Source of the DNA: Euglena gracilis
Lineage: Eukaryota
NCBI GenBank assembly: GCA_039621445.1
Contig: CP154954.1
Span: 34,011,737 to 34,075,736 of the forward strand
Direction: 5' to 3'
DNA length: 64,000 bases
Shown: piece after piece, positions 1 through 64,000 of the stretch
Layout of the letters: each line of letters begins with the position of its first letter
How positions within the stretch are numbered: the stretch's first letter is position 1
Position numbers and translations under genes: made by a program
The notes under the pieces: generated by a model
Told to the model about the DNA's origin: nothing
The model's database searches: none
The model's input: the letters and a program-made list of their open reading frames with translations, nothing else

Positions 1-573
1 TAGGTAAAGGATCGCCGACCTCTAGCCGGGGCAGAGCGCTCGTTTTTGGAGCGCCGGCGCAGCCGATTTCGGCCGAAAACGGGCAAAAAACGACGTTTTT
101 CGGGGTGTTCGTGGTTTACGTGCTATTTTGCGCCTCCCGGGCGGTAACGGCTGCGTTTTACGCACGCCCACCGCGGGCAAAATTGCGCCTATCCGCCCGC
201 CGCCCTTCGCAACAATTAGGTAAAGGATCGCAAGACCTGTAGCCGGGGCAGACCGCTCGTTTTTGGAGCGCCGGCGCAACCGATTTCGGCCGAAAACGGC
301 CGAAACATGACGTTTTTCGGGATGTTCGTGGTTTACGTGCTATTTTGCGCCTCCCGGGCGGTAACGGCTGCGTTTTACACACGCCCGCCGCGGGCAAAAG
401 TGCGCCTATCCGCCCGCCGCCCTTCGCAACAAGTAGGTAAAGGATCGCCGACCTCTAGCCGGGGCAGAGCGCTCGTTTTTGGAGCGCCGGCGCAGCCGAT
501 TTCGGCCGAAAACGGCCGAAAAATGACGTTTTTCGGGGTGTTCGTGGTTTACGTGCTATTTTGCGCCTCCCGG
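1..573. repeat. 216-bp tandem satellite, left part
   Basis: TAGGTAAAGGATCG recurs at 1, 217 and 433 (period 216); ends at the LTR start. Confidence 0.97.
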
Positions 574-1050
574 TGTGAGTCAGGGGTGCTGAGTGGCCAA
601 ACAACATAACCTAAACCAACCAAACCTGATGACTCCGCAGTTAGGTTTAGGAAAATCTTATTAGGAATTTCAATTGCTGACCCCATTGTCCCTGCACAGG
701 GCTCTGTCTTGTTTTTGTCTGTTTCAAGTTCAAGAATCGAATTATCTTGGTTATCAATTATCATTCTTACCTGGACAGTACGTGGTTCATTACATTGGTG
801 CTGGTTTTGGAATTGCTGAATTGCTTGTATTGTGCTGTTGGTCTTGTGTATTTTTTATCAAAGAAAAGGTGTGAGCCACCCAACTCACCTGTTTTCATTA
901 AAAAAACCCACCAAAAAAAAAGAAAATGCAATTTTTAAAACAGGCCGCGAGGGGAATTGAAAACACCCTGGGCAGGGTTAAAGACCCTACGCAACGGGGT
1001 GCCGGCCCCGAGGAACTGGAAACTCCAGGGCGGGCACCACGGTTACAACA
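574..1050 (+). repeat. 5' LTR of A1 (477 bp)
   Basis: TGTGAGTCAGGGG...GGTTACAACA; matches 12474-12951 with about a dozen differences by eye. Confidence 0.95.
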
Positions 1051-1062
1051 TGGTCGCAGAGG
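1051..1062 (+). promoter_or_regulatory. Primer-binding site, probably initiator tRNA-Met
   Basis: TGGTCGCAGAGG directly after the LTR; copy 2 has TGGTAGCAGAGG, the complement of the CCUCUGCUACCA 3' end of eukaryotic tRNAi-Met. Confidence 0.8.
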
Positions 1063-1150
1063 TAGACTGCCCAATTTTGATTCCCCTCCAACATGCGGCT
1101 ACGAACAACAAGCTGAAAAACGACAAGAAACTGCATAAACTGACGCTGAC

Positions 1151-1370
1151 ATGCCTGCTGCCTCAACTGCCATCGCTAGGATGGTGGAGCCGGCGGATGG
1201 CTGCCCAGCTCTGAACCCAACACTGGATGTGCCAACTGCCTTAACCGCCATCGTTAGGGTGGTGGAGCAGGCGGATGGCTTCCCAGCCCTGAACCAAACA
1301 CTGGAAATGCCAGCTGCCTTAACCGCCATCGCTAGGGTGGTGGAGCCGGCAGATGGCTTTGCCGCCATGT
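1151..1370 (+). repeat. 78-bp (26-aa) triple coding repeat at the Gag N-terminus
   Basis: Three MPAALTAIARVVEPADGFPALNQTLE-like units; also in copy 2 at ~49525-49745. Confidence 0.85.
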
Positions 1371-3275
1371 ACCAATCACTGGACATCAACAGGTGGACTG
1401 AACCGGAACAAAACGGCACAGACATTACAGTGCCACAGACATGCAATGACAGCCCACTTGTCATTGCCATGGTGCACATGGACCAGGACGACACCGAACA
1501 GACTGGTCCAGCACCAGATTACACAGAACTGGACGAAAACAACGAACCGTACTTCGACGAACAGGTTTTTGCACCACAAAACTGGTACCAACAGCCAGAA
1601 ACGGACACTCAGAACAACCAAAACTGGCAAACCGCAACAGCACAGCAACCAGGAACCCAGAGTTTTGCACTGGTGGCGGTACGACAGAGCCCGGAACAAC
1701 CAGACCGCCTCCAGGGTGAAACTAAAACTTCGTACCAGGAACCTTCGTACAGCTCGTACGAGATTCCACAGCCGGAACCACAGAACCAGAACACTGACTG
1801 GGACTGGTGGTCGAACTTTGCATGCGAAACTGGACAGCTGACCCAGGAATTTCAACAGTTCAGACGCAAAACTGAACGGACGAATCAGCAAACGGCAGAA
1901 ACTCTGCAGCAGCTGCAACAAACAACGACGGAGTGGGTCAGCGAACTGCACGCCACAATGAACAGACAGGGTGAAGCACTCATGACAGAAATAAACGGCA
2001 GACACGAAGAACTGACAACAGTGCTGGCAACAACCCAAGCAAACATGGAACTGGTGACAGTGAACCAGAACAGGCTGTACCAGGAACATTTCAACGGAAT
2101 GTCACAGCAGATCACAGAAATCAGGGAAATGTCTGGCTCACTGGGTGAAAAACTCAGGGAATTTCACAGTTTTCTGCAGATGGCAGGTGGAAACGCACAG
2201 AACCAGGGTGAACATCTGGTTGGTTTACTACACCGACAGCGAGAAAACGAAAAAACAACTGCAGAACTGCAACAAAGATTGGCTGTTGCAGAAGAACGGG
2301 TCGCAGGAATCACAGGCGGAGTCCAAACGGTGAACAGCAAAGTGGACAAAACTGTGGCAACAGTGTCCAGAAAAGTTGAGAACCTCAGAGGCGAAATCAG
2401 CAGTGTGGTGGAAAGAATTCAGAAGGGCATGGGCAGTGAAATCGGAAATCTGGCAGGACGGGTTCAGCAGCAGGAAACAAAAACGACAACAACCATTCAA
2501 AACTGTGATTACCTGCACAAAAAACTGGTCGAACTGCAGAAAATCCCAGATCAGCAGCAGCAGATTACACAGCTGAACGAGGAAATCGGCAGACTGAAAC
2601 GACAGGTGGAAACTCTGACCTCCAACGAAGAAAAACACAAACAACGCACTGAACGCCTGAACCTGGAGGTCGGCAACCTGGGTCACAGGGTGGACGAAAC
2701 AGCCCAAACGATTCAAAACCTGCTGGGTGAACTGCAAAAAGGGGCCATTAAAACAGGAACACATGACGCATCTGAACATGCCAAATTGCTGGAAATGACA
2801 TCTGCCATTGGCTCAATGACAACCAGGGTCGGTCAACTGGAAGCAAAACTGGCTGGTCTCACAGCAAAAACTGCAGAACGGGAAACACATGACAACGGCA
2901 TTTGGCAGCATTTACATTCTCTGACCACGGAACAAACACAGCAGAAACGGTGGACAGAACAGCTGGTGACCCTGGACAGAAAAACTCAGTACAGTGACAA
3001 AAACGATTGAAAACCTGACCGAAAAACTGGAAAGGCAAACACCCAGCAAATTACAACCCCCAGCCCTAGCCAGGCTGAAATACCCAGACTTTTCGACAAT
3101 TTAAGCATTTCTTCTCGCCCAGCCTGCACAGGGGCCTTCGGGCCAGAGACGGGGGCCAGCCCCCTTGCCAGTGGGCCTCCCTCGAGGACCCCGGCTGGAC
3201 AGCCAGGGGCAGCCACAACGGCCCAACGAACAGAACCCCCCCAGGGGGCGGACAGGGCCGCGGGCCAATGGGATC

Positions 3276-3503
3276 GGGGACCCCACAACCCCAGAACCAG
3301 CCCCCACCAGCCCCGAGGGGCCAGCCCACAAGACAACACGGGACGGGGACCCTAGAACCCCAGGCCTGGCCAACGGGGATGGGGACCCCACAACCCCTGG
3401 CCCAGCCACGGCCAGCCCTGAGGGGCCAGCCCGCAGGAAACCAAGGGACGGGGACCCCAGAACCCCAGGCCTGTCAAACGGGGACGGGGACCCCACAACC
3501 CCT
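3276..3503 (+). repeat. ~105-bp internal coding duplication in gag
   Basis: GGGGACCCCACAACCCC recurs near 3277, 3381 and 3487. Confidence 0.75.
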
Positions 3504-5603
3504 GACAGGTATGTTCAGCCAGAGCAGCCAGCGGGGGACGAAACACCACACCCAAAAATGGAAGGAGGAGCTGCAGCACTGGGGACCGTTAACTCGGCTT
3601 CCCTGGTGGGGCAGCTCATCCAGCAAGAACTAAAAACTGCCTTGACACCGTTAATTGCCCAACTGACTCGACAAACAGAACAACGGCCGACTGCAGTCCC
3701 GACCAGCCCAGCTCTTACGACAAACCCGACAAGCCCAGCACCACAGCAAACCCAGCCGACTCAGCAGACTCAACAGCCAGTGACGACACAACAAAACCCA
3801 CAGTCCCGGACACGGGGCTTGTTCATGTGGGCAGACGAAACAGAAACTCAGAACACAGCCACAACAACCTGAGTGGGACCCCAGGTGGGGTCTACCCAAA
3901 CTGCCATCCACCACATAGGAGAGGAAACAGTGGTGTCACCCGTGGCAACGGCGCCAACAGCATCCTTCGGGCTGCTGCTGGGTCCAGTGGGCGCGGCAAT
4001 GACAAAAGACCTGGTAAGACCAACACTGCAGGGGAATTTCGCAGATTTTGCCGTGAAATTTCCGATGTACCTGCAACGTGTGTCAGCCGGTCAGGGGTCC
4101 CTGACCGATGACCTGAAACTGTCACTGCTGGAGGGCAGCCTGGACAGTGCCAGCAAACTAGAACTACAACGCAGACAGGAACGCGGTGAGAAAATAAAAT
4201 ACCAGGAATTTTGGAACTGGATGTGCCGGAAATACGGTGGAGACACGCAATCAGCCATCAAAGACGAACTGAAAAACCTGAGACCAAAAACGGAAGGAAA
4301 ACTGACACTGGAAGCGTGGAGGGAGTTTGAGGCCCATTTCAAACTCCTCTACAGCAGGCTGGAAAATCCATCAGAGGAAGACGCTTACAACAAAAAAAAA
4401 AAAAAAATGCCTGAAACGCAACGCAGAAGCTGCATCAGGGAACAGGACCGCAGAAATCAGGACAGACCGACACTGAAACTGAAAGGGGTCACGAACATTA
4501 CAAACGTCCCAGATGCAACAACGGAAGACGTTCGTGACCTGGTGGCAGCAACAGTGGGCACAGGTGAAAATTTTCAGGTGGCACGAGACGGACAAAACTT
4601 CAGGATCCAACTGCACAGCAGCAGAGCTGCTGAACTGCTCCTGATGAAAAACGGTTCAACGCTGCTGACTGGACACAAGCCACAATTCACACAGGTACAG
4701 GCCAAACTGACTCTGGACGAACTGTTCCAACGGGTGGAAACCGAACTCAGGTGCCAACAACAGTCAGACTCCCTGGGTAGGGGGTACAACGGCTGGCAGA
4801 ACCAACCTCGTGAAAACAGATCACGGTCGATGGACCGCAGGGGTTACGTCAGGGAAGTCAAGGAGGAGGAGAAAACAAAATCCAGAAGTCGGACACCACC
4901 TTCCAGATCCCGACCCAACTCCCCTGGACCTCGAACCCCAACACCTGAAAAACCCAGACCCCCTTCTCCACGCCAGCAGGTGCCCATGGCAGTTTCAGAA
5001 CAGCCTGGCCAGGGACGGTACACCAACTGGTCAGACTGGGGACAGAACGACTGGGGCAAAGGCAAAGGAAAGGGGAAAGGTCAAAACTGGGGTTCAACCC
5101 AAAACTGGAACCAGAACTGGAATCAGAATTACGGCAAAGGCTACGATTCAGGAAAGGGATACAACTCTGGGAAAGGATACGATTCTGGGAAGGGGAGCGG
5201 GAAAGGAAAAGGCAAAGGGCAACCACAGTCACAGCCAGCGACGACAAAAACTGAACCACAGCCACAGCAAACCAACTCACAGGAGCCAGCCAACCAGCCG
5301 CAGGGACAGCCAAAGGCGGAATCTTCCAGCAATCGCTGGCAGCCAGTTCAAAACGCAGAACGGAAGTGAAGGGGCTGCGGCCTGAGGGTAGGGGACGAGA
5401 GGGGCGACTCTCTGCAGACACAACCGAAACAACAAAACAAAACAAGGGAACCAGGTCCAGAGCCGCAGCGGTCATACACACTGGGTAAGGGAGGTAAGAA
5501 AAAACCCCAAAAGAAAAACATCCTGACAAAAAAACGACTCCACAGCCCAGAACCGAAAAGGGAACAGGTCAGCTGCAGGTTCGGCAGAGCAGCTTCACGG
5601 TGG

Positions 5604-6015
5604 GTGTCTGAAAACTACCACGTGAAGGAAGAAAAAATGACAGAAATTCTCTCACACTTCGGGGTCCAGCCCCAGCTGGAGGCCTTTGCAACGGAAAAAA
5701 ACAAAAGATTCCCGCAACGGTGGGGATCGGGCAGCCCAGATGGAACTGACGCCTTTGAAAAAGACTGGCACGGAAAACTGCTGTGGATGAACCCCCCATT
5801 CAGCAAAATTTCACAAGTGGTGAGAAAAATTCAAACAGATGAGGCCCATGCACTCCTCATTGTACCCAGATGGGTTCACAGAAAATGGTACGGGGAAATC
5901 AAAAAGCTGGCAGTGATGTCAATGTTCATGCCAGCAGGAACAAAAGTGGTCGGACAGGGTGACAAGAACTGCAGGAATACACCTTGGCCTGTGGAAGTGT
6001 TTTTGGTATGCGGAC
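5604..6015 (+). other. Amino (N6-adenine/N4-cytosine) Dam-like methyltransferase domain, A1
   Basis: LEAFAT..NKRF...DAFEKDW.G.LLWMNPPFS.I..VV.K......LLIVPRW...W. Confidence 0.8.
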
Positions 6016-6250
6016 ACAAAACACGGTGCAAGTACCTACCAGGTTTCCACAAACATTTCATCCCCCTACACCCGACATCCAAGGTGAGGTTCGGCACAGT
6101 CCACGAGTACCCGCCAGTGGAGGACGAGGTGGAAGGTGGTGAACAAAAACCCGATTTGGGGACAGAAAAACCACAGAAACACATCAGAAAACTGCAGGAG
6201 GCAGCCACAGCGACACCAGAACGGGCCACAGCAAAAAAACAAAACCAAAA

Positions 6251-6840
6251 ATGCTGGACCTGTTCTGTGGAACATAATCGGTCAGCAAGGTGTATGAAAA
6301 AATAGGTTTCCAGGTGGTGACGGTGGATTCAGACTCCAGGTGGGAAGCGGATTACCAGGTGGACGTACTGGACTGGGACTTCAGAAAACATTTCAAACCT
6401 GGTGAATTCCACACGGTGGTGTGTGGAGTTCCCTGCGCAGAATTCAGCATTGGCATGACGACAATACCTAGAAACCTGAAAAAGGAGACAGCCTTGCAAA
6501 GAAAGCCCTGGAAATTGTGGAATTTCTGCAGCCGCAGAAATGGTGGTTGGAAAACCCAAGGTACGGATACCTGGGAAAACGAGATTACATGAAACCGTAC
6601 CCGTACATTGACGTGGATTACTGCCAATACACAGACTGGGGCTACAGAAAACCAACACGAATCTGGGGCAGCCCTGACATCCTGCAGGTACCAGCAAAAC
6701 GGTGTGACGGGAAAACGTGCAAGAACCTGGACCCAAACGGTGGTGGTCACCTGGTGAAACTCAGCAACAAACACAACATTCCAGCCTTCAAAACATTCAG
6801 GACCCCAGAACAACTGATTCAGGACCTGGCGGGGTTCCAC
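6251..6840 (+). pseudogene. C5-cytosine DNA methyltransferase domain, A1, broken
   Basis: MLDLFCGT followed by TAA (AAA in copy 2), GVPCAEFS, WWLENPR, VDYCQY, KPTRIWG. Confidence 0.85.
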
Positions 6841-9800
6841 GAACGGCTACGGCAAACCAGCCAAGCCCAGGCCGCGCAGCAACAACCGCTGCAGCAGCCC
6901 AGCCCTGCCCAGACTGCACGACAAAACATGCTCTCACAGCCCAGCCCAGAACTGACAGGTCAACAGCCAAACCCAGATTCAACTGACAAAACAGAACCAG
7001 ACCAAAACATTCGGCTTCCAAAACGACTGTGTGAACCGGTGTCCAAACTCCTGCTGGGGCAGGTCATCAGCAGAAAGAATGCAAAACAACTCCTCATTGA
7101 AGTCCGTGCTGTGTTGCCGGACGGCAAAAAAATGTTCTTACAGGCCATAATTGACACGGGAGCACAGGCAAACCTGGTGAAAAAGAACCTGATTCCCCAA
7201 CAAAATTTCAGACGTTCACAAAAACCCTTGGCCCTGATCACAGCGGACGGAACAAGGATGGAAGGAGGACTACACGAAGTCACACTGGAACTGCAGTTTT
7301 CATCACGGGTGCACAACACGGACAGAACAATGGAATGGTCCACCATTGGAACCTTCCATGACGCCGACATCCAAGTGGATGCCATCCTCGGGTATCCGTG
7401 GATGGAACAACACCAACTGGGAGTTTTCCAACACCTACAATCACTAGCCCTCATATGTGAACCACTGCGGCTGCTGTCCAGTTGGCACCAGCTGAAGGAA
7501 CAAAAACACAGGGAACGGAAAATACACCAACTTCAGAAAAACATTTCGGCAGTGCGGGCAATGAACTTGCAGATTCCTGCTGAAGAGGGCCAGGACGAGG
7601 AAAAACTGTTTGAAGACGAAACAACACTGGATACTCTGGCAAGACAACTTCAGAAATCGGCAAAGAAATCTGACAGGGTTCACGGTGTTGTGGTGGTGCC
7701 AGAAGGACAGGAAACACAAGGCGAAAAGGTGGCAGAACTGGTGAAAAAACTGCGGCAGGACTATGAAGGAGTGGTCTTGCGAGACAAAATCTTCCCAGAC
7801 CCCCCAGAACGCGGACCACTGGGTTATGGGAAAATCGAACTGAAACCTGGAACAGTGGCAAAAAAGCAAAGACCCATCCACATGACGGGAGAACGCCGAC
7901 AGGCACTCATCAACATGGTGGACGAATGGGTTAGGGACCTGAAAGTGGAAGACAGGAGGAGTGACTGGTCCAGCCCCACGTTCGTGGTTGCCAAAAAGGG
8001 TGGAAAATGGAGAGGGGTGGTGGATTTCAGAGCACTGAACGAGGCAACAATCACAGACGCCCATCCCCTCCCTAGGATAGAAGACATCCTAGTTCAACAA
8101 GGACAACGGGCCCTGTACAGTGTACTGGACCTGAAAGACGCCTTCCACCAGGTGCCACTGAGAACAGAGTCCAGACCCTACACCTGCTGCAGCACACCTA
8201 AGGGAACAAAACAGTGGAGAGTGGTGGTCATGGGAATGAAAAACGGTGTACCGATTTTCCAGAGGGTGATCGAGTACAGCCTGGAGGAGGTACAGGACAT
8301 TGCAAACCCCTACGTGGACGACATTATCGTAGGAACCGTTTGGCAGGGATCTGAAGACAAAACCCTCGAACAACACGACAAGGACATCAGAAGGGTGATG
8401 GAGGCACTGAAAAAACAGCAGCACGTGGAAGACATCAAGAAAATCAAATTTTTCGTGAAAGAAGTAGAATTCTGTGGACACGTGCTTGGTGGTGGACAAC
8501 GAAAACCTGCACCTGGGAAACTGATGGCCTTGGAAAAATTGGAGGAACCCAAAACGGTCACAGCCCTGCGGGCATTCCTGGGATTCACAAACTACTACGC
8601 CTCATACGTCCCAGGGTATGCGGAATTGGCTGCAGACCTAATGGAAAAACTGAAAGTAAAAAAGGGACAAGGAAAGAAAGGAAGCCTGACACCTGTGTTT
8701 TTCGGTGAAAAGGAACGAACAGCTTTCCAGACCATCAAAGAAAAACTGCTCGGAAACCTGAAACTGCAAACGGTGAACCCAGACAAACCATTCATACTCA
8801 GGGTGGATGCAAGTGGCAGAGCCGTAGGTGCGGCTCTGGAACAATTCGCGGAGGACACAGCAGAAAAACCAGACCCAACGACAGCCATGACCAAAAAAAA
8901 CAGTACCCGTAGCTTTCTGTTCACGAAAACTGGCACCTGGGCAGGTTCGCTCGGGGTCTCCTAGGGAGAAGGAGACCTACGCAGTGATCCTGGCCCTGCA
9001 AAAATGGGCTTCCTGGATAGGAATGCAACCGGTACTGGTGTTGACGGACCACAAGTCCATTGAGGCATGGGCAACGGAGGCGCTGGACACCCCCAGTGGA
9101 CCAGCTGGACGTAGGGCTAGGTGGCACGAACTGCTTTCGCGGTTCGACATAACCGTTGCATACGTACCTGGCAAAGACAACACGGTCGCCGATGCCTTGA
9201 ATAGGTGGGCCTACCCCGCCTCACAGGCATTCGCAGACGTGAGTATCCACGGGAGTGAGGAGGACGACCGACTCATGAAAGAAATCATCAAACAGGAGGA
9301 AAAGGAACAGAAAACTTGTATGGTGATCAACGTGGCAGACCTGACACAGGCACAAAAACAGCTTCAGGAACCCGTCACTGTGGCCGTCACAACAAGGGGG
9401 GGAGCCAAAACGGGTGAAGATTCGCCCACAGTGCCTGGTTCAACGGAAAACGGTGACACCCCTCAAAAAATTTCAAAAACACCTCAAAAACCTGCAAAAA
9501 CGACAAAGAAATGGGTTGTGAAGGAAACGACTGTGGTGGGACCAAGCAAAAAACTGGCTGCGGCAACCCCAAGGGAGACCACGGATGAGGCAGGAAACCT
9601 GATCCGACCAGACCAACCAAAAAACAAAACCCCAGAAAATTCAAACACGGCCGAGGGACCATCCACTGAGGAAGACCCACCAAGGCGAAGACCCCTGGAA
9701 GAGGACCCTGTGGAACCCCTAACAACAACAGACTCGACAAAACATCAGGACGCGCAAGGTGCGTCAACCTCAACGGGGACACCCGTTGGACCTCCATCAA

Positions 9801-11119
9801 GGGGAGTGCACGCCCCGGAGCTTCAACAGGGGGAACCGAAAGGGGTGATGGACAGGGAATGGAAGAACGAGCACGAAAGTTGCCCAAGGTGGGGACCTGT
9901 GCTCAAGGACCTGAAGGAAACGGGGTTCAAAAACTGGCCTGACGGGTACCGATTCGACAACGGCAGGCTCTACAAAAACGGTCTCCTGTGTGTACCAAGT
10001 GGGTTGACTAGAAACGTAATTCGGGAACATCACGAAACAGCCGGGCACCCAGGGTCAACCCGACTGTGGGACCAGATGGGAAGGTGGTTTGCGTTTGCGG
10101 ACCATCAGGATGCAAAAAAACTGACAGACAAAAAGATGACCATGTGTGAAACCTGCCAAGCCACAGAACCCAGCCACCTACCATACAAGTGCCCCATTGA
10201 ACCGACACCGATTCCTGCACACCTGATGGACAGTGTTGCCATCGACTTGTTCTCACTTCCTGAAAAGACCTTTGAAGGGAAAAAATATGACACGTTGGCG
10301 TTGTGTGTGGACAGGCTGAGTGGGTGGATGGTTGCAACCCCCCACCTGGCCAAGGGACTCACAGCAGAAAAGGTTGGAAAGGAAATGTACAAACAGTGGG
10401 GGATTTTTGGGATACCCTCGGTGGTGAGCTCCGACCGGGGCTCCCACTTCACAGCCGGTTGGTGGAAAACACTGTGTGCTGCCCACGGGGTCTGTGTGGC
10501 GTACGGGCAGGCATACCACCACCAAGCCAACGGACGGGCTGAGGTAGCGGGTCAACAAGTCATCCGAAAACTGGCAAAACTGGCTGCTGAAAAAGGGGTA
10601 CCCTGGGTTGAACTCCTACCGAACGCCTTGAGGGCCCTACACGACGTCCCAGGTGAAACGGGATTGTCACCGTACGAAATTGTGTTTGGCAGACACAGAC
10701 CGTTGGCGGGATTGCCATACCAACCACAAAAGGAAGCGGAAGGGGCCACAACGTTCTTGGAAAGGATGAAAGAACAAGACCAGTGGGTGAGCCTGGTCCT
10801 GAACGAAAAACAGCGTGAACGGGCTGAAACGGTGAACAAAAACCGCAGAGAACCACCTGCCTTGGAAAGCGGTTCCAAAGTCTGGTATCAACCCGAAAGA
10901 CAACCTGGTGCCGACAAACTCGAACCGAAGTGGAAAGGACCTGCGGTGGTGTTGGAACGGGTAGGACAGCACTCCTACGTGGTTGAACTTCGACCTGGAA
11001 ACCGACAACCTGCCCACCGTTCACAACTCAAACCCCACGTGGAGGACCACTACAACAAAACCCCTGTCCCCCTCTACTTTTAGTCGGGCAAGGCACAGGA
11101 GTTGGAGGTCGGACCTGAC

Positions 11120-11326
11120 GAATGGGAGGTTGATAAAGTACTGAACCACCGCAGAAAAGACGGAAAACTTCAATTTTTGATTCAGTGGAAAAACTGGGAC
11201 CCATCCGACACTCAGTGGGAACCCCTGAACCACTTCTTCCTCCGAACGAACAAAGAGGTGGTCCAATATTGCAAGGAACGGGACTTGGCTGTGGATGTGA
11301 GGGAGTTGCTTGATGGGATGGAGTGA
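11120..11326 (+). other. Chromodomain at the integrase C-terminus, A1
   Basis: EWEVDKVLNHRRKDGKLQFLIQWKNWDPSDTQWEPLNHF fits the chromodomain consensus; separated from IN by TAG where copy 2 has TGG. Confidence 0.9.
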
Positions 11327-12463
11327 CACGTGTCACATACCCCTGCGCTCTCTCGCACACACCGCCACGTCGCCACCCCCAACGACCTGGAAGCCAACCC
11401 CAGCTCTACCACCAACATTAACCTCTATCGACTTGAACCTGTACACCACTGACAAAACCTGCCTGACTCAAAACGACAAAACGGGCCTGGGCAGCCCCCC
11501 TGGCCAGCCCACCTGAACCTGGACCGCTGGCCAACCCAACTCGAACCAGCCCAACAGACCTGTGCAAGACCCGACACGACCCGATTTGACTGACCTCAAG
11601 TGCCTCTCTACAGCCAATCAATCCATTCTTCATCTGTTGTAGTGGGTTGGGACCCCCCCCATGGAGAACGAACCTTCCCCCCCGGACCTGGCCAGCCTAC
11701 CTGTAAAAAAAAACACAGCCCCCAACCCCAACCGTAGCAGCCAGCCAAAACTGGGCAAACAGTTGAAGGGGAAACTGACTTTGACCCAAAAACGCAGACC
11801 TGGCCGACCCCGGGCCACCGGCCTGGGGGGGGGGGGGGGGCGAGGACCCGCCACAGCACCTGACCTCGCACAAACCAGCCTACCCCCCAGAAAAAAAAAT
11901 ACAAAAATACAAAAAAAACATTGTCCTTGACCCAGCCTGATTTTTAACCGAAACCCAGCCTTCACCTGATTTTATTAAAATTCGTCCCCGGCCGGAGCCT
12001 GACCGCTTGGGCTGGGGGGGGCGGGCTGGAAGACCCCAGCTGGACCCACCCCCCACCGAACAGACACCAAGCCTAGGCACCGAATTGGCTAACCGAACAG
12101 AAAACGGCTGTCTAGGACCCTGACCGTGACAAAACAACTCACCTGGCCTGGGAATAAAAATTTCCTGAAAATTTTAACCGTGGCCGGCGCTTGGTTCACA
12201 AACGGCGCCTGCCCCCCCCCAACGCCAAACAGCCCTAGGCGGGCTGGGGGGGGGAGGGCAACACACCAGCCCTGCACAGACCCAACTACCCAAAGGAGAA
12301 CATTTGACTCAGCCCCCCGGCCATAAAACGAACCTGAACGGCACAGCCCCCTGAGGGGGGGGGGGACCCTGAACCACAACGGTCCCCTCGCTGGCCCCTC
12401 CTCACAACGAGTGCACTCCGCACCCCTTCCTGTTGGAGTCGTGAAGAGTTGTAAACAACTTGT

Positions 12464-12473
12464 GGAAGGGGAG
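12464..12473 (+). promoter_or_regulatory. Polypurine tract, A1
   Basis: GGAAGGGGAG immediately before the 3' LTR. Confidence 0.88.
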
Positions 12474-12951
12474 TGTGAGTCAGGGGTGCTGAGTGCCCAA
12501 AACAACATAACCTAACCCAACCCAACCTGATAACTCTGCAGTTAGGATTAGGAAAATCTTATTAGGAATTTCAATTGCTGACCCCATTGTCCCTGCACAG
12601 GGCTCTGTCTTGTTTTTGTCTGTTTCAAGTTCAAGAATAGAATTATCTTGGTTATCAATTATCATTCTTACTTGGACAGTACGTGGTTCATTACATTGGT
12701 GCTGGTTTTGGAATTGCTGAATTGCTTGTATTGTGCTGTTGGTCTTGTGAATTTTTTATCAAAGAAAAGGTGTGAGCCACCCAACTCACCTGTTTTCATT
12801 AAAAAAACCCACCAAAAACAAAGAAAATGCAATTTTTAAAACAGGCCGCGAGGGGAATTGAAAACACCCTGGGCAGGGTTGAAGATCCTACGCAACGGGG
12901 TGCCGGCCCCGAGGAACTGGAAACTCCAGGGCGGGCACCACGGTTACAACA
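12474..12951 (+). repeat. 3' LTR of A1 (478 bp)
   Basis: Direct repeat of 574-1050. Confidence 0.95.
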
Positions 12952-15900
12952 CCGGGCGGTAACGGCTGCGTTTTACGCACGCCCGCCGCGGGCAAAATTG
13001 CGCCTATCCGCCCGCCGCCCTTCGCAACAATTAGGTGAAGGATCGCAAGACCTGTAGCCCGGGCAGACCGCTCGTTTTTGGAGCGCCGGCGCAGCCGATC
13101 TCGGCCGAAAACGGCTGAAAAATGACGTTTTTCGGGGTGTTCGTGGTTTACGTGCTATTTTGCGCCTCTCGGGCGGTAACGCCTCTGTTTTACGCAACCC
13201 CGCCGCGGGCAAAATTGCGCCTATCCGCCCTCCGCCCTTCGCAACAATTAGGTAAAGGATCGCCGACCTCTAGCCGGGGCAGAACGCTCGTTTTTGTAGC
13301 GCCGGCGCAGCCGATTTCGGCCGAAAACGGCCGATAAATGACGTTTTTGGGGGTGTTCGTGGTTTACGTGCTATTTTGCGCCTCCCGGGCGGTAACGGCT
13401 GCGTTTTACGCAGGCCCACCGCGGGCAAAATTGCGCCTATCCGCCCGCCGCCCTTCGCAACAATTAGGTAAAGGATCGCAAGACCTGTAGCCGGGACAGA
13501 CCGCTCTTTTTTGGAGCGCCGGCGCAACCGATTTCGGCCGAAAACGGCTGAAAAATGACGTTTTTCGGGTGTTCGTGGTTTACGTGCTATTTTGCGCCTC
13601 TCGGGCGGTAACGGCTCTGTTTTACGCAACCCCGCCGCGGGCAAAATTGCGCCTATCCGCCCTCCGCCCTTCGCAACAATTAGGTAAAGGATCGCCGACC
13701 TCTAGCCGGGGCAGAACGCTCGTTTTTGGAGCGCCGGCGCAGCCGATTTCGGCCGAAAACGGCCGAAAAATGACGTTTTTCGGGGTGTTCGTGGTTTACG
13801 TGCTATTTTGCGCCTCCCGGGCGGTAACGGCTGCGTTTTACGCACGCCCGCCGCGGGCAAAATTGCGCCTATCCGCCCGCCGCCCTTCGCAACAATTAGG
13901 TAAAGGATCGCCGACCTCTAGCCGGGGCAGAGCGCTCGTTTTTGGAGCGCCGGCGCAGCCGATTTCGGCCGAAAACGGCTGAAAAATGACGTTTTTCGGG
14001 GTGTTCGTGGTTTACGTGCTATTTTGCGCCTCCCGGGCGGTAACGGCTGCGTTTTACGCACCCCCGCCGCGGGCAAAATTGCGCCTATCCGCCCGCCGCC
14101 CTTCGCAACAATTAGGTAAAGGATCGCCGACCTCTAGCCGGGGCAGAGCGCTCGTTTTTGGAGCGCCGGCGCAGCCGATTTCGGCCGAAAACGGCCGAAA
14201 AATGACGTTTTTGGGGGTGTTCGTGGTTTACGTGCTATTTTGCGCCTCCCGGGCGGTAACGGCTGCGTTTTACGCACGCCCGCCGCGGGCAAAATTGCGC
14301 CTATCCGCCCGCCGCCCTTCGCAACAATTAGGTAAAGGATCGCCGACCTCTAGCCGGGGCAGAGCGCTCGTTTTTGGAGCGCCGGCGCAGCCGATTTCGG
14401 CCGAAAACGGCTGAAAAATGACGTTTTTCGGGGTGTTCGTGGTTTACGTGCTATTTTGCGCCTCCCGGGCGGTAACGGCTGCATTTTACGCACGCCCGCG
14501 CGGGCAAAATTGCGCCTATCCGCCCGCCGCCCTTCGCAACAATTAGGTAAAGGATCGCCGACCTCTAGCCGGGGCAGAGCGCTCGTTTTTGGAGCGCCGG
14601 CGCAGCCGATTTCGGCCGAAAACGGCCGAAAAATGACGTTTTTCGGGGCGTTCGTGGTTTACGTGCTATTTTGCGCCTCCCGGGCGGTAACGGCTGCGTT
14701 TTACGCACGCCCGCCGCGGGCAAAATTGCGCCTATCCGCCCGCCGCCCTTCGCAACAATTAGGTAAAGGATCGCCGACCTCTAGCCGGGGCAGAGCGCTC
14801 GTTTTTGGAGGGCCGGCGCAGCCGATTTCGGCCGAAAACGAGCAAAAATGACGTTTTTCGGGGTGTTCGTGGTTTACGTGCTATTTTGCGCCTCCCGGGC
14901 GGTAACGGCTGCGTTTTACGCACGCCCGCCGCGGGCAAAATTGCGCCTATCCGCCCGCCGCCCTTCGCAACAATTAGGTAAAGGATCGCCGACCTGTAGC
15001 CGGGGCAGACCGCTCGTTTTTGGAGCGCCGGCGCAGCCGATTTCGGCCGAAAACGGCCGAAAAATGACGTTTTTCGGGGTGTTCGTGGTTTACGTGCTAT
15101 TTTGCGCCTCCCGGGCGGTAACGGCTGCGTTTTACGCACGCCCGCCGCGGGCAAAATTGCGCCTATCCGCCCGCCGCCCTTCGCAACAATTAGGTAAAGG
15201 ATCGCCGACCTCTAGCCGGGGCAGCACTCGATTTTGGAGCGCCGGCGCAGCCGATTTCGGCCGAAAACGGCCGAAAAAAGACGTTTTTCGGGGTGTTCGT
15301 GGTTTACGTGCTATTTTGCGCCTCCCGGGCGGTAACGGCTGCGTTTTACGCACGCCCGCCGCGGGCAAAATTGCGCCTATCCGCCCGCCGCCCTTCGCAA
15401 CAATTAGGTAAAGGATCGCCGACCTCTAGCCGGGGCAGAGCGCTCGTTTTTGGAACGCCGGCGCAGCCGATTTCGGCCGAAAACGGCTGAAAAATGACGT
15501 TTTTTGGGGTGTTCGTGGTTTACGTGCTACTTTGCGCCTCCCGGGCGGTAACGGCTGCGTTTTACGCACGCCCGCCGCGGGCAAAATTGCGCCTATCCGC
15601 CCGCCGCCCTTCGCAACAATTAGGTAAAGGATCGCCGACCTCTAGCCGGGGCAGAGCGCTCGTTTTTGGAGCGCCGGCGCAGCCGATTTCGGCCGAAAAC
15701 GGCCGAAAAATGACGTTTTTCGGGGTGTTCGTGGTTTACGTGCTATTTTGCGCCTCCCGGGCGGTAACGGCTGCGTTTTACGCACGCCCGCCGCGGGCAA
15801 AATTGCGCCTATCCGCCCGCCGCCCTTCGCAACAATTAGGTAAAGGATCGCAAGACCTGTAGCCGGGGCAGAGCGCTGGTTTTTGGAGCGCCGGCGCAGC

Positions 15901-18900
15901 CGATTTCGGCCGAAAACGGCCGAAAAATGACGTTTTTCGGGGTGTTCGTGGTTTACGTGCTATTTTGCGCCTCCCGGGCGGTAACGGCTGCGTTTTACGC
16001 ACGCCCGCCGCGGGCAAAATTGTGCCTATCCATCCGCCGCCCTTCGCAACAATTAGGTAAAGGATCGCCGACCTCTAGCCGGGGCAGAGCGCTCGTTTTT
16101 GGAGCGCCGGCGCAGCCGATTTCGGCCGAAAACGGCCGAAAAATGACGTTTTTTCGGGGTGTTCGTGGTTTACGTGCTATTTTGCGCCTCCCGGGCGGTA
16201 ACGGCTGCGTTTTACGCACGCCCGCCGCGGGCAAAATTGCGCCTATCCGCCCGCCGCCCTTCGCAACAATTAGGTAAAGGATCGCAAGACCTGTAGCCGG
16301 GGCAGACCGCTCGTTTTTGGAGCGCCGGCGCAGCCGATTTCGCCGAAAACGGCCGAAAAATGACGTTTTTCGGGGTCTTCGTGGTTTACGTGCTATTTTG
16401 CGCCTCCCGGGCGGTAACGGCTGCGTTTTACGCACGCCCGCCGTGGGCAAAATTGCGCCTATCCGCCCGCCGCCCTTCGCAACAATTAGGTAAAGGATCG
16501 CCGACCTCTAGCCGGGGCAGAGCGCTCGTTTTTGGAGCACCGGCGCAGCCGATTTCGGCCGAAAACGGCCGAAAAATGACGTTTTTCGGGGTGTTCATGG
16601 TTTACGTGCTATTTTGCGCCTCCCGGGCGGTAACGGCTGCGTTTTACGCACGCCCGCCGCGGGCAAAATTGCGCCTATCCGCCCGCCGCCCTTCGCAACA
16701 ATTAGGTAAAGGATCGCCGACCTCTAGCCGGGGCAGAGCGCTCGTTTTTGGAGCGCCGGCGCAGCCGATTTCGGCCGAAAACGGCTGAAAAATGACGTTT
16801 TTCGGGGTGTTCATGGTTTACGTGCTATTTTGCGCCTCCCGGGCGGTAACGGCTTGATTTTACTCGACCCCACCGCTGTCCAAATTGCGACTATCCGCCC
16901 GCCGCCCTTCGCAACAATTAGGTAAAGGATCGCCGACCTCTAGCCGGGGCAGAGCGCTCGTTTTTGGAGCGCCGGCGCAGCCGATTTCGGCCGAAAACGG
17001 CCGAAAAATGACGTTTTTCAGGGTGTTCGTGGTTTACGTGCTATTTTGCGCCTCCCGGGCGGTAACGGCTGCATTTTACGCACGCCCGCCGCGGGCAAAA
17101 TTGCGCCTATCCGCCCGCCGCCCTTCGCAACAATTAGGTAAAGGATCGCCGACCTCTAGCCGGGGCAGAGCGCTCGTTTTTGGAGCGCCGGCGCAGCCGA
17201 TTTCGGCCGAAAACGGCCGAAAAATGACGTTTTTCGGGGTGTTCGTGGTTTACGTGCTATTTTGCGCCTCCCGGGCGGTAACGGCTGCGTTTTACGCACG
17301 CCCACCGCGGGCAAAATTGCGCCTATCAGGCCCGCCGCCCTTCGCAACAATTAGGTAAAGGATCGCAAGACCTGTAGCCGGGGCAGACCGCTCGTTTTTG
17401 GAGCGCCGGCGCAGCCGATTTCGCCCGAAAACGGCCGAAAAATGACGTTTTTCGGGGTGTTTGTGGTTTCCGTGCTATTTTGCGCCTCCCGGGCGGTAAC
17501 GACTGCATTTTATGCACGCCCGCCGCGGGCAAAATTGCGCCTATCCGCCCGCCGCCCTTCGCAACAATTAGGTAAAGGATCGCCGACCTCTAGCTGGGGC
17601 AGAGCGCTCGTTTTTGGAGCGCCGGCGCAGCCGATTTCGGCCAAAAACGGCTGAAAAATGACGTTTTTCGGGTGTTCGTGGTTGACGTGCTATTTTGCGC
17701 CTCTCGGGCGGTAACGGCTCCGTTTTACGCAGGCCCACCGCGGGCAAAATTGCGCCTATCCGCCCGCCGCCCTTCGCAACAATTAGGTAAAGGATCGCAA
17801 GACCTGTAGCCGGGGCAGGCCGCTCGTTTTTGGAGCGCCGGCGCAACCGATTTCGGCCGAAAACGGCCGAAAAATGACGTTTTTCGGGGTGTTCGTGGTT
17901 TGGGTGCTATTTTGCGCCTCCCGGGCGGTAACGGCTGCGTTTTACGCACCGGCGCCCTTCGCAACAATTAGCTAAAGCATCGCCGACCTCTAGCCGAGGC
18001 AGAGCGCTCGTTTTTGGAGCGCCGGCGCAGCCGATTTCGGCCGAAAACGGGCTAAAAATGACGTTTTTCGGGGTGTTCGTGGTTTACGTGCTATTTTGCG
18101 CCTCCCGGGCGGTAACGGCTGCGTTTTACGCACGCCCACCGCGGGCAAAATTGCGCCTATCCGCCCGCCGCCCTTCGCAACAATTAGGTAAAGGATCGCA
18201 AGACCTGTAGCCGGGGCAGGCCGCTCGTTTTTGTAGCGCCGGCGCAGCCGATTTCGGCCGAAAACGAAAAAATGACGTTTTTCGGGGTGTTCGTGGTTTG
18301 GGTGCTATTTTGCGCCTCCCGGGCGGTAACGGCTGCGTTTTACGCACGCCCGCCGCGGGCAAAATTGCGCCTATCCATCCGCCGCCCTTCGCAACAATTA
18401 CGCCCGCCGCGGGCAAAATTGCGCCTATCCGCCCGCCGCCCTTCACAACAATTAGGTAAAGGATCGCCGACCTCTAGCCGGGGCAGAGCGCTCGTTTTTG
18501 GAGCGCCGGCGCAGCCGATTTCGGCCGAAAACGGCCGAAAAATGACGTTTTTCGGGGTGTTCGTGGTTTACGTGCTATTTTGCGCCTCCCGGGCGGTAAC
18601 GGCTGCATTTTACGCAAGCCCACCGCGGGCAAAATTGCGCCTATCCGCCCGCCGCCCTTCGCAACAATTAGGTAAAGGATCGCAAGACCTGTAGCCGGGG
18701 CAGACCGCTCGTTTTTGGAGCGCCGGCGCAGCCGATTTCGGCCGAAAACGGCTGAAAAATGAAGTTTTTCGGGGTGTTCGTGGTTTACGTGCTATTTTGC
18801 GCCTCCCGGGCGGTAACGGCTGCGTTTTATGCAACCCCGCCGCAGGCAAAATTGCGCCTATCCGCCCGCCGCCCTTCGCAACAATTAGGTAAAGGATCCA

Positions 18901-21900
18901 CAACCTCTACCCGGGGCAGAGCGCTCGTTTTTGGAGCGCCGGCGCAGCCGATTTCGGCCGAAAACGGCTGAAAAATGACGTTTTTCGGGGTGTTCGTGGT
19001 TTACGTGCTATTTTGCGCCTCCCGGGCGGTAACGGCTGCGTTTTACGCAACCCCGCCGCGGGCAAAATTGCGCCTATCCGCCCGCCGCCCTTCACAACAA
19101 TTAGATAAAGGATCGCCGACCTCTAGCCGGGGCAGACCGCTCGTTTTTGGAGCGCCGGCGCAGCAGATTTCGGCCAAAAACGGCCGAAAAATGAAGTTTT
19201 TCGGGGTGTTCGTGGTTTGCGTGTTATTTTGCGCCTCCCAGGCGGTAACGGCTGCGTTTTACGCACGCCCGCCGCGGGCAAAATTGCGCCTATCCATCCG
19301 CCGCCCTTCGCAACAATTAGGTAAAGGATCGCAAGACCTGTAGCCGTGGCAGAGCGCTCGTTTTTGGAGCGCCGGCGCAGCCGATTTCGGCCGAAAACGG
19401 CCGAAAAATGACGTTTTTCGGGGTGTTCGTGGTTTACGTGCTATTTTGCGCCTCCCGGGCGGTAACGGCTCTGTTTTACGCAACCCCGCCGCGGGCAAAA
19501 TTGCGCCTATCCGCCCGCCGCCCTTCGCAACAATTAGGTAAAGATTCGCCGCCCTCTGGCCGGGGCAGAGCGCTCGTTTTTGGAGCGCCGGCGCAGCCGA
19601 TTTCGGCCGAAAAACGGGCTAAAAATGACGTTTTTCGGGGTGTTCGTGGTTTACGTGCTATTTTGCGCCTCCCGGGCGGTAACGGCTGCGTTTTACGCAC
19701 GCCCGCCGCGGGCAAAATTGCGCCTATCCGCCCACCGCCGTTCGCAACAAGCAGGTAAAAAGATCCCCGACCTCTAGCCGGGGCAGAGCGCTCGTTTTTT
19801 GAGCGCCGACGCAACCGATTTCGGCCGAAAACGGCCGAAAAAATGACGTTTTTCAGGGTGTTCGTGGTTTACGTGCTATTTTGCGCCTTTCGGGCGGTAA
19901 CGGCTGCGTTTTACGCACGCCCGCCGCGGGCAAAATTGCGCCTATCCGCCCGCCGCCCTTCGCAACAATTAGGTAAATGATCGCAAGACCTGTAGCCGGG
20001 GCAGACCGCTCGTTTTTGGAGCGCCGGCGCAACAGATCTCGGCCGAAAACGGCTGAAAAATGACGTTTTTCGGGGTGTTCGTGGTTTACGTGCTATTTTG
20101 CGCCTCTCGGGCGGTAACGCCTCTGTTTTACGCAACCCCGCCGCGGGCAAAATTGCGCCTATCCGCCCGCCGCCCTTCGCAACAATTAGGTAAAGGATCT
20201 CCGACCTATAGCCGGGGCAGAGCGCTCGTTTTGGGAGCGCCGGCGCAGCCGATTTCGGCCGAAATAGGCCGAAAAATGAAGTTTTTTGGGGTGTTCGTGG
20301 TTTGCGTGCTTTTTTGCGCCTCCCGGGCGGTAACGGCTGCGTTTTACGCACGCCCGCCGCGGGCAAAATTGCGCCTATCCATCCGCCGCCCTTCGCAACA
20401 ATTAGGTAAAGGATCGCAAGACCTGTAGCCGGGGCAGACCGCTCGTTTTTGCAGCGCCGGCGCAGCCGATTTCGGCCGAAAACGGCCGAAAAAGGACGTT
20501 TTTCGGGGTGTTCATGGTTTACGCGCTATTTTGCGCCTCCCGGGCGGTAACGGCTGCGTTTTACGCACGCCCGCCGCGGGCAAAATTGCGCCTATCCGCC
20601 CGCCGCCCTTCGCAACAATTAGGTAAAGGATCGCCGACCTCTAGCCGGGGCAGAGCGCTCGTTTTTGGAGCGCCGGCGCAGCCGATTTCGGCCGAAAACG
20701 GCCGAAAATGACGTTTTTCGGGGTGTTCGTGGTTTGAGTGCTATTTTGCGCCTCCCGGGCGGCAACGGCTCTGTTTTACGCAACCCCGCCGCGGGCAAAA
20801 TTGCGCCTATCCGCCCGCCGCCCTTCGCAACAATTAGGTAAAGGATCGCCGACCTCTAGCCGGGGCATACCGCTCGTTTTTGGAGCGCCGGCGCAGCCGA
20901 TTTCGGCCGAAAACGGCTGAAAAATGACGTTTTTCGGGGTGTTCGTGGTTTACGTGCTATTTTGCGCCTCCCGGGCGGTAACGGCTGCGTTTTACGCACG
21001 CCCGCCGTGGGCAAAATTGCGCCTATCCGCCCGCCGCTCTTCGCAACAATTAGGTCAAGGATCGCCGACCTCTAGCCGGGGCAGAGCGCTCGTTTTTGGA
21101 GCGCCGGCGCAGCCGATTTCGGCCGAAAAATGACGTTTTTCGGGGTGTTCATGGTTTACGTGCTATTTTGCGCCTCCCGGGCGGTAACGGCTGCGTTTTA
21201 CGCACGCCCGCCGCGGGCAAAATTGCGCCTATCCGCCCGCCGCCCTTCGCAACAATTAGGTAAAGGATCGCCGACCTCTAGCCGGGGCAGAGCGCTCGTT
21301 TTTTGGAGCGCCGGCGCAGCCGATTTCGGCCGAAAACGGCCGAAAAATGACGTTTTTCGGGGTGTTCGTGGTTTGCGTGCTATTTTGCGCCCCTCGGGCA
21401 GTAACGCCTCTGTTTTACGCAACCCCGCCGCGGGCAAAATTACGCCTATCCGCCCAACGCCCTTCGCAACAATTAGGTAAAGGATCGCCGACCTCTAGCC
21501 GGGGCAGAGCGCTCGTTTTTTGGAGCGCCGGCGCAGCCGATTTCGGCCGAAAACGGCCGAAAAATGACGTTTTTCGGGGTGTTCGTGGTTTGCGTGCTAT
21601 TTTGCGCCTCCCGGGCAGTAACGGCTGCGTTTTACGCACGCCCGCCGCGGGCAAAATTGCGCCTATCCACCCGCCGCCCTTCGCAACAATTAGGTAAAGG
21701 ATCGCCGACCTCTAGCCGGGGCAGAGCGCTCGTTTTTGGAGCGCCGGCGCAGCCGATTTCGGCCGAAAACTGCCGAAAAAAGACGTTTTTCGGGGTGTTC
21801 GTGGTTTACGTGCTACTTTGCGCCTCCCGGGCGGTAACGGCTGCGTTTTACGCACGCCCGCCGCGGGCAAAAATTGCGCCTATCCGCCCGCCGCCCTTCA

Positions 21901-24900
21901 CAACAAGCAGGTAAAAGGATCGCCGACCTCTAGCCAGGGCAGAGCGCTCGTTTTTGGAGCGCCGGCGCAGCCGATTTCGGCCGAAAACGGCCGAAAAATG
22001 ACGTTTTTCGGGGTGTTCGTGGTTTGAGTGCTATTTTGCGCCTCCCGGGCGGCAACGGCTCTGTTTTACGCAACCCCGCCGCGGGCAAAATTGCGCCACA
22101 TCCGCCCGCCGCCCTTCACAACAATTAGGTAAAGGATCGCCGACCTCTAGCCGGGGCAGACCGCTCGTTTTTGGAGCGCCGGCGCAGCCGATTTCGGCCG
22201 AAAACGGCTGAAAAATGACGTTTTTCGGGTGTTCGTGGTTTACGTGCTATTTTGCGCCTCCCGGGCGGTAACGGCTGCGTTTTACGCACGCCCGCCGTGG
22301 GCAAAATTGCGCCTATCCGCCCGCCGCTCTTCGCAACAATTAGGTCAAGGATCGCCGACCTCTAGCCGGGGCAGAGCGCTCGTTTTTGGAGCGCCGGCGC
22401 AGCCGATTTCGGCCGAAAAATGACGTTTTTCGGGGTGTTCATGGTTTACGTGCTATTTTGCGCCTCCCGGGCGGTAACGGCTGCGTTTTACGCACGCCCG
22501 CCGCGGGCAAAATTGCGCCTATCCGCCCGCCGCCCTTCGCAACAATTAGGTAAAGGATCGCCGACCTCTAGCCGGGGCAGAGCGCTCGTTTTTTGGAGCG
22601 CCGGCGCAGCCGATTTCGGCCGAAAACGGCCGAAAAATGACGTTTTTCGGGGTGTTCGTGGTTTGCGTGCTATTTTGCGCCCCTCGGGCAGTAACGCCTC
22701 TGTTTTACGCAACCCCGCCGCGGGCAAAATTACGCCTATCCGCCCAACGCCCTTCGCAACAATTAGGTAAAGGATCGCCGACCTCTAGCCGGGGCAGAGC
22801 GCTCGTTTTTTGGAGCGCCGGCGCAGCCGATTTCGGCCGAAAACGGCCGAAAAATGACGTTTTTCGGGGTGTTCGTGGTTTGCGTGCTATTTTGCGCCTC
22901 CCGGGCAGTAACGGCTGCGTTTTACGCACGCCCGCCGCGGGCAAAATTGCGCCTATCCGTCCGCCGCCCTTCGCAACAATTAGGTAAAGGATCCACAACC
23001 TCTAGCCGGGGCAGAGCGCTCGTTTTTGGAGCGCCGGCGCAACCGATTTCGGCCGAAAACGGCCGAAAAATGACGTTTTTCGGGGTTTTCGTGGTTTACA
23101 TGCTATTTTGCGCCTCTCGGGCGGTAACGCCTCTGTTTTACGCAACCCCGCCGCGGGCAAAATTGCGCCTATCCGCCCGCCGCCCTTAGCAACAGTTAGG
23201 TAAAGGATCGCCGACCTCTAGCCGGGGCAGAGCGCTCGTTTTTGGAGCGCCGGCGCAGCCGATTTCGGCCGAAAACTGCCGAAAAAAGACGTTTTTCGGG
23301 GTGTTTGTGGTTTACGCGCTATTTTGCGCCTCCCGGGCGGTAACGGCTGTGTTTTACACACGCCCGCCGCGGGCAAAATTGCGCCTATCCACCCGCCGCC
23401 CTTCGCAACAATTAGGTAAAGGATCCACAACCTCTAGCCGGGGCAGAGCGCTCGTTTTTGGAGCGCCGGCGCAACCGATTTCGGCCGAAAACGGCCGAAA
23501 AATGACGTTTTTCGGGGTGTTCGTGGTTTACATGCTATTTTGCGCCTCTCGGGCGGTAACGCCTCTGTTTTACGCAACCCCGCCGCGGGCAAAATTGCGC
23601 CTATCCGCCCGCCGCCCTTAGCAACAGTTAGGTAAAGGATCGCCGACCTCTAGCCGGGGCAGAGCGCTCGTTTTTGGAGCGCCGGCGCAGCCGATTTCGG
23701 CCGAAAACGGCCGAAAAAAGACGTTTTTCGGAGTGTTCGTGGTTTGCGTGCTATTTTGCGCCTCTCGGGCGGTAACGGCTGCGTTTTACGCAACCCCGCC
23801 GCGGGCAAAATTGCGCCTATCCGCCCGCCGCCCTTCGCAACAATTAGGTAAAGGATCCACAACCTCTATCCGGGGCAGAGCGCTCGTTTTTGGAGCGCCG
23901 GCGCAACAGATTTCGGCCGAAAACGGCCGAAAAATGACGTTTTTCGGGGTGTTCGTGGTTTACGTGCTATTTTGCGCCTCCCGGGCGGTAACGGCTGCGT
24001 TTTACGCACGCCCGCCGCGGGCAAAATTGTGCCTATCCGCCCGCCGCCCTTCTCCACATCTAGGTAAAGGATCGCCGACCTCTAGCCGGGGCAGAGCGCT
24101 CGTTTTTGTAGCTCCGGCACAGCCGATTTCGGCCGAAAACGGCCGAAAAATGACGTTTTTCGGGGTGTTCGTGGTTTGCGTGCTATTTTGCGCCTCCCGG
24201 GCGGCAACGGCTGCGTTTTACGCACGCCCGCCGCGGGCAAAATTGCGCCTATCCATCCGCCGCCCTTTGCAACAATTAGGTAAAGGATCGCAAGACCTGT
24301 AGCCGGGGCAGACCGCTCGTTTTTGGAGCGCCGGCGCAACAGATCTCGGCCGAAAACGGCTGAAAAATGACGTTTTTCGGGGTGTTCGTGGTTTACGCGC
24401 TATTTTGCGCCTCCCGGGCGGTAACGGCTGCGTTTTACAAACGCCCGCCGCGGGCAAAATTGCGCCTATCCGTCCGCCGCCCTTCGCAACAATTAGGTAA
24501 AGGATCGCCGACCTCTAGCCGGGGCAGAGCGCTCGTTTTTGGAGCGCCGGCGCAGCCGATTTCGGCCGAAAACGGCCGAAAAAAGACGTTTTTCGGGGTG
24601 TTCGTGGTTTGCGTGCTATTTTGCGCCTCTCGGGCGGTAACGGCTCTGTTTTACGCAACCCCGCCGCGGGGAAAATTGCGCCTATCCATCCGCCGCCCTT
24701 CGCAACAATTAGGTAAAGGATCGCAAGACCTGTAGCCGGGGCAGACCGCTCTTTTTTGGAGCGCCGGCGCAACCGATTTCGGCCGAAAACGGCTGAAAAA
24801 TGACGTTTTTCGGGGTGTTCGTGGTTTACGTGCTATTTTGCGCCTCCCGGGCGGTAACGGCTGCGCTTTACGTACGCCCGCCGCGGGCAAAATTGCGCCT

Positions 24901-27900
24901 ATCTGCCCGCCGCCCTTCGCAAAAATTAGGTAAAGGATCGCCGACCTCTAGCCGGGGCAGAGCGCTCGTTTTTGGAGCACCGGCGCAGCCGATTTCGGCC
25001 GAAAACCGCCGAAAAATGACGTTTTTCGGGCTGTTCGTGGTTTACGTGCTATTTTGCGCCTCCCGGGCGGTAACGGCTGCGTTTTACGCAACCCCGCCGC
25101 GGGCAAAATTGCGCCTATCCGCCCGCCGCCCTTCGCAACAGTTAGGTAAAGGATCGCCGACCTCTAGCCGGGGCAGAGCGCTCGTTTTTGGAGCGCCGGC
25201 GCAGCCGATTTCGGCCGAAAACTGCCGAAAAAAGACGTTTTTCGGGGTGTTTGTGGTTTACGCGCTATTTTGCGCCTCCCGGGCGGTAACGGCTGTGTTT
25301 TACACACGCCCGCCGCGGGCAAAATTGCGCCTATCCACCCGCCGCCCTTCGCAACAATTAGGTAAAGGATCGCCGACCTCTAGCCGGGGCAGAGCGCTCG
25401 TTTTTGGAGCGCCGGCGCAACCGATTTCGGCCGAAAACGGCCGAAAAATGACGTTTTTCGGGGTGTTCGTGGTTTACGTGCTATTTTGCGCCTCTCGGGC
25501 GGTAACGGCTCTGTTTTACGCAACCCCGCCGCGGGCAAAATTGCGCCTATCCGCCCGCCGCCCTTAGCAACAGTTAGGTAAAGGATCGCCGACCTCTAGC
25601 CGGGGCAGAGCGCTCGTTTTTGGAGCGCCGGCGCAGCCGATTTCGGCCGAAAACGGCCGAAAAAAGACGTTTTTCGGAGTGTTCGTGGTTTGCGTGCTAT
25701 TTTGCGCCTCTCGGGCGGTAACGGCTGCGTTTTACGCAACCCCGCCGCGGGCAAAATTGCGCCTATCCGCCCGCCGCCCTTCGCAACAATTAGGTAAAGG
25801 ATCGCCGACCTCTAGCCGGGGCAGAGCGCTCGTTTTTGGAGCGCCGGCGCAACCGATTTCGGCCGAAAACGGCCGAAAAATGACGTTTTTCGGGGTGTTC
25901 GTGGTTTACGTGCTATTTTGCGCCTCCCGGGCGGTAACGGCTGCGTTTTACGCACGCCCGCCGCGGGCAAAATTGTGCCTATCCGCCCGCCGCCCTTCTC
26001 CACATCTAGGTAAAGGATCGCCGACCTCTAGCCGGGGCAGAGCGCTCGTTTTTGTAGCTCTGGCACAGCCGATTTCGGCCGAAAACGGCCGAAAAATGAC
26101 GTTTTTCGGGGTGTTCGTGGTTTACGTGCTATTTTGCGCCTCCCGGGCGGTAACGGCTGCGTTTTACGCACGCCCGCCGCGGGCAAAATTGCGCCTATCC
26201 ATCCGCCGCCCTTCGCAACAATTAGGTAAAGGATCGCAAGACCTGTAGCCGGGGCAGACCGCTCGTTTTTGGAGCGCCGGCGCAACAGATCTCGGCCGAA
26301 AACGGCTGAAAAATGACGTTTTTCGGGGTGTTCGTGGTTTACGCGCTATTTTGCGCCTCCCGGGCGGTAACGGCTGCGTTTTACAAACGCCCGCCGCGGG
26401 CAAAATTGCGCCTATCCGTCCGCCGCCCTTCGCAACAATTAGGTAAAGGATCGCCGACCTCTAGCCGGGGCAGAGCGCTCGTTTTTGGAGCGCCGGCGCA
26501 GCCGATTTCGGCCGAAAACGGCCGAAAAATGACGTTTTTCGGGGTGTTCGTGGTTTACGTGCTATTTTGCGCCTCTCGGGCGGTAACGGCTGCGTTTTAC
26601 GCAACCCCGCCGCGGGGAAAATTGCGCCTATCCATCCGCCGCCCTTCGCAACAATTAGGTAAAGGATCGCCGACCTGTAGCCGGGGCAGAGCGCTCGTTT
26701 TTGGAGCGCCGGCGCAACCGATTTCGGCCGAAAACGGCCGAAAAATGACGTTTTTCGGGGTGTCCGTGGTTTACGTGCTATTTTGCGCCTCCCGGGCGGT
26801 AACGGCTGCGTTTTACGCACGCCCGCCGCGGGCAAAATTGCGCCTATCTGCCCGCCGCCCTTCGCAAAAATTAGGTAAAGGATCGCCGACCTCTAGCCGG
26901 GGCAGAGCGCTCGTTTTTGGAGCGCCGGCGCAGCCGATTTCGGCCGAAAACCGCCGAAAAATGACGTTTTTCGGGGTGTTCGTGGTTTACGTGCTATTTT
27001 GCGCCTCCCGGGCGGTAACGGCTGCGTTTTACGCACGCCCGCCGCGGGCAAAATTGCGCCTATCCGCCCGCCGCCCTTCGCAACAATTAGGTAAAGGATC
27101 GCCGACCTCTAGCCGGGGCAGAGCGCTCGTTTTTGGAGCGCCGGCGCAGCCGATTTCGGCCGAAAACGGCCGAAAAATGACGTTTTTCACGGTGTTCGTG
27201 GTTTACGTGCTATTTTGCGCCTCCCGGGCGGTAACGACTGCGTTTTACGCGGGCAAAATTGCGCCTATCCGCCCGCCGCCCTTCGCAACAATTAGGTAAA
27301 GGATCGCCGACCTCTAGCCGGGGCAGAGCGCTCGTTTTTGGAGCGCCGGCTCAACCGATTTCGGCCGAAAACGGCCGAAAAATGACGTGTTTCGGGCTGT
27401 TCGTGGTTTACGTGCTATTTTGCGCCTCCCGGGCGGTAACGGCTGCGTTTTACGCACGCCCACCGCGGGCAAAATTGCGCCTATCCGCCCGCCGCCCTTC
27501 GCAACAATTAGGTAAAGGATCGCCGACCTCTGGCCGGGGCAGAGCGCTCGTTTTTGGAGCGCCGGCGCAGCCGATTTCGGCCGAAAACGGCTGAAAAATG
27601 ACGTTTTTCGGGGTGTTCGTGGTTTACGTGCTATTTTGCGCCTCCCGGGCGGTAACGGCTGCGTTTTACGCACGCCCGCCGCGGGCAAAATTGCGCCTAT
27701 CCGCCCGCCGCCCTTCGCAACAATTAGGTAAAGGATCGCCGACCTCTAGCCGGGGCAGAGCGCTCGTTTTTGGAGCGCCGGCGCAACCGATTTCGGCCGA
27801 AAACGGCCGAAAAATGACGTGTTTCGGGCTGTTCGTGGTTTACGTGCTATTTTGCGCCTCCCGGGCGGTAACGGCTGCGTTTTACGCACGCCCGCCGCGG

Positions 27901-30900
27901 GCAAAATTGCGCCTATCCGCCCGCCGGCCTTCACAACAATTAGGTAAAGGATCGCCGACCTCTAGCCGGGGCAGAGCGCTCGTTTTTGGAGCGCCGGCGC
28001 AGCCGATTTCGGCCGAAAACGGCCGAAAAATGACGTTTTCGGGGTGTTCGTGGTTTACGTGCTATTTTGCGCCTCCCGGGCGGTAACGGCTGCGTTTTAC
28101 GCACGCCCGCCGCGGGCAAAATTGCGCCTATCCGCCCGCCGCCCTTCGCAACAATTAGGTAAAGGATCGCCGACCTCTAGCCGGGGCAGAGCGCTCGTTT
28201 TTGGAGCGCCGGCGCAGCCGATTTCGGCCGAAAACGGCTGAAAAATGACGTTTATCGGGTGGTTCATGGTTTACGTGCTATTTTGCGCCTCCCGGGCGGT
28301 AACGGCTGCGTTTTACGCACGCCCACCGCGGGCAAAATTGCGCCTATCCGCCCGCCGCCCTTCGCAACAATTAGGTAAAGGATCGCCGACCTCTAGCCGG
28401 GGCAGAGCGCTCGTTTTTGGAGCGCCGGCGCAGCCGATTTCGGCCAAAAACGGCCGAAAAATGACGTTTTTCGGGGTGTTCGTGGTTTACGTGCTATTTT
28501 GCGCCTCCCGGGCGGTAACGGCTGCGTTTTACGCACGCCCGCCGCGGGCAAAATTGCGCCTATCCGCCCGCCGCCCTTCGCAACAATTAGGTAAAGGATC
28601 GCCGACCTCTAGCCGGGGCAGAGCGCTCGTTTTTGGAGCGCCGGCGCAGCCGATTTCGGCCGAAAACGGCCGAAAAATGACGTTTTTCGGGGTGTTCGTG
28701 GTTTACGTGCTATTTTGCGCCTCCCGGGCGGTAACGGCTGCGTTTTACGCACGCCCGCCGCGGGCAAAATTGCGCCTATCCGCCCGCCGCCCTTCGCAAC
28801 AATTAGGTAAAGGATCGCCGACCTCTAGCCGGGGCAGAGCGCTCGTTTTTGGAGCGCCGGCGCAGCCGATTTCGGCCGAAAACCGCCGAAAAATGACGTT
28901 TTTCGGGGTGTTCGTGGTTTACGTGCTATTTTGGGCCTCCCGGGCGGTAACGGCTGCGTTTTACGCACGCCCACCGCGGGCAAAATTGCGCCTATCCGCC
29001 CGCCGCCCTTCGCAACAATTAGGTAAAGGATCGCCGACCTCTAGCCGGGGCAGAGCGCTCGTTTTTGGAGCGCCGGCGCAGCCGATTTCGGCCGAAAACG
29101 GCCGAAAAATGACGTTTTTCGGGGTGTTCGTGGTTTACGTGCTATTTTGCGCCTGTCGGGTGGTAACGGCTCTGTTTTACGCACGCCCACCGCGGGCAAA
29201 ATTGCGCCTATCCGCCCGCCGCCCTTCGCAACAATTAGGTAAAGGATCGCCGACCTCTAGCCGGGGCAGAGCGCTCGTTTTTGGAGCGCCGGCGCAGCCG
29301 ATTTCGGCCGAAAACGGCTGAAAAATGACGTTTTTCGGGGTGTTCGTGGTTTACGTGCTATTTTGCGCCTCCCGGGCGGTAACGGCTGCGTTTTACGCAC
29401 GCCCGCCGCGGGCAAAATTGCGCCTATCCGCCCGCCGCCCTTCGCAACAATTAGGTAAAGGATCGCCGACCTCTAGCCGGGGCAGAGCGCTCGTTTTTGG
29501 AGCGCCGGCGCAACCGATTTCGGCCGAAAACGGCCGAAAAATGACGTTTTTTCGGGGTGTTCGTGGTTTACGTGCTATTTTGCGCCTCCCGGGCGGTAAC
29601 GGCTGCGTTTTACGCACGCCCACCGCGGGCAAAATTGCGCCTATCCGCCCGCCGCCCTTCGCAACAATTAGGTAAAGGATCGCCGACCTCTAGCCGGGGC
29701 AGAGCGCTCGTTTTTGGAGCGCCGGCGCAGCCGATTTCGGCCGAAAACGGCTGAAAAATGACGTTTTTCGGGGTGTTCGTGGTTTACGTGCTATTTTGCG
29801 CCTCCCGGGCGGTAACGGCTGCGTTTTACGCACGCCCGCCGCGGGCAAAATTGCGCCTATCCGCCCGCCGCCCTTCGCAACAATTAGGTAAAGGATCGCC
29901 GACCTCTAGCCGGGGCAGAGCGCTCGTTTTTGGAGCGCCGGCGGAACCGATTTCGGCCGAAAACGGCTGAAAAATGACGTTTTTCGGGTGTTCGTGGTTT
30001 ACGTGCTATTTTGCGCCTGTCGGGCGGTAACGGCTCTGTTTTACGCAACCCCGCCGCGGGCAAAATTGCGCCTATCCGCCCGCCGCCCTTCGCAACAATT
30101 AGGTAAAGGATCGCCGACCTCTAGCCGGGGCAGAGCGCTCGTTTTTGGAGCGCCGGCGCAGCCGATTTCGGCCGAAAACGGCCGAAAAATGACGTTTTTT
30201 CGGGGTGTTCGTGGTTTACGTGCTATTTTGCGCCTCCCGGGCCGCAACGGCTGCGTTTTACGCACGCACGCCGCGGGCAAAATTGCGCCTATCCGCCCGC
30301 CGCCCTTCGCAACAATTAGGTAAAGGATCGCCGACCTCTAGCCGGGGCAGAGCGCTCGTTTTTGGAGCGCCGGCGCAGCCGATTTCGGCCGAAAACGGCT
30401 GAAAAATGACGTTTTTCGGGTGTTCGTGGTTTACGTGCTACTTTGCGCCTCCCAGGCGGTAACGGCTCTGTTTTACGCAACCCCACCGCGGGCAAAATTG
30501 CGCCTATCCGCCCGCCGCCCTTCGCAACAATTAGGTAAAGGATCGCCGACCTCTAGCCGGGGCAGAGCGCTCGTTTTTGGAGCGCCGGCGCAGCCGATTT
30601 CGGCCGAAAACGGCCGAAAAATGACGTTTTTCGGGGTGTTCGTGGTTTACGTGCTATTTTGCGCCTCTCGGGCGGTAACGGCACTGTTTTACGCAACCCC
30701 GCCGCGGGCAAAATTGCGCCTATCCGCCCGCCGCCCTTCGCAACAATTAGGTAAAGGATCGCCGACCTCTAGCCGGGGCAGAGCGCTCGTTTTTGGAGCG
30801 CCGGCGCAGCCGATTTCGGCCGAAAACGGCCGAAAAATGACGTTTTTCGGGTGTTCGTGGTTTACGTGCTTTTTTGCGCCTCCCAGGCGGTAACGGCTGC

Positions 30901-33900
30901 GTTTTACGCACGCCCACCGCGGGCAAAATTGCGCCTATCCGCCCGCCGCCCTTCGCAACAATTAGGTAAAGGATCGCCGACCTCTAGCCGGGGCAGAGCG
31001 CTCGTTTTTGGAGCGCCGGCGCAGCCGATTTCGGCCGAAAACGGCTGAAAAATGACGTTTTTCGGGGTGTTCGTGGTTTACGTGCTATTTTGCGCCTCTC
31101 GGGCGGTAACGGCTCTGTTTTACGCAACCCCGCCGCGGGCAAAATTGCGCCTATCCGCCCGCCGCCCTTCGCAACAATTAGGTAAAGGATCGCCGACCTC
31201 TAGCCGGGGCAGAGCACTCGTTTTTTGAGCGCCGGCGCAGCCGATTTTGGCCGAAAACGGCCGAAAAATGACGTTTTTCGGGTGTTCGTGGTTTACGTGC
31301 TATTTTGCGCCTCTCGGGCGGTAACGGCTCTGTTTTACGCACGCCCACCGCGGGCAAAATTGCGCCTATCCGCCCGCCGCCCTTCGCAACAATTAGGTAA
31401 AGGATCGCCGACCTCTGGCCGGGGCAGAGCGCTCATCTTTGGAGCGCCGGCGCAGCCGATTTCGGCCGAAAACGGCCGAAAAATGACGTTTTTCGGGTGT
31501 TCGTGGTTTACGTGCTATTTTGCGCCTCTCGGGCGGTAACGGCTCTGTTTTACGCACGCCCACCGCGGGCAAAATTGCGCCTATCCGCCCGCCGCCCTTC
31601 GCAACAATTAGGTAAAGGATCGCCGACCTCTAGCCGGGGCAGAGCGCTCGTTTTTGGAGCGCCGGCGCAGCCGATTTCGGCCGAAAACGGCTGAAAAATG
31701 ACTTTTTTCGGGTGTTCGTGGTTTACGTGCTATTTTGCGCCTCTCAGGCGGTAACGGCTCTGTTTTACGCAACCCCGCCGCGGGCAAAATTGCGCCTATC
31801 CGCCCGCCGCCCTTCGCAACAATTAGGTAAAGGATCGCCGACCTCTAGCCGGGGCAGAGCGCTCGTTTTTGGAGCGCCGGCGCAGCCGATTTCGGCCGAA
31901 AACGGCCGAAAAATGACGTTTTTCGGGGTGTTCGTGGTTTACGTGCTATTTTGCGCCTCTCGGGCGGTAACGGCACTGTTTTACGCAACCCCGCCGCGGG
32001 CAAAATTGCGCCTATCCGCCCGCCGCCCTTCGCAACAATTAGGTAAAGGATCGCCGACCTCTAGCCGGGGCAGAGCGCTCGTTTTTGGAGCGCCGGCGCA
32101 GCCGATTTCGGCCGAAAACGGCCGAAAAATGACGTTTTTCGGGTGTTCGTGGTTTACGTGCTATTTTGCGCCTCTCGGGCGGTAACGGCACTGTTTTACG
32201 CAACCCCGCCGCGGGCAAAATTGCGCCTATCCGCCCGCCGCCCTTCGCAACAATTAGGTAAAGGATCGCCGACCTCTAGCCGGGGCAGAGCGCTCGTTTT
32301 TGGAGCGCCGGCGCAGCCGATTTCGGCCGAAAACGGCCGAAAAATGACGTTTTTCGGGTGTTCGTGGTTTACGTGCTATTTTGCGCCTCTCGGGCGGTAA
32401 CGGCACTGTTTTACGCAACCCCGCCGCGGGCAAAATTGCGCCTATCCGCCCGCCGCCCTTCGCAACAATTAGGTAAAGGATCGCCGACCTCTAGCCGGGG
32501 CAGAGCGCTCGTTTTTGGAGCGCCGGCGCAGCCGATTTCGGCCGAAAACGGCCGAAAAATGACGTTTTCGGGGTGTTCGTGGTTTACGTGCTATTTTGCG
32601 CCTCCCGGGCGGTAACGGCTGCGTTTTACGCACGCCCGCCGCGGGCAAAATTGCGCCTATCCGCCCGCCGCCCTTCGCAACAATTAGGTAAAGGATCGCC
32701 GACCTCTAGCCGGGGCAGAGCGCTCGTTTTTGGAGCGCCGGCGCAGCCGATTTCGGCCGAAAACGGCTGAAAAATGACGTTTTTCGGGGTGTTCGTGGTT
32801 TACGTGCTATTTTGCGCCTCTCGGGCGGTAACGGCTCTGTTTTACGCACGCCCGCCGCGGGCAAAATTGCGCCTATCCGCCCGCCGCCCTTCGCAACAAT
32901 TAGGTAAAGGATCGCCGACCTCTAGCCGGGGCAGAGCGCTCGTTTTTGGAGCGCCGGCGCAGCCGATTTCGGCCGAAAACGGCCGAAAAATGACGTTTTT
33001 CGGGTGTTCGTGGTTTACGTGCTATTTTGCGCCTCCCGGGCGGTAACGGCTGCTTTTTTCACACGCACGCCGCGGGCAAAATTGCGCCTATCCGCCCGCC
33101 GCCCTTCGCAACAATTAGGTAAAGGATCGCCGACCTCTAGCCGGGGCAGAGCGCTCGTTTTTGGAGCGCCGGCGCAGCCGATTTCGGCCGAAAACGGCCG
33201 AAAAATGACGTTTTTTTCGGGGTGTTCGTGGTTTACGTGCTATTTTGCGCCTCCCGGGCGGTAACGGCTGCGTTTTACGCACGCCCGCCGCGGGCAAAAT
33301 TGCGCCTATCCGCCCGCCGCCCTTCGCAACAATTAGGTAAAGGATCGCCGACCTCTAGCCGGGGCAGAGCGCTCGTTTTTGGAGCGCCGGCGCAGCCGAT
33401 TTCGGCCGAAAACGGCCGAAAAATGACGTTTTTCGGGGTGTTCGTGGTTTACGTGCTATTTTGCGCCTCCCGGGCGGTAACGGCTGCGTTTTACGCACGC
33501 CGCCGCGGGCAAAATTGCGCCTATCCGCCCGCCGCCCTTCGCAACAATTAGGTAAAGGATCGCCGACCTCTAGCCGGGGCAGAGCGCTCGTTTTTGGAGC
33601 GCCGGCGCAGCCGATTTCGGCCGAAAACGGCCGAAAAATGACGTTTTTCGGGGTGTTCGTGGTTTACGTGCTATTTTGCGCCTCCCGGGCGGTAACGGCT
33701 GCGTTTTACGCACCGCCCGCCGCGGGCAAAATTGCGCCTATCCGCCCGCCGCCCTTCGCAACAATTAGGTAAAGGATCGCCGACCTCTAGCCGGGGCAGA
33801 GCGCTCGTTTTTGGAGCGCCGGCGCAGCCGATTTCGGCCGAAAACGGCCTGAAAAATGACGTTTTTTCGGGGTGTTCGTGGTTTACGTGCTATTTTGCGC

Positions 33901-36900
33901 CTCCCGGGCGGTAACGGCTGCGTTTTACGCACGCCCGCCGCGGGCAAAATTGCGCCTATCCGCCCGCCGCCCTTCGCAACAATTAGGTAAAGGATCGCCG
34001 ACCTCTAGCCGGGGCAGAGCGCTCGTTTTTGGAGCGCCGGCGCAGCCGATTTCGGCCGAAAACGGCCGAAAAATGACGTTTTTCGGGGTGTTCGTGGTTT
34101 ACGTGCTATTTTGCGCCTCCCGGGCGGTAACGGCTGCGTTTTACGCACGCCCGCCGCGGGCAAAATTGCGCCTATCCGCCCGCCGCCCTTCGCAACAATT
34201 AGGTAAAGGATCGCCGACCTCTAGCCGGGGCAGAGCGCTCGTTTTTGGAGCGCCGGCGCAGCCGATTTCGGCCGAAAACGGCCGAAAAATGACGTTTTTC
34301 GGGGTGTTCGTGGTTTACGTGCTATTTTGCGCCTCCCGGGCGGTAACGGCTGCGTTTTACGCACGCCCGCCGCGGGCAAAATTGCGCCTATCCGCCCGCC
34401 GCCCTTCGCAACAATTAGGTAAAGGATCGCCGACCTCTAGCCGGGGCAGAGCGCTCGTTTTTGGAGCGCCGGCGCAGCCGATTTCGGCCGAAAACGGCCG
34501 AAAAATGACGTTTTTCGGGTGTTCGTGGTTTACGTGCTATTTTGCGCCTCCCGGGCGGTAACGGCTGCGTTTTACGCACGCCCGCCGCGGGCAAAATTGC
34601 GCCTATCCGCCCGCCGCCCTTCGCAACAATTAGGTAAAGGATCGCCGACCTCTAGCCGGGGCAGAGCGCTCGTTTTTGGAGCGCCGGCGCAGCCGATTTC
34701 GGCCGAAAACGGCCGAAAAATGACGTTTTTCGGGGTGTTCGTGGTTTACGTGCTATTTTGCGCCTCCCGGGCGGTAACGGCTGCGTTTTACGCACGCCCG
34801 CCGCGGGCAAAATTGCGCCTATCCGCCCGCCGCCCTTCGCAACAATTAGGTAAAGGATCGCCGACCTCTAGCCGGGGCAGAGCGCTCGTTTTTGGAGCGC
34901 CGGCGCAGCCGATTTCGGCCGAAAACGGCCGAAAAATGACGTTTTTCGGGTGTTCGTGGTTTACGTGCTATTTTGCGCCTCCCGGGCGGTAACGGCACTG
35001 TTTTACGCAACCCCGCCGCGGGCAAAATTGCGCCTATCCGCCCGCCGCCCTTCGCAACAATTAGGTAAAGGATCGCCGACCTCTAGCCGGGGCAGAGCGC
35101 TCGTTTTTGGAGCGCCGGCGCAGCCGATTTCGGCCGAAAACGGCTGAAAAATGACGTTTTTCGGGGTGTTCGTGGTTTACGTGCTATTTTGCGCCTCCCG
35201 GGCGGTAACGGCTGCGTTTTACGCACGCCCGCCGCGGGCAAAATTGCGCCTATCCGCCCGCCGCCCTTCGCAACAATTAGGTAAAGGATCGCCGACCTCT
35301 AGCCGGGGCAGAGCGCTCGTTTTTGGAGCGCCGGCGCAGCCGATTTCGGCCGAAAACCGCCGAAAAATGACGTTTTTCGGGGTGTTCGTGGTTTACGTGC
35401 TATTTTGCGCCTCCCGGGCGGTAACGGCTGCGTTTTACGCACGCCCGCCGCGGGCAAAATTGCGCCTATCCGCCCGCCGCCCTTCGCAACAAGCAGGTAA
35501 AGGATCGCCGACCTCTAGCCGGGGCAGAGCGCTCGTTTTTGGAGCGCCGGCGCAACCGATTTCGGCCGAAAACGGCTTAAAAATGACGTTTTTCGGGGTG
35601 GTTTACGTGCTATTTTGCGCCTCCCGGGCGGTAACGGCTGCGTTTTACGCACGCCCGCCGCGGGCAAAATTGCGCCTATCCGCCCGCCGCCCTTCGCAAC
35701 AATTAGGTAAAGGATCGCCGACCTCTAGCCGGGGCAGAGCGCTCGTTTTTGGAGCGCCGGCGCAGCCGATTTCGGCCGAAAACCGCCGAAAAATGACGTT
35801 TTTCGGGGTGTTCGTGGTTTACGTGCTATTTTGCGCCTCCCGGGCGGTAACGGCTGCGTTTTACGCACGCCCGCCGCGGGCAAAATTGCGCCTATCCGCC
35901 CGCCGCCCTTCGCAACAATTAGGTAAAGGATCGCCGACCTCTAGCCGGGGCAGAGCGCTCGTTTTTGGAGCGCCGGCGCAGCCGATTTCGGCCGAAAACC
36001 GCCGAAAAATGACGTTTTTCGGGGTGTTCGTGGTTTACGTGCTATTTTGCGCCTCCCGGGCGGTAACGGCTGCGTTTTACGCACGCCCGCCGCGGGCAAA
36101 ATTGCGCCTATCCGCCCGCCGCCCTTCGCAACAATTAGGTAAAGGATCGCCGACCTCTAGCCGGGGCAGAGCGCTCGTTTTTGGAGCGCCGGCGCAGCCG
36201 ATTTCGGCCGAAAACGGCCGAAAAATGACGTTTTTCGGGGTGTTCGTGGTTTACGTGCTATTTTGCGCCTCTCGGGCGGTAACGGCTCTGTTTTACGCAC
36301 GCCCGCCGCGGGCAAAATTGCGCCTATCCGCCCGCCGCCCTTCGCAACAATTAGGTAAAGGATCGCCGACCTCTAGCCGGGGCAGAGCGCTCGTTTTTGG
36401 AGCGCCGGCGCAACCGATTTCGGCCGAAAACGGCCGAAAAAAGACGTTTTTTCGGGGTGTTCGTGGTTTACGTGCTATTTTGCGCCTCCCGGGCGGTAAC
36501 GGCTGCGTTTTACGCACGCCCGCCGCGGGCAAAATTGCGCCTATCCGCCCGCCGCCCTTCGCAACAATTAGGTAAAGGATCGCCGACCTCTAGCCGGGGC
36601 AGAGCGCTCGTTTTTGGAGCGCCGGCGCAGCCGATTTCGGCCGAAAACGGCCGAAAAATGACGTTTTTTCGGGGTGTTCGTGGTTTACGTGCTATTTTGC
36701 GCCTCCCGGGCGGTAACGGCTGCGTTTTACACACGCCCGCCGCGTGCACAATTGCGCCTATCCGCCCGCCGCCCTTCGCAACAATTAGGTAAAGGATCGC
36801 CGACCTCTAGCCGGGGCAGAGCGCTCGTTTTTGGAGCGCCGGCGCAGCCGATTTCGGCCGAAAACGGCCGAAAAATGACGTTTTTCGGGGTGTTCGTGGT

Positions 36901-39900
36901 TTACGTGCTATTTTGCGCCTCCCGGGCGGTAACGGCTGCGTTTTACGCACGCCCGCCGCGGGCAAAATTGCGCCTATCCGCCCGCCGCCCTTCGCAACAA
37001 TTAGGTAAAGGATCGCCGACCTCTAGCCGGGGCAGAGCGGTCGTTTTTGGAGCGCCGGCGCAACCGATTTCGGCCGAAAACGGCTGAAAAATGACGTTTT
37101 TCGGGGTGTTCGTGGTTTACGTGCTATTTTGCGCCTCCCGGGCGGTAACGGCTGCGTTTTACGCACGCCCGCCGCGGGCAAAATTGCGCCTATCCGCCCG
37201 CCGCCCTTCGCAACAATTAGGTAAAGGATCGCCGACCTCTAGCCGGGGCCGAGCGCTCGTTTTTTGAGCGCCGGGGCAAACGATTTCGGCCGAAAACGGC
37301 CGAAAAATGACGTTTTTCGGGGTGTTCGTGGTTTACGTGCTATTTTGCGCCTGTCGGGCGGTAACGGGTCTGTTTTACGCAACCCCGCCGCGGGCAAAAT
37401 TGCGCCTATCCGCCCGCCGCCCTTCGCAACAATTAGGTAAAGGATCGCCGACCTCTAGCCGGGGCAGAGCGCTCGTTTTTGGAGCGCCGGCGCAGCCGAT
37501 TTCGGCCGAAAACGGCTGAAAAATGACGTTTTTCGGGTGTTCGTGGTTTACGTGCTATTTTGCGCCTCTCGGGCGGTAACGGCTCTGTTTTACGCAACCC
37601 CGCCACGGGCAAAAGTCGCGCCTATCCGCCCGCCGCCCTTCGCAACAATTAGGTAAAGGATCGCCGACCTCTAGCCGGGGCAGAGCGCTCGTTTTTGGAG
37701 CGCCGGCGCAGCCGATTTCGGCCGAAAACGGCTGAAAAATGACGTTTTTCGGGGTGTTCGTGGTTTACGTGCTATTTTGCGCCTCTCGGGCGGTAACGGC
37801 TCTGTTTTACGCAACCCCGCCGCGGGCAAAATTGCGCCTATCCGCCCGCCGCCCTTCGCAACAATTAGGTAAAGGATCGCCGACCTCTAGCCGGGGCAGA
37901 GCGCTCGTTTTTGGAGCGCCGGCGCAGCCGATTTCGGCCGAAAACGGCTGAAAATGACGTTTTTCGGGGTGTTCGTGGTTTACGTGCTATTTTGCACCTC
38001 CCGGCGGTAACGGCTGCGTTTTACGCACACCCGCCGCGGGCAAAATTGCGCCTATCCGCCCGCCGCCCTTCGCAACAATTAGGTAAAGGATCGCCGACCT
38101 CTAGCCGGGGCAGAGCGCTCGTTTTTGGAGCGCCGGCGCAGCCGATTTCGGCCGAAAACGGCTGAAAATGACGTTTTTCGGGGTGTTCGTGGTTTACGTG
38201 CTATTTTGCGCCTCCCGGGCGGTAACGGCTGCGTTTTACGCACGCCCGCCGCGGGCAAAATTGCGCCTATCCGCCCGCCGCCCTTCGCAACAATTAGGTA
38301 AAGGATCGCCGACCTCTAGCCGGGGCAGAGCGCTCGTTTTTGGAGCGCCGGCGCAGCCGATTTCGGCCGAAAACGGCCGAAAAATGACGTTTTTCGGGGT
38401 GTTCGTGGTTTACGTGCTATTTTGCGCCTCCCGGGCGGTAACGGCTGCGTTTTACGCACGCCCGCCGTGGGCAAAATTGCGCCTATCCGCCGCCGCCCTT
38501 CGCAACAATTAGGTAAAGGATCGCCGACCTCTAGCCGGGGCAGAGCGCTCGTTTTTGGAGCGCCGGCGCAGCCGATTTCGGCCGAAAACCGCCCAAAAAT
38601 GACGTTTTTCGGGGTGTTCGTGGTTTACGTGCTATTTTGCGCCTCCCGGGCGGTAACGGCTGCGTTTTACGCACGCCCGCCGCGGGCAAAATTGCGCCTA
38701 TCCGCCCGCCGCCCTTCGCAACAATTAGGTAAAAGATCGCCGACCTCTAGTCGGGGCAGAGCGCTCGTTTTTGGACCGCCGGCGCGGCCGAATTCGGCCG
38801 AAAACGGCTGAAAAATGACGTTTTTCGGGGTGTTCGTGGTTTACGTGCTATTTTGCGCCTCTCGGGCGGTAACGGCTCTGTTTTACGCAACCCCGCCGCG
38901 GGCAAAATTGCGCCTATCCGCCCGCCGCCCTTCGCAACAATTAGGTAAAGGATCGCCGACCTCTAGCCGGGGCAGAGCGCTCGTTTTTGGAGCGCCGGCG
39001 CAGCCGATTTCGGCCGAAAACGGCTGAAAAATGACGTTTTTCGGGGTGTTCGTGGTTTACGTGCTATTTTGCGCCTCTCGGGCGGTAACGGCTCTGTTTT
39101 ACGCAACCCCGCCGCGGGCAAAATTGCGCCTATCCGCCCGCCGCCCTTCGCAACAATTAGGTAAAGGATCGCCGACCTCTAGCCGGGGCAGAGCGCTCGT
39201 TTTTGGAGCGCCGGCGCAGCCGATTTCGGCCGAAAACGGCCGAAAAATGACGTTTTTCGGGGTGTTCGTGGTTTACGTGCTATTTTGCGCCTCCCGGGCG
39301 GTAACGGCTGCGTTTTACGCACGCCCGCCGCGGGCAAAATTGCGCCTATCCGCCCGCCGCCCTTCGCAACAATTAGGTAAAGGATCGCCGACCTCTAGCC
39401 GGGGCAGAGCGCTCGTTTTTGGAGCGCCGGCGCAGCCGATTTCGGCCGAAAACGGCCGAAAAATGACGTTTTTCGGGGTGTTCGTGGTTTACGTGCTATT
39501 TTGCGCCTTTCGGGCGGTAACGGCTCTGTTTTACGCAACCCCGCCGCGGGCAAAATTGCGCCTATCCGCCCGCCGCCCTTCGCAACAATTAGGTAAAGGA
39601 TCGCCGACCTCTAGCCGGGGCAGAGCGCTCGTTTTTGGAGCGCCGGCGCAGCCGATTTCGGCCGAAAACGGCTGAAAAATGACGTTTTTCGGGGTGTTCG
39701 TGGTTTACGTGCTATTTTGCGCCTCTCGGGCGGTAACGGCTCTGTTTTACGCAACCCCGCCGCGGGCAAAATTGCGCCTATCCGCCCGCCGCCCTTCGCA
39801 ACAATTAGGTAAAGGATCGCCGACCTCTAGCCGGGGCAGAGCGCTCGTTTTTGGAGCGCCGGCGCAGCCGATTTCGGCCGAAAACGGCTGAAAATGACGT

Positions 39901-42900
39901 TTTTCGGGGTGTTCGTGGTTCACGTGCTATTTTGCGCCTCCCGGGCGGTAACGGCTGCGTTTTACGCACGCCCGCCGCGGGCAAAATTGCGCCTATCCGC
40001 CCGCCGCCCTTCGCAACAATTAGGTAAAGGATCGCCGACCTCTAGCCGGGGCAGAGCGCTCGTTTTTGGAGCGCCGGCGCAGCCGATTTCGGCCGAAAAC
40101 GGCCGAAAAATGACGTTTTTCGGGGTGTTCGTGGTTTACGTGCTATTTTGCGCCTCCCGGGCGGTAACGGCTGCGTTTTACGCAACCCCGCCGCGGGCAA
40201 AATTGCGCCTATCCGCCCGCCGCCCTTCGCAACAATTAGGTAAAGGATCGCCGACCTCTAGCCGGGGCAGAGCGCTCGTTTTTGGAGCGCCGGCGCAGCC
40301 GATTTTGGCCGAAAACGGCCGAAAAATGACGTTTTTCGGGGTGTTCGTGGTTTACGTGCTATTTTGCGCCTCCCGGGCGGTAACTGCCCGCCGCGGGCAA
40401 AATTGCGCCTATCCGCCCGCCGCCCTTCGCAACAATTAGGTAAAGGATCGCCGACCTCTAGCCGGGGCAGAGCGCTCGTTTTTGGAGCGCCGGCGCAACC
40501 GATTTCGGCCGAAAACGGCCGAAAAATGACGTTTTTCGGGGTGTTCGTGGTTTACGTGCTATTTTGCGCCTCCCGGGCGGTAACGGCTGCGTTTTACGCA
40601 CGCCCGCCGCGGGCAAAATTGCGCCTATCCGCCCGCCGCCCTTCGCAACAAGCAGGTAAAAGGACCGACCTCTTGCCGGGTCAGAGCGCTCGTCTTTGGA
40701 GCGCCGGCGCAACCGATTTCCGTGGTTTACGTGCTATTTTGCGCCTCCCGGGCGGTAACGGCTGCGTTTTACGCACGCCCGCCGCGGGAAAAATTGCACC
40801 TATCCGCCGCCGCCCTTCGCAACAATTAGGTAAAGGATCGCCGACCTCTAGCCGGGGCAGAGCGCTCGTTTTTGGAGCGCCGGCGCAACCGATTTCGGCC
40901 GAAAACGGCCGAAAAATGACGTTTTTCGGGGTGTTCGTGGTTTACGTGCTATTTTGCGCCCCTCGGCGTTAACGGCTCTGTTTTACGCAACCCCGCCGCG
41001 GGCAAAATTGCGCCTATCCGCCCGCCGCCCTTCGCAACAATTAGGTAAAGGATCGCCGACCTCTAGCCGGGGCAGAGCGCTCGTTTTTGGAGCGCCGGCG
41101 CAGCCGATTTCGGCCGAAAACGGCCGAAAAATGACGTTTTTCGGGGTGTTCGTGGTTTACGTGCTATTTTGCGCCTCCCGGGCGGTAACGGCTGCGTTTT
41201 ACGCACGCCCGCCGCGGGCAAAATTGCGCCTATCCGCCCGCCGCCCTTCGCAACAATTAGATAAAGGATCGCCGACCTCTAGCTGGGGCAGAGCGCTCGT
41301 TTTTGGAGCGCCGGCGCAGCCGATTTCGGCCGAAAACGGCCGAAAAATGACGTTTTTTTGGGTGTTCGTGGTTTACGTGCTATTTTGCGCCTCCCGGGCG
41401 GTAACGGCTGCGTTTTACGCACGCCCACCGCGGGCAAAATTGCGCCTATCCGCCCGCCGCCCTTCGCAACAATTAGATAAAGGATCGCCGACCTCTAGCC
41501 GGGGCAGAGCGCTCGTTTTTGGAGCGCCGGCGCAGCCGATTTCGGCCGAAAACGGCCGAAAAATGACGTTTTTCGGGGTGTTCGTGGTTTACGTGCTATT
41601 TTGCGCCTCCCGGGCGGTAACGGCTGCGTTTTACGCACGCCCACCGCGGGCAAAATTGCGCCTATCCGCCCGCCGCCCTTCGCAACAATTAGGTAAAGGA
41701 TCGCCGACCTCTAGCCGGGGCAGAGCGCTCGTTTTTGGAGCGCCGGCGCAGCCGATTTCGGCCGAAAACGGCCGAAAAATGACGTTTTTCGGGGTGTTCG
41801 TGGTTTACGTGCTATTTTGCGCCTCCCAGGCGGTAACGGCTGCGTTTTACGCACGCCCGCCGCGGGCAAAATTGCGCCTATCCGCCCGCCGCCCTTCGCA
41901 ACAAGCAGGTAAAAGGACCGACCTCTTGCCGGGTCAGAGCGCTCGTCTTTGGAGCGCCGGCGCAACCGATTTCCGCCGAAAACGGCCGAAAAATGACGTT
42001 TTTCGGGGTGTTCGTGGTTTGCGTGCTATTTTGCGCCTCCCGGGCGGTCACGGCTGCGTTTTACGCACGCCCGCCGCGGGCAAAATTGCACCTATCCGCC
42101 GCCGCCCTTCGCAACAATTAGGTAAAGGATCGCAAGACCTCTAGCCAGGGCAAAGCGCTCGTTTTTGGAGCGCCGGCGCAACCGATTTCGGCCGAAAACG
42201 GCCGAAAATTGACGTTTTTCGGGGTGTTCGTGGTTTACGTGCTATTTTGCGCCTCTCGGGCGTTAACGGCTCTGTTTTACGCAACCCCGCCGCGGGCAAA
42301 ATTGCGCCTATCCGCTCGCCGCCCTTCGCAACAATTAGGTAAAGGATCGCCGACCTCTAGCCGGGGCAGAGCGCTCGTTTTTGGAGCGCCGGCGCAGCCG
42401 ATTTCGGCCGAAAACCGCCGAAAAAAGACGTTTTTCGGGGTGTTCGTGGTTTACGTGCTATTTTGCGCCTCCCGGGCGGTAACGGCTGCGTTTTACGCAC
42501 GCCCGCCGCGGGCAAAATTGCGCCTATCCGCCCGCCGCCCTTCGCAACAATTAGGTAAAGGACCGCCGACCTCTAGCCGGGGCAGAGCGCTCGTTTTTGG
42601 AGCGCCGGCGCAGCCGATTTCGGCCGAAAACGGCCGAAAAATGACGTTTATCGGGGTGTTCGTGGTTTACGTGCTATTTTGCGCCTCCCGGGCGGTAACG
42701 GCTGCGTTTTACGCACGCCCGCCGCGGGCAAAATTGCGCCTATCCGCCCGCCGCCCTTCGCAACAATTAGTTAAAGGATCGCCGACCTCTAGCCGGGGCA
42801 GAGCGCTAGTTTTTTGGAGCGCCGGCGCAGCCGATTTCGGCCGAAAACCGCCGAAAAATGACGTTTTTCGGGGTGTTCGTCGTTTACGTGCTATTTTGCA

Positions 42901-43092
42901 CCTCCCGGGCGGTAACGGCTGCGTTTTACGCACGCCCACCGCGGGCAAAATTACGCCTATCCGCCCGCCGCCCTTCGCAACAATTAGTTAAAGGATCGCC
43001 GACCTCTAGCCGGGGCAGAGCGCTCGTTTTTGGAGCGCCGGCGCAGCCGATTTCGGCCGAAAACGGCTGAAAAATGACGTTTATCGGGGTGT
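12952..43092. repeat. 216-bp CpG-rich tandem satellite, ~140 monomers
   Basis: Continuous head-to-tail monomers in one orientation; resumes in phase with 1-573 after the CCGG duplication. Confidence 0.98.
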
Positions 43093-43511
43093 TGTGTACC
43101 AGGCAGCATGAACATGGCACTGTGCATAGCAGCAGACTGCAAAATGTACAATGTCATGCCAGATAGTACTATTCCATGTTCTGCAATACCAATTGCAGAA
43201 TTAGGAATAGCCTATCCTATCTCGGATCTGCCTTCTCTTTTCACAGGTGGTATTATTGTTTTGTTTTTGTGTTTCATCAGCCCAAAAGGGCAAATCAGAG
43301 ATTTGAAGATTAGAACTCCGATAGGAGAACATTTGTGGAACTGAAGTTCCAAAATCACACCTGGTTTGCCTTGTGCTCTGCATAAGCCCAAAGCCAATAA
43401 AAACTAATAGTTAAGTAAAAGATTTTCTTTTTTGTTACTCTCCTGGTTCTGTTCCCACGGGAGGGTGTAAGTAGGCCGACAGGCAGTGGGAAAAGAGTCA
43501 GGGGACGTACA
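43093..43511 (+). repeat. Family B 5' LTR
   Basis: Inverted termini TGTAC/GTACA; shares both ends and internal blocks (CACAGGTGGTATT, TGTTACTCT, GTTCCCACG) with 62782-63093. Confidence 0.75.
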
Positions 43512-43513
43512 CT

Positions 43514-43528
43514 TGGTAGCAGATTAGG
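43514..43528 (+). promoter_or_regulatory. PBS of family B, iMet-like
   Basis: TGGTAGCAGATTAGG after the LTR end; identical at 63096-63110. Confidence 0.75.
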
Positions 43529-43768
43529 TTTCTTGCCTACGCCCCTTCTCCCCCCTTCTTCCCCCCATCTTAAAAGGTGACTTCAAATAGTGAGTGGTGC
43601 TGAGCCTATAGGCTATTAAGCATCCACGAGCTGTTTGGAGCCAACTTCTAAGCACAGGTACAAGCTTCAGGAGGCTGTGGGCAGTATACGCTGTCACACC
43701 CTTCTAAGTTTGTTCCTTTGCTTACTTTTTGGGTTTTCTTGTGCCTGTTTGTGCAAATAAATAGAAAT

Positions 43769-46700
43769 ATGCAGAGCTCAAGCACCAACACACTCATTGA
43801 TTACCAAGAATTGATAAGTTCTTTGAGAAGCACTTGTCATGAATTTTTGCAAGAGGAGTATACGCTCCAGTCCAGGTATACCCCAAGCTCTATAGAGCAT
43901 CCCCACGCCAAAATTTCCAGCTCTATTGAGCATCCACCCACCCCAGTGGTTTCCACCTCTATTGAGCATCCCCCCACCCCAGTGGTTTCCAGCTCTTTTG
44001 AGCACCCCCCCACCCCAGTTTTCAGCTCTATTGAGCATCCCCTTACCGTAATTTTCAGCTCTACCAAGCATTCCCCCACCCCGCTTTCCAGCTCTATCGA
44101 GCATTCCCCCCACAGCTCTATCGAGCAACCCCCCACCCAATGGGTGCCACACCTAACGGTGTCCAGCTCTATGGAGCATTCCCAACCCCAACGTGGTCCA
44201 AACCTAATGGTGCCTCATCCCCTCGCCCAATGGGCTCCCCCACACCCATTGGTGTCCAGCTCTATCGAGCAACATATAGCCCAACGGGCACAACCCCTTT
44301 TGATGGAAAGCCGATCGGCTGATAGGTATTCACCCCAGCGAGATTTCGCACCAATGCCCATAGGCACATATGACCCTGAGGCGGTTACACCACAACAACG
44401 TTTTGTTGATGATGGGTTGGAAACACCATGTTATTTCCAGCTCCCCCATTCTCACCCACCCCCAACTCTGATCGGACAATTGACATCCCCACCCGATACG
44501 GGTTCTTTTCCTGCCATGCCTTGCATGGACTCGGCTAATTTGCAGGCACAATTGCCACAAAAATTCCAAAAAGTGAGTGAGACAGTGTGTGAAATACAGT
44601 CCCGCAATGATGCGAATTTTTCCCACTTGCAACATAGTTTGCAGGCTTTGTCTGATCAACTGGAGCCAATAACGGCACAAAAATCCTGATATGGGAGCTT
44701 TTGTTACCTTGAAGCAGTTCGATACCTTAGCTGCTGCATTCCAAAAAGCGCAACAGCGCATTATGGAACTGAGCCGTGAATCGGCAAATTTTCACCATAT
44801 GCACACCCAACCTCGTGAAGGTTTCACTTCCAGCACTTATGTGCAGCAATTGGAGGAAAGACTTTCCCGGTTGGAGCGAAAATCATGTGGGTGTGGTGAA
44901 AATTCTGTTGAAATAGCAAGTTTTTTCGCCCATATCGCGAATATCGCAAGCAGGCAGGATGCTTACCACCAACGGTGGCAGAATAATATTGTTGACATCC
45001 AAGCCGCAATTGCGGAGTTGCAGAACCGCAATGCGGTACCATGTTCACATCATTTAGAACTTCAGCGATTGTCTGCAGATATGCATGACGAAAATCACCA
45101 AGTCAGGAAAAAAAATTTGTGACGGTCCGATACGGACCGAAGAAACAGTGAATCAGCAAGTCAAAAACTTGCAAAAAGATTTCTCAGCGCTATCCGCGCA
45201 AGTTTCAGTGTTTTTGGGACAGCCAATGGCTGAAAACGTGCGGAATCCGAAAAATACCCCTCCTTCCAAACCATCTCCACAACTGGAGTCTATTTCCGAA
45301 GCAGTGCACACTCTAGCTGTGCGACTACGGGAATTGGAAAGTGGTTTTGGAAAAATTTCTCAAGAATTCCGGTCTTTTTCTGACAAAATCCCTCTTCTGG
45401 ACGATATGTCCAAACACCGCAGGCGTATTAAGCGTTTGCAGGAATATATTGGTGCAATCACCGATCATCTGAAAATTATCGACGATTTGGAGAAACAGTT
45501 TCAAACTTGCCGCAGATTCCAGCTTCAAAAGCGCTAATAGCGCACCTTTGGCAAAGCCTATTGGCACATTGCCACAAAATTACGATTCTGCTCATGCAGT
45601 GGTCCCTCCTCCGGCGGTACCAGTCCCAATGGACCATTTTTTGGATGATGGGGTTGGTTTTCAAGAGAACGCCAACAGAAACCCTCAAAGAAATCGAAAA
45701 ATTTGGGAATATGAACTTTGTCGCGGTATGAGCCGCACTCCCGCTCATGGTATTGATCCTGAGATGCATCAGCATCACTATTCGCGCATTCGGGATTCAC
45801 CAAGTTTGCAAGGTACCTATGGTACACCAAGTGGAATATTGAATGCGCATTCGCAATATACACCCAAAACTACACTTGGTGCAACCACCGAGGTACCCGC
45901 GCATGGTGCGGTTTTGCGCCCAGGCCCAACCTCCTTGAATACCACCGAAGGGCCATGGGAGTCTCAGAAAGATATCAAAGGAATTATCGCTATCGCGAAA
46001 AAGGTGAAGCCCCAATGGGACGGTGAACCAACAACATGGAAACAGTTTTTCCGTGATTGGGAATACTACTGGGAATTGAAGGGACCAACCCAGTACGAAA
46101 ATCCGGAGGTGATCAAAATGGAATTCATAGACTGTTTACCAAAAGACGAAAAGGAACGCGTCAGACAATTGGTCATACGCGGGGGCATTTCTTTTCAGGA
46201 TTTAGTAGAGCAATATGCTTCTTCATGTTCAAGTTTGGTTTCCAGAATCACTCTGGAGAGAAAATGGCGGCAATATGCCCCCATGACCGAAAATGGAGGT
46301 CGATAGACCTATGGTACTCAAAATGGCTTTCTTTGGCAGCCGAAGTAGACGACTTAGGCGAAACCCAAATGAAAGAGCAATTCGACACAGTGTTACTGCA
46401 CTTTATACCCAAACTCATCAAAGAAATTCACCGCGAGGAACTCGCAGGAGATGTTTTGACGCTCGGTGAGCGATGAACTATGTTTCCAAACAGTTGAAGC
46501 TATCACAGCTTTTAGGACAAATCCAGTCGGCTTATACGAGCCACCCCACGGCAGGAATACCTGCTATCCAAGTCAGTTCTGTGAAAAAAGTGTCACACTT
46601 ATCACGTACCGCTATGGCGGAATCCAAGTTGCGCAATTCGCGCTCTTCAGAAGAATTTTCGGACAAATTGTGCTTTTTGTGTAATAAAAAGGGTCACATA

Positions 46701-47126
46701 TCTTGCCATTGTCCAAATCCCGCAGCGCGAAAGCGCAACGCAAGCCCAAGAGGATCAGCCTCATCATGCAGTTCTCGATTTTCACAAAATGCGCATTCAC
46801 AAAATTCAAAATATCGATCACGATCCACATGTTCACTGTGCGGATCAACCAACCACCCCTCACCTAAATGTCTCTATGCGACTCCTCCCCACCCAAGCCA
46901 TCGCGATATGACTCGCAGTTCAAAAGATCATACTTCAGCCAAAAGGCATAAGGTAGGTCAACGAACAACCTCTATTGAGGATTATCACCCGGCTTCGGGC
47001 AGGGAGGGGGATGATACCCCATGTAACAAAAGGGATCATCCCTACTTTAGCGCTCATAAATCCAGAGACGTATATGCGTCAAGAAAGTCAAAGGCTGATA
47101 TGGCCACCGGTTCGGATTTTGAGTAA
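43769..47126 (+). pseudogene. gag: Family B gag, fragmented
   Basis: SSIEHP repeats, coiled coil, capsid-like PQWDGEPTTWKQFFRDWEYYW, knuckles CFLCNKKGHISCHC (46671-46712) and CSLCGSTNHPSPKC (46830-46871). Confidence 0.8.
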
Positions 47127-47738
47127 AGTCACCCGAAACCCAGGGATGTGGACTACGGAGGCTACTAGAAAGGAGGTGACAGGAGTCATGACCCTAGTCA
47201 TCCCCTGCCCAGTATCCTTTCTGGTCATCGTTCCAGGATTTTCCGGTGTCCCCGCTCAAAATTCTGCCAAGTTTTTGACATATAGACAGTTTTGTGTTTC
47301 CTGTTCTGGTGCATCATGGGATACGCCATGAATGACCTTGTGGTTGAATGGATTTACACTTCAAGAATGCACACAGCTCCGCAAACTTCTTCCCCCATCA
47401 AAAACTTCCACTACTCATCATTTTTACATACCGTTTTCGATGACAGCAACATCGTTTTCAACAACACCAACACCGTTTTCAACCCAGGGGTAAAGAGAAA
47501 GTGCCCGCCCTACCCGCCGCATATCCACAAACGTTCCACATGCGGTAGGGGTAACAAGTAGCTTAACCCCCTATCGTTTCACTGGGTTCCAAGACGAAAG
47601 CCCTAAGGCCTGAAATTCGAATGGTGTCGAGTAGTCGCACAGCTGCTTTCATTTTTCGTTTACCACCAGGTTTGTCGATTGCAGACAATCCTGTACAACC
47701 CCGCAGCTCAAATTCGCATAAAATTTTTCTGACACACT

Positions 47739-48025
47739 TGCAAGTTGGGGGATGGTCCAGCGTGTCCAAATAATTTCAGCACATCAGACGTCTGGCCAAA
47801 ACCAACTTTTAAGGCTTCAGGGGTCTTCTTCCCAAACTTCCCCACACAGCACCCCAGAAGACAAGACTTGATACTTGAATCCAGTTCAGAGTCCCACGCA
47901 AACTTGTACACTGTTTGCCAGCTTGCCTGTGAAAAATGTAATTCCCCAAAATCTCTGTGAGCCAATGCTTAATTTCTGCTGGCATCTCTTACCAAAATAA
48001 ATCTCAAATCTGGCCCGCGCTCACA
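47739..48025 (-). repeat. Element C 3' LTR
   Basis: Repeat of 49108-49394; adjacent CCCCCCTTCCC (48026-48036) is a minus-strand PPT. Confidence 0.8.
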
Positions 48026-49107
48026 CCCCCCTTCCCAAAAACAATTGCCAGGCAATTGTCCAAAACAGAAATAAAAAATGAGCGGGCCGGAGATAAAATT
48101 CAACACACACACACGCAGCAGCGACATGGAAAAGTGATGAATGGCGGTTCTCGAATTTAAATTGCCAAATCTTCGAATCCACAGATAATTGTATACATGT
48201 CCAAATCCACAGATAAACCCCATGTGGGGCCCGCCTACCTGCACCCCAGCCTTTCCACCTTAGAGGGCCATGTCGTACGACCTACCCCGTACAACATGAC
48301 CCCCCATGGGGTCCAGCCGGGGCTTCGGCGACCCCCGCCGAGCCAAACCGGAGCAGAGCCCCCTTGAAGCGGCCCAGCACCGAACGGGGAGGCGGCACAC
48401 ACCACAGCCATCACAGCAGCAACAGGTTGACAAACTTGAAGATGATCACCCGATGTGCATTTGTAGGGCTGTTGCACAACCCTGATCACTGTTTTTTACG
48501 AGGTCAGGCTCCTCGCGCCGAAATCTCCAGGGGGAACTTGACCAATGACGTTGAAACTTGACATCTTGAACTTGGGAACTTGAAATCTTGGACATCACAC
48601 CTTGGATCCTCCACAGATTGACCTTGGGAACGTGGAATCTTGGAAATGATGACAGAACTCCTTCACAGATTGACCTTGGGAAATTGAAATCTTGACATGA
48701 CCACTTTCTTCCACCACAGATTCCTTGGGATCTTGAAATTGAACTTGACATCTTGACTTGAACTTGACCCTGAAATGACATCTTGACAGACATTTTGGAG
48801 ATTGAGATTATTAATGATGATGGCGGGCTGTGATTGACATTCGTCTGTCCTTCAGCCCAGGCTCCAACCAAGATCCACAGCAGCACCAACTCCAGGATCA
48901 CCTGCTGCTAGCTTGATCTGGAGAGTTGATCATGGTGGCCCAACACAGCATCTCACTGTGTGCCAACTGGTGCCTTCCTCTGCCTTGTCCCCCTTCTGCC
49001 GCTGTGCTGGCCCGCCACTTCCATGACATTTCACTTCTGAGTGTCTCCCGGCTCCACAGGTACGTTTGTACGGGGCTTTTCTGCACTGCAAATCTCATAC
49101 AAGTTTG

Positions 49108-49394
49108 TGCAAGTTGGGGGATGGTCCAGCGTGTCCAAATAATTTCAGCACATCAGACTTCTGGCCAAAACCAACTTTTAAGGCTTCAGGGGTCTTCTTC
49201 CCAAACTTCCCCACACAGCACCCCAGAAGACAAGACTTGATACTTGAATCCAGTTCAGAGTCCCACGCAAACTTGTACACTGTTTGCCAGCTTGCCTGTG
49301 AAAAATGTAATTCCCCAAAATCTCTGTGAGGCAATGCTTAATTTCTGATGGCATCTCTTACCAAAATAAATCTCAAATCTGGCCCGCGCTCACA
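49108..49394 (-). repeat. Element C 5' LTR
   Basis: Near-identical to 47739-48025. Confidence 0.8.
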
Positions 49395-49524
49395 TGGTAG
49401 CAGAGGTTACAACATGTTACAACCTGGTAGCAGAGGTGGACTGCCCATTTTTGATTCCCCTCCAACATGCGGCTACGAAGAAGAAACTGAAAAACGACCA
49501 GAAACTGCAAAAACTGACGCTGAC

Positions 49525-52500
49525 ATGCCTGCTGTCTCAACTGCCATCGTTAGGATGGTGGAGCCGGCGGATGGCTGCCCAGCTCTGAACCAAACTCTGG
49601 ATGTGCCAGCTGCCTTAACCGCCATCGCTAGGGTGGTGGAGCAGGCGGATGGCTTCCCAGCCCCGAACCAAACACGGGAAATGCCAGCTGCCCTAACCGC
49701 CATCGCTAGGGTGGTGGAGCCGGCAGATGGTTTTGCCGCCATGTACCAATCACTGGACAGCAACAGGTGGACTGAAACTGAACAAGACGGCACAGACATT
49801 ACAGTGCCACGGACATGCAATGACAGCCCACGTGTCATTGCCATGGTGCACATGGACCAGGACGACACCGAACAGACCGGTCCAGCACCAGATTACACAG
49901 AACTGGACGAAAACAACGAACCGTACTTCGACGAACAGGTGTTTGCACCACAAAACTGGTACCAACAGCCAGAAACGGACACTCAGAACGAACAAAACTG
50001 GCAAACTGCAACAGCACAGCAACCAGGAACCCAGAGTTTTGCACTGGTGGCGGTACGACAGAGCCCGGAACAACCAGACCACCTCCAGGGTGAAACTGAA
50101 ACTTCGTACCAGGAACCTTCGTACAGCTCGTACGAGATTCCACAGCCGGAACCACAGAACCAGAACACTGACTGGGACTGGTGGTCGAACTTTGCGTACG
50201 AAACTGGACAGCTGACCCAGGAATTTCAACAGTTCAGACACAAAACTGAACAGACGAATCAGCAAACGGCAGAAACACTGCAGCAGCTACAGCAAACAAC
50301 GACGGAATGGGTCAGCGAACTGCACGCAGCAGTCAACAGACAGGGTGAAGCACTCATGACAGAAATAAACGGCAGACACGAAGAACTGACGACAGTCCTG
50401 GCAACAACCCAAGCAAACATGGAACAGGTGACCGTCAACCAGAACAGACTGTACCAGGAACATTTCAACAGAATGTCACAGCAGATCACAGAAGTCAGGG
50501 AAATGTCTGGCTCACTGGGTGAAAAACTCAGGGAATTTCACAGTTTTCTGCAGATGGCAGGGGGAAACGCACAGAACCAGGGTGAACATTTGGTTGGTTT
50601 ACTACACCGACAGCGAGAAAACGAAAACACAACTGCAGAACTGCAACAGAGATTGGCTGTGGCAGAAGAACGGGTCGCAGGAATCACAGGCGGAGTCCAA
50701 ACGGTGAACAGCAAAGTGGACGAAACTGTGGCAACAGTGTCCAGAAAAGTTGAAAACCTCAGAGGCGAAATCAGCAGTGTGGTGGAAAGAATTCAGAAGG
50801 ACATGGGCAATGAAATCGGAAATCTGGCAGGACGGGTTCAGCAGCAGGAAAAAAAAACGACAAAAAAAAACAACCATTCAAAACTGTGATTACCTACACA
50901 AAAAACTGGTCGAACTGCAGAAAATCCCAGATCAGCAGCAGCAGATTACACAGCTGAACGAGGAAATCGGCAGACTGAAACGACAGGTGGAAACTCTGAC
51001 CTCCAACGAAGAAAAACACAAACAACGCACTGAACGCCTGAACCTGGAGGTCGGCAACCTGGGTGACAGGGTGGACGAAACAGCCCAAACGACTCAAAAC
51101 CTGCTGGGTGAACTACAAAAAGGGACCATTAAAACGGGAACACATGCCACATCTGAACATGCCAAATTGCTGGAAATGACACCTGCCATTGGCTCAATGA
51201 CAACCAGGGTCGGTCAACTGGAAGCAAAACTGGCTGGTCTGACAACAAAAACTGCAGAACGAGAAACACATGATAACGGCATCTGGCAGCATTTACATTC
51301 TCTGACCACGGAACTGCAAACACAGCAGAAACGGTGGACAGAACAGCTGGTGACCCTGGACAGAAAAATCAGTATGGTGACAAAAACGACTGAAAACCTG
51401 ACTGAAAAACTGGAAAGGCAAAACACCCAGCAAATCACAACCCCCAGCCCTAGCCTGGCTGAAATACCCAAACTTTTTGAAAATCTTTGCATTTCCTCTC
51501 GCCCAGCCTGCACAGGGGCCTTCGGGCCAGAGTCAGGGGCCAGCCCCCTGGCCAGTGGGCCTCCCTCGAGGACCCAGGCTGGACAGCCAGGGGCAGCCAC
51601 AACGGCCCAACGGACTGAACAACCCCCCCAGGGGGCAGACAGGGCCGCGGGCCAACGGGGATCGGGGACCCCACAACCCCAGAACCAGCCCCCACCAGCC
51701 CTGAGGGGCCAGCCCACGAGACAACACGGGACGGGGACCCTAGAACCCCAGGCCTGGCCAACGGGGATGGGGACCCCACAACCACTGGCCCAGCCACGGC
51801 CAGCCCTGAGGGGCCAGCCCGCAGGAAACCAAGGGACGGGGACCCCAGAACCCCAGGCCTGTCAAACGGGGACGGGGACCCCACAACCCCTGACTGGTAT
51901 GTTCAGCCAGAGCGGCCAGCAGTGGGGGGACGAAACACCACACCCAAAAATGGAAGGAGGAGCTGCAGCACTGGGGACCGTTAACTCGGCTTCCCTGGTG
52001 GGGCAGCTCATCCAGCAAGAACTAAAAACTGCCTTGACACCGTTAACTGCCCAACTGACCCGACAAACAGAACGACCGACTGCAGTCCCGATGAGCCCAA
52101 CACTCACGACAAACCCGACAAGCCCAGCACCACAGCCAACCCAGCCGACTCAGCAGACTCAACAGCCAGTGACGACGCAACAAAACCCACAGTCCCGGAC
52201 ACGGGGCTTGTTCATGTGGGCAGACGAAACAGAAACTCAGAACACAGCCACAACCTCCTGGGTGGGACCCCAGGTGGGGTCTACCCAAACTGCCATCCAC
52301 CACATAGGAGAGGAAACAGTGGTGGCACCCGTGGCAACGGCCCCGACAGCATCCTTCGGGCTGCTGCTGGGTCCAGTGGGCGCGGCAATGACCAAAGACC
52401 TGGTAAGACCAACATTGCAGGGGAATTTCGCAGATTTTGCCGTGAAATTTCCAATGTACCTGCAACGTGTGTCAGCCGGTCAGGGGTCCCTGACCGATGA

Positions 52501-53767
52501 CCTGAAACTGTCACTGCTGGAGGGCAGCCTGGACAGTGCCAGCAAACTGGAACTACAACGCAGACAGGAACGCGGTGAGAAAATAAAATACCAGGAATTT
52601 TGGAACTGGATGTGCCAGAAATACGGTGGAGACACACAATCAGCCATCAAAGACGAACTGAAAAACCTGAGACCAAAAACGGAAGGAAAACTGACACTGG
52701 AAGCGTGGAGGGAGTTTGAAGCCCATTTCAAACTCCTCTACAGCAGGCTGGAAAATCCATCAGAAGAAGACGCTTACAACCTGGTGGCTGAAAAAATGCC
52801 TGAAACGCAACGCAGAAGCTGCATCAGGGAACAGGACCGCAGAAATCAGGACAGACCGACACTGAAACTGAAAGGGGTCACGAACATTACAAACGTCCCA
52901 GATGCAACAACGGAAGACGTTCGTGCCCTGGTGGCAGCAACAGTGGGCACAGGTGAAAACCTTCAGGTGGCACGAGACGGAAAAAACTTCAGGATCCAAC
53001 TGCACAGCAGCAGAGCTGCTGAACTGCTCCTGATGAAAAACGGTTCAACGCTGCTGACTGGACATAAACCCCACTTCACACAGGTGCAGGCAAGACTGAC
53101 TCTGGATGAACTGTTCCAACGTGTGGAAACCGAACTCAGGTGCCAACAACAGTCAGACTCCCTGGGTAGGGGGTACAACGGCTGGCAGAACCAACCTCGT
53201 GAAAACAGATCACGGTCAATGGACCGCAGGGGTTACGTCAGGGAAGTCAACGAGGAGGAGAAAACAAAATCCAGAAGTCGGACACCACCTTCCAGATCCC
53301 GACCTAACTCCCCTGGACCTCGAACCCCAACACCTGAAAACCCCAGACCCCCTTCTCCACGCCAGCAGGTGACCATGCAAGTTTCAGAACAGCCTGGCCA
53401 GGGACGGTACACCAACTGGTCAGACTGGGGACAAAACGACTGGGGCAAAGGCAAAGGAAAGGGGAAAGGTCAAAACTGGGGTTCAACCAAAAACTGGAAC
53501 CAGAACCAGAACTGGAATCAGAATTACGGCAAAGGCTACAATTCAGGAAAGGGATACAACTCTGGGAAAGGATACGATTCTGGGAAGGGGAGCGGGAAAG
53601 GAAAAGGCAAAGGGCAGCCACAGCCACAGCCAGCAGCAACAAAAACGGAACCACAGCCACAGCAAACCAACTCACAGGAGCCAGCCATCCAGCGGCAGGG
53701 ACAGCCAAAGGCAGAAGCATCTTCCAGCAATCGCTGGCAGCCAGTTCAAAACGCAGAACGGAAGTGA
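49525..53767 (+). pseudogene. gag: gag-like ORF1 of A2, one frameshift in A-runs near 50850-50870
   Basis: ORFs 49348-50889 and 50750-53767 match A1 gag. Confidence 0.82.
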
Positions 53768-54000
53768 AGGGGCTGCGGCCTGAGGGTAGGGGACGAGAGG
53801 GGCGACTCTCTGCAGACACAACCGAAACAACAAAACAAAACAAGGGAACCAGGTCCAGAGCCGCAGCAGTCATACACACTGGGTAAGGGAGGTAAGAAAA
53901 AATCCCAAAAGAAAAACATCCTGACAAAAAATTACTCCACAGCCCAGAACCGAAACGGGAACAGGTCAGCTGCAGGTTCGGCAGAGCAGCTTCACGGTGG

Positions 54001-56139
54001 GTGTCTGAAAACTACCACGTGAAGGAAGAAAAAATGACAGAAATTCTCTCACACTTCGGGGTCCAGCCCCAGCTGGACGCCTTTGCAACGGAAAAAAACA
54101 AAAGATTCCCGCAGTGGTGGGGATCTGGCAGCCCTGAGGGCACAGACGCATTTGAAAAAGCCTGGCACGGAAAACTGCTGTGGATGAACCCACCATTCAG
54201 CAAAATTTCACAGGTGGTGAGAAAAATTCAAACAGACGAGGCCCATGCACTCCTCATGGTACCCAGATGGGTTCACAGAAAGTGGTACGGAGAAATCAAA
54301 AAACTGGCAGTGATGTCAATGTTCATCCCAGCGGGAACAAAACTGTTCGGACAGGGTGACAAGAACTGCAGGAATACACCGTGGCATGTGGAAGTGTTTT
54401 TGGTATGCGGACACAAAACACGGTGCAAGTACCTACCAGGTTTCCACAAACATTTCACCCCCCTACACCCGACATCCAAGGTGAGGTTCGGCACAGCCCA
54501 CGAGTACCCGCCAGTGGAGGACGATGTGGAGGGTGGTGAACAAAAAACCGACTTGGGGACAGAAAAACCACAGAAACACATCAGAAAACTGCAGGAGGCA
54601 GCCACAGCGACACCAGAACGGGCCACAGCAGAAAAACCAAAACCAAAAATGCTGGACCTGTTCTGTGGAACAAAATCGGTCAGCAAGGTGTATGAAAAAA
54701 TGGGTTTCCAGGTGGTGACGGTGGACTCAGACCCCAGATGGAAAGCGGATTACCAGGTGGACGTACTGGACTGGGACTTCAGAAAACATTTCAAACCTGG
54801 TGAATTCCACACGGTGGTGTGTGGAGTTCCCTGCACAGAATTCAGCATTGCCCTGACGACAAGACCCAGAAACTTGGAAAAGGGAGACAGCCTTGCAAAG
54901 AAAGCCCTGGAAATTGTGGAATTTCTGCAGCCGCAGAAATGGTGGTTGGAAAACCCAAGGTACGGATACCTGGGAAAACGAGATTACATGGAACCGTACC
55001 CGTACATTGACGTGGATTACTGTCAATACACAGACTGGGGTTACAAAAAACCAACACGAATCTGGGGCAGCCCTGACATCCTGCAGGTACCAGCAAAACG
55101 GTGTGACGGAAAAACCTGCAAGAACCTTGACCCGAACGGTGGTGGTCAACTGGTGAAACTCAGCAACAAACACAACATTTCGGCCTTCAAAAAATTCAGG
55201 ATCCCAGAACAACTGATTCAGGACCTGGCGGGGTTCCACGAACGGCTACGTCAAACCAGCCAAGCCCAGGCCGCGCAGCAACAACCGCTGCAGCAGCCCA
55301 GCCCTGCCCAGACTGCACGACAAAACATGCTCTCACAGCCCAGCCCAGAACTGACAGGTGGACAGCCAAACTCTGATTCAACTGACAAAACAGAACCAGA
55401 CCAAAACATTCGGCTTCCAAAACGACTGCGTGAACCGGTGTTAAAACTCCTGCTGGGGCAGGTCATCAGCAGAAAGAAAGCAAAACAACTCCTCATCGAA
55501 GTCCGTGCTGTGTTGCCGGATGGCAAAAAAATGTTCCTACAGGCCCTGATCGACACGGGAGCACAGGCAAACCTGGTGAAAAAGAACCTGATTCCCCAAC
55601 AAAACTTCAGACGTTCACAAAAACCCTTGGCCCTGATCACAGCAGACGGAACAAGGATGGAAGGAGGACTACACGAAGTCACACTGGAACTGCAGTTTTC
55701 ATCACGGGTGCACAACACGGACAGAACAAGGGAGTGGTACACCATTGGAACATTCCATGACGCCGACATCCAAGTGGATGCCATCCTCGGATATCCGTGG
55801 ATGGAACAACACCAACTGGGGGTTTTCCCACACCTACAATCACTAGCCCTCATAGGTGAACCACTGCGGCTGCTGTCCAGTTGGCACCAGCTGAAGGAAC
55901 AAAAACACAGGGAACGAAAAATACACCAACTTCAGAAAAACATTTCAGAGGTTCGAGCAATGAATTTGCAGATTCCTGCTGAAGCGGGCCAGGACGAGGA
56001 AATACTGTTTGAAGACGAAACAACACTGGAAACTCTGGCAAGACAACTTCAGAAATCGGCAAAGAAATCTGACAGGGTTCACGGTGTTGTGGTGCAGAAG
56101 GACAGGAAACACAAGGCGAAAAGGTGGCAGAACTGGTGA
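54001..56139 (+). CDS. Uninterrupted N-terminal pol frame: amino-MTase, C5-MTase, aspartic protease; true start uncertain (first ATG 54034)
   Basis: One 712-codon frame with LDAFAT, DAF, NPPF (~54001-54410); MLDLFCGTKS, GVPCTEFS, WWLENPR, KPTRIWG, IPEQLIQDL (54649-55236); LIDTGA (DTG at 55552-55560). Confidence 0.88.
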   Translation: MSENYHVKEEKMTEILSHFGVQPQLDAFATEKNKRFPQWWGSGSPEGTDAFEKAWHGKLLWMNPPFSKISQVVRKIQTDEAHALLMVPRWVHRKWYGEIKKLAVMSMFIPAGTKLFGQGDKNCRNTPWHVEVFLVCGHKTRCKYLPGFHKHFTPLHPTSKVRFGTAHEYPPVEDDVEGGEQKTDLGTEKPQKHIRKLQEAATATPERATAEKPKPKMLDLFCGTKSVSKVYEKMGFQVVTVDSDPRWKADYQVDVLDWDFRKHFKPGEFHTVVCGVPCTEFSIALTTRPRNLEKGDSLAKKALEIVEFLQPQKWWLENPRYGYLGKRDYMEPYPYIDVDYCQYTDWGYKKPTRIWGSPDILQVPAKRCDGKTCKNLDPNGGGQLVKLSNKHNISAFKKFRIPEQLIQDLAGFHERLRQTSQAQAAQQQPLQQPSPAQTARQNMLSQPSPELTGGQPNSDSTDKTEPDQNIRLPKRLREPVLKLLLGQVISRKKAKQLLIEVRAVLPDGKKMFLQALIDTGAQANLVKKNLIPQQNFRRSQKPLALITADGTRMEGGLHEVTLELQFSSRVHNTDRTREWYTIGTFHDADIQVDAILGYPWMEQHQLGVFPHLQSLALIGEPLRLLSSWHQLKEQKHRERKIHQLQKNISEVRAMNLQIPAEAGQDEEILFEDETTLETLARQLQKSAKKSDRVHGVVVQKDRKHKAKRWQNW

Positions 56140-59100
56140 AAAAACTGCGGCAGGACTATGAAGGAGTGGTCCTGCGGGACAAAATCTTCCCAGACCCCCC
56201 AGAACGCGGACCACTAGGTTATGGGAAAATCGAACTGAAACCTGGAACAGTGGCGAAAAAACAAAGACCCATCCACATGACAGGAGAACGCCGACAGGCA
56301 CTCATCGACATGGTGGACGAATGGGTTAGGGACCTGAAAGTGGAAGACGGGAGGAGTGACTGGTCCAGCCCCACGTTCGTGGTGGCCAAAAAGGGTGGAA
56401 AATGGAGAGGGGTGGTGGATTTCAGAGCACTGAACGAGGCAACAATCACAGACGCCCATCCCCTCCCTAGGATAGAAGACATCCTAGTTCAACAAGGACA
56501 ACGGGCCCTGTACAGTGTACTGGACCTGAAAGACGCCTTCCACCAGGTGCCACTGAGATCAGAGTCCAGACCTTACACCTGCTGCAGCACACCTAAGGGA
56601 ACAAAACAGTGGAGAGTGGTGGTCATGGGAATGAAGAACGGGGTACCGATTTTCCAGAGGGTGATCGAGTACAGCCTGGAGGAGGTACAGGACATTGCAA
56701 ATCCCTACGTGGACGACATCATCGTAGGAACCATGTGGCAGGGAACTGAAGACAAACCCTCGAACAACACGACAAGGACATCAGAAGGGTGATGGAGGCA
56801 CTGAAAAAACAGCAACACGTGGCAGACATCAAGAAATGCAAATTTTTCGTGAAAGAGGTGGAATTCTGTGGACACGTACTCGGTGGTGGACAACAAAAAC
56901 CTGCACCTGGGAAATTGATGGCCTTGGAAAAATGGGAGGAACCCAAAACGGTCACAGCCCTGCGGGCATTCCTGGGATTCACAAACTACTACGCCTCATA
57001 CATCCCAGGATACGCAGAATTGGCTGCAGACCTGATGGAAAAACTGAAGGTAAAAAAAGGACAGGGGAAGAAAGGAAGCCTGACACCTGTGTTTTTCGGT
57101 GAAAAGGAAAGAACAGCCTTCCAGACCATCAAAGAAAAACTGCTGGGAAGCCTGAAACTGCAAACAGTGAACCCAGACAAACCGTTCATACTCAGGGTGG
57201 ATGCAAGTGGCAGAGCCGTAGGTGCGGCTCTGGAACAATTTGCGGAGGACAATGAAGAAAAACCAGACCCAACAACAGCCATGACCAAAAAAACAGTACC
57301 CGTAGCTTTCTGTTCACGAAAACTGACACCTGGGCAGGTTCGCTCGTGGTCTCCTAGGGAGAAGGAGACCTACGCAGTGATCCTGGCCCTGCAAAAATGG
57401 GCTTCCTGGATAGGAATGCAACCGGTACTGGTGTTGACGGACCACAAGTCCATTGAGGCATGGGCAACGGAGGCGCTGGACACCCCCAGTGGACCAGCTG
57501 GACGTAGGGCTAGGTGGCACGAACTGCTTTCGCGGTTCGACATAACCGTTGCATACGTACCTGGCAAAGACAACACGGTCGCCGATGCCTTGAGTAGGTG
57601 GGCCTACCCCGCCTCACAGGCATTCGCCGACGTGAGTATCCACGGGAGTGAGGAGGACGACCGACTCATGAAAGAAATCATCAAACAGGAGGAAAAGGAA
57701 CAGAAAACTTGTATGGTGATCAACGTGCAAGACCTGACACAGGCACAAAAACAACTTCAAGAACCCGTCACTGTGGCCGTCACAACAAGGGGGGGAGCCA
57801 AAACGGGTGAAGATTCGCCCACAGTGCCTGGTTCAACGGAAAACGGTGACACCCCTCAAAAAATTTCAAAAACACCTCAAAAACCTGCAAAAACGACAAA
57901 GAAATGGGTTGTGAAGGAAACGACTGTGGTGGAACCAAGCAAAAAACTGGCTGAGGCAACCCCAAGGGAGACCACGGATGAGGCGGGAAACCTGAGCCGA
58001 CCAGACCAACCAAAAAACAAAACCCCAGAAAATTCAAACACGGCCGAGGGACCATCCACTGAGGAAGACCCACCAAGGCGAAGACCCCTGGAAGAGGACC
58101 TGTGGAACCCCTAACAACAACAGACTCAACAAAGCAACAGGACGCGCAAGGTGCGTCATCCTGAACGGGGACACCCGTTGGACCTCCATCAAGGGGAGTG
58201 CACTCCCCGGAGCTTCAACAGGGGGAACCGAAAGGGGTGATGGACAGGGAATGGAAGAACGAGTACGAAAGTTGCCCAAAGTGGGGACCTGTGCTCAAGG
58301 ACCTGAAGGGAACAGGGTTCAAAAACTGGCCTGACGGGTACCGATTCGACAACGGCAGGCTCTACAAAAACGCACTCCTGTGTGTACCAGGTGGGTTGAC
58401 TGGAAACGTAATTCGGGAACGTCACGAAACAGCCGGGCACCCAGGGTCAGCCCGACTGTGGGACCAGATGAGAAGGTGGTTTGCGTTTGCGGACCACCAG
58501 GATGCAAAAAAACTGACAGGCAAAAAGATGACCATGTGTGAAACCTGCCAAGCCACAGAACCCAGCCACCTACCATACAAGTGCCCCATTGAACCGACAC
58601 CAATTCCTGCACACCTGATGGACAGTGTTGCCATCGACTTGTTCTCACTTCCTGAAACGACCTTTGAAGAGAAAAATACGACACGTTGGCGTTGTGTGTG
58701 GACAGGCTGAGTGGATGGATGGTTGCAACCCCCCACCTGGCCAAGGGACTCACGGCAGAAAAGGTTGGAAAGGACATGTACAAACAGTGGGGAATTTTTG
58801 GGATACCCTCGGTGGTGAGCTCCGACCGGGGCTCCCACTTCACAGCCGGTTGGTGGAAAACACTGTGTGCTGCCCACGGGGTCCGTGTGGCGTACGGGCA
58901 GGCATACCACCACCAAGCCAACGGACGGGCTGAGGTAGCGGGTCAACAAGTCCTCCGAAAACTGGCAAAACTGGCTGCTGAGAAAGGGGTACCCTGGGTT
59001 GAACTCCTACCGAACGCCTTGAGGGCCCTACACGACGTCCCAGGTGAAACGGGATTGTCACCGTACGAAATTGTGTTTGGCATGCACAGACCGTTGGCGG

Positions 59101-59716
59101 GATTGCCATACCAACCACAAAAGGAAGCGGAAGGGGCCACAACGTTCTTGGAAAGGATGAAAGAACAAGACCAGTGGGTGAGCCTGGTCCTGAACGAAAA
59201 ACAACGTGAACGGGCTGAATCGGTGAACCAAAAACGCAGAGAACCACCTGTCTTGGAAATCGGTTCCAAAGTCTGGTATCAACCCGAAAAACAACCTGGC
59301 ACCGACAAACTCGAACCGAAGTGGAAATGGCCTGCAGTGGTGTTGGAAAGAGTGGGACAACACTCCTACGTGGTGGAACTTCGACCTGGTAACCGACAAC
59401 CTGCCCACCGTTCACAACTCAAACCCCACGTGGAGGACTTCTACAACACAACCCTGTTCCCCTCTACTTTTGGTCGGGCAAGGCACAGGAGTTGGAGGTC
59501 GGACCTGACGAGTGGGAGGTTGAAAAAGTTCTGAACCACCGCAGAAAAGACGGAAAACTCCAATTTTTGATTCAGTGGAAAAACTGGGACCCGTCGGACA
59601 CTCAATGGGAACCCCTGAACCATTTCTTCCTCCGAACAAACAAAGATGTGGTCCAATATTGCAAGAAACGGGACCTGGCTGTGGATGTGAGAGAGTTGCT
59701 TGATGGGATGGAGTGA
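56124..59716 (+). pseudogene. pol: Rest of A2 pol: RT, RNase H, integrase, chromodomain; frameshifted
   Basis: YVDD, RVDASG, SDRG, NGRAE and WEVEKVLNHR across ORFs starting 56124, 56789, 58198, 58686 and 59492. Confidence 0.92.
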
Positions 59717-61441
59717 CGCAAGTCGCATACCCCTGCACTCCCTCACAGATGCCGCCACGTCGCCACCCCCAACGACCCCGTCGCCAACCCCAACCCTACC
59801 ACCCACACAAACCTCGACCAGCCCCCTTCACCATCTCCACCATACTACCCCCACCCCTACGTGCCCTTGAGGCCCAACTTCCTTCCCCCCTGTGCCTCCG
59901 AACTTCAACACCAACGCAAACGAGGCCACCCCCACCACCATACCGCCCCCCACCGCCATACCAACCCCCACAACAACCCTCACCTCAACCCCCTCACAAG
60001 CCCCCACAGCCACCCCCACAGCGGAGCCCCAGCCCGAACCCCCCGCAGCTGGAGCCACCGAGCCCTCCGCGGAGGCGGAGACGCTCAGTCTGCTCCAGCC
60101 CGGGCAGTCTCCGGGGGGTATAGCTGCCCCTGGACAGCCCCCCCGCAACTCCCCCCCGCAGTCCACGACCCCCCTCACCGCAGCCCAAGCCCCCCACCGA
60201 CGACAACCTCCCCAAGAAACAGTGGTGGGTAGCGGAGCTGCTGGACCTGTGACGGGTGAACCCCCCTCCCCTGCAAGGCGCGGGTGCCCCCACGGGCCCC
60301 GCCAGTATACCCAGAGCCTTGCGGTGGGACCCGAAAACAACCTGAAAGAGACTTCACGACCGAGATTCCGAGCTGATTTACAACCCTGACCGAATTCTCA
60401 AGCTGCACACCCCAGTCCGACATGAAGCTGTGCACCACTGACAAAACCTGCCTGACTGAAAACTACAAAACGGGTCTGGGCAGCCCCCTGGCCAGCCCAC
60501 CTGAACCTGAACCGCTGGCCAGCTCAACTCGACCCAGCCCAACTGTCCCATACAAGACCCGATCCGACCCGATTTGACTGACCTCAAGTGCCTCTCTTCA
60601 ACCAATCAATCCATTCTTCATTTCTCCATCGTTGTTGTTGTGGGTTGGGACCCCCCCCCGTGGAGAACGAACCTTCACCCCTGAACTTGGCCAGCCTACC
60701 TGTAAAACAAAAAACAACAAAACACAGCACCCAACCCCAACCGTAGCAGCCAGCCAAAACTGGGCAAACGGTGGAAGCGGAACCTGACATTGACCCAAAA
60801 ACGCAGACCTGGCCGACCCCGGGCCACCGGCCTGGGGGGGGGGGGACGAGGACCCTCCACAGCACCTGACCTCGCACAAACCAGCCTACCACCCAGAAAA
60901 ACATCAAAAATACAAAAAAAACCATTGTCCTTGACCCAGCCTGATTTTTACCCAAAACCCAGCCCTCAAATGCTTTTATTAAAATTCGTCCCCGGCCGGA
61001 GCCTGACCGCTTGGCCTGGGGGGGGGGGGCTGGAAGACCCCAGCTGGACCCACCCCCCACCGAACAGACACCAAGCCTAGACACCGAAGTGGCTAACCGA
61101 ACAGAAAACGGCTGTCTAGGACCCCGACCGTGACAAAACAACTCACCTGGCCTGGGAATAAGAATTTCCTGAAAATTTAACCAGGGCTGGCGCTTGATTC
61201 ACAACGGCGCCTGCCCCCCCCCAACAAACAGCCCTAGGTGGGCTGGGGGGGGGGGGAACAGCACACCAGACCCCCGCACAGACCCAACCCCCCGGCCATA
61301 AAACGAACCTGAACGGCACAGCCCCCTGAGGGGGGGGGGGACCCTGAACCACAACGGTCCCCTCGCTCGCCCCCTCCTCACAACGAGTGCACTCCGCACC
61401 CCTTCCTGTTGGAGTCGTGAAGAGTTGTAAACAACTCCTTC

Positions 61442-61452
61442 GGGAAGGGGAG
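61442..61452 (+). promoter_or_regulatory. Polypurine tract, A2
   Basis: GGGAAGGGGAG before the LTR. Confidence 0.88.
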
Positions 61453-61937
61453 TGTGAGTCAGGGGTGCTGAGTGCCCCAAACAACATAACCTAACCCAAC
61501 CCAACCTGATGACTCTGCAGTTAGGATTAGGAAAATCTTATTAGGAATTATTAGCATTGCTGACCCTATCTGTTTGCACAGGGCTCTGTCTCTGTCACTG
61601 TTTTTGTCTGTTTCAAGTTCAAGAATTGAAGTATCTTGGTGGAAAATATCATTCTTACCTGGACAGTTCGTGGTTCATTACATTGGTACTGGTTTTGGAA
61701 TTGCTGAATTGCTTGTATTGTGCTGTTGGTCTTGTGAATTTTTATCAAAGGAAAGGTGTGAGCCACCCAACTCACCTGTTTTCACCAAAAAGACCCACCA
61801 AAACAAAAGAAAATGCAATTTTTGAAACAGGCCGCGAGGGGAAGTGAAAACACATTGGGCAGGGTAAAAGATCCTACGCAAAGGGGTGCCGGCCCCGAGG
61901 GACTGGAAACTCGAGGGCGGGCACCACGGTTACAACA
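61453..61937 (+). repeat. 3' LTR of A2
   Basis: TGTGAGTCAGGGG...GGTTACAACA; more diverged from the A1 LTRs than they are from each other. Confidence 0.93.
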
Positions 61938-62079
61938 CACTCCACCCCCCCAGACCAACACGCGCGACAAGGACAACTACTCAGCACCTCCCCCCAAGGT
62001 GTGCACTCTAGGAGAAATTTCCACACAACCAACAACCAAACACAAAAGGAAATAACTGAAACCAAACTAACCACCACCC

Positions 62080-62460
62080 CCGCGCCTATGGCGCCCCCGC
62101 CACTCAAGCCCCTATGGCACCCACCACCCCCTGCGCCTTTGGCGCCTCCCTGCGCATATTGTGCAAAGTGCGCATAGCACAGACGTTGCGCCTATGGCGC
62201 CACCAACCCTCGCGCATAGCGCAAATCTTGCGCATAATGCCCCCCCTCCCCCGCGCTATATGGCGCCCCCAACCACCGCGCCTACAGCGCTGACACCCCC
62301 GCGCATATTGCGCTCCCCACGCGCATAGCGCTCATCGCGTGCATATTGTTTTGCACACCGCGCATAGCGCACACCTCCCCACCCGCGCATATTGCGCAGC
62401 CCGCAAACAAGATGCGCCCCCCCCCTCCCCTCACCCGTGCATAGCGCAAATCTCGCACAA
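62080..62460. repeat. Degenerate short-unit GC-rich repeat (GCGCATA / GCGCCTATGGCGC)
   Basis: Many imperfect copies of CGCGCATAG, CGCATATTG and GCGCCTATGGCG. Confidence 0.65.
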
Positions 62461-62781
62461 TTGTGTATGTCTTACAAATGGGTATCTGCCCAACCCACCC
62501 ATATTCTTTTGGGGATAAGTCCCAAAGATGTTTGTGTACATATTTCACAATGGCACTTTTGTTGTTGATTTGCAAACCACATGCTCAAAATGCAGATTTG
62601 GTTTACTTAAGCAACAAAAGTGGCCATCCCCCCTTCTTTGACCACGAACTTGTTGGTCAAATCGGCGAAAACCAAAGGAGTTTTGATCATTCAAGCGCAC
62701 AATTGCGCCAACCTCAAAGATATTTGCAGAAACACAAGGTGTGTGATAAGTTTTTGGGATACATTGCAAATACTGCATTTT

Positions 62782-63110
62782 TGTGTACCAGGCGTATGCT
62801 TCTGTCCCCTTCCGTTGAGGAAGTTAGGATGGAAGTAGATCCTATTAGGATCTTCTAATGGGTGCCCCTTCTCTCTCCACAGGTGGTATTCTTATTCTGT
62901 TTGTCTTTCCTTTTCTCCGGACCGGACTTGGTTATCCAGTCCGTCCTCCCTGCATTGCTCTGTGCTTTGCTTCTTGGGAAGTGGGAAAAGGGTTTTTACT
63001 GTTACTCTGATTTTCAGTTCCCACGTAGGTGCGCCAAGGCGAAAGCGAAGGCTTTTGGGAATTGGGAAAGTGGAATTGGGAATCAGACGTACACTTGGTA
63101 GCAGATTAGG
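62782..63110 (+). mobile_element. Diverged B-related 5' LTR plus PBS, truncated just downstream
   Basis: TGTGTACCAGGC start and GACGTACACTTGGTAGCAGATTAGG end are shared with 43093-43528. Confidence 0.72.
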
Positions 63111-63144
63111 TCACGATCCTACACATACAGCCCATACAGGATAA

Positions 63145-63399
63145 TACCGCGCGCACATCGCGATAATGCGGGTCGAGGATATCCTCGCCCGATTTCGCGG
63201 ATGGCGTTTGGGTTCCCACCAGTACATCATCGATGTACACCAGAGCAAACGGTACATCGCGCAAAACCCACTGGATCATGCGTTGAAACATGGCTGGGCC
63301 ATTCTTAACACCCATGGGGAGTACCGTCCATTGGTACACACCTTTGGATGTCATGAATGCCGTGTACGGTTGCGAATCAGGATGCAAATGCAAATGCAA
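63145..63399 (-). pseudogene. Ty3/Gypsy reverse transcriptase fragment, not family A
   Basis: LHPDSQPYTAFMTSKGVYQWTVLPMGVKNGPAMFQRMIQWVLRDVPFALVYIDDVLVG. Confidence 0.9.
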
Positions 63400-63406
63400 T
63401 CATCCC

Positions 63407-64000
63407 GATCGCCGACCTCTAGCCGGGGCAGAGCGCTCGTTTTTGGAGCGCCGGCGCAGCCGATTTCGGCCGAAAACGGCCGAAAAATGACGTTTTTCGG
63501 GGTGTTCGTGGTTTACGTGCTATTTTGCGCCTCCCGGGCGGTAACGGCTGCGTTTTACGCACGCCCACCGCGGGCAAAATTGCGCCTATCCGCCCGCCGC
63601 CCTTCGCAACAATTAGAGAAAGGATCGCCGACCTCTAGCTGGGGCAGAGCGCTCGTTTTTGGAGCGCCGGCGCAGCCGATTTCGGCCGAAAACGGCCGAA
63701 AAATGACGTTTTTCGGGGTGTTCGTGGTTTGCGTGCTATTTTGCGCCTCCCGGGCGGTAACGGCTGCGTTTTACGCACGCCCACCGCGGGCAAAATTGCG
63801 CCTACACACTTGCCGCCCTTCGCAACAACTAGGTAAAGGATCGCCGACCTCTAGCCGGGGCAGAGCGCTCGTTTTTGGAGCGCCGGCGCAGCCGATTTCG
63901 GCCGAAAACCGCCGAAAATGACGTTTTTCGGGGAGTTCGTGGTTTACGTGCTATTTTGCGCCTCCCGGGCGGTAACGGCTGCGTTTTACGCATCCCCGCC
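63407..64000. repeat. 216-bp satellite resumes in the same orientation
   Basis: GATCGCCGACCTCTAGCCGGGG onward matches the monomer. Confidence 0.97.

Follow-up and report, generated by a model that had tools for sequence, protein, structure and literature searches.

LTR retrotransposons that encode a DAM, a DNMT and a chromodomain have been described in Euglena gracilis and Cymbomonas tetramitiformis, where they are termed "EpiLTRs" (Fernandez-Moreno et al., bioRxiv 10.64898/2026.05.21.726589, May 2026). DNMTs have also been found in DIRS-like and LINE elements of Symbiodinium and in a Gypsy element of Klebsormidium, and the idea that such an element could methylate its own cDNA comes from the same paper (de Mendoza et al. 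2018, PMC5890265). These elements, KnitGypsy-Dnmt3, SymbioDIRS-Dnmt3 and SymbioLINE-Dnmt, resemble the locus described below in carrying a C5-cytosine methyltransferase (MTase) inside the retrotransposon coding region and in being under purifying selection. However, as that paper presents them, their enzymes belong to Dnmt3-like or orphan lineages and come without an adenine-type MTase, whereas the cytosine MTase found here is a viral-type domain of about 205 residues. An earlier note on this DNA had cited much the same background, and did so nearly correctly.

DIRS elements share with the first domain described here the DAF...W...NPPF signature and the PF05869 family, but they have a tyrosine recombinase and split or inverted repeats, whereas the present element combines a DDE integrase (rve) with a chromodomain and ordinary direct LTRs. 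A DIRS classification was rejected, since rve and Integrase_H2C2 are present and a tyrosine recombinase (phage-integrase family) is absent from the Pfam matches.

The window, meaning the whole stretch of 64,000 nucleotides analyzed here, very probably holds two copies of a Ty3/Gypsy chromovirus-like LTR retrotransposon of about 12.4 kb, which is of the EpiLTR kind and whose pol opens with two MTase modules before the protease. All features given below lie on the forward strand. The insertion site of the element is a 216-bp satellite. In copy 1, the 5′ LTR (573–1050) and the 3′ LTR (12473–12951) are about 479 bp long and 97.3% identical. The LTR starts with TGTGAG and ends with ACAACA (TG...CA), and CCGG on both flanks forms a 4-bp target duplication in the satellite. 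The stretch TGGTCGCAGAGGT (1051–1063) adjoins the 5′ LTR and may be a primer-binding site, and the purine tract GGAAGGGGAG directly precedes the 3′ LTR. Copy 2 retains only about 10 bp of its 5′ LTR. The first part of its internal region (49416–53767) contains a primer-binding-site-like sequence, a long coiled-coil/repeat ORF and a gag-like ORF, and its 3′ LTR (61452–61937, with the ends read) is 90.4% identical to 573–1050. The two copies are 95.6% identical across 10.4 kb and have a common layout.

The Pfam order of pol is Dam, DNMT, PR, RT, RNase H, IN and Chromo. In copy 2, the MTase domains and the protease are followed by a reverse transcriptase (RVT_1, 56385–56732, E 5.6e-22), an RNase H (RT_RNaseH, 57098–57538, E 4.9e-22), an integrase zinc-binding domain (Integrase_H2C2, E 8.4e-6) together with an rve core (58384–58910), and a chromodomain (59513–59617, E 6.1e-11). 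The rve core scores E 6.1e-6 and 26.9 bits, under the Pfam cut-off of 32.6. Direct TG...CA LTRs with a short duplication, the order PR-RT-RNase H-IN, an integrase of the DDE type and a chromodomain at the C-terminus characterize the element as Ty3/Gypsy chromovirus-like. The Pfam order and the folds thus bear out what the earlier note had seen, namely a chromodomain Gypsy LTR element with both MTase classes in tandem before the protease. At gathering thresholds, Rfam gave 0 matches in the whole window. A literature search for a published Euglena satellite or Gypsy description turned up nothing but unrelated papers on plant and insect genomes.

Both MTase domains and a D-T-G protease lie in a single stop-to-stop frame of copy 2 (53896–56139, 747 codons), which carries every motif that had been named for it in the earlier note. 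The Dam-like domain contributes LDAFA (54073–54087, with DAF at 54076–54084), WWGSGS (54115–54132), NPPF (54187–54198) and VPRW (54259–54270). These are followed by the cytosine MTase motifs LDLFCGTKS (54652–54678, motif I), VPCTEFS (54826–54846, with PC at 54829–54834) and ENP (54949–54957), and then by IDTGAQ (55549–55566) of the aspartic protease (55501–55797), whose Pfam matches at residues 536–634 of the ORF are weak and under the cut-offs.

Copy 1 had been credited with the same layout. This holds at the DNA level, but not for the frame. The Dam-like domain of copy 1 (5571–6113, converted from copy 2 through the alignment) lies in the ORF 5370–6305, and its compact C5-MTase domain (6248–6861) is split over three frames because single bases are missing at 6240 and 6478 relative to copy 2. 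In copy 2, the gaps relative to copy 1 are of one or four bases and lie at 53926, 56095, 56754, 57287, 58099, 58672 and 59452; the 4-bp gap at 56095 shifts the frame of the reverse transcriptase, and the 1-bp gap at 58672 splits the integrase. This means that neither copy in the window encodes a full pol as assembled. Most of the 1-bp differences between the copies fall in homopolymer runs, so some of them may be assembly errors. Contigs of three runs that are RNA or guessed to be RNA have an extra base at 53925 and 56753, two sites of frame shift in copy 2.

The gag-like ORF of copy 1 (3873–5369 in the ORF list) ends at an in-frame TGA (5367–5369) directly before the pol ORF, which begins at 5370, and an identical TGA ends the gag-like ORF of copy 2 at 53765–53767. 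No stable RNA fold was found 3′ of the gag TGA (z 0.85; 157 of 200 shuffled sequences gave an equally good or better fold), so support for read-through comes from the shared frame and not from a structure beyond it.

The first MTase domain (53968–54510 in copy 2) is a predicted N6-MTase of the eukaryotic DAM family. By Pfam alone the match is marginal (Dam, PF05869, residues 49–147, E 5.5e-7, 29.9 bits against a curated cut-off of 28.1), yet the score lies above the cut-off and the Asn-Pro-Pro-aromatic motif of the family is present. The domain also matches phrog_111 of PHROGs (E 6.2e-9) and TIGR01712 (E 8.3e-6), although the NCBIfam matches of the MTase domains are far under the NCBIfam cut-offs. 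An alignment of 24 sequences shows no change at D37, F39 or P75, while N74 and P76 are kept in at least 90%. The AlphaFold model (pLDDT 85.9) has a predicted fold of the N6-adenine MTase type. The motif NPPF is typical of N6-adenine MTases, and SPPY/F of N4-cytosine MTases. An N4-cytosine reading of the domain was rejected on this motif.

It is possible, though on balance doubtful, that the Dam-like module is something other than a DNA MTase. It might instead methylate RNA in the manner of PCIF1, at a cap-adjacent adenosine or in an RNA–DNA hybrid, or it might bind RNA or a polymerase II partner without catalysis, in which case the element would write at most 5mC on DNA. PCIF1 carries an NPPF catalytic motif as well. 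Moreover, PCIF1/CAPAM, the cap-specific adenosine N6-methyltransferase, is the nearest solved structure to the modelled domain. The five best Foldseek matches are all PCIF1 (best E 8.5e-6), and in a search of 48,161 representative chains PCIF1/CAPAM reaches Z 11.6 over 145 aligned residues at 12% identity, compared to 9.0 for the next chain, 8.4 for T4 Dam and 8.2 for E. coli Dam. However, the overlap is confined to the MTase core (chain residues 492–664), and the helical cap-binding and WW domains of PCIF1/CAPAM have no counterpart here, which places the domain outside that family. The sequence profiles favor phage Dam, and the PCIF1 family was not found in a Pfam scan of the element at E≤1. 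When PDB sequences were searched with the Dam-like alignment profile, there were 0 matches at E≤1. It appears that no PF05869-type structure has been solved, and PCIF1 may therefore be the nearest one by default.

Published work bears on the same question from both sides. The MTase domains of DIRS1 have been placed in the PCIF1 clade and judged likely inactive (Iyer, Zhang and Aravind 2016, PMC4738411), but the NPPF motif and a dN/dS of 0.18 speak against a dead domain here. According to the EpiLTR preprint, 6mA did not increase when eukaryotic DAMs were assayed in E. coli and the authors suggest an RNA–DNA hybrid as substrate, yet DAM-LTR copies carry more 6mA than other LTRs (10.64898/2026.05.21.726589). 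As the nearest solved fold of the adenine domain is an RNA cap MTase, RNA and RNA–DNA hybrids are candidate substrates after the negative DNA assays.

The second MTase domain (54634–55260 in copy 2) is compact, at about 205–209 residues. Its Pfam match is likewise marginal when taken alone (DNA_methylase, PF00145, residues 251–353, E 1.1e-4, 22.2 bits with the cut-off at 22.0) and spans only positions 2–110 of the 324 in the profile, while phrog_757 of PHROGs matches at E 1.2e-13. The AlphaFold model (pLDDT 93.4) finds 199 PDB matches at E≤0.001 with Foldseek, with DNMT1 (3.4e-8) and DNMT3A (3.9e-8) on top and a TMq of 0.54–0.65 to DNMT1/3, and the alignment profile of the domain matches motifs IV–VI of DNMT1 (E 1.1e-4). 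Across 33 aligned sequences, C67 of the PC motif and E106 and P108 of ENP are invariant; motif I reads FCGTKS in the element and FSGTGS in the family consensus. Motifs I, IV (PC) and VI (ENP), with a predicted class I MTase fold like that of DNMTs, are those of a C5-cytosine MTase. The canonical target-recognition domain (TRD) and motifs IX–X of a catalytic domain of about 320 residues are lacking, and a short Cys-rich stretch occupies the place of the TRD.

Among the compact viral C5-MTases compared are the "C-5 cytosine-specific DNA methylase I" of Bacillus phage Deep Blue (221 aa) and the putative cytosine DNA methyltransferase of Tetraselmis virus 1 (TetV-1, 218 aa), the latter at E 1.2e-21, TM 0.87/0.83 and 34% identity. 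Phage MTases of about 220 aa align with the whole domain, covering 93–97% of its 209 residues at 29–31% identity. Motifs I, IV and VI, YCQY and KPT..W are common to the viral enzymes and the element. The viral enzymes differ in being stand-alone proteins, and motif IV reads DC in the phages compared to PC in the element's family. We know of no assayed member among those compared. In the ESM Atlas, a search by features pointed to compact viral DNA_methylase clusters (score 0.96–0.97), which served only as a lead that PHROGs, sequence and structure later checked. Because the match to compact viral MTases is full-length, the C5-MTase module is, as predicted from sequence and model, a member of a compact viral-type subfamily without a recognizable TRD, and the alternative of a truncated eukaryotic DNMT was rejected. 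Overall, the profile and structure searches that had been proposed for both MTase segments find support: the marginal Pfam scores are backed by PHROGs, by the folds and by 4968 relatives at E≤1e-3 in a representative protein library.

The suggestion in the earlier note that the combination may be undescribed does not hold, since LTR elements with DAM, DNMT and chromodomain are already in print, as a preprint, under the name EpiLTRs (10.64898/2026.05.21.726589). This kind of element is thus already known. By Pfam, the defining trio of DAM, DNMT and chromodomain in one Ty3/Gypsy-type LTR element is present here, and this is the very combination that the preprint reports from Euglena gracilis. 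The element is probably the Euglena EpiLTR family itself, matched by domain description rather than by sequence. It is distinctly unlikely that the architecture is new, that is, a lineage or arrangement apart from the published EpiLTRs, or one from a host without reported EpiLTRs. The preprint text does not give the domain order of the Euglena EpiLTRs, and in its Cymbomonas EpiLTR the 3′ end of pol holds the DNMT, whereas both MTases lie 5′ of the protease here. The preprint also calls the EpiLTR DNMT sister to DNMT4, whereas the nearest detectable relatives of the present domain are compact phage and giant-virus MTases; in the literature searched, that preprint alone describes the combination. 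With regard to the host, the E. gracilis spliced leader is TATTTTTTTTCG (PMC4778363), and one contig, from a run classed as RNA by guess only, carries TTTTTTTTC, equal to the 3′ end of this leader, directly before G 61581. This match suggests a euglenid host, but it is a single loose end of about 9–10 letters that an opposite-strand poly(A) tail could imitate. In addition, a DNA run contains 29,624 contigs of the element's family in a total of about 2.3 billion letters, which is consistent with a large, repeat-rich genome.

Comparison of the two copies points to purifying selection on both MTase modules. The dN/dS is 0.18 for Dam, 0.30 for DNMT, 0.17 for PR and 0.12 for RT, values based on a single pair of copies with a small number of changes (Dam 24, DNMT 24). 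The check on selection that had been proposed did not give a neutral result. Both domains also occur together in 42 of 204 database relatives, in six arrangements, and in 12 of the 22 long relatives. Dam, DNMT, RT, RNase H, IN and Chromo lie in a single ORF in four of the five long relatives scanned with Pfam (five of 22 were scanned). The identities of Dam and DNMT co-vary across relatives (r 0.79, a value reached by 0 of 2000 permutations). The six relatives that were looked up are annotated only as "hypothetical protein".

That the tandem is accidental, a nested insertion, chimeric assembly or decayed relic that does nothing for the element, is extremely improbable. The preprint does caution that Euglena is prone to nested insertions and artefacts of assembly (10.64898/2026.05.21.726589), both copies have frameshifts and copy 2 has all but lost its 5′ LTR. 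However, the layout is common to both copies, Dam, DNMT and PR lie together in a single open frame in copy 2 and in a 96% identical protein from another collection (P0004), the domain order is kept in relatives at 43–46% identity (P0188, P0047 and P0189), both modules have dN/dS below 0.31, and the extra base in RNA or RNA-guessed contigs lies at two of the sites where copy 2 is shifted.

Taken as an EpiLTR, the element might work as follows. Ribosomes would read through the in-frame TGA that ends gag and so make pol, and the protease could free the MTase modules within the particle. The cytosine MTase would then methylate CpG on freshly made cDNA or where the element inserts, which would make a new copy resemble the default methylated DNA of the host. 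The adenine-type module may mark cDNA, an RNA–DNA hybrid or element RNA, and the chromodomain may direct integration. Judged from its coding content, an element with writers for two nucleic-acid marks and a reader of chromatin could decide the epigenetic state of its own new copies rather than be subject to the one that the host imposes. This idea of self-marking is already in the preprint, and the window therefore adds an example rather than a discovery. What it adds is a viral-type cytosine MTase of about 205 residues, an adenine domain nearest to an RNA cap MTase fold, and the joint occurrence of the two domains across database relatives. A minimal cytosine MTase of viral type without a recognizable TRD raises the question of how, or whether, CpG is selected.

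A broader proposal is that the Dam-like module is of PCIF1 type and N6-methylates element RNA (a cap-adjacent adenosine or an RNA–DNA hybrid) rather than double-stranded DNA, that it is inherited together with a cytosine MTase of viral origin that lacks a TRD, and that this two-enzyme module has come to occupy, by reshuffling, six or more positions around the protease. The chromovirus radiation in which this took place would be large, for the most part unsampled and seen so far only in environmental assemblies. We regard this as unlikely. If it were so, this would account for the failure of every heterologous 6mA assay. Public environmental assemblies contain many diverged dual-MTase polyproteins in several arrangements, some of them intact single ORFs usable for biochemistry.

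Contigs of a metatranscriptome were found for 27 of the 30 bins into which copy 2 was divided, with 53380–54953 among the covered parts. Some DNA may be present in the RNA libraries, only one of the three is classed as RNA other than by guess, and the three bins without contigs are no evidence of absence. The observed/expected CpG ratio in the element is 0.56–0.57, a depletion that fits the account of the Euglena epigenome given in the preprint. CpG transitions make up 75 of the 412 mismatches between the two copies.

In copy 2, the open reading frame (ORF) at 53896–56139 (+ strand) runs for 747 codons without a stop and, as the earlier note had read it, encodes two types of methyltransferase (MTase) and a protease in a single frame, with every quoted motif at its place. 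Pfam assigns Dam (PF05869) to residues 49–147 of this ORF (E 5.5e-7; 29.9 bits, cut-off 28.1) and DNA_methylase (PF00145) to residues 251–353 (E 1.1e-4; 22.2 bits, cut-off 22.0), and weak Pfam matches place an aspartic protease (PR) at residues 536–634. In the frames 3′ of this ORF, the order is RVT_1, RT_RNaseH, Integrase_H2C2, rve, and Chromo (E 6.1e-11). The observation is confirmed, with a solid anatomy. This layout is shared by copy 1, in which two 1-bp gaps (6240 and 6478) break the cytosine MTase domain. Copy 2 has seven frame-breaking gaps, which lie outside the cytosine MTase segment broken in copy 1. Since most of the 1-bp differences between the copies fall in homopolymer runs, some may be assembly errors.

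Constraint on the MTase segments is also seen. In a Nei–Gojobori comparison of gap-free codons between copy 1 and copy 2, dN/dS is 0.18 for the Dam domain (14 synonymous and 10 non-synonymous changes) and 0.30 for the DNMT domain (11 and 13), compared with 0.17 for PR, 0.12 for reverse transcriptase, 0.20 for RNase H, 0.29 for the integrase core, 0.06 for the chromodomain, 0.31 for the gag-like ORF, 0.58 for the linkers, and 0.92 for the integrase zinc domain. Both MTase modules thus behave like core enzymes, in a comparison of two copies with small change counts.

Database relatives are numerous. A word-indexed protein search returned 43 of them (258–823 residues), and an exhaustive representative search returned 4968 proteins at E ≤ 1e-3, of which 1512 reach E ≤ 1e-10 and 178 reach E ≤ 1e-30. 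One of the 43, P0004, is 96% identical and carries Dam, DNMT, and PR in a single ORF. A search for longer proteins gave 22 relatives, and both modules were mapped in 12 of these with domain HMMs, which were made from the two alignments of these same matches and locate domains without testing membership. Four of the five long relatives scanned with Pfam (P0191, P0196, P0197, and P0198) are single ORFs of 1763–1911 residues, each with Dam, DNA_methylase, RVT_1, RNase H, rve, and Chromo. Overall, both modules occur in 42 of the 204 database proteins fetched. Among 22 proteins with near-complete domains, including that of the window, six module orders were found with a crude protease marker (D[TS]G[AS]). 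The Dam-DNMT-PR order of the window is shared by P0004, P0188, P0047, and P0189, and the other five are PR-Dam-DNMT, DNMT-Dam-PR, PR-DNMT-Dam, DNMT-PR-Dam, and Dam-PR-DNMT. Pairwise identities of Dam and DNMT co-vary (r 0.79 over 231 pairs, reached in none of 2000 permutations), which fits co-inheritance of both modules, with r inflated by the shared ancestry of clusters.

The cytosine MTase domain (54634–55260) is about 205 residues long, and the Pfam model aligned over its first third only. Residues C67 (PC motif), S71, R79, E106 and P108 (ENP), C130, T141, and P191 are invariant in an alignment of 33 sequences; motif I is FCGTKS in the element and FSGTGS in most relatives, with the K present in several other lineages. 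The AlphaFold model of the domain (pLDDT 93.4, pTM 0.89) gave 199 Foldseek matches in the PDB at E ≤ 0.001 (TMq 0.47–0.65), with DNMT1 (3.4e-8) and DNMT3A/3B as the top folds and DIM2 and M.HaeIII also among the matches. The family profile matches DNMT1 motifs IV–VI (E 1.1e-4). Phage and giant-virus proteins match over the full length. In PHROGs the domain matches phrog_757 (E 1.2e-13), and tblastn against phage genomes found 61 records, in 27 of which a single match spans at least 80% of the domain; among the 12 matches listed, identity is 28.9–30.8% and the best E is 6e-16. A 221-residue protein of Bacillus phage Deep Blue, “C-5 cytosine-specific DNA methylase I”, aligns with the domain over its full length, and the best viral structure comes from Tetraselmis virus 1, a 218-residue putative cytosine methyltransferase (E 1.2e-21, TM 0.87/0.83, rmsd 2.1 Å, 34% identity). 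These matches rule out a truncated DNMT. The full-length viral matches place the domain in a compact viral-type subfamily, to which it belongs, lacking the canonical target-recognition domain. Where that domain would sit, C130 is invariant and C157, C162, and H172 are near-invariant, and phage homologues retain at least two of the three Cys; the four residues are a candidate small metal-binding site. In the Bacillus phage Deep Blue sequence L001 (1–2160), three adjoining genes are annotated as cytosine-5 DNA methyltransferase, and the compact homologue is the last of these.

The adenine-type domain (53968–54510) has invariant D37, F39, W51, G52, S55, W66, W72, P75, H93, and W101 in a 24-sequence alignment, and N74-P75-P76 is near-invariant. 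Sequence profiles lead to phage Dam families (PF05869; phrog_111, E 6.2e-9), as does the match to TIGR01712 (E 8.3e-6), which is far under its cut-off. PCIF1/CAPAM is a cap-specific adenosine N6-methyltransferase. The first five of the six PDB matches of the predicted model (pLDDT 85.9) at E ≤ 0.001 in Foldseek are PCIF1/CAPAM (best 8.5e-6). In a structure search over 48,161 representative chains, PCIF1 came first with Z 11.6 over 145 aligned residues (rmsd 3.4), followed by a chain at 9.0, with T4 Dam at 8.4 and E. coli Dam at 8.2; best Z values of 7–8 are common in such searches without real kinship, so PCIF1 alone stands out. No PDB sequence matched the family profile at E ≤ 1, and no close relative is solved. 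According to the part consulted of Iyer, Zhang and Aravind (PMC4738411), the MTase domains of DIRS1 lie in the PCIF1 clade and are thought to be inactive. The consulted part of a May 2026 preprint (Fernandez-Moreno et al., bioRxiv 10.64898/2026.05.21.726589) derives these domains from prokaryotic DAMs and stresses a conserved Asn-Pro-Pro pocket. Each proposal fits in part: by sequence the closest match is phage Dam, and among solved folds it is PCIF1. It is rather unlikely that this module acts on RNA, or merely binds, instead of methylating DNA. In the preprint, E. coli 6mA assays are negative and 6mA is higher on DAM-LTR copies.

The earlier suggestion that the architecture might be undescribed has been overtaken by the same preprint, which, in the part consulted, reports DAM domains in LTR elements other than DIRS and coins “EpiLTRs” for elements of Cymbomonas and Euglena gracilis that combine a DAM, a DNMT, and a chromodomain. 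Its EpiLTR DNMT clade is sister to DNMT4. Cymbomonas EpiLTRs carry the DNMT at the 3′ end of pol, while those of E. gracilis have a “structurally distinct configuration”; the element of the window, matched by description, is most likely the Euglena EpiLTR family itself; should its host turn out to be a different species, it would be a new EpiLTR member. Apart from this preprint, no description of EpiLTRs or of LTR elements with DAM and DNMT was found in literature searches; DNMT-bearing DIRS, LINE, and Gypsy elements appear in the part consulted of de Mendoza et al. 2018 (PMC5890265). Most likely, both modules would be active enzymes delivered with pol, and their putative targets would be the element's own replication intermediates or the insertion site.

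Contigs of 4 of the 20 public runs containing the stretch were mapped to 49000–62000 in 30 bins. A DNA run holds 29,624 contigs of the element family, which is therefore very abundant. A leaf-litter metatranscriptome gave 86 contigs in 27 bins, including 53380–54187 and 54200–54953, and two runs that are RNA by guess only gave 171 contigs in all 30 bins and 99 in 29; this coverage may include DNA carry-over. In these three runs, all covering contigs have the extra base missing from copy 2 at 53925 and 56753, and contigs are mixed at its gaps at 58098 and 58671, so copies without those shifts exist. In run X16 (RNA by guess), the LTR-holding bin has a depth of ~696, against roughly 5–130 in other bins. 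One X16 contig has TTTTTTTTC immediately before G 61581 in the 3′ LTR of copy 2, and others finish in A-rich tails near 61743. TTTTTTTTC is identical to the end of the spliced leader of Euglena, whose 3′ end in E. gracilis is TATTTTTTTTCG in the part consulted of PMC4778363; this identity hints at a euglenid host and at trans-splicing. A trans-spliced, polyadenylated LTR transcript (61581–61743) could explain these ends, as could, for the single 9-letter loose end, an opposite-strand poly(A) tail.

The G+C content of the window is 55.8%, and its sequence contains no N. A 216-bp satellite (~60% G+C) occupies almost half of it, at 12952–40720 (~129 units), in 11 further units to 43093, and in pieces at 1–573 and 63407–64000. 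Copy 1 (573–12951, + strand) sits in this satellite and has 479-bp LTRs that are 97.3% identical, start with TGTGAG, and end with ACAACA. CCGG stands at each side, and the joined flanks give the satellite consensus; TGGTCGCAGAGGT directly follows the 5′ LTR and GGAAGGGGAG precedes the 3′ LTR. From these positions, we infer that CCGG is a 4-bp target duplication, TGGTCGCAGAGGT a primer-binding site, and GGAAGGGGAG a polypurine tract. Copy 2 aligns to copy 1 over 49416–59815 at 95.6% identity, and has a 3′ LTR at 61452–61937 and about ten bases left of the 5′ LTR. The element has a CpG observed/expected ratio of 0.56–0.57, and the satellite one of 1.54. CpG transitions make up 75 of 412 mismatches between the copies, which differ at 22% of CpG sites and at 4.0% of all sites. 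This sequence pattern fits CpG methylation of the element in its host, whichever enzyme writes it.

A single TGA (5367–5369; 53765–53767) separates the gag-like ORF from pol, both in one frame, and the 61 bases around it do not differ between the copies. RNA folding of the 100 nt from this stop was no better than in shuffles (z 0.85), so read-through is suggested by the shared frame only. The region 5′ of the gag-like part (1139–3010; 49342–53767) is a Q-rich ORF that is very long, gives coiled-coil-like matches, has internal tandem repeats of 78 bp and 105 bp, and matches no Pfam family at significance. Between the satellite and copy 2, 43094–49415 has 47% G+C and no LTR of the main element; its ORFs resemble gag of another retroelement, with two CCHC-like knuckles in the ORF at 46470–47126. 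The stretch between chromodomain and 3′ LTR (59717–61451; 11429–12472) is proline-rich and is where the copies diverge most (89.4% versus 95.6% identity). In the DNA run, the bin 59850–60283 in this stretch has about one tenth of the depth of other bins.

Follow-up and report, generated by a model that had tools for sequence, protein, structure and literature searches.

A 64,000-nucleotide stretch of Euglena gracilis DNA (the window) encodes, at positions 54649-55236 (+), a small cytosine-5 (C5) DNA methyltransferase (DNMT) domain of 196 residues in the standard code, without a stop. The original prediction took it for a minimal enzyme of possibly viral or prokaryotic origin and suggested horizontal capture, which raises the question of what this minimal domain belongs to and to which family of enzymes it should be assigned. 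The frame of the domain is intact and its catalytic motifs are present. Motif I reads LDLFCGTKS, in which Thr-x-Ser after the glycine is a variant; Phe5 and Gly7 are invariant in one alignment of homologs, and the family consensus is FSGTGS. Motif IV (GVPCTEFS) contains the catalytic Cys62, found in all 224 aligned family matches. Motif VI (WWLENPRYG) has ENP for ENV, and this variant is family-wide, with the glutamate kept in 228/230 matches and Pro103 instead of valine in 223/230. All the motifs listed in the original prediction, including FCGTKS, ENP, VDYCQY, KPTRIW and CDGKTC (the last within RCDGKTC), were found in the translation. For the C-terminal half we take the names of motifs VIII (QxRxR), IX and X to apply: KKPTRIW is motif VIII-like with a single arginine kept (Arg137, in 191 of the 223 aligned family matches), and the motif X-like segment is FRIPEQLIQDLAGF, with RIPxxL standing where GNAV would be. 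Arg137 and Arg184 are about 45 residues apart, and there is no separate target-recognition domain (TRD) between motifs VIII and IX.

The Pfam profile PF00145 matched the domain with an E-value of 3e-5 and 24.1 bits (cut-off 22) over residues 2-102 only, and matched the translation of the whole 747-codon frame around it with an E-value of 1.1e-4. The phage profile phrog_757 gave an E-value of 8.9e-13 against the domain, and the C5-methyltransferase match is far beyond chance. A profile search of the PDB aligned motifs I-VI only. Since the sequence tools reach only the N-terminal half, motifs VIII and X are read from the predicted fold together with family conservation.

The AlphaFold2 model of the 196-residue domain (pLDDT 93.0, pTM 0.89) adopts a C5-methyltransferase fold, in agreement with the original prediction. 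A fold search returned 141 PDB chains at E ≤ 0.001, and the matches listed are C5 methyltransferases. Superposition with VIA-align against DNMT3A/B, M.HhaI, M.HaeIII, DNMT1 and DIM2 yielded Z scores of 12.8-14.6 over 183-195 residues. Model residues 1-196 span residues 636-904 of DNMT3A (269 residues, Z 14.6, 184-187 residues aligned), 14-317 of M.HhaI (304 residues, Z 14.0), 1141-1593 of DNMT1 (Z 13.1) and 842-1233 of DIM2 (Z 12.8). The span filled here by 196 residues thus takes 269-453 residues in the solved enzymes, and the domain is indeed minimal, as had been predicted. The overall fold of the model is that of a C5 cytosine methyltransferase, with the catalytic domain matched end to end. 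The best structural score was obtained with the catalytic domain of DNMT3A/DNMT3B, which likewise has a small TRD but is only 17% identical; the Z score of DNMT3A ties with that of M.HhaI, indicating that the likeness comes from the common core fold and is no sign of belonging to one family.

The stretch 54649-55236 does not form a gene of its own. It sits within a 747-codon open frame (53896-56139), so the methionine at 54649 is not a gene start, and Pfam searches revealed the order Dam, DNMT, protease, reverse transcriptase, RNase H, integrase and chromodomain along 53896-59716 (+). Upstream and in the same frame lies a Dam-like N6-adenine methyltransferase with an NPPF motif (54040-54336, +), matched by PF05869 with an E-value of 5.5e-7 and 29.9 bits (cut-off 28.1) over residues 49-147 of the 53896-56139 translation. 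Downstream, again in the same frame, is an aspartic protease region with a visible LIDTGA motif (55501-55674, +), for which Peptidase_A3, gag-asp_proteas and RVP gave E-values of 0.0016-0.015, all under the curated Pfam cut-offs. These are followed by the reverse transcriptase (56385-56732, +; PF00078, E 5.6e-22), whose frame differs from the protease frame in this copy, and by RNase H (57098-57604, +; PF17917, E 4.9e-22; PF17919, E 8.2e-20). The integrase (58384-59429, +) has an H2C2 zinc domain (PF17921, E 8.4e-6), a core (PF00665, E 6.1e-6, under the cut-off) and an SH3-like part (PF24626, E 0.0015), and is split across two frames. A chromodomain (59513-59617, +; PF00385, E 6.1e-11) forms the C-terminal end of pol. 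The 196-residue stretch is therefore a domain of a Ty3/gypsy chromovirus-like LTR-retrotransposon polyprotein and not a free-standing gene. The original prediction had also described it as having no regulatory domains, which is true of the 196 residues only, as they lie within a polyprotein with a Dam domain and a chromodomain.

The element that carries the domain, copy B, also has a 5' internal part (49416-53767, +), in which a primer-binding-region remnant is followed by a long gag-like frame that ends at an in-frame TGA and has no Pfam match. Its 3' LTR lies at 61452-61937 (+). No matching 5' LTR was found, and the eight frames in the region 43093-49415 gave no significant Pfam match. The pol of copy B has six frame breaks, each at a place where contigs from other runs have a different length. 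With these breaks, the missing 5' LTR and the loss of a histidine ligand (His167 to Gln), copy B is dead. The region is also covered by contigs from one RNA-Seq metatranscriptome and two presumed-RNA runs; as contigs they do not demonstrate transcription, and DNA carry-over is possible.

A second, full-length copy of the same element, copy A, occupies 574-12951 (+), inserted in a 216-bp satellite. It is bounded by 478-bp LTRs that are about 97% alike and have TG..CA ends. The target site is duplicated over 4 bp (CCGG), the 5' LTR is followed by a primer-binding site, and a polypurine tract precedes the 3' LTR. Its DNMT remnant (6251-6837, +) keeps His167 but is out of the Dam frame and has one internal 1-nt deletion. 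Because both copies have decayed, the biology at the locus itself is modest. Stand-alone relatives of the domain are common on giant-virus contigs, so that 54649-55236 might be read as part of an integrated giant-virus fragment or as a free host gene. We regard this as extremely improbable: the domain shares one frame with Dam and protease and is followed by retroelement genes, its sister copy is delimited by LTRs and a target duplication, and the 64-kb window showed no hallmark gene of giant viruses.

This kind of element is already known. LTR retrotransposons that have a C5 DNMT together with a Dam-like adenine methylase and a chromodomain, which is the architecture found here, have been named EpiLTR in a preprint on E. 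gracilis and Cymbomonas tetramitiformis (bioRxiv 10.64898/2026.05.21.726589), and our element was matched to them by description. In Cymbomonas EpiLTR the DNMT is located at the 3' end of pol, and the preprint describes the Euglena form as different from it in structure (10.64898/2026.05.21.726589). The preprint reports LTR expression in Euglena to be low or undetectable (its section 10). C5 DNMTs within retrotransposon coding regions have also been reported as SymbioLINE-DNMT, SymbioDIRS-DNMT3 and charophyte Gypsy-DNMT3; two such DNMTs methylate CG de novo, and DNMT3 itself was captured by retrotransposons (de Mendoza et al. 2018, PMC5890265). These belong to other DNMT lineages and element classes and lack a Dam partner, and the preprint treats the EpiLTR acquisition as a separate event (10.64898/2026.05.21.726589, section 8). 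The words 'zinc' and 'cysteine' do not occur in the preprint main text, and neither the short length of the DNMT nor its viral relatives are described in the available text (10.64898/2026.05.21.726589). It was only in 2026 that retrotransposons able to write both 5mC and 6mA and to read histone marks received a name, and the cytosine module at this locus adds to them a compact, near-TRD-less family which is abundant in phages and giant viruses as well.

The family is large, with 11,840 cluster representatives at E ≤ 1e-3 and 1,182 at E ≤ 1e-30. After a full-length filter, 72 stand-alone short sequences of ≤250 residues were obtained, a count that takes in the query and a few fragments. These members represent a complete enzyme of about 200-240 residues that ends just past the RIPxxL helix, and the copy B domain aligns with them from its first to its last residue. 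Among 66 longer homologs, the DNMT is accompanied by reverse transcriptase, RNase H, integrase or chromodomain in 23 and by Dam in 14, with 30 having at least one of the two kinds of partner. Three metagenomic polyproteins (P0251, 1896 aa; P0269, 1788 aa; P0287, 1885 aa) are intact and have the same domain order as copy B.

The original prediction pointed to a Cys/His-rich C-terminal part, and its cysteines proved to be conserved in homologs: Cys125 in 225/228, Cys152 in 198/200 and Cys157 in 194/198 aligned family matches, with His167 in 149/186. In the 36 retroelement-linked homologs the conservation is nearly complete, with Cys62 in 35/35, Glu101 and Cys125 in 36/36 each, and Cys152, Cys157 and His167 in 35/35 each. 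The Cys3-His cluster is accordingly complete in 35/35 of these homologs and in copy A, while copy B keeps three of the four ligands. The position given as His or Gln in the original prediction is therefore a histidine, and the glutamine is confined to copy B. Judged by this conservation, we recognise a family of about 200-residue C5 methyltransferases that keeps the catalytic core, is nearly TRD-less and has instead a loop of about 45 residues, presumably held in place by Cys125, Cys152, Cys157 and His167. The same conservation suggests that the cluster may bind zinc.

The loss of His167 in copy B, the death of that element and the frameshift in the DNMT of copy A would fit a relic without catalysis at the level of the family, a pseudo-enzyme that binds SAM or DNA and is retained for the structure of the polyprotein. 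However, 34-36 of the 36 retroelement-linked homologs, which are only 41-59% identical to the copy B domain, retain Cys62, Glu101, Arg137 and the residues that bind SAM; such a pattern suggests purifying selection on catalysis and makes a relic very improbable. Taken together, 54649-55236 is very likely the C5 DNMT module of an EpiLTR-type polyprotein of the Ty3/gypsy chromovirus-like kind, drawn from this distinct, near-TRD-less Cys3-His family of about 200 residues.

We propose how such a module may work. In intact family members, the DNMT would be made within the polyprotein, between flexible linkers. The domain would bind SAM and flip out the cytosine, with Cys62, Glu101 and Arg137 serving the classical C5 mechanism. 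The Cys3-His cluster would bind zinc and provide a short DNA-contact surface, so the specificity should be short as well, a dinucleotide or little more. The enzyme might then put 5mC on the new DNA of the element itself or on its surroundings, alongside the 6mA of the Dam domain. The structural hypothesis is a Cys3-His knuckle that replaces the recognition domain in a very small natural methyltransferase.

With the TRD missing, classical recognition of duplex DNA is not assured, and the domain could instead act on RNA in the manner of DNMT2/DNMT6, for example on the genomic RNA of the element or its tRNA primer. The PDB sequence matches include a tRNA methyltransferase (9hgm, E 0.0011) and DNMT2 (1g55, E 0.0028), and RNA-acting DNMTs have been noted to be without companion domains (MBE 2025, PMC12344493). 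However, DNA methyltransferases score higher in both sequence and fold, the partner in the polyprotein is a DNA adenine methylase, and stand-alone members reside in dsDNA virus genomes beside DNA methylases, as in phage Deep Blue with three adjacent C5 methylase genes. Action on RNA is accordingly distinctly improbable.

The closest stand-alone relatives were found on giant-virus contigs and in phages and prophages, consistent with the predicted likeness to small viral methyltransferases. Giant-virus hallmark genes are present at three of the six loci examined (L069, L071 and L075), and none was found at L005, L016 and L025. The best structural match to the model is the putative cytosine DNA methyltransferase of Tetraselmis virus 1 (UniProt A0A2P0VN45, 218 aa), which has the same short architecture; Foldseek gave an E-value of 7.4e-21, TM scores of 0.89/0.80 and an rmsd of 2.3 Å at 34% identity. 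The giant-virus rows of the alignments show the same Cys3-His pattern as the retroelement versions. The giant-virus members differ in being stand-alone genes in dsDNA virus genomes, many with an insert of 10-20 residues after motif IV, and in forming tree clades separate from the retroelement versions. Similarly, the short phage DNA methyltransferases of phrog_757 (about 210-220 aa), such as the 'C-5 cytosine-specific DNA methylase I' of Bacillus phage Deep Blue and gp60 of Haloferax tailed virus 1 (HFTV1), have the same motif order at about 30% identity. Their cluster is spaced C-x4/5-C-H versus C-x4-C-x9-H, and HFTV1 is without one cysteine. We collected 34 phage records, of which 32 cover at least 80% of the bacterial query. 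In the literature searched, we did not find this family-level picture of a short family common to retroelements, giant viruses and phages, and the same search, limited in coverage, gave no described short Cys-cluster C5 methylase of giant viruses or Euglena.

In the tree, the phage group is the outgroup (support 99), and the retroelement versions group together (SH-aLRT 97) in a single clade of 23 rows, including all eight retro-linked proteins and the copy B domain. In quick FastTree and IQ-TREE trees rooted on phages, this clade appeared to be nested in the giant-virus radiation, a placement withdrawn after the AU test. Forcing all stand-alone sequences into one group improved the tree by 14.2 log-likelihood units (p-AU 0.71), so we make no statement on the direction of transfer. 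As retroelement and viral versions may be sister groups by this test, the earlier claim of horizontal capture from viruses is not upheld.

Membership in this family refines the possible origin of the EpiLTR cytosine module. The module could have come from a eukaryotic host DNMT of the DNMT4/DNMT1 group that lost its TRD secondarily, with the look-alikes in giant viruses and phages acquired from eukaryotes or retroelements. The preprint recovers the EpiLTR DNMTs as a clade with 100% bootstrap and places DNMT4 as its sister (10.64898/2026.05.21.726589, section 8), the family profile finds its top PDB sequence matches in DNMT1 (E 5.3e-7), and the AU test does not put the retroelement sequences inside the viral ones. 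In addition, the TRD of DNMT1 has a Cys3His zinc cluster (PMC6316889), and a zinc ion is likewise present in DIM2 (PMC11315935). However, Cys125 belongs to the catalytic core, immediately ahead of motif VIII, and not to a TRD, and DIM2 matched the family profile with an E-value of only 0.003. The tree of the preprint used 'representative eukaryotic DNMT families', and its text names no viral sequences (10.64898/2026.05.21.726589). Moreover, Bacillus phages, an archaeal tailed virus and prophages have the short Cys-cluster form as well, which would be hard to derive from a eukaryotic gene. We therefore consider a host origin unlikely. Instead, we tentatively propose, as a possibility short of an expectation, that the cytosine methylase of EpiLTR did not arise by trimming of a eukaryotic DNMT but belongs to a separate, ancient, virus-borne TRD-less lineage of about 195-220 residues, whose Cys3-His zinc knuckle would be the DNA-contact surface. 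Such a self-sufficient module may have moved between phages, giant viruses and retrotransposons; it occupies at least three positions within Ty3/gypsy polyproteins and, if active, would rank with the smallest autonomous DNA cytosine-5 methyltransferases.

A cellular prokaryotic home for the family was also considered. A scan of prokaryote genomes with one peptide pattern gave at least ten relatives, and the four whose neighbours were examined provided no evidence for such a home. One lies beside a Pox_A32 ATPase and is probably a misbinned eukaryotic virus, two are prophage-like, and the fourth (L082) has ThyX only.

The segment 54649-55236 on the forward strand of the window translates without a stop codon into 196 residues, numbered here from the first one. 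It contains the motifs LDLFCGTKS, GVPCTEFS, WWLENPRYG, VDYCQY, KKPTRIW, RCDGKTC and FRIPEQLIQDLAGF, and all C5-methyltransferase motifs listed in the original prediction are thus present. Pfam PF00145 matched the N-terminal half only (residues 2-102; E 3e-5; 24.1 bits with a cut-off of 22), and NCBIfam gave only a weak match of the dcm superfamily. The phage DNA methyltransferase profile phrog_757 matched the domain with an E of 8.9e-13. The AlphaFold2 model, built from an input of 29 homologs, has a mean pLDDT of 93.0 and a pTM of 0.89, with no segment below 50. A Foldseek search returned 141 PDB chains at E <= 0.001 and, among the matches listed, all are C5 methyltransferases. Superposition by VIA-align revealed that residues 1-196 cover the complete catalytic domains of solved enzymes from end to end, namely DNMT3A (636-904, Z 14.6), M.HhaI (14-317, Z 14.0), M.HaeIII (3-319, Z 13.4), DNMT1 (1141-1593, Z 13.1) and DIM2 (842-1233, Z 12.8). 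Therefore, the entire C5-methyltransferase core fits in 196 residues, which is 73 residues shorter than the matched span of DNMT3A and agrees with the small size proposed before. In the predicted structure, the residues saved are located between motif VIII and the last helix, the usual place of the target-recognition domain (TRD).

A word-indexed search yielded 103 relatives of 107-343 aa, and a profile search against 1.84 billion cluster representatives yielded 11,840 hits at E <= 1e-3, 4,383 at <= 1e-10 and 1,182 at <= 1e-30. By filter, and counting the query and a few fragments, 72 returned sequences are complete proteins of at most 250 aa that end a few residues past the helix of the X-like motif RIPxxL, indicating that the short length is the natural state of the family. 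Among 238 aligned hits, the catalytic Cys62 (224/224) and Pro103 of the ENP motif (223/230) are nearly invariant. The suspected cysteine cluster proved to be conserved as well, comprising Cys125 (225/228), Cys152 (198/200), Cys157 (194/198) and, less strictly, His167 (149/186). Cys125 is located in the core immediately ahead of the motif VIII region, and the other three residues are on the loop occupying the usual TRD place. This conservation pattern would fit a structural zinc site tying the loop to the core. A Cys3His zinc cluster inside the TRD has been described for DNMT1 (PMC6316889).

The original prediction of a small methyltransferase held, but its picture of the locus was incomplete, as the domain is not a separate gene. 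It belongs to a retrotransposon and lies within a 747-codon open frame (53896-56139), together with an upstream Dam-type adenine methylase domain (NPPF motif; PF05869, E 5.5e-7, above the cut-off) and a downstream aspartic-protease region (LIDTGA; matches below cut-offs). Beyond it, spread over different frames, are a reverse transcriptase (RT; E 5.6e-22), an RNase H (E 4.9e-22), the integrase H2C2 and core with an SH3-like domain (Pfam) and a chromodomain (E 6.1e-11). The gag-like frame of 1019 codons upstream of the Dam-DNMT frame has no Pfam match. Two copies of the element are present in the window, and they are 95.6% alike across 10.4 kb. Copy A (574-12951) interrupts a 216-bp satellite. 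Its LTRs measure 478 bp, share about 97% of their sequence and have TG..CA ends; the copy also shows a 4-bp target duplication (CCGG), a primer-binding site starting with TGG and a polypurine tract. Copy B, which holds the domain described here, has a 3' LTR at 61452-61937, and its 5' LTR was not found. The element is thus a Ty3/gypsy chromovirus-like LTR retrotransposon carrying two DNA methylases. In both copies an in-frame TGA (53765-53767 in copy B, 5367-5369 in copy A) with identical flanks ends the gag-like frame and separates it from the Dam-DNMT-pol frame, which suggests, at the sequence level, that gag/pol expression relies on stop-codon read-through.

Copy B keeps an intact DNMT frame, and its pol region is broken by six frame changes. 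We compared 53000-60000 with contigs from four public sequencing runs, X1, X15, X16 and X20 (one metatranscriptome, two tentatively taken to be RNA, and one DNA run). Length differences between the contigs and the window occur at six places, which correspond one-for-one to the six frame changes, indicating that other family members read through. In contigs of RNA or putative-RNA origin, all six places, or nearly all, show the read-through length. For the DNA run, this form accounts for about 1% to 53% of the depth, depending on the place; broken variants are therefore abundant too, and the broken variant apparently increased in copy number in the genome. In copy A, the DNMT and Dam domains are in different frames, and the DNMT carries a single 1-nt deletion inside it. 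Residue 167 is Gln in copy B and His in copy A; His167 was found in 35/35 retroelement-linked homologs with a residue there, including a 98%-identical Dam and DNMT protein of 544 aa. The locus 54649-55236 is part of a decayed element copy. With a broken pol and Gln167 in copy B and a frameshifted DNMT in copy A, both local copies are relics, and the biology must therefore be read from the family.

RT, RNase H, integrase or chromodomain were detected in 23 of the 66 longer homologs and Dam in 14, with 30 having at least one of the two kinds. In three intact polyproteins (1788-1896 aa), the domains follow one another exactly as in the window, namely Dam, DNMT, RT, RNase H, integrase and chromodomain. 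In the homolog P0289 the DNMT is located between RNase H and integrase, and in P0249, P0261 and P0144 it is N-terminal without Dam. A few metagenomic proteins (P0173, P0166 and P0168) have a PHD finger N-terminal to the domain, a chromatin-reader fusion outside retroelements; they branch among the stand-alone sequences in the tree.

The viral kinship proposed earlier was also recovered. At least 573 relatives were confirmed in a scan of IMG/VR, and the best viral structure match is a 218-aa protein of the giant virus Tetraselmis virus 1, a putative cytosine methyltransferase (E 7.4e-21, TM 0.89, 34% identity). In 3/6 loci scanned for neighbours, giant-virus hallmark genes adjoin the methylase gene, namely NCLDV major capsid proteins, family-B polymerase, D5-type primase, A22 resolvase or topoisomerase IB. 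Of 34 phage records, 22 come from Bacillus phages and bear the annotation 'C-5 cytosine-specific DNA methylase I'; Haloferax tailed virus 1 and Inoviridae records appear as well, and related prophage-like contigs are present in Bacillota MAGs. The short methylase often adjoins other C5 methylase genes, with three in a row in Bacillus phage Deep Blue (L091, 1-2151) and two on a small Pacearchaeota-labelled contig (L083, 185-874 and 2442-3083). On contig L081 (2828-3508), filed under a bacterial MAG, a Pox_A32-type packaging ATPase adjoins the short methylase; this contig is probably a misbinned virus of eukaryotes.

The tree was built for 72 rows with IQ-TREE (LG+C20 PMSF, short search), leaving out near-duplicates above 62% identity, the long-branch rows L090 and P0105, L082 and L083, and about half of the 150-row set for a feasible run time. 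The phage/Bacillota group split off with a support of 99, and most IMG/VR sequences form a separate clade (support 95). One clade (SH-aLRT 97) united 8/8 proteins with proven retroelement domains, the window sequence and 14 extended metagenomic proteins. In the free tree this clade is nested within the stand-alone radiation, whereas in the AU test the tree with all stand-alone sequences as one group was better by 14.2 log-likelihood units (p-AU 0.71). Thus the data do not say which was the gene donor, and a viral or prokaryotic origin is unproven.

The element kind is already described in a preprint (bioRxiv 10.64898/2026.05.21.726589), which defines EpiLTRs as LTR retrotransposons combining Dam, DNMT and chromodomain, in Euglena gracilis and Cymbomonas tetramitiformis; the window element fits this kind as characterized there. 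In the preprint's tree, which covers representative eukaryotic families, the EpiLTR DNMTs are the sister group of DNMT4. The preprint also reports CG methylation as nearly the default state in Euglena and 6mA on a subset of promoters. The words 'zinc' and 'cysteine' do not occur in its main text, and the family-level anatomy presented here extends its description of EpiLTRs. The earlier-described retrotransposon DNMTs (PMC5890265) belong to other lineages. No account of a short C5 methylase family with a Cys cluster, common to phages, giant viruses and retrotransposons, turned up in the literature searched.

We propose that in intact members the domain would be translated within gag-pol, flanked by an acidic linker and a Gln/Pro-rich linker, and might act inside the polyprotein or after protease release. 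By classical C5 chemistry, Cys62 would attack C6 of the target cytosine, with Glu101 contacting the base and the FxGT-S loop, Asp26 and Asp38 holding SAM. A short specificity is expected, as a putative zinc-pinned loop replaces the TRD. Combined with the Dam domain and the chromodomain, it might allow the element to place both DNA marks on its newly made copies or their surroundings.

The 216-bp tandem satellite (1-573, 12952-43093 and 63407-64000; about 145 units) accounts for roughly half of the window and surrounds both retrotransposon copies. Its GC is about 0.60, its CpG observed/expected 1.54 (0.57 in the element) and its AT skew slightly negative. On the coding strand of both copies (2000-12000 and 50000-60000), A far outnumbers T, with an AT skew of 0.26-0.45. 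Between the satellite and copy B, at the expected place of the 5' LTR, is a 6.3-kb segment (43093-49415) with several frames of 140-345 codons and no significant Pfam match, and an end-of-LTR plus primer-binding-site motif occurs twice just before 49416. Just past the chromodomain, copy B contains about 600 bases (59815-60418) that are absent from copy A, with proline-rich, repetitive frames.
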